21,519 nucleotides of DNA from an uncultured virus (IMG/VR IMGVR_UViG_3300033562_000715). Taxonomy: Duplodnaviria; Heunggongvirae; Uroviricota; Caudoviricetes. The stretch lies in the IMG/VR virus record IMGVR_UViG_3300033562_000715; one strand, written 5' to 3'. How positions within the stretch are numbered: the first letter of the stretch is position 1; the number at the start of each line of letters is the position of its first letter. A program made the position numbers and the translations under genes. This document shows, piece by piece, positions 1-21,519 of the stretch. Under the pieces are notes generated by a model. It did no database searches. It was given only the letters and a program-made list of their open reading frames with translations, and was not told the DNA's origin.

Positions 1-2
1 CG

Positions 3-137
3 TCAGAAACAGAAGAACTAATTGTAGACTTGCCTTATAATCAGGATGATGCCTTTAAAGATACATTTAGTCCAACAAGTCAGTATGATGGGTTTTTAGA
101 TGTAAATGAATTTTGGACTCCTGATGATTTAGGGTAA
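3..137 (+). CDS. 3' end of an upstream gene (partial, acidic C-terminus)
   Basis: Open frame from position 3 (SETEELIVDLPYNQDDAFKDTFSPTSQYDGFLDVNEFWTPDDLG) ending in TAA at 135-137, 36 nt before the next gene. Confidence 0.7.
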   Translation, partial: SETEELIVDLPYNQDDAFKDTFSPTSQYDGFLDVNEFWTPDDLG

Positions 138-173
138 AATAAAAGAATAAAAGGATGAAAGGGGAAGGGATAT

Positions 174-1055
174 ATGAAGTTTAATGGCACAGAGCTTATA
201 TTAGACAACTTTAGAGACTTATTGTTTTCTTATTCCATTGATATACAGGATGTTGTTAGAAGTAGCATCCTAGATAACGTTGATATCTGTCCATATATAC
301 AGGATTGTGTTAACTCACCATTCAAGTTAGACCAAATAAGGCTAGCATTGAAAGAGGGTATGATGAAAGATGAGTATTTATTCTTAACAGGAGAAATGCT
401 TTTCCAGATTAGAAAGATGTCTAAAAGAGGGGTAAGTCTTACTCAGGTACAGAAACAGTTACAAAATGGTTTAAGTGAGGAGTATATCATATACTTATTA
501 CAATGGGTAGATGATGGAATAAACCTTAGTAAACTCAATATAGGTATCATACCAAAGAGTCTTTTGGATACATTTGACTACGGTCTTAGGGGTGGCTTTG
601 ATATGAGTCTATTCAATAATGGTGTTACTTTCCCTATAAAATATGTAATGAATTGTTTACAGATTTTAAATAATGGAAAGTCTATAACTTTCTTATTAAG
701 TGGAGATTGGGATTTACCATGTGTTGAATATCTAAATAAGTTTTCTAAAGTATCAAACAAGGTATGGTCTGCTTTAGTAAATAACATAGCACCGAACACT
801 TCTTTAGAACGATTAAAGCTATTAGCGTTATTAGTGAAAGCTAATGTTTCTATAGTGAAGTTACAGGAGAAAGTAGACTCTAAGCAGTTGTATAACAATA
901 AATGCTTATCTATATTACATTCAGGTTTACTCTTAGACCTTGATATTGATGAACTTATGACGGAAACAAACCCTGAAAAGATGGAACAACTTAAAAGCAA
1001 ACTAGAGCTTGCTAAGAAGAAAACGATAAGTGGTCGATTAGTAAGAAACAATTGA
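174..1055 (+). CDS. hypothetical protein with degenerate helical repeats
   Basis: 293 aa ORF with purine-rich RBS (ggggaaggga). Recurring helix-G-hydrophobic units (QIRLALKEG, QIRKMSKRGVSL, WVDDGINLS, YGLRGGFDMS). Confidence 0.8.
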   Translation: MKFNGTELILDNFRDLLFSYSIDIQDVVRSSILDNVDICPYIQDCVNSPFKLDQIRLALKEGMMKDEYLFLTGEMLFQIRKMSKRGVSLTQVQKQLQNGLSEEYIIYLLQWVDDGINLSKLNIGIIPKSLLDTFDYGLRGGFDMSLFNNGVTFPIKYVMNCLQILNNGKSITFLLSGDWDLPCVEYLNKFSKVSNKVWSALVNNIAPNTSLERLKLLALLVKANVSIVKLQEKVDSKQLYNNKCLSILHSGLLLDLDIDELMTETNPEKMEQLKSKLELAKKKTISGRLVRNN

Positions 1056-1150
1056 AGTTAGTAAGAACCCACCTAAGTTGATACGATTGGTATAAGGTTT
1101 ATAAAGAATTATGTTTTTATAAGGAATATCTTTTATTTAGAATTAGAATT

Positions 1151-1159
1151 TGCTATAAT
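1151..1159 (+). promoter_or_regulatory. extended -10 promoter (TGcTATAAT)
   Basis: tgctataat at 1151-1159 in the intergenic gap, ~40 nt before the likely start codon; no good -35. Confidence 0.65.
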
Positions 1160-1197
1160 TAGTATATAGAAAAATTATAGCAATGGAGGTAGAGAGT

Positions 1198-2013
1198 ATG
1201 TATTTTGCAAATTTATTAGGTGAAGATGGTGTAAGGTCTTTTGATAGAGGTTCTTCTAAGTGTATTCCTTTTGTAAATGAACACGAGAATACAACAGCAG
1301 GTTTTGTGGCATTGAAAGATGGTAAGTTAGTGGTTTCAACAGATGGTGAAAACCTTTTCCTAAAGGGCATTAAAAATGAGAAAGATGATGCAGTCCTTAA
1401 TTTTACTTCTCACAAAGCTCATAAGGGTAAAACAAAGCATCTTACCTTTAAAGAAATTAAAGACACTGATGAAAACCCCTTGATTATTGTTTTATGTAAA
1501 GAAATTTCTTTATATGATAGCATTCCTACAGGGCTGAAGTACATCTATATTGGGGAAGATTATATGTTAGCTTGCCTAATCTATGGTGCTTGTGATTTTG
1601 ATGGCATAACAATGCAAAGATGTAATGTGACAGACACCAATGGAAAACAGAAAGCAACTTTCACTGGTAAACATCTTAGTTTATTCTCAAGATGTATCGA
1701 CCCAGAAACAGAATATTGTTACATGAAAGATGTTGTAAACCATGTTGAGTTATCTTACAAAGGAGAAGAAGGTTGTAGTCGTTATTCAACTGTAACATCT
1801 ATGGTAAACAAGTTTGATGAAAGAGGTCTTAAAGAGGCTCAGGAACAAAGAGCACGTGACCTTATTCGTAAACAACAAGTTCAAGATTTAAAAGATTCTG
1901 CAGAACAAGAAAGAGTAAGTATCATAGATAAGAAAAGACAGGATATTGAACAAGAAGAAGCATCTAAAGGTGCAGCAATGTTCCTTAAAGCAGTACAGGA
2001 ACTTAGACATTAG
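1198..2013 (+). CDS. hypothetical protein with C-terminal charged helix/coiled coil
   Basis: ORF track gives 1183; ATG at 1198 has GGAGG 8 nt upstream and is preferred. No recognisable motif. Confidence 0.8.
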   Translation: MYFANLLGEDGVRSFDRGSSKCIPFVNEHENTTAGFVALKDGKLVVSTDGENLFLKGIKNEKDDAVLNFTSHKAHKGKTKHLTFKEIKDTDENPLIIVLCKEISLYDSIPTGLKYIYIGEDYMLACLIYGACDFDGITMQRCNVTDTNGKQKATFTGKHLSLFSRCIDPETEYCYMKDVVNHVELSYKGEEGCSRYSTVTSMVNKFDERGLKEAQEQRARDLIRKQQVQDLKDSAEQERVSIIDKKRQDIEQEEASKGAAMFLKAVQELRH

Positions 2014-2024
2014 GAGGTTACACT

Positions 2025-3494
2025 TTGATTAGTTTAACAGATAGGGTTGTGCTTGAAAAGAGGGGTAAAGTTAAAAATCATATATTTAAGGGGGTGGACA
2101 GTGCTAAAGAGCTTGTCCACTCTTTTGACGAAGTTTTAGTATACTTTGACCCAGATGTGGATGGTTGTATAGCAGGATTATTAGTTTGTAAATATTGCAT
2201 CAAGCATAAAATCCCCTTTACATGGTACATCAATAAAGATAGGAGTCATGATTGGAACTTATCTACAGAACGGGTAAGTGGAAAGAACATTATAGCAGTT
2301 GACTTTATTATAACAGCAGAAAAAGTAATAGAACTATGTGATGCAGGGTGTAATCTAATTAGTATGGACCACCATGTAAATCGCAAAGAAATGATAGATT
2401 ATACATCAGACTATAGCACACATGGTATAGTAATCAATAATCAGTACCCTTTTGAAGACAAAGATAGTAGGTATTTAAGTGGTGCAGGAGTGGTTTATGA
2501 ATCACTAATCTATATGGATCCAGACTTTGATACCCAAGAGAACAGAGCACTAGTTGGTATAACTCTTTTATCTGATGTAAGAGATATAGAGAATGAATAT
2601 GCTCAAAATTACTTAAGTATTTTATATACACACCCTTATAAGGGTTATATAAGATATTTAATAGACAGTACAATGGGTGAGAAAGACTATGGCTTTGGTG
2701 TTCCAAGGATGGATAGAAATTATGTAGATTTTAAGTTTAGTCCAGCTATAAACGCTTGGTTAAGGTTTAATCATCAGGATGATGTTGTTGATTTCTTCTT
2801 GGGTAAAAATACCCTTGATTTATCCTACAGAGAAGAACAGAAAGCTTTAGTAAATAGTCTTATGAAAGGTATAACAGTAGTAGACTTTTCCAAACTAAGA
2901 GTATGTTATTTTTATGAAAAAGACTTTAAGGAGTATGCTGATATACTTTCCAACTTTGTTGGTTTGGTAGCAAGTAGGAACTTAAATGGAGAACAGTCCG
3001 TTATTTGTTATATGATTGGAGAAAAGAATGGTAAATCTTATATGAAGAGAGCATCCTTTAGGGGTAACAGAAACGGATTAGATTATCAAGCATCTTTAGG
3101 ATTGCTCTATACTTGTTTAGGTCATAAATCTGCTTTCGGTATTAAAGGTTTATCTCCAAAAGGTGATATATTTGCTAATTCTAATGAGTTATGTGTAAGT
3201 TTAGAAGAAGCTTTTCCTTATGAAAAGATTATCATTAGCACTTCAAACTTATCTTTCTTTATCATTAGTAAAGCTAGAAAAATAGCTGAAGAGAACTTGT
3301 ATTCTTTAAGTCAAAACAAGACCTATGTAAAGTATACAGGCAATAGCTACAAGGTTAGATTTTCTAGTCCAAGTTTTACTGAATACATTGTAGATGGGAT
3401 AACTGTTAAATGTTTTGACTCAAATATGAACCCAGAGAATAGTCTAATCACTCCAACATTGGAGAGGGGTTTTGTTCATTTTTATTTAGAGTAG
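2025..3494 (+). CDS. recJ: RecJ-like single-stranded DNA exonuclease, DHH/DHHA1 family
   Basis: Motifs DPDVDG, AVDF, MDHH, LSGAGV, LSDV, RASFRG and LGHKSAFG in RecJ order; TTG start after AGGAGG. Confidence 0.85.
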   Translation: MISLTDRVVLEKRGKVKNHIFKGVDSAKELVHSFDEVLVYFDPDVDGCIAGLLVCKYCIKHKIPFTWYINKDRSHDWNLSTERVSGKNIIAVDFIITAEKVIELCDAGCNLISMDHHVNRKEMIDYTSDYSTHGIVINNQYPFEDKDSRYLSGAGVVYESLIYMDPDFDTQENRALVGITLLSDVRDIENEYAQNYLSILYTHPYKGYIRYLIDSTMGEKDYGFGVPRMDRNYVDFKFSPAINAWLRFNHQDDVVDFFLGKNTLDLSYREEQKALVNSLMKGITVVDFSKLRVCYFYEKDFKEYADILSNFVGLVASRNLNGEQSVICYMIGEKNGKSYMKRASFRGNRNGLDYQASLGLLYTCLGHKSAFGIKGLSPKGDIFANSNELCVSLEEAFPYEKIIISTSNLSFFIISKARKIAEENLYSLSQNKTYVKYTGNSYKVRFSSPSFTEYIVDGITVKCFDSNMNPENSLITPTLERGFVHFYLE

Positions 3495-3516
3495 AATGGC
3501 AGTATTCTTAGGAGTA

Positions 3517-3525
3517 TGCTATAAT
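3517..3525 (+). promoter_or_regulatory. extended -10 promoter (TGcTATAAT) for the actin-like operon
   Basis: tgctataat at 3517-3525 with weak -35 TGGCAG (3497-3502) at 17 nt spacing. Confidence 0.65.
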
Positions 3526-3679
3526 GTACTTAGGGTAAATACTTAGACTCTCTTATATTTAGAACTGTAACAACTTATTTTAGTTTTGTAAATAGTGTTT
3601 ATTTATAAGAGGTATCTAAGAATATCTGTTTTACGTTGTGTTTATGGTTGTAATTTATTTTATTAGGAGGAAAAGTTTA

Positions 3680-4858
3680 ATGGTTAACGGAAAAGCAACA
3701 TTAGTAGTAGATTTGGGTAACTCTGAAACAAGAGTAGAGACCCATTTTGGCAAGAATAGTAAGGGTTTAACTAGAAAAAGGTTATCTTTTTTAAGCAACC
3801 ATTTTGGTGAACTAGCACCACAAAAAGTGAATCTGTACACAGTGGAGAGTTCCACATATACAGAAGATAACTCAAGAATTTTCAAGTATCATGAACAGGT
3901 TTATTGTAATGGAAGCTTATGTAATGATGAATTTGGATCAACAGCCATCAGACCAACAGCTCTAGAAAAGAAGTATGAAAGCTTATTAACTGACTTATCC
4001 TTGCGTAATGCTTTAACAAGAGGGTATGAAGATATCGCTTTATTTACTAACAGTGATATTGAGTCAATAGATGTAGAATGGGAATTAGTTCTATTATTAC
4101 CACCAGACGACATTGATGTAGGTGCTAAGAACCTTGCTCAGAGAGCTAAGGCAATTAATAGCTTATCTTTCATTATGCCAAAGTTGGAAAAAGAAATAAA
4201 GATAGAAAAGGTAAATATTTATCCAGAGGGCTTTGCAGCTTTGATCGGTGTTGCCTTTGTAACAAAAGGACTGGTAAGAAAGGGTTATGAATACCTTTTA
4301 AGTCCAGAACAAAAAACTTTGATCTTAGATATCGGTGCAGGAACTACAGACTTCTTGTTGGCTAAGGGTACAAATATTGTTTCAACATCAAGATTCACTC
4401 GTGAGATTGGTGGTAACAATATACACCAGAGAGTAAGACGTCTGCTAAAAGAAGCAGGAGTGTCTTTATCAGATAATATTGTAAAAGCAGGATGTGAGGT
4501 TGGTTTTGTCATGGATGGCAGTAAGCGTTATGATATTACACAATTCATTGCAAAAGCTAAATCAGACGTTTCTAAACAACTTGTAGATGCCATTCAGGAG
4601 TTCTTTGAAGATAATATGATGCCTATCAGAAGTATTAATAACATCTTAGTTGTAGGTGGAGGAGCTGAAATCTCGGAGAACAAAGATATATCTCCAATCT
4701 CAGAATACTTAACAGCATACATGCAAAAACTATCACCATCGATCAATTTGGTTGAACTTCCAGAATTGGATTTCCCAGCTGAAGATGATGAACAGGAAGT
4801 AAAATATTCGGTTACAAGATTGCTCAACATTGTTGGTGCAGGAATCTTAGCAGCATAA
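3680..4858 (+). CDS. actin-like ATPase, ParM/StbA family
   Basis: Phosphate-1 VVDLGNSET, connect YPEGFAA, phosphate-2 ILDIGAGTTD, adenosine VVGGGA, terminal NIVG. Start reassigned to ATG 3680 (AGGAGG upstream), 392 aa. Confidence 0.9.
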   Translation: MVNGKATLVVDLGNSETRVETHFGKNSKGLTRKRLSFLSNHFGELAPQKVNLYTVESSTYTEDNSRIFKYHEQVYCNGSLCNDEFGSTAIRPTALEKKYESLLTDLSLRNALTRGYEDIALFTNSDIESIDVEWELVLLLPPDDIDVGAKNLAQRAKAINSLSFIMPKLEKEIKIEKVNIYPEGFAALIGVAFVTKGLVRKGYEYLLSPEQKTLILDIGAGTTDFLLAKGTNIVSTSRFTREIGGNNIHQRVRRLLKEAGVSLSDNIVKAGCEVGFVMDGSKRYDITQFIAKAKSDVSKQLVDAIQEFFEDNMMPIRSINNILVVGGGAEISENKDISPISEYLTAYMQKLSPSINLVELPELDFPAEDDEQEVKYSVTRLLNIVGAGILAA

Positions 4859-4866
4859 ACACAAAG

Positions 4867-4902
4867 GGTAAGAGTATATCTGAAGACAGGTGTACTCTTA
4901 TC
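4867..4902 (+). terminator. strong intergenic stem-loop (weak terminator or mRNA-stabilising hairpin)
   Basis: ggtaagagtatatctg-aaga-caggtgtactcttatc: 16 bp stem with 3 G:U pairs; poor U-tract. Confidence 0.6.
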
Positions 4903-4926
4903 TAATTAATTTGGAGGTGGTAGAAA

Positions 4927-6903
4927 GTGCTTAGTATACTTACATCAGGTTTATCCTTAGAGGGTAAAGAACTCTTGCAAGAAGCAATAACCTTAGTTTA
5001 TGGAGAAGACTCAGCTGAGATTATAGAATTAAATAAAGATGATTTACGTCAACAAGTTAGACTAAGCTCTAAGTCAGTTGCTACACCGCTAGTAATATTA
5101 GATGGTGTATCAATGGATTACTGTAAAGATATTGAGAATGGCTTATACTCATCTACTAAGTTTTATCAGTACACGGACGAAGCATCTTTAGTAGAATTTT
5201 TTAGTAGTAAATTTGGTGTAAGTTTATCTGTTCAAACATCGGGTATGGAAGTAACAAGCGTAACAGACGTAACTGCTAGTCAAAGTATTATAGAGAGCTA
5301 TGAGATACAACTTGGTGATAAGAATCAACTTATTTCTCATTTAAATGCTAGACTATTAGAATTAAATCATATTATTGAAGATGGTGACTATGCTGAGAAA
5401 GAAGATTCAGCATGTAGTAAAGAACTAGAGCAAACTAAGCAGGAAAACCTAGACTTGCGTAGTAAATTATCTTCTATAACTTCTGAGTCAAAGCTTTCTT
5501 CAGATGAACTTATGGAGTTGAGAAAAGAGAGAGATAGCCTAGCAATTTCTGTGGAAAAATTAGAATTGAAGCGAGAATCGATTCTTGCTGACTTATCTTC
5601 GGTCAGCGTAGAGCTTACAGAATACAAACTCAAGTATTCTACGCAATCAGGTCTTTTAAGAAGTATAGAGTTTGAAGTTGAAAACTTAAAGGGTAAAGTT
5701 GTTATTTTAGAAGGTAAAGAATCTAGTATTGAGGTTCTTAAAAAAGAAAAATTAGGATTAGAGAAAGATATATTAAGGTATAGTACGGAATCTTCCAAAT
5801 TAAAAGCAGAATTAGCAGCAGCAGAGTCTGAATTAGTTACTTTAAAAGCAAATGGTAATTCTGTAACTCTTAACGATAGTGAAAAGAGTCTTATGGAAGA
5901 CAAGCTATCTCAATTATCTGTTGAAAGTGTTGACTTAACTAAGAATCTTTTAGACTTAAAAGGCTCTTTAACCTCTGCTGAGGGTACTCTGCTCGAACTA
6001 CAGGGTAGATTGGATACTGTTACCTCAGAAAGAGATGCTTTAAGGGTTGAAATAGGTAACTTAGAGGGTAAGTTAAAATCTTCTGATGATAGTTTAATGC
6101 AACTGAATAAAGAGAAAATAGAAATGCAGGGTAGACTAGATCTTCTTGAAAGGTCTACAAGACGTGATACGGGTATAGAAGACCTAGTAAAAGAGATTGC
6201 TGAATTAAGACAAAAATATGATAGTATATCAGGGAATGTATTTAACAAGATTGCATCATTGGCTATGCCTAAAGTAAGTACTAAGGTTTCTTTAATACAC
6301 TTCCCTATATCACTGCAAAAAGTAAAGTTTGTCTTTGCAGGTAGTACAGAAAGTAGAAAGGGTTGTTATAAGTGCTTATTATCAGAGCTAAAAAAGGCAC
6401 CTAAGACAGAGAAATTCTTGCTTGTAGATGTTGTATCTGAGACAGCAGTGGATTATGTTTTTGAGATAAACCCAGTTGCAGCAGGTGTAGATTGGTTTAG
6501 AAAGGGTGGAGGAGTTCAACCATACTTATCTAAAACTTGTTTACCAAATGTAAGTGTTTTGTCACCAGGTTTAGGTTATATAAATGATAGTTATTTTTTA
6601 ACTATAGACTGGCAAGAAAGGCTTAAAGAACTAGAGGAAAGTGGTTACAATGTAATCTTGTTTTGTGGAGATATATCAAATATCATAGGAAGGGTACTTC
6701 ATGAATCTTTTGCTAGTTTAGCTGAATCGAGAGTATATATACATGGAAATTCAGTAGGTTCTAGAACAATAGTAAGTAACTTGAAGGGTATATCAAACTC
6801 AAATAAAAGTATTATCTGTTATTTTGAGTATAATCCACAGGTATCAAGATTCATGGATTTAGTACAGAAAACAAATGTATGCGAAATATTAAGCACATCT
6901 TAA
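4927..6903 (+). CDS. receiver-like N-domain + long coiled coil + degenerate MinD/ParA (CpaE/TadZ-like) C-terminal domain
   Basis: GTG start after GGAGG. Heptad L/E/K/S-rich region ~aa120-435. C-terminal VKFVFAGSTESRKG, KFLLVDV, PNVSVLSPG, GYNVILFCG follow the MinD/ParA motif order. Confidence 0.65.
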   Translation: MLSILTSGLSLEGKELLQEAITLVYGEDSAEIIELNKDDLRQQVRLSSKSVATPLVILDGVSMDYCKDIENGLYSSTKFYQYTDEASLVEFFSSKFGVSLSVQTSGMEVTSVTDVTASQSIIESYEIQLGDKNQLISHLNARLLELNHIIEDGDYAEKEDSACSKELEQTKQENLDLRSKLSSITSESKLSSDELMELRKERDSLAISVEKLELKRESILADLSSVSVELTEYKLKYSTQSGLLRSIEFEVENLKGKVVILEGKESSIEVLKKEKLGLEKDILRYSTESSKLKAELAAAESELVTLKANGNSVTLNDSEKSLMEDKLSQLSVESVDLTKNLLDLKGSLTSAEGTLLELQGRLDTVTSERDALRVEIGNLEGKLKSSDDSLMQLNKEKIEMQGRLDLLERSTRRDTGIEDLVKEIAELRQKYDSISGNVFNKIASLAMPKVSTKVSLIHFPISLQKVKFVFAGSTESRKGCYKCLLSELKKAPKTEKFLLVDVVSETAVDYVFEINPVAAGVDWFRKGGGVQPYLSKTCLPNVSVLSPGLGYINDSYFLTIDWQERLKELEESGYNVILFCGDISNIIGRVLHESFASLAESRVYIHGNSVGSRTIVSNLKGISNSNKSIICYFEYNPQVSRFMDLVQKTNVCEILSTS

Positions 6904-6941
6904 AAGCAAAACAGCTACTTAGAAGGGAGTGTAAAACTCAG

Positions 6942-7568
6942 GTGGTATCAACAAATATTTTAGTAGAGGTAGAAGAGTCTGTTTATTCAATGGTAGTTCT
7001 ACCGCATAAGAAGTCTAAGACTTTTAGTAAATTGGTTGCATCTTTAATGCAAGGATATGTAGAAGATGAATACATTAGGGCATATGTAGAAGGTACATTA
7101 TCTAATATGCAGAAAGCAGCAGTAAACTCTTTAGATGGTATATTAGGTAACATGACTCAATCTTTAGCAAACATGGGACTATATACTAAAGAAATGCAAA
7201 ATAACTCAAAGAAAGGTTTTGAAACTTTCAATGGAAAGGGTAAAGAAGAACAACTTTTAACTCCAGCAGTTGTAAATACGGAAGTAGAGGAGTTAAAGGA
7301 TGATATCTCTATGTTAAAGAAGCAAAATGAAGAGATTTTAAACCTTTTACGTTCAGGTAACTTTAATCAGAAGTCTGAAAGTACATCTGTAGAAGCAAGA
7401 ACTAAACTTCAGAAAAAGGAAACCAAACCTATCAACCTTGAGATTGAAGATTTTATACCAAAGCTAAGCCTAGTAGAAGACTCCAGAGGTGATACTTTTG
7501 CAGAACCAGAAATAAATGCAGAAGATGCTCTAAGTAGTTTGTTAGTTGGTAACAGCTATGTATTTTAG
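6942..7568 (+). CDS. putative ribbon-helix-helix DNA-binding adaptor (ParR-like)
   Basis: GTG at 6942 with aagggag upstream is preferred over 6879. N-terminal strand TNILVEV then two helices (EESVYSMVV, TFSKLVASLMQGY), short coiled coil, acidic tail ending AEDALSSLL. Confidence 0.55.
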   Translation: MVSTNILVEVEESVYSMVVLPHKKSKTFSKLVASLMQGYVEDEYIRAYVEGTLSNMQKAAVNSLDGILGNMTQSLANMGLYTKEMQNNSKKGFETFNGKGKEEQLLTPAVVNTEVEELKDDISMLKKQNEEILNLLRSGNFNQKSESTSVEARTKLQKKETKPINLEIEDFIPKLSLVEDSRGDTFAEPEINAEDALSSLLVGNSYVF

Positions 7569-7585
7569 TCAGGAGGGTAAATACT

Positions 7586-9190
7586 ATGAGGGTTAATGGT
7601 GGTAATGTAGGACCTGAGGTGCCTAGAAAGGGTACTTCAGGACCTATTAGTCTTACAGATGAATTAGAACATGTTTTGAGTCAACAAGAATCAATAAAGA
7701 AGGAAATTATTAAGGAAGAACCAGTGGAAGAGGTTTTTGAAAAGAAAGTTAAGAGAAAGCGAAAAAAAGCTCCAATTGTAGTTTTTTGCATACTCTTAAT
7801 AGTCTTAATACTATACTTGTATAGGAACTTTATTGCCTATCCACCTAGAGCATCTGTAGAACCGAACACTACAAAGGGTTATGCTTTAGAGAAATACCAG
7901 GGTATGTTAAATCAAATGGATTTCTTGGGTAAAGATACTTATATTGCTAAAGAAGTATTATATGCAAATAACAACCCTGAAAAAATACTGTTCATTAAAG
8001 AAATCTTATCCAATTTTTCATACTACTATAAACATGAAAATGTAAAGAATATATATGGAAATGACTATATTAACCCTAAGACTAAGGAAGTTGAATCTGA
8101 TGGCTTTTATGGAGCAGATATAAGTAAAGACTTTGGTGTTTCTTATGTAGATTATTCTAAGATAAAGATAGATGAAAATATGGTAAAGAATATAATGTCA
8201 GACTTAGAATTAGATCCAACTAAAGTAGACTATAGCAACCTTTTAGTAAATGCTTTTTGTAAGTATATTACAGAGGTTGATTCTCTACCAACTAAGATGG
8301 TAGAGCATAAGCCTTTATTAAAAAAGGTTAAAGGCTCTTATGTTGTAAGTAAAGAGGAAGACATTTTCTTAGATAAACTATTTTTTTCAAGTAAAGAATT
8401 TTATGATTTACTGAACAGGTTCTCAGAAGTTGCCTATAATGTATCTGAAAAGAGTGGTAGTAAGTTGGCACCAACAACAGAATGGGTAACTTGGTCAGCT
8501 CTAAGTAAGTCAGAGAGAGAAAAAGTAGAAGAACCTACAAAATACTTCTATAAGACTGCTATTAGTAACCTTTGGTGTGGTACTTATTATCTGATGGAGG
8601 AACACTCTATCATAGATGAACAGGGTAACAGAATACCTCAAGAGGTTGTACAAGAGTTGGGAGACGGTTCATTTAAGAACCCAGCAAGCTTTGAGACAGG
8701 AATACTAACAAGTGTGTTGGTAGAAAGTACAGATTTAGAGGGTAATACTACCTTTGTATCTTACCCAATAAAGGTTAAGTTAAAAGAATATGGTGTATCT
8801 CAAGACGCAATCAAGTGGTTTGAGGGTAAGGATTCTTTAAATAGAGGTGCAGATGTTTCTTCAGATATTCAATATTGTTATTACACTTTTGAAATTACTA
8901 ATATGAGTAATGTAGTCTTAAATATAAAAGATAATTCTTGTTTATGTGATGCAAATGCTAACTTAGCACCTAGAACGGGTACTATTTATGGTTTAAAGGA
9001 TACTCTTACATTAAATCCAGATGAAACAGGTTTAATTGAATCTTGGAATAGAAATACAGAATTAAATAAAAAGTTTGTAATATGGGGTGCTGATTTTAAC
9101 CGAAGGATACAGCCAGTTTGGTTTAGATTACTACAAGGTAACCTTGAGGACAGTAGTGAAGATAAGGGTGTATTTATTCGTCAGGATTAA
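7586..9190 (+). CDS. single-pass membrane protein with large extracytoplasmic region and Ig-like C-terminus
   Basis: Basic stretch KKVKRKRKK then TM IVVFCILLIVLILYLY; C-terminal YYTFEITNMS...LNPDET beta-sandwich pattern; RBS aggaggg. Confidence 0.75.
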   Translation: MRVNGGNVGPEVPRKGTSGPISLTDELEHVLSQQESIKKEIIKEEPVEEVFEKKVKRKRKKAPIVVFCILLIVLILYLYRNFIAYPPRASVEPNTTKGYALEKYQGMLNQMDFLGKDTYIAKEVLYANNNPEKILFIKEILSNFSYYYKHENVKNIYGNDYINPKTKEVESDGFYGADISKDFGVSYVDYSKIKIDENMVKNIMSDLELDPTKVDYSNLLVNAFCKYITEVDSLPTKMVEHKPLLKKVKGSYVVSKEEDIFLDKLFFSSKEFYDLLNRFSEVAYNVSEKSGSKLAPTTEWVTWSALSKSEREKVEEPTKYFYKTAISNLWCGTYYLMEEHSIIDEQGNRIPQEVVQELGDGSFKNPASFETGILTSVLVESTDLEGNTTFVSYPIKVKLKEYGVSQDAIKWFEGKDSLNRGADVSSDIQYCYYTFEITNMSNVVLNIKDNSCLCDANANLAPRTGTIYGLKDTLTLNPDETGLIESWNRNTELNKKFVIWGADFNRRIQPVWFRLLQGNLEDSSEDKGVFIRQD

Positions 9191-9217
9191 ACTGTATATT
9201 ATTTTAGAGATTGGGTG

Positions 9218-9246
9218 TTGCTAAAAACTTAGATTTGTGTTATACT
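9218..9246 (+). promoter_or_regulatory. sigma-A promoter driving a short transcript
   Basis: TTGCTA (9218-9223), 17 nt, TATACT (9241-9246) with extended TG. Confidence 0.8.
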
Positions 9247-9252
9247 TATATC

Positions 9253-9328
9253 ATAGCATAAGATACATAAGCTTTTACTCCTAAGTTAAGAAAGAGCAAC
9301 CAGTTGAGAAATTGGTTGCTCTTTTTAT
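9253..9328 (+). ncRNA. putative ~75 nt small RNA containing anti-SD CUCCU
   Basis: Bounded by the 9218 promoter and 9291 terminator; no + strand ORF with RBS; the downstream gene has its own promoter. Ends are approximate. Confidence 0.55.
9291..9328 (+). terminator. intrinsic terminator
   Basis: aaagagcaaccagtt-gaga-aattggttgctcttt followed by T-rich sequence. Confidence 0.85.
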
Positions 9329-9348
9329 TATTTAAAAGTTAGAACACA

Positions 9349-9377
9349 TTGTATGTACTATTAATATATGGTAAAAT
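9349..9377 (+). promoter_or_regulatory. sigma-A promoter for the intein-paralog/methyltransferase cluster
   Basis: TTGTAT (9349-9354), 17 nt, TAAAAT (9372-9377) with extended TG. Confidence 0.7.
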
Positions 9378-9411
9378 TGGAGTATCAAATATGAAGGGTG
9401 GTAGTAATTAT

Positions 9412-10239
9412 ATGGGTAATAGCAAATATGGTTATATGTCAAAAAATGTAGAATTTTTTAATGGTATTGAATGGAAATCATTGGCAGACTATAAAGAAGG
9501 GGATAAAGTATTACAGTATATGAAAGAAGGAACTTCATTTTTAGTAGATCCTATGGAGTTTGGTTCTGTTAAGAATGAAAAAGCTGAGATGCTTTATAAC
9601 TGGGTAGTTGATTTTTGTGGTGGCTTTACTGAGAACTATGGTTTAGTGGTAAAAAACTTTAGTACAAATACTTTAAGTTGTGTAAAAGCATCTGAACTTG
9701 AAACTTTGGCTATAACAGACAGAGATTATCTTTCAAGCCATGGTGCACTCAATTCAACTATGATGTTTGACATGGGTGAGTCTACAGATGGAGATATTTC
9801 AGAATTCAAGAAAATAGAAATCAAAAATATTGCTTATGATTATTTGGTTAGTAGGGTTAAAGTACCTGAATCCGTATTATCTTGGAAATTGGAAGAAAGA
9901 AGAGCTTTGCTTTTGGCTCTTGGGATAGACATAAAATTCCTGATGGAAAATGATGAACTTGAATCAGGTATTCACTTTTACAATGAAGAAGATGAGTTCT
10001 TAATCTGTTCATTGATTAGTTTATCTTTTATTGATGTAGATGTTGATTATGCAACTACTTCTATGAATGACGAGAGTATGTACTCTGTAACTAATAATAC
10101 CCCTTTTAGTAGTAATAATTCAATTAAACGGATGTTTGTTGAAGATCTTTATTACTTAGTTGTTCCAACTCATATGTTTGTAGCAAGAATACAAGGTAAA
10201 GTTGTAATAATGGGTGATAGCGTAGTCGAGAATATTTAA
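9412..10239 (+). CDS. free-standing intein-like (Hint domain) protein 1, catalytically degenerate
   Basis: ATG 9412 preferred (RBS aagggtgg; promoter overlaps the longer start). N- and C-terminal segments align without gaps to blocks A and F/G of the downstream MTase intein. Confidence 0.85.
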   Translation: MGNSKYGYMSKNVEFFNGIEWKSLADYKEGDKVLQYMKEGTSFLVDPMEFGSVKNEKAEMLYNWVVDFCGGFTENYGLVVKNFSTNTLSCVKASELETLAITDRDYLSSHGALNSTMMFDMGESTDGDISEFKKIEIKNIAYDYLVSRVKVPESVLSWKLEERRALLLALGIDIKFLMENDELESGIHFYNEEDEFLICSLISLSFIDVDVDYATTSMNDESMYSVTNNTPFSSNNSIKRMFVEDLYYLVVPTHMFVARIQGKVVIMGDSVVENI

Positions 10240-10350
10240 GTAAATTAAGGAAGTACTCTAGGGGGTACTCCCAATTTATTAAGGAGGATTGTGAATATGG
10301 GTTTAATGAGAAGGATTATAGGTAATAACTTACTAAGGAGGGTTGTGTGT

Positions 10351-10881
10351 ATGGATTTGAGAGGTTGTATGGAGGTTAGTGGTGACCTTAAATACTTTAA
10401 TGGTACTGAGTGGAAAGAAATTAGGAAGTATAAAGATAAGGAAGAAATACTTATCTGTAAAGAAGATGGTTCTTATGTAATGGAGTTACCAAGTGCTTAT
10501 ATTGTAAGGGATACTGAAGACCCTTTTTATATGTATAAAGATTCTAAGGGTTGTTATCCTTTAATGACACAAACGGGTACTCATGATATGATACTTGCAA
10601 AGGATAGTGATGGTAAGAAAGTATTTGTAAGGTATAAGACTGGTAGCCTTTTATCCAAAGAATCCAGCTTTTTACAATTATTAAACCTTGATTGTTGTGA
10701 ATTAGATCGGTTAGAAGATATTAAGAACTCTTTACCAGCTTATTTTACCTTAGAAAAAGACGGCTTTACAAAATGTGATTTATTAGATGGAAAATATGGT
10801 TTTTGCACTTCAAGTGGTATGGTTGTTCTTAGTTCAGCAGATTCTGTATTTGTAACAGGTTCTTATTATTTAGAAGATTAA
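10351..10881 (+). CDS. free-standing mini-intein-like (Hint domain) protein 2
   Basis: ATG 10351 has aaggaggg; alternative ATG 10297 also has an RBS. Aligns to intein block A region, block B (QTGTHD) and block F/G. Confidence 0.8.
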   Translation: MDLRGCMEVSGDLKYFNGTEWKEIRKYKDKEEILICKEDGSYVMELPSAYIVRDTEDPFYMYKDSKGCYPLMTQTGTHDMILAKDSDGKKVFVRYKTGSLLSKESSFLQLLNLDCCELDRLEDIKNSLPAYFTLEKDGFTKCDLLDGKYGFCTSSGMVVLSSADSVFVTGSYYLED

Positions 10882-10928
10882 TTTTGATTTATTGTTTGTA
10901 TGTATAAAATGGTAGTAGGAGGACTAGA

Positions 10929-12923
10929 ATGAAAAATTGGTACTGTGACAACATGAAAGATGAAGTTCCTTATAATAATATACTTGAAAGAGCTAACAAC
11001 GGTGAATTTCATGACTGGGGTTTTGAGCCTTTTGAATTTATTGAAAATGGGTATGAGGGTGTAATTGAAAGATTAAAAGCCTTTAGAGCTCCAGATTATT
11101 TGGACGAGAAAGACCCAATTAAGCAAGAAGAAATGGTAAATGAAGTATTAAAGATCTACAGAGAAGTTAATGTATTCCCGATTCAGTATTATTCTGAGAT
11201 GGGTATTGTAAATGAAATTGAGAAATGCTTAGGTTATAAGGCTAAGTTTGATGGAAATACAATCTCATGTGGTGCAGGCATAGGTACAACTCTATGTAAC
11301 TTCCTTTTTCCTAACTTATTTGACGTACCATCAAAGCATGATTTAGATAAAGTTGGTGCTGAGACATTATATGCGAAGTTCCATAATGATGAGTATCTTA
11401 AAAGAGCAATCAAGTTTTGTTTTTCATACAAAGATGGTTGTCCAACACCTACAAATGTAATGGGTGGGCTAAGATTGGTAGGTAGTGCACCTACTAACTT
11501 CAGACCAATGAATGCTAAGGCAGTATATGAGAGATTCTGTCCAAAGGGTGGGGTTATCTATGACTATTGTTGTTTTGATGACGAGACTAAGTTCTTCACT
11601 GGTAAGGAATGGAAATACATCTCTCAATATTCAGAGGGTGATAAAGTTTTACAGTATAATGAAGATGGCTCTGCTGAGTTGGTAGACCCTATTGAGTATA
11701 TTCATTACAAGAATAAAGACCCTTTTTATGAAGGCACTGGTTATGTTAGGTCTTGTCAGACGGGTAATCATGACGTTGTTTATATGTTGTACAATGAAGA
11801 CAACACTGTAGAAACCTTACACAAGATTAAACAGGAAGAACTTGTAGCTATGGATAAAGCTGGAACTTTGAAGGACTTTAAAGGTCACATACCTATTGCA
11901 TTTAGATACGATGGACCTAGAGAGCTATCAGATGAAGAGGTTCTTACACTAAGAGATGCATTGACTAATACTAAAGAGTACATGACTTTCAATGCTTTGA
12001 TTGAAAAATATAGTTACCTATACGATCTTTCTAATAGTTCTAGGATTGCCTTATTAGATGCTTTATTTAGTCAGTTTGGTGGTGAACATTTTAAGTGTAA
12101 AAGTACAGCAGTAGTTAAACTAGTAGGAGAGCTAAGTGAGTTCGCAGGATTCTTTTTAGTATGGGAGTATGATGGTGGTATGAATATTGCCACAACGTAT
12201 AAAGACTCTATAGAGGGTGGTGTTGTAACTATTAAATATTACAACCCTGAAAACAACACTTCTACCTTTAATGAAGTATACAAAGAACATAAGTATTGCT
12301 TTGTAGTTCCAAGTCATATGCTTGTTGTAAGACGTAAAGGTCATACGTATATCTCAGGAAACTGTGGATTTGGTGGTAGAATGTTAGGAGCTTTATCTTC
12401 AAAGAATAATTACAAGTATGTAGGAACTGACCCAAACACTGAAACAATGTATCATCTACACCAATTAGGGGAGCATATTGAACAAGCAACGGGTAGAGAG
12501 AATTCATTTGAACTCCATTGTTGTGGCTCTGAAGAGTTCATAGGTAAGCCTAATAGTATTGATTTTTCTTTCAGTAGTCCACCTTACTTTGACCTAGAAG
12601 TCTATAGTCAAGAAGAAACACAGTGTTTCAATAAGTTTCCAAAGTTAGAGGAATGGCTAGAAGGGTATGTACGTCAAACCATCAAAAACATTCATTATAT
12701 GTTAAAGCCAGGAAGATATTATGCAGTTAATATTGCAGATTTTAAAGTAGGTGGAGGCACAGAAATAGCATATGTAGATGAATGGATTAGAATATCCACA
12801 GAAGAGGGTATGCCATTGTTTGATACTGTGTATTTAGGTGTAACTGCTAGGGCAGGTAGTAAGGAACAGGCAGCAGGTGAATTGAAGAAGGAAAACATCC
12901 TTATTTTCAAGAAGCCAATGTAA
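10929..12923 (+). CDS. amino-DNA methyltransferase (SPPY, probably N4-cytosine) containing an intein
   Basis: After intein removal motif I reads VIYDYC|CGFGGRMLGA; motif IV FSSPPYF; later LKPGRYYAVNIAD. Spliced product 400 aa. Confidence 0.9.
   Translation: MKNWYCDNMKDEVPYNNILERANNGEFHDWGFEPFEFIENGYEGVIERLKAFRAPDYLDEKDPIKQEEMVNEVLKIYREVNVFPIQYYSEMGIVNEIEKCLGYKAKFDGNTISCGAGIGTTLCNFLFPNLFDVPSKHDLDKVGAETLYAKFHNDEYLKRAIKFCFSYKDGCPTPTNVMGGLRLVGSAPTNFRPMNAKAVYERFCPKGGVIYDYCCFDDETKFFTGKEWKYISQYSEGDKVLQYNEDGSAELVDPIEYIHYKNKDPFYEGTGYVRSCQTGNHDVVYMLYNEDNTVETLHKIKQEELVAMDKAGTLKDFKGHIPIAFRYDGPRELSDEEVLTLRDALTNTKEYMTFNALIEKYSYLYDLSNSSRIALLDALFSQFGGEHFKCKSTAVVKLVGELSEFAGFFLVWEYDGGMNIATTYKDSIEGGVVTIKYYNPENNTSTFNEVYKEHKYCFVVPSHMLVVRRKGHTYISGNCGFGGRMLGALSSKNNYKYVGTDPNTETMYHLHQLGEHIEQATGRENSFELHCCGSEEFIGKPNSIDFSFSSPPYFDLEVYSQEETQCFNKFPKLEEWLEGYVRQTIKNIHYMLKPGRYYAVNIADFKVGGGTEIAYVDEWIRISTEEGMPLFDTVYLGVTARAGSKEQAAGELKKENILIFKKPM
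11571..12362 (+). mobile_element. intein, 264 aa (C215-N478), with apparently eroded homing endonuclease region
   Basis: Starts CFDDETKFFT, block B QTGNHD, block F KYCFVVPSHMLVV, ends ISGN followed by Cys+1; removal restores the SAM-binding motif. Confidence 0.92.
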
Positions 12924-12938
12924 GTATATTAAACATAG

Positions 12939-12974
12939 AGAGTGAGATACATTAATCTGTATCTTGCTCTTTTT
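12939..12974 (+). terminator. intrinsic terminator
   Basis: agagtgagataca-ttaatc-tgtatcttgctct then tttt, just after the MTase stop. Confidence 0.8.
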
Positions 12975-13124
12975 GTATGTAGATTTATTTGTTTTGGTTG
13001 AGACTTTAGTCAATTTTAGGTCTGTATCTTGATATTATATAAATTGTATATATTTAGTGCACTGAGCGTTGAGAGTGAATGTGTGTGCTATATTTATAAT
13101 TTTATTAAACTAGGAGGAGTACAG

Positions 13125-13988
13125 ATGCGTTTTAAATATGTAGAAAAGGGTACAACCTACATAAAGGTTGGTAAGAAAAAGCTTGTTTTGGTAGGTTATA
13201 AAAACCCACAGGATGCTTTAGAGCATACTTCAGTAAATGGAAGTTTGTTAGGTTATATTAGTTTAAAGGATTTAAAGAAAGAAGGTAGAGATGCTTTAGA
13301 AAGTGTTGACCAAGTAGAAATTTTAGGTTCTTTATATGATATTGAATCAGATAAACCTAAAAGGGGTAGATGTACAAATGGTTGTATTTTAGTACAGAAC
13401 TCTAGTGGCTCATACGATTTCATTGAGATTTACACAACAGGTTTAATTCCTATACTAGCATCAAAGATTCCTATGTTTGCATGGATACTAGCACTACTTG
13501 CAGTAATTGCAATTATTTTCTCTTTAATCTTAGTACCAAAGTTTATAAATGAAAATAAGAAAGATATCCCACCAATAGTTAAAGAGAAGGATACAGATAA
13601 GGACAAGCCTGAACAAGATAGAGGTGGTATTGTAATCTATGACGGTGACAAAGTTGTAAACGGAGGCGATTCTGTTAAAAAGGAAGAGGGCTCTTATACA
13701 AATTTTTTATACTATGATATAATGCTTAAAGTTGGAGAGGCTTTACCTTTGGTAAATGAACCATCCAACGGAGGAGAGGTCAATACTCAATTCAATTATG
13801 TAATAACAAATCAGGATGGTAAAGTTATTTTAAACAAATGGGTAAACCCAGGAGAAGCTTTTCCATGGACACCAGCTTTTGGGGTTGGTACACATACGGT
13901 AACTTTTGATGTAAATGCATGGTCTTTAGATGGCACTCAGCAATGGATGGGACAGCATTATGACGTCAAGTTAACAATAAACAATTAA
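13125..13988 (+). CDS. bitopic membrane protein with extracellular beta-sandwich domain
   Basis: ATG 13125 after AGGAGG (287 aa). ~115 aa N-domain, TM FAWILALLAVIAIIFSLILVP, charged linker, beta-rich C-domain (LVNEPSN...VNPGEA...GTHTVTFDV). Confidence 0.8.
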   Translation: MRFKYVEKGTTYIKVGKKKLVLVGYKNPQDALEHTSVNGSLLGYISLKDLKKEGRDALESVDQVEILGSLYDIESDKPKRGRCTNGCILVQNSSGSYDFIEIYTTGLIPILASKIPMFAWILALLAVIAIIFSLILVPKFINENKKDIPPIVKEKDTDKDKPEQDRGGIVIYDGDKVVNGGDSVKKEEGSYTNFLYYDIMLKVGEALPLVNEPSNGGEVNTQFNYVITNQDGKVILNKWVNPGEAFPWTPAFGVGTHTVTFDVNAWSLDGTQQWMGQHYDVKLTINN

Positions 13989-14017
13989 AAAACAATAAGA
14001 AGAGGAGATTCAACAAG

Positions 14018-14593
14018 ATGAAAAAGAAACTATCAGTATTAGTATTAGCCTTAGGAATGCTTATCACAGCAATTCCAGCAACGGGTACTCACGCAGCAGA
14101 TTTAGTTAATTCAACAGGTTCAGAAGCAGCAGACATTACAAAAGGTGCTGATATTACTCAGGGCAAAGTTACAGAGTATTATGCAGACGTAGCAGTAGAC
14201 ACAACGACTTACAATGCAGACTCAGAAGTAGCTGTATTCGTAACAAAAGGAAGTATGATCAAAATCAGCTCTCCAAAAACTTTGATCCTTGGAGTAAGTG
14301 AATCAGATCCTATTACTCACAAATCTACAGCATCAGGTAGTTACAAAATCGGTCTTTTAGGTGATATGGGTGGAGACCAGAAAATTAAAGTAACTTGCCC
14401 AGCTAATGTAACTTTAGTTGATGGAACAAAATCTATTGAAGCAGCTATCTCAGCTATTCAGTCTGATTGGGTTTGGAGTGACGTTAATCCTTTAACATTC
14501 ACATATGCAGATTCTACAATCTCCCTTGAAGGCTTAACAGCAGGAGCTTATGCAGGTGTATTCAACATTAACTTTGCAGTAACTAATAACTAA
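14018..14593 (+). CDS. small secreted protein, putative fibre/pilin-like subunit
   Basis: Sec signal ending THA; ~165 aa beta-rich mature domain ending AGAYAGVFNINF; no LPxTG or TM anchor. Confidence 0.75.
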   Translation: MKKKLSVLVLALGMLITAIPATGTHAADLVNSTGSEAADITKGADITQGKVTEYYADVAVDTTTYNADSEVAVFVTKGSMIKISSPKTLILGVSESDPITHKSTASGSYKIGLLGDMGGDQKIKVTCPANVTLVDGTKSIEAAISAIQSDWVWSDVNPLTFTYADSTISLEGLTAGAYAGVFNINFAVTNN

Positions 14594-14630
14594 TCACCAA
14601 AAGATTCTAATTGTATAGTGTAGACAGGTT

Positions 14631-14676
14631 AAAATGGGTGATGCTAGCGTTTAAAGGAGCACCACCCATTTTCTTT
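14631..14676 (+). terminator. stem-loop/terminator after the small subunit gene
   Basis: aaaatgggtgatgct ... agcaccacccatttt followed by cttt. Confidence 0.75.
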
Positions 14677-14835
14677 AGTTAGGGGTAAAATCTTTTGTAT
14701 ACTTATGAATAGAAACCTTATCTTTTAGCGTGAAATGTTAGGGTATTATATCTTAAAACTCGTAGTTTAATTGTGGGAAAAGATATATAAGTACCTATAT
14801 AAATATTTATTAAGTAAGAAGAGAGGAGGTTTAAA

Positions 14836-17800
14836 ATGAAATTAAAGAAGTTTAAGTTTGTGATTGGATTTCTTATGTTTGCATTTATGTTTATGTTGTC
14901 TGTAGACACTCATGCAGAGGACTATGTTGCAGGGAAGGTTTATACTCTTTATCTTAATCCTAATGGTGGTACAATAGCCAGATCTTCCCTTACTTACTTT
15001 GATAATGGTAGTGGACCTTTTAGTCCAGATGTACCAGTAAGAGATGGGTATTTCTTCGAGGGTTGGTCACTATTGCCAAATGCAACAGAGGCTACACTGA
15101 CTCAGTGGGAGAGAAATCAGGTATCAAATACTTTATATGCAGTTTGGTCAGTAAACCCAAGATATTCATCTGTGAAGTATGACGTTACAGGAGGTATAAA
15201 TGCTCCTCGAGATGTAGCATATACTTATAGTGCAACAGAGAAGATTACTTTATCTACAAGTACACCATCAAAAGTAGGTTTTACTTTTTTAGGGTGGTCT
15301 ACAGATAGTACTTCAACAGTTGCAACAATACAGCCAGGAGCTACTTGGTCAAGAAGCAAAATAGGTAAAAATGTTTTATACGCAGTATGGGAGAGAATAC
15401 CAGGAACTGGTGTAATAGTTTATGATCCAGCTACAGGAGAGCAAGCACCTGACCCAATTGCATATGTACAAAGTACAACAGACGGTGTTACATTATCTAC
15501 TCAAGTTCCAGCAAAAGTAGGGTATACATTTGAGGGTTGGGCTACAGAGAGTGGTGCAGAAGACCCTACATTACAGCCAGGAGACGTATGGAAGCCAAGT
15601 TCAGATGCTGATACTACCTTATTTGCAGTATGGGAGAAAAACTCTGGTACATTTGTACTTTATTATGGTACAGATGGTGGGTTAAATACCCCAGCAGCAA
15701 AAGAGTTAACTCCAGTTGCTAGTGGTACGACAAAGTTATCTGTACTGACCCCAAAGAAATTAGGTTATAACTTCTTAGGTTGGTCTACTATTAAGGATGC
15801 AACTGTGGCATCATATCCAGTAGGAGCTACTTTATCTTTAAATCAGGATTCTGACGTTACATTGTACGCAGTTTGGTCTTTAGCAACTTATAGTGTTTTT
15901 TATAATGCTAATGGTGGTAGTGGAACCCCAGCAAGTCAATCATACCTTTATGAGCTCAATAAGTCAATAACCTTGTCTGCTTTGTACCCAACAAAGGCAG
16001 GTTATGACTTTGATCATTGGGCACCATCTACAACAAGCACGGAGATTATTTTACCAGGATCCGAGTGGAGTTGTACTAATGTAACTACTACATTACACGC
16101 AATGTGGGTAGGCAAAAAGTATACTTTCTCTTTTGATGCTAATGGTGGTGTAAGTACTAATGAACCAATTACTTATTCTTATCAACCAACAGGTACTTTT
16201 CCAGTTGTAACTGTATCCCCAACAAGAGATGGTTGTACTTTTCTTGGTTGGGCACGTACTGCAGATGCTGCAAAAGCATTAGTAGGTTCTTCTTTTAACT
16301 ATGCATATTACTCACCTGCAAAAGACGAGACTTTCTATGCAGTATGGGGTGCTGACATAACCTATGACGCTAACGGTGGAATAGGGGCACCAGCTAAACA
16401 GCCTTATACAGTAGGTAATGTATCTTTATCAAGTATAAAACCAACAAAGCCAGGTATTACTTTCTTAGGTTGGTCAGAAGATAAAAATGCAACAGAACCC
16501 ACTTACTTAAGTGGTGCTGATTTTTCTAGAAATCAAAATGCTAACGTTACATTATATGCAATATGGAATAACCAGTATAAGGTTACTTATAATGCTAATG
16601 GTGGAACAGGAGCTCCAGACACTCAGTATCAAGTAAATAGTCCAGAAGGTTCAGTTTTTGAAATACCTTTAATTACCCCAGTATGGGCAGACCACACATT
16701 CTTGGGTTGGAGACCTGTGACGGATAAGCCATACCTTGCAACTGTGCATAGGGGTGATACATTTATTGCACCTACTCTAGAGACAAATTTATATGCAGTT
16801 TGGAAACAAGATATTTATACTATGACAGGTCATAATGTTTACTTTGACCCCAATGGTTCAAACATCAGTTATTCTGCAGTACCTTTCTATGATAATGGAT
16901 CACCGATAACTTTCTATGAGTCTCTCTATGGTTCTAAATTTAATACTAGAGTTGGTTACAAGTTGTTAGGTTGGTCTACGACACCAGATTCTAAAATACC
17001 TAATATTTGGGGAATGCAAAGAAGTTTCGGTACTACTGTTGTATATGCAGTATGGGAGTTAAAACCAGGGTATTGTGCTTTAGAATATGACGCACAGGGT
17101 GGTTTAAATGCTCCATTTAATGAAGCTTATCCTTGTAGTTCAACTGTAAGTACTACTGTACCATCAACTATTCCTACAAAACAAGGTCACACATTCTTAG
17201 GTTGGTCTACAGATAAAGATTCAAATGTAGTAAATGTTAATCCAGGTTCTTCTTTATCAAGAACTACTCAGGGTGTAACCACATTGTATGCAGTTTGGAG
17301 TTTAACTCCTGATTATTATTCTATAGAATATAATGCTAATGGTGGTTGTCTTGCACCTAATACTACAGCGTATACTTATAATCAGGATAAAGATACAGCT
17401 ATATCTTCAGCTAGACCTGTTAGACTTGGTCACACATTCTTAGGTTGGTCTACAGACAGTAACTCAAGTGTAGCTGATATAAGCCCAGGGGACTTGTGGT
17501 CAAGAGACCTTAAGGAAAACACTACATTGTATGCAATATGGTCTCCAGATATATACAGTATAGTTTACAGTTTAAATGGTGGAACAGGTACTATACCAAG
17601 TACATTGTTTGCTTACTCGGATAGTGATTATATCCCCTTATCTAAAGACTATCCTACAAAATTTGGCTTTCATTGTATAGGATGGGGTAAAACTAGCACA
17701 AGTACGGATGCTATAACGGATTGGAAGGCTAATAATGTTGTAGGTAAAGCTCAAACCTCTATTGTGTATGTATACGCAATATGGGAACCTAATGAATATA

Positions 17801-19242
17801 CTATATCATTTGACCCTAACAATGGTGTAGGTGAGAATCCAAGTGTTACTTATACATATAGTCCAACAGCAAGTAGTCTTGCTGTGTATCCTGTAGTTCC
17901 AACAAGAGAGGATTATACTTTTCTTGGATGGAGTAGAACTAGCAATGCTATTACAGTTGAATTAAATGTTACCTTTTATTATCCTAAGACAACGGGTAAA
18001 GATGAGACTCTATATGCAGTATGGGGTGTTAATGTAGTCTATGATGCTAATGGTGGTATTAATCCACCAGCTAAACAGTCTTATGTAGTTTCGCCCACAG
18101 GCTCATTTAATTTATCAACCGCAGTTCCCTCAAGACCTAATTATACTTTTATTGGTTGGTCAGAAGACAAAAATGCTACTAAAGCAGATTACGTTAAAGG
18201 TTCAGCTTGGTCACGCAATCATACTTCAGACTCTACATTGTATGCAGTATGGGCACCAGTAAACTATTATGTAAATTATAATGCTAATGGTGGAATAGGT
18301 TCACCTGATACGCAAAATTATGATTACTCAGTAGAAGGCTCAATATTAATAACAGAGAATAGACCAACAAAGGCAAATTCTTTCTTTTGGGGTTGGGCAA
18401 CTACTATTAATGCAACACAAGCTACTGTACAGCCAGGAGACTCATGGTCTCAATCTAACAAGTCAACAACTTTATATGCAGTATGGAAAGTAATACCTTT
18501 GGTATACACTATATCCTTTGATGCTAATGGTGGGATAAATGCTCCAGAAACTGTGTCATATGAATATGCAGTGACTGGTTCAATCAATTTACCAACCACT
18601 AAGCCTACAAATGATGGTGCTTACTTTATAGGTTGGTCTAAAGACCCATTAGCAGAGGACACTACTATAAAGCTAGGTTCATCATGGTCTAAGAGTAGTA
18701 CATCAACAACATTATATGCAGTTTGGGGTAAAGGAAATGAAAATCTAATAAATTCTACAGGTTCTGACTATAGAGATTTATCCCTTGGTGAGGACAAGAC
18801 CCAGGGTAAAGTAACTGAATATTATTCAGATTCTTATTCTGAAAGTAGCAATTATGATTTAAATACATCCATTGCAGTATTTGTAACTAAGGGTAGTATG
18901 ATTAAGTTACAAGTACCAAAAACCTTGATATTAGGTATAACAGAAACTGAAGAAGGTACTTTAAAGTCTAAAGCAGAGGGTTCATACAAGATTGGTCTTT
19001 TAGGAGACTTAGGTGGCAAGCAGAAGATTCGTGTTAGCTTTCCAGAGAGAGTGACCTTAGTAAATGGAACTAAATCTATTGATGCATCTATTTCAGTAGT
19101 TAAATCAGACTGGCTTTGGGCAGATGTAAACCCAGAGACGTATACTTATGTTAACTCAACTATACGCTTAAGTGGTTTAACAGCAGGTTCTTATAAGGGT
19201 GTTTTCAATATTAACTTTGTTGTAAGCATCGATAACTTATAA
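14836..19242 (+). CDS. large secreted InlB B-repeat (Listeria-Bacteroides repeat) protein with C-terminal copy of the small subunit domain
   Basis: Signal peptide ending THA; 16 repeats of Y-x-NGG...P...FxGW...TLYAVW; last 166 aa paralogous to 14018-14593. Confidence 0.9.
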   Translation: MKLKKFKFVIGFLMFAFMFMLSVDTHAEDYVAGKVYTLYLNPNGGTIARSSLTYFDNGSGPFSPDVPVRDGYFFEGWSLLPNATEATLTQWERNQVSNTLYAVWSVNPRYSSVKYDVTGGINAPRDVAYTYSATEKITLSTSTPSKVGFTFLGWSTDSTSTVATIQPGATWSRSKIGKNVLYAVWERIPGTGVIVYDPATGEQAPDPIAYVQSTTDGVTLSTQVPAKVGYTFEGWATESGAEDPTLQPGDVWKPSSDADTTLFAVWEKNSGTFVLYYGTDGGLNTPAAKELTPVASGTTKLSVLTPKKLGYNFLGWSTIKDATVASYPVGATLSLNQDSDVTLYAVWSLATYSVFYNANGGSGTPASQSYLYELNKSITLSALYPTKAGYDFDHWAPSTTSTEIILPGSEWSCTNVTTTLHAMWVGKKYTFSFDANGGVSTNEPITYSYQPTGTFPVVTVSPTRDGCTFLGWARTADAAKALVGSSFNYAYYSPAKDETFYAVWGADITYDANGGIGAPAKQPYTVGNVSLSSIKPTKPGITFLGWSEDKNATEPTYLSGADFSRNQNANVTLYAIWNNQYKVTYNANGGTGAPDTQYQVNSPEGSVFEIPLITPVWADHTFLGWRPVTDKPYLATVHRGDTFIAPTLETNLYAVWKQDIYTMTGHNVYFDPNGSNISYSAVPFYDNGSPITFYESLYGSKFNTRVGYKLLGWSTTPDSKIPNIWGMQRSFGTTVVYAVWELKPGYCALEYDAQGGLNAPFNEAYPCSSTVSTTVPSTIPTKQGHTFLGWSTDKDSNVVNVNPGSSLSRTTQGVTTLYAVWSLTPDYYSIEYNANGGCLAPNTTAYTYNQDKDTAISSARPVRLGHTFLGWSTDSNSSVADISPGDLWSRDLKENTTLYAIWSPDIYSIVYSLNGGTGTIPSTLFAYSDSDYIPLSKDYPTKFGFHCIGWGKTSTSTDAITDWKANNVVGKAQTSIVYVYAIWEPNEYTISFDPNNGVGENPSVTYTYSPTASSLAVYPVVPTREDYTFLGWSRTSNAITVELNVTFYYPKTTGKDETLYAVWGVNVVYDANGGINPPAKQSYVVSPTGSFNLSTAVPSRPNYTFIGWSEDKNATKADYVKGSAWSRNHTSDSTLYAVWAPVNYYVNYNANGGIGSPDTQNYDYSVEGSILITENRPTKANSFFWGWATTINATQATVQPGDSWSQSNKSTTLYAVWKVIPLVYTISFDANGGINAPETVSYEYAVTGSINLPTTKPTNDGAYFIGWSKDPLAEDTTIKLGSSWSKSSTSTTLYAVWGKGNENLINSTGSDYRDLSLGEDKTQGKVTEYYSDSYSESSNYDLNTSIAVFVTKGSMIKLQVPKTLILGITETEEGTLKSKAEGSYKIGLLGDLGGKQKIRVSFPERVTLVNGTKSIDASISVVKSDWLWADVNPETYTYVNSTIRLSGLTAGSYKGVFNINFVVSIDNL

Positions 19243-19264
19243 TTAGGTTATATTAAAGATTTTG

Positions 19265-19306
19265 AAAAGGTTAATGCTTTCGTTATAGACGGCATTAACC
19301 TTTTTT
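19265..19306 (+). terminator. intrinsic terminator
   Basis: aaaaggttaatgc ... gcattaacctttt plus further T residues. Confidence 0.85.
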
Positions 19307-19495
19307 ATTGTTTCATTTATCGTTTTTATGTTTTTTATTGGGGAATACTTTGGCAATTTATATTAAAGGTTGTATGTTAAATATCGGATATGGCACTCAA
19401 TTAACTAAATACCCAGTCAAGTAAGAGTCTTTTAATAAAGTATAGCGTATGCAATAGGGGTATTGTAAAACCTAGAACAGGGAGGGTAAAGTTTT

Positions 19496-21519
19496 ATGTT
19501 AATAAAATTTAAAAGGGGTGGTCAGTGGTTTATAAACGTTTGCAAACCTATAATACTTAGTCTATGTTTAGCCATTTCACCTTTAAGCGTTAGTGCAACA
19601 GCTACTACTTATAAACTTATTTATAATGGAAATGGTGGTTCGGGTGCACCTGTGGTTCAGTCTTTTTCTCCTGATACGGGTGATATTCAGATAAGCAGAA
19701 CTGCTCCAACCCTAACGAATTATGTATTTTTAGGGTGGTCTAGAACAACGACTGGTACTCCAGACATACAGCCTTTGTCAAAGATAACAACAAATGGTGT
19801 ATCAGCAAATATAACTTTGTATGCAAAATGGGGTAATCCCTCTACTTCAAGGTATGTTAGTTATGTTGGTTCTACTCCCACGGAAGTAAAAAATGTGTCT
19901 AACCTACCTGTAGTTCACTATTTCACTTACAGTACTTCTAGTACAATAGTTTTATCTGAAGTTGTACCAATAAGAAAGTACCATACTTTTCTTGGGTGGT
20001 CTACTGTAAGGAGTTCTAATACTGTTGATTATATGCCAGGAGATGCTTATTCTTGTTCACTAGCTTCTGCTCAATTATTTCCAGTATGGTCTTATAATGA
20101 AGGAAGTATTCCAAGTGTGTATTTTGACAAGTTATCTCAACCTGCAGTGGGTATTCCAGATACCCTTTTATTGGATTCAGATAGTAGTTATTTTATTCCA
20201 GAAACTATCCCAGTACTTCAAGGTGCCACCTTTACAGGCTGGAGTCTAACTGCTCAACCAGCTTTAACTTATGTAGATTATGCAGTAATTATGTACCAAC
20301 CAGGGGCACCCTTAGAGAAACTACATGACGACCTTACTATTTACCCTCATTTTATACCATCTACATTTCCAAAGATAAGCGTAACTTATGCTTTAAATGG
20401 TGGTACAGCTGGTCCAGTAGTACAGTGGGCAAGAACCAAATATCTAGGTGGGGATGGGACATATTTTTACTCAGATATTCTCATTTCATCAAAGGTGCCA
20501 AAGAAGGAGGGTTTTAAGTTTTTAGGTTGGTCTAGGTCTTTAAATGGACCAATGGTACTGTTAGCAGGTGCTTTAACAAACTTTAAACCCCAAACAAGTT
20601 TTACTTTATACGCAGTATGGCAAGCTTTACCAGTAGAAACTCCGCATACTCTTTCATTTGATGCTAATGGTGGTTTAAATCCACCGTCAAGTATTCCTTA
20701 TACGTTTAATACTAATATACAAGGAAGCCTTTATTTACCAACAGAGATTCCTACGTTAGAGGGTAAAGATTTTGTTGGATGGTCTACTGTACAAGGCTCT
20801 AAAACGGCTCAGTATTTAGCAGGCTCGTCTTGGTTGTTAGTAGATGTAGATACAACACTGTATGCAGTATGGGAAGACAAGCCAATAATACGAACAATAA
20901 CTTATGACTCTAACGGTGGTAGTACTTGTCCAGTACCTTTATCTTATGCAGTAAAACCGACAGGTACTGTGGCATTAACTGCTGAAAAGCCGATAAAAGA
21001 TGGTTTTGAGTTCTTGGGTTGGTCTATTACACAGACATCTAGTACTGCAGAGTATGCATCAGGGTATGCATGGTCATTAAGCAACAACTATGACAGCACT
21101 CTGTATGCTATTTGGAGGGTTATCCCCACTTATACTATAACATATGATGCAAATGGTGGTATTGATTGTCCTGACCCACAGTCCTATTTATATAGTGCGA
21201 CGGGTACTATTACTTTATCAACAGTTATACCAACAAGAGATGGTTACACTTTTCAAGGTTGGTCTACATCTAGTAATGGTTCAGGAGGTACTACAGCAGC
21301 AGGTGGTATTTGGTCATGTAGCAACACTAGTAGAACTCTATATGCAATATGGAAGTTGATTCCTATTACATATACTATAACATATGACGCAAATGGTGGT
21401 ATAAATGGTCCAGCAAGTCAATCTTATTTATATAGTGAAACGGGTACAACTATTATATCAACTGTTATACCAACAAGAGAAGGGTATGCTTTTCAGGGGT
21501 GGCACTCTCCCAATGATGA
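19496..21519 (+). CDS. second secreted InlB B-repeat protein (partial, runs off the window)
   Basis: Absent from the ORF track (no stop in window). ATG 19496 after ggaggg; MLIKFKRGG...LSVSA signal, then 7 complete and 1 partial B-repeats in one frame to GYAFQGWHSPND. Confidence 0.9.
   Translation, partial: MLIKFKRGGQWFINVCKPIILSLCLAISPLSVSATATTYKLIYNGNGGSGAPVVQSFSPDTGDIQISRTAPTLTNYVFLGWSRTTTGTPDIQPLSKITTNGVSANITLYAKWGNPSTSRYVSYVGSTPTEVKNVSNLPVVHYFTYSTSSTIVLSEVVPIRKYHTFLGWSTVRSSNTVDYMPGDAYSCSLASAQLFPVWSYNEGSIPSVYFDKLSQPAVGIPDTLLLDSDSSYFIPETIPVLQGATFTGWSLTAQPALTYVDYAVIMYQPGAPLEKLHDDLTIYPHFIPSTFPKISVTYALNGGTAGPVVQWARTKYLGGDGTYFYSDILISSKVPKKEGFKFLGWSRSLNGPMVLLAGALTNFKPQTSFTLYAVWQALPVETPHTLSFDANGGLNPPSSIPYTFNTNIQGSLYLPTEIPTLEGKDFVGWSTVQGSKTAQYLAGSSWLLVDVDTTLYAVWEDKPIIRTITYDSNGGSTCPVPLSYAVKPTGTVALTAEKPIKDGFEFLGWSITQTSSTAEYASGYAWSLSNNYDSTLYAIWRVIPTYTITYDANGGIDCPDPQSYLYSATGTITLSTVIPTRDGYTFQGWSTSSNGSGGTTAAGGIWSCSNTSRTLYAIWKLIPITYTITYDANGGINGPASQSYLYSETGTTIISTVIPTREGYAFQGWHSPND
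21131..21502 (+). repeat. 240 bp-period tandem duplication of B-repeat units
   Basis: tatactataacatatga(t/c)gcaaatggtggtat at 21131 and 21371, with matching downstream tatttatatagtg and gttataccaacaagaga. Confidence 0.85.

Follow-up and report, generated by a model that had tools for sequence, protein, structure and literature searches.

Two extein-less intein paralogues, predicted to be unable to splice, lie in front of an intein-bearing methyltransferase gene in an uncultured virus

The window analyzed here, a stretch of 21,519 nucleotides from an uncultured virus (IMG/VR IMGVR_UViG_3300033562_000715), contains two open reading frames, A and B, which are copies of an intein family placed directly in front of a methyltransferase (MTase) gene that itself bears a related intein (Table 1). 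We consider it probable that both are independent genes maintained by selection, coding for non-catalytic Hint-fold proteins that come from the intein family invading the MTase. The identity of the two genes can be assigned with high confidence, and any particular function that we propose for them is tentative. Inteins are usually regarded as pure parasites that survive only within essential host proteins; here, intein-derived genes appear to persist under selection without a host protein, splicing, or evident nuclease chemistry, and they adjoin the gene that still carries the parent intein.

Table 1. Features of the A-B-MTase region, in positions of the window
Feature	Position	Strand	Description
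Terminator-like hairpin	9289-9326	+	Stem of 17 pairs, then a T run; terminates the upstream gene (7586-9190) and bounds the A-B-MTase unit on the left
ORF A	9412-10239 (perhaps from 9391)	+	Stand-alone intein paralogue, predicted splicing-dead; 275 aa from 9412, 282 aa from 9391
Inverted repeat	10249-10272		In the A-B spacer
ORF B	10351-10881	+	Stand-alone mini-intein, predicted splicing-dead; 176 aa; alternative starts 10291 and 10297
MTase N-extein	10929-11570	+	214 aa, ends ...GGVIYDYC
Site-b intein of MTase	11571-12362	+	264 aa, in SAM-binding motif I
MTase C-extein	12363-12923	+	186 aa; CGFGGR (motif I), SPPY (motif IV)
Terminator-like hairpin	12937-12972	+	Right boundary of the A-B-MTase unit

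The original prediction had described both ORFs as extein-less relatives of the MTase intein, and this description agrees with their BLASTP homology, flank lengths, and predicted Hint fold. A aligns with the MTase over the whole insert (MTase residues 220 to 479; 27% identity in 267 columns, E value 4e-14), B aligns with it at 39% identity in 70 columns (E value 4e-11), and A and B resemble each other at 29% identity in 42 columns (E value 5e-6). The ORF coordinates of that prediction were reproduced, and its hand-counted gapless identities to the MTase intein proved exact when recomputed (A: 21/43 and 11/24; B: 20/53 and 7/24). The intein-like domain is surrounded by the short flanks that had been claimed, 7 and 6 residues in A and 7 and 5 in B, with no host-protein flanks beyond them and a terminator upstream of A. 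No relevant Pfam or NCBIfam match was obtained for A, B, or the MTase, and these profiles missed this intein family in every protein that we scanned; PADLOC had no match for A, B, or a similar copy from a related locus (L025, described below).

Judged from its sequence, the host gene is probably a divergent N6/N4-type methyltransferase. It matches the phrog_498 DNA methyltransferase (E value 1.7e-12) and the PADLOC MTase_II model (E values from 2e-5 to 2.5e-8), and one of its orthologues reaches 18.9 bits with PF01555, below the 26.7-bit cut-off. The MTase of the window has no Pfam or NCBIfam match, and there is no sequence relative in the PDB. The insert covers MTase residues 215 to 478, with the boundaries YDYC↓C...SGN↓CGFGG, and possesses Cys1, TGNH, the block F Cys, the terminal GN, and the +1 Cys. 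Seventeen of the 32 alleles in the MTase comparison lack it. Across the insertion point, these intein-less orthologues read ...D(S/Y/P)(S/C)CGFGGR..., which identifies the insert as a genuine motif I intein, whose splicing is predicted. Members of this intein family occupy two sites (a and b) of the one methyltransferase, as well as many replication genes, among them RecD2 and DnaB-like examples (L074 and L052).

All 17 embedded MTase inteins retain C1, the T and H of block B, the block F Cys, and the terminal N, and in each MTase the terminal Asn is followed by a Cys. In A, position 1 is a Tyr, block B reads T..Y, so that its His is lost, Tyr takes the place of the block F Cys, and Asp, with a Ser after it, that of the terminal Asn. 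B has a Glu at position 1, keeps the TxxH of block B (TGTH), and carries a Ser instead of the terminal Asn, followed by Tyr. As Cys1 and the terminal Asn are absent from both, neither protein is expected to splice, and the loss of residues for every splicing step predicts that A and B are stable, catalytically dead Hint-fold proteins. A comparable pattern was seen in the set of 12 stand-alone forms: at position 1, Cys and Thr are absent throughout and one form has Ser, and none has a terminal Asn, with Asp at the latter position in six. Despite the loss of catalytic residues, the Hint blocks of A and B are conserved. With canonical class-1 inteins of phage and mobile-element genes, including the site-a and site-b inteins of this MTase family, they have in common the Hint fold as well as sequence blocks (N-terminal ...TEFFNGxEWKxIxxY..GDKVLQY... 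and C-terminal KYCFVVPSHMLVLRR...), and A has its insert at the same position, whereas both differ from them in the absence of exteins, Cys1, and the terminal Asn and in their faster evolution, two to three times that of the embedded inteins.

The predicted Hint fold was recovered for both proteins, as their AlphaFold2 models match solved inteins in structure searches. The model of A (pLDDT 80.8, pTM 0.82) has as its best Foldseek matches in the PDB inteins associated with homing endonucleases (7qst, E value 6e-6, PI-SceI). VIA-align superposes it on 7qst over 224 residues (Z 15.3, rmsd 3.4), while mini-inteins align over 130 to 148 residues. The insert of A, of about 100 residues, is located at the homing-endonuclease position, aligns in part with the endonuclease domain of 7qst, and contains a LAGLIDADG-like helix (...LLLALGID..., from residue 162); as modeled, it is a shrunken remnant of an endonuclease insert. 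B is modeled (pLDDT 72.7) as a Hint fold without any insert, and its best matches are mini-inteins and the Hedgehog Hog domain (TMq 0.60 to 0.66). No zinc finger or other DNA-binding extension was found in A or B, which end 5 to 6 residues past the Hint domain. Both are acidic, with pI values of 4.5 and 4.7 and an excess of acidic over basic residues of 20 in A and 9 in B. The ESM Atlas gave only leads, with scores of 0.85 to 0.90; these were viral clusters of 300 to 430 aa in which LAGLIDADG, Hom_end, or Hint families occur.

A, B, and the MTase gene appear to be cotranscribed between two putative terminators. Of the single promoter and single terminator proposed originally for the three genes, the second part agrees with the plus-strand terminator-like hairpins that bracket the genes, none being found between them. 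The single promoter was not borne out: the scan gave 20 promoter-like sites, where shuffles had 16.9 ± 4.4, and the site at 10564-10592 is inside B. Shine-Dalgarno-like sequences are present upstream of all three genes, as had been claimed. The true starts of A and B are uncertain, as each has more than one candidate. The database gene call starts A at 9391 (P0001, 282 aa), and a database protein of 194 aa (P0163) would start B at 10297, while a homologue of B (P0164) begins at the equivalent of 10351. An Rfam scan of the window gave no match.

The conserved synteny that would be expected of a functional association with the MTase turned out to be weak, because a stand-alone copy at the same place was found in only 1 of 31 related loci. 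This copy, in L025, codes for 253 aa (5175-5933), has its ATG exactly at the Cys1 position, and lies directly upstream of an MTase with two inteins. Since only the window and this one locus of the 31 carry such genes, they are dispensable accessories. Beyond these loci, P0164 is a stand-alone homologue of B with 182 aa, 43% identity, and matching ends, and the databases contain about nine further stand-alone forms, judged as such by protein sequence alone. Their clusters have 3 to 5 members, nearly all of one length per cluster: a single length is found for all members of the P0101, P0117, and P0119 clusters and for two of three in the P0086 cluster, and of the four members in the P0078 cluster, two are full-length, one is a 320-aa form, and one a 57-aa fragment. 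The best BLASTP match of every stand-alone form is an MTase intein (25 to 33% identity over the full length, up to 53% over short stretches). In a quick tree search, in which long stand-alone branches are poorly placed, these forms are found on very long branches. Searching viral contigs with A alone or with P0009 recovered no relatives, and alignment A3 retrieved 62 loci, all with embedded inteins; stand-alone P0078, when sought in one viral record (G001), was matched by an embedded intein only. Genome contigs had no match to the MTase alignment, and alignment A3 found in them one embedded intein, in a RecD2 helicase of a Peptococcaceae MAG. With blastn, plasmids gave no match and phages only short extein or intein matches.

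A and B most likely arose by partial duplication of an MTase allele bearing the site-b intein, with removal of the exteins. Several stand-alone forms keep what may be traces of the N-extein: the D-F-C of P0010 lines up in register with YDFC↓C at the end of the N-extein, and both P0086 and P0009 start with M-I-Y-S, compared with I-Y-D-F in the extein, although these traces are of 3 to 4 residues and could be due to chance. Given such traces, the adjacency of the stand-alone genes to the MTase can be explained by origin.

This bears on the proposal that A and B tune splicing by binding to the MTase precursor or to its intein, as domain-swap partners, decoys, or chaperones, which would give posttranslational control of DNA methylation. 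Both proteins are homologous to the MTase intein, with the insert shared by A, their Hint blocks are conserved in spite of catalytic loss, they belong to the same terminator-bounded unit as the intein-bearing MTase, and both loci with stand-alone copies (the window and L025) have intein-bearing MTases. However, no such gene is found at the other 13 intein-bearing MTase alleles, and the association (2 of 15 intein-bearing versus 0 of 17 intein-less alleles) is by our estimate not significant. A local duplication would account for the adjacency, and cis-splicing is an intramolecular process that normally requires no partner, so we regard this kind of control as unlikely.

The closest precedent for A and B is provided by the yeast proteins HO and WHO, which are described as extein-less inteins (Coughlan et al. 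2020, bioRxiv 10.1101/2020.01.20.913210). According to that preprint, WHO genes code for extein-less degenerate inteins, form tandem clusters beside their target FBA1, and have paralogues that are 24 to 55% identical. The earlier statement that inteins normally occur only inside host proteins was therefore too strong. In addition, 3 of the 50 best viral structure matches are proteins of 203 to 293 residues. HO/WHO and A/B have in common that they are extein-less, degenerate, intein-derived proteins with genes of their own and that they form tandem, very divergent paralogues adjoining a conserved host gene. The differences are that HO/WHO lack motif G but possess a functional LAGLIDADG nuclease, with a zinc finger at the C terminus, whereas A and B have no zinc finger, keep the motif G region minus its Asn, and have either no endonuclease insert (B) or only a remnant (A). 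Moreover, the gene next to A and B carries the parent intein itself, and their host is a bacterial mobile element. As for duplicated target fragments, a trait of HO/WHO-type domesticated inteins, the A/B spacers contain none as MTase DNA, with only the short N-extein-like traces in some stand-alone forms as a counterpart.

By analogy, A could be a WHO-like or HO-like selfish element, a stand-alone, intein-derived homing endonuclease that cuts MTase alleles without it and is copied beside its target, producing a tandem array. The two paralogues, 29% identical, do adjoin the MTase as the WHO clusters adjoin FBA1, the slot between the conserved genes is hypervariable among relatives (0.2 to 5.6 kb), as at homing hot spots, and the insert of A keeps the LAGLIDADG-like helix and aligns in part with the VMA-intein endonuclease domain. 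Yet this insert is only about half the size of a two-domain LAGLIDADG nuclease, with little beta-sheet predicted for DNA contact, B has no insert at all, neither protein has a DNA-binding extension, and both are net acidic. A blastn comparison of window positions 8900-13100 with the related loci revealed neither duplicates of MTase fragments nor insertion borders that could be defined around A and B, and the ORF list contains no endonuclease ORF antisense or out of frame. A selfish element of this type is improbable.

Other known systems are more distant. Phages have free-standing genes for homing endonucleases (LAGLIDADG or HNH; T4 seg/mob type), which are, like A and B, optional and found in variable intergenic slots that separate conserved genes of related mobile genomes, but those enzymes are active nucleases without a Hint domain, whereas A and B show no evident nuclease motif. 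Bacterial intein-like (BIL) domains (for example, PDB 2lwy, a structural match here) also represent a Hint fold outside the classical intein context; they are fused into larger, variable proteins and retain the nucleophiles for cleavage, in contrast to the stand-alone A and B, where the nucleophiles are absent. A literature search for stand-alone, free-standing, extein-less, or orphan inteins returned no match, and the accessible part of a survey of actinobacteriophage inteins uses "free-standing" only for endonucleases (10.1101/2025.01.02.630785).

That A and B are independent, selected genes is further suggested by their coding statistics and by their variation. The in-frame codon log-likelihood per codon is 0.186 in A and 0.232 in B, within the range of 0.116 to 0.334 of 13 other coding segments (11 genes and the two MTase exteins), and out-of-frame values go from -0.34 to -0.64. 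When neutral drift was simulated, none of 400 frames remained open at 60%, 45%, 35%, or 27% identity. A variant with 98.5% identity, from a 33-kb contig of another study, spans positions 9300-12950, from which it differs by 56 substitutions and by two indels that lie in the A-B spacer (one after 10248, the other after 10261). Among the 40 of these 56 substitutions that are listed, which we take as complete to position 11393, A has 7 synonymous and 8 non-synonymous changes (binomial p 0.016; dN/dS of about 0.27 from 15 substitutions), the corresponding counts in B are 3 and 2 (about 0.16 from 5 substitutions), and the MTase N-extein has 10 and 1 (0.02); pooling A and B gives a p value of 0.002. 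The frames are intact and free of frameshifts, and the "domesticated intein" reading put forward originally holds, with independent genes, coding statistics like those of the neighbors, and purifying selection. The term "domesticated intein" is reportedly in use for Candida inteins and a RadA intein.

These data already disfavor the explanation that A and B are non-functional leftovers, intein copies stranded by rearrangement and slowly decaying. Their rarity among relatives, very long branches, lost catalytic residues, and degenerate insert would fit such decay, but the simulated frames did not stay open, the codon statistics are like those of the host element, there is an excess of synonymous changes, the indels are confined to the spacer, the ribosome-binding sites are kept, and B has a homologue of the same architecture at 43% identity, all of which makes decay quite improbable. 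Even less credible is a partial reaction in A, cleaving at its C-terminal Asp-Ser to free the hexapeptide SVVENI or activate the protein. In its favor, A ends in ...IMGD↓S, Asp recurs there in 6 of 12 stand-alone forms, and some natural inteins that end in Asp or Gln are able to splice. Against it, A has other residues in place of the block B His and the block F Cys, Gly rather than His precedes the Asp, and the tails past the junction are not conserved among stand-alone forms.

As selection keeps copies that seem unable to splice, a molecular parasite has probably been reused for some job. Under our preferred reading, that of selected, non-catalytic Hint-fold genes, A and B would act as binding proteins and not as enzymes or nucleases. 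DNA recognition is, to our knowledge, the only established role of dead inteins, and the acidic character of both proteins argues against it. In our opinion, the job lies most likely in conflict between mobile elements or in the handling of intein-bearing proteins. A broader and rather doubtful extension is that dead, extein-less inteins form a recurrent accessory class in large phage-like elements, where their targets in trans would be proteins that bear inteins: the element's own MTase precursor, or replication proteins of rival elements that are interrupted by inteins of the same family. If this were true, splicing would be blocked or gated, and protein splicing would become something to be regulated, or a target in inter-element warfare. 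The locus offers a bacterial or phage counterpart to yeast HO/WHO and a defined three-gene cassette for direct tests of a new use of the Hint fold.

The position of A and B is itself in a hypervariable slot for accessory genes, where they are acidic and fast-evolving members. Of 20 accessory ORFs from this slot in the relatives that were scanned with Pfam, 18 gave no family. The two with a signal were a Fic-domain protein in one related locus (L008) and an ORF with a sub-threshold Glyco_transf_7C match.

The MTase gene contains an insert of 264 residues (residues 215 to 478, nt 11571 to 12362), with Cys first and Gly-Asn last, followed by Cys (...GGVIYDYC/CFDDETKFF...YISGN/CGFGGRMLG; slashes mark junctions). 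Searches of the A, B, and MTase proteins against Pfam and NCBIfam gave zero matches. The C-extein matches PHROG 498, "DNA methyltransferase" (E value of 1.7e-12), and type II MTase models of PADLOC. As the protein also carries the CGFGGR and SPPY motifs, we call it a probable divergent N6/N4-type DNA methyltransferase, with the caveat that the PF01555 match to an intein-less orthologue was weak and under the cut-off. Orthologues were found on the viral contig L003 (140 kb; classed by IMG/VR as a provirus) and in 30 metagenomic loci (L004 to L033, on contigs of up to 242 kb), with exteins 44 to 85% identical to those of the window. The L003 orthologue lacks the insert (...GGVIFDSSCGFGGR...), so the MTase of the window carries a genuine insertion in its motif I, made in frame.

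Counting the window and these 31 loci, 10 alleles have an intein at the site occupied in the window (site b), three at a second site (site a; ...GNTVS/C...GN/CGAGVGT), two at both (L025:6001-8778 and L032:5572-8667), and 17 at neither. Site a is empty in the window, and each site lies directly upstream of a Cys-Gly-x-Gly motif (S/CGAGVGT and C/CGFGGR). Besides the window, L025, and L032, the loci noted for this two-site layout are L026, L027, and L031. Cys1, the T..H of block B, the Cys of block F, and the terminal Asn are kept in all 17 extracted MTase inteins. The same family is also present in phage RecD2-like helicases, primase-helicases, KaiC/RecA-like ATPases, and one PhoH-like protein, and neither Pfam nor NCBIfam detected a Hint or intein domain in any scanned member, intein-bearing or stand-alone. 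Its N-terminal block is unusual (...TEFFNGxEWKxIxxYxxGDKVLQYNxDG...), and, besides Cys1, position 4 of block F is also Cys. Two MTase genes look broken, with matches divided among overlapping ORFs in different frames (L028:6258-6799 and L033:6390-7000). At another locus (L038:3605-5797) the embedded intein is interrupted, with its halves in separate ORFs of 296 and 386 aa, and may be in decay or of the split type.

ORFs A and B are related to this insert. In BLASTP, A covers the whole insert with 27% identity over 267 columns (E value of 4e-14), B matches its first 70 residues (39%, 4e-11), and A and B match each other over 42 residues (29%, 5e-6). A recount of the gapless identities in the original prediction gave identical figures (21/43 and 11/24 for A, 20/53 and 7/24 for B), and the short flanks described there amount to 7 + 6 residues in A and 7 + 5 in B. 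AlphaFold2 models built with family alignments were confident, with a pLDDT of 80.8 and pTM of 0.82 for A and of 72.7 and 0.72 for B, in which the central stretch is weak. The closest solved structures to A are homing-endonuclease-associated inteins, namely, PhoVMA (7qst; E value of 6e-6), TliVMA, and PI-SceI. VIA-align placed 224 residues of A on 7qst (Z of 15.3) versus 130 to 148 on mini-inteins, so part of the ~100-residue insert of A superposes on the endonuclease domain; a two-domain LAGLIDADG nuclease is about twice as large as this insert, for which little beta-sheet is predicted. The structures matching B (TMq of 0.60 to 0.66) are those of mini-inteins and of the Hedgehog Hog domain. 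The predicted folds of both ORFs therefore match solved inteins, as the intein-like domain proposed for them would imply.

Alignment of the catalytic residues shows that Tyr stands at position 1 of A and also replaces its block F Cys; block B of A reads T..Y, and the C-terminal junction is Asp/Ser. In B, position 1 is Glu, the junction is Ser/Tyr, and the TGTH of block B is retained. Since the established class-1 splicing mechanism needs the lost residues, both the first acyl shift and Asn cyclisation are predicted to be impossible for A and B. The terminal Asn is replaced by Asp, one base change away, in 6 of 12 stand-alone forms, A among them; this repeated change suggests that the pocket is preserved with cyclisation abolished.

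A and B are real genes, because codon scores, a drift simulation, variant substitutions, and a database homologue all agree, albeit on small substitution counts. In-frame scores per codon (0.186 for A and 0.232 for B) are at the level of the neighbouring genes and strongly negative out of frame, and both ORFs share the GC1>GC2>GC3 pattern of those genes. When intein DNA was mutated neutrally at the base composition of the window, from 60% down to 27% identity, open frames survived in 0 of 400 simulations at each level. In public data of another study, a variant 33-kb contig spans positions 9300 to 12950. It differs by 56 substitutions and by two single-base insertions, which follow 10248 and 10261, lie in the A-B spacer, and are the sole indels across the four sequence runs compared. 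Among the 40 substitutions listed, which extend to position 11393, synonymous and nonsynonymous changes number 7 and 8 in A (dN/dS of ~0.27, binomial P = 0.016), 3 and 2 in B (~0.16; A and B combined, P = 0.002), and 10 and 1 in the MTase N-extein (0.02). With 9391 as the start of A, two more changes (9396 and 9399) are synonymous. The stand-alone B homologue P0164 (182 aa, 43% identity) matches B in start and end positions. That both ORFs are kept as independent genes is thus borne out.

Features of the A-B-MTase region (window GC content, 32 to 36%)
Feature	Position	Strand	Basis or remark
Terminator-like hairpin	9289-9326	+	Hairpin scan
ORF A	start 9349/9391/9412, end 10239	+	ORF scan
Inverted repeat, A-B spacer	10249-10272		Lies in the spacer holding the sole two indels
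ORF B	start 10291/10297/10351, end 10881	+	ORF scan
MTase ORF, 664 aa	10929-12923	+	ORF scan; third of three consecutive ORFs
Terminator-like hairpin	12937-12972	+	Hairpin scan

The three genes were originally placed between one promoter and one terminator. Terminator-like hairpins do bracket the unit, with no others found between them on the + strand, but promoter-like matches were no commoner than in shuffled sequence. The inverted repeat may act as a hairpin in processing or attenuation.

Synteny between the MTase gene and the conserved gene upstream of A (7586-9190, 534 aa) holds in 25 of the 31 loci, the two being separated by ~0.2 to 5.6 kb that hold different unannotated genes in different elements. 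This slot (9190-10929 in the window) is hypervariable, and Pfam found no family in 18 of 20 slot ORFs scanned in relatives; the other two are a Fic-domain protein (L008:4722-5888) and an ORF with only a subthreshold Glyco_transf_7C match. A pair of ~340- and ~500-aa proteins recurs in four loci (L004, L007, L026, and L027), and slot ORFs of L025, L031, and L032 share a C-terminal end motif. When all ORFs of 50 aa or more in the 31 loci were searched with a profile, a single Hint-like ORF turned up that is not part of an MTase gene. This 253-aa ORF (L025:5175-5933) immediately precedes an MTase with two inteins and has a Shine-Dalgarno-like sequence, an ATG exactly at the Cys1 position, and a ...FISGGY-stop end. 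Linkage of stand-alone copies to the MTase is thus weakly conserved, with 1 of the 31 loci showing it.

An exhaustive phmmer search with A against 1.84 billion representatives gave 132 matches, mostly embedded in proteins of 600 to 1200 aa. Judged on protein sequence, nine of the 19 short matches inspected appear to be complete stand-alone forms (P0009, P0010, P0016, P0075, P0078, P0086, P0101, P0117, and P0119), some on contigs of 52 to 217 kb; the other ten were discarded as fragments or embedded pieces. Cluster members are all of equal length for P0101, P0117, and P0119; two of three are 316 aa for P0086, and two of four are 311 aa for P0078 (the others are 320 aa and a 57-aa fragment). Viral-contig loci retrieved with canonical-block patterns, which are biased to canonical inteins, were all embedded (62 of 62). 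Three of the best 50 viral structure-library matches to the A model are proteins of 203 to 293 residues, so intein-sized stand-alone Hint proteins exist in annotated viral proteomes.

The best BLASTP partner of each stand-alone form is a family MTase intein, never another stand-alone form (25 to 33% identity in full-length matches, up to 53% in short ones). A quick maximum-likelihood tree places four forms (B, P0009, P0016, and the copy in L025) within the MTase inteins (SH-aLRT of 85) and gives the remaining ones no firm position; the stand-alone terminal branches measure 1.7 to 3.4 changes per site versus a median of 1.07. Several forms look as if they retain the last site-b N-extein residues: P0010 has D-F-C in register with YDFC/C, and P0086 and P0009 start with M-I-Y-S (extein counterpart, I-Y-D-F). 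From these short traces we infer that the stand-alone genes derive from intein-bearing site-b alleles; partial duplication or deletion would strip the exteins, and the freed genes would then diverge fast.

Genes that consist of a degenerate intein with no extein are established in yeast, as HO and WHO (bioRxiv 10.1101/2020.01.20.913210). Term searches of the literature gave no account of counterparts in prokaryotes or phages, and the available text of an actinobacteriophage intein survey applies "free-standing" to endonucleases only (10.1101/2025.01.02.630785). What sets the A-B locus apart is that a gene still bearing a related intein is immediately preceded by two paralogues in tandem, within an MTase family with intein-free, one-intein, and two-intein alleles. 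We favour the reading in which A and B are predicted catalytically dead Hint-fold binding proteins, exapted from an intein and carried by a large mobile element as optional accessories; a role in interelement conflict or in handling intein-bearing proteins is our guess. Control of MTase splicing in trans, as first proposed, is a less likely possibility; 13 other intein-bearing alleles do without such genes. A homing role like that of WHO/HO would suit divergent genes lying in tandem beside a target gene, as the yeast WHO genes are described (bioRxiv 10.1101/2020.01.20.913210), but B has no endonuclease insert and A a stunted one, both lack a DNA-binding extension and are acidic (pI of 4.49 and 4.72), and no MTase fragments were found in the spacers.

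The element itself codes for a ParM/Alp7A-like actin (a partition protein; 3638-4858), a RecJ-like DHH exonuclease (2025-3494), and two giant proteins made up of Listeria-Bacteroides repeats (14836-19242 and 19496-21517), the first with 14 matched repeats in 1468 aa. In databases, A and B have copies on a 145.5-kb contig. These features are consistent with a low-GC Firmicute carrying a large element that is phage-plasmid-like or provirus-like.
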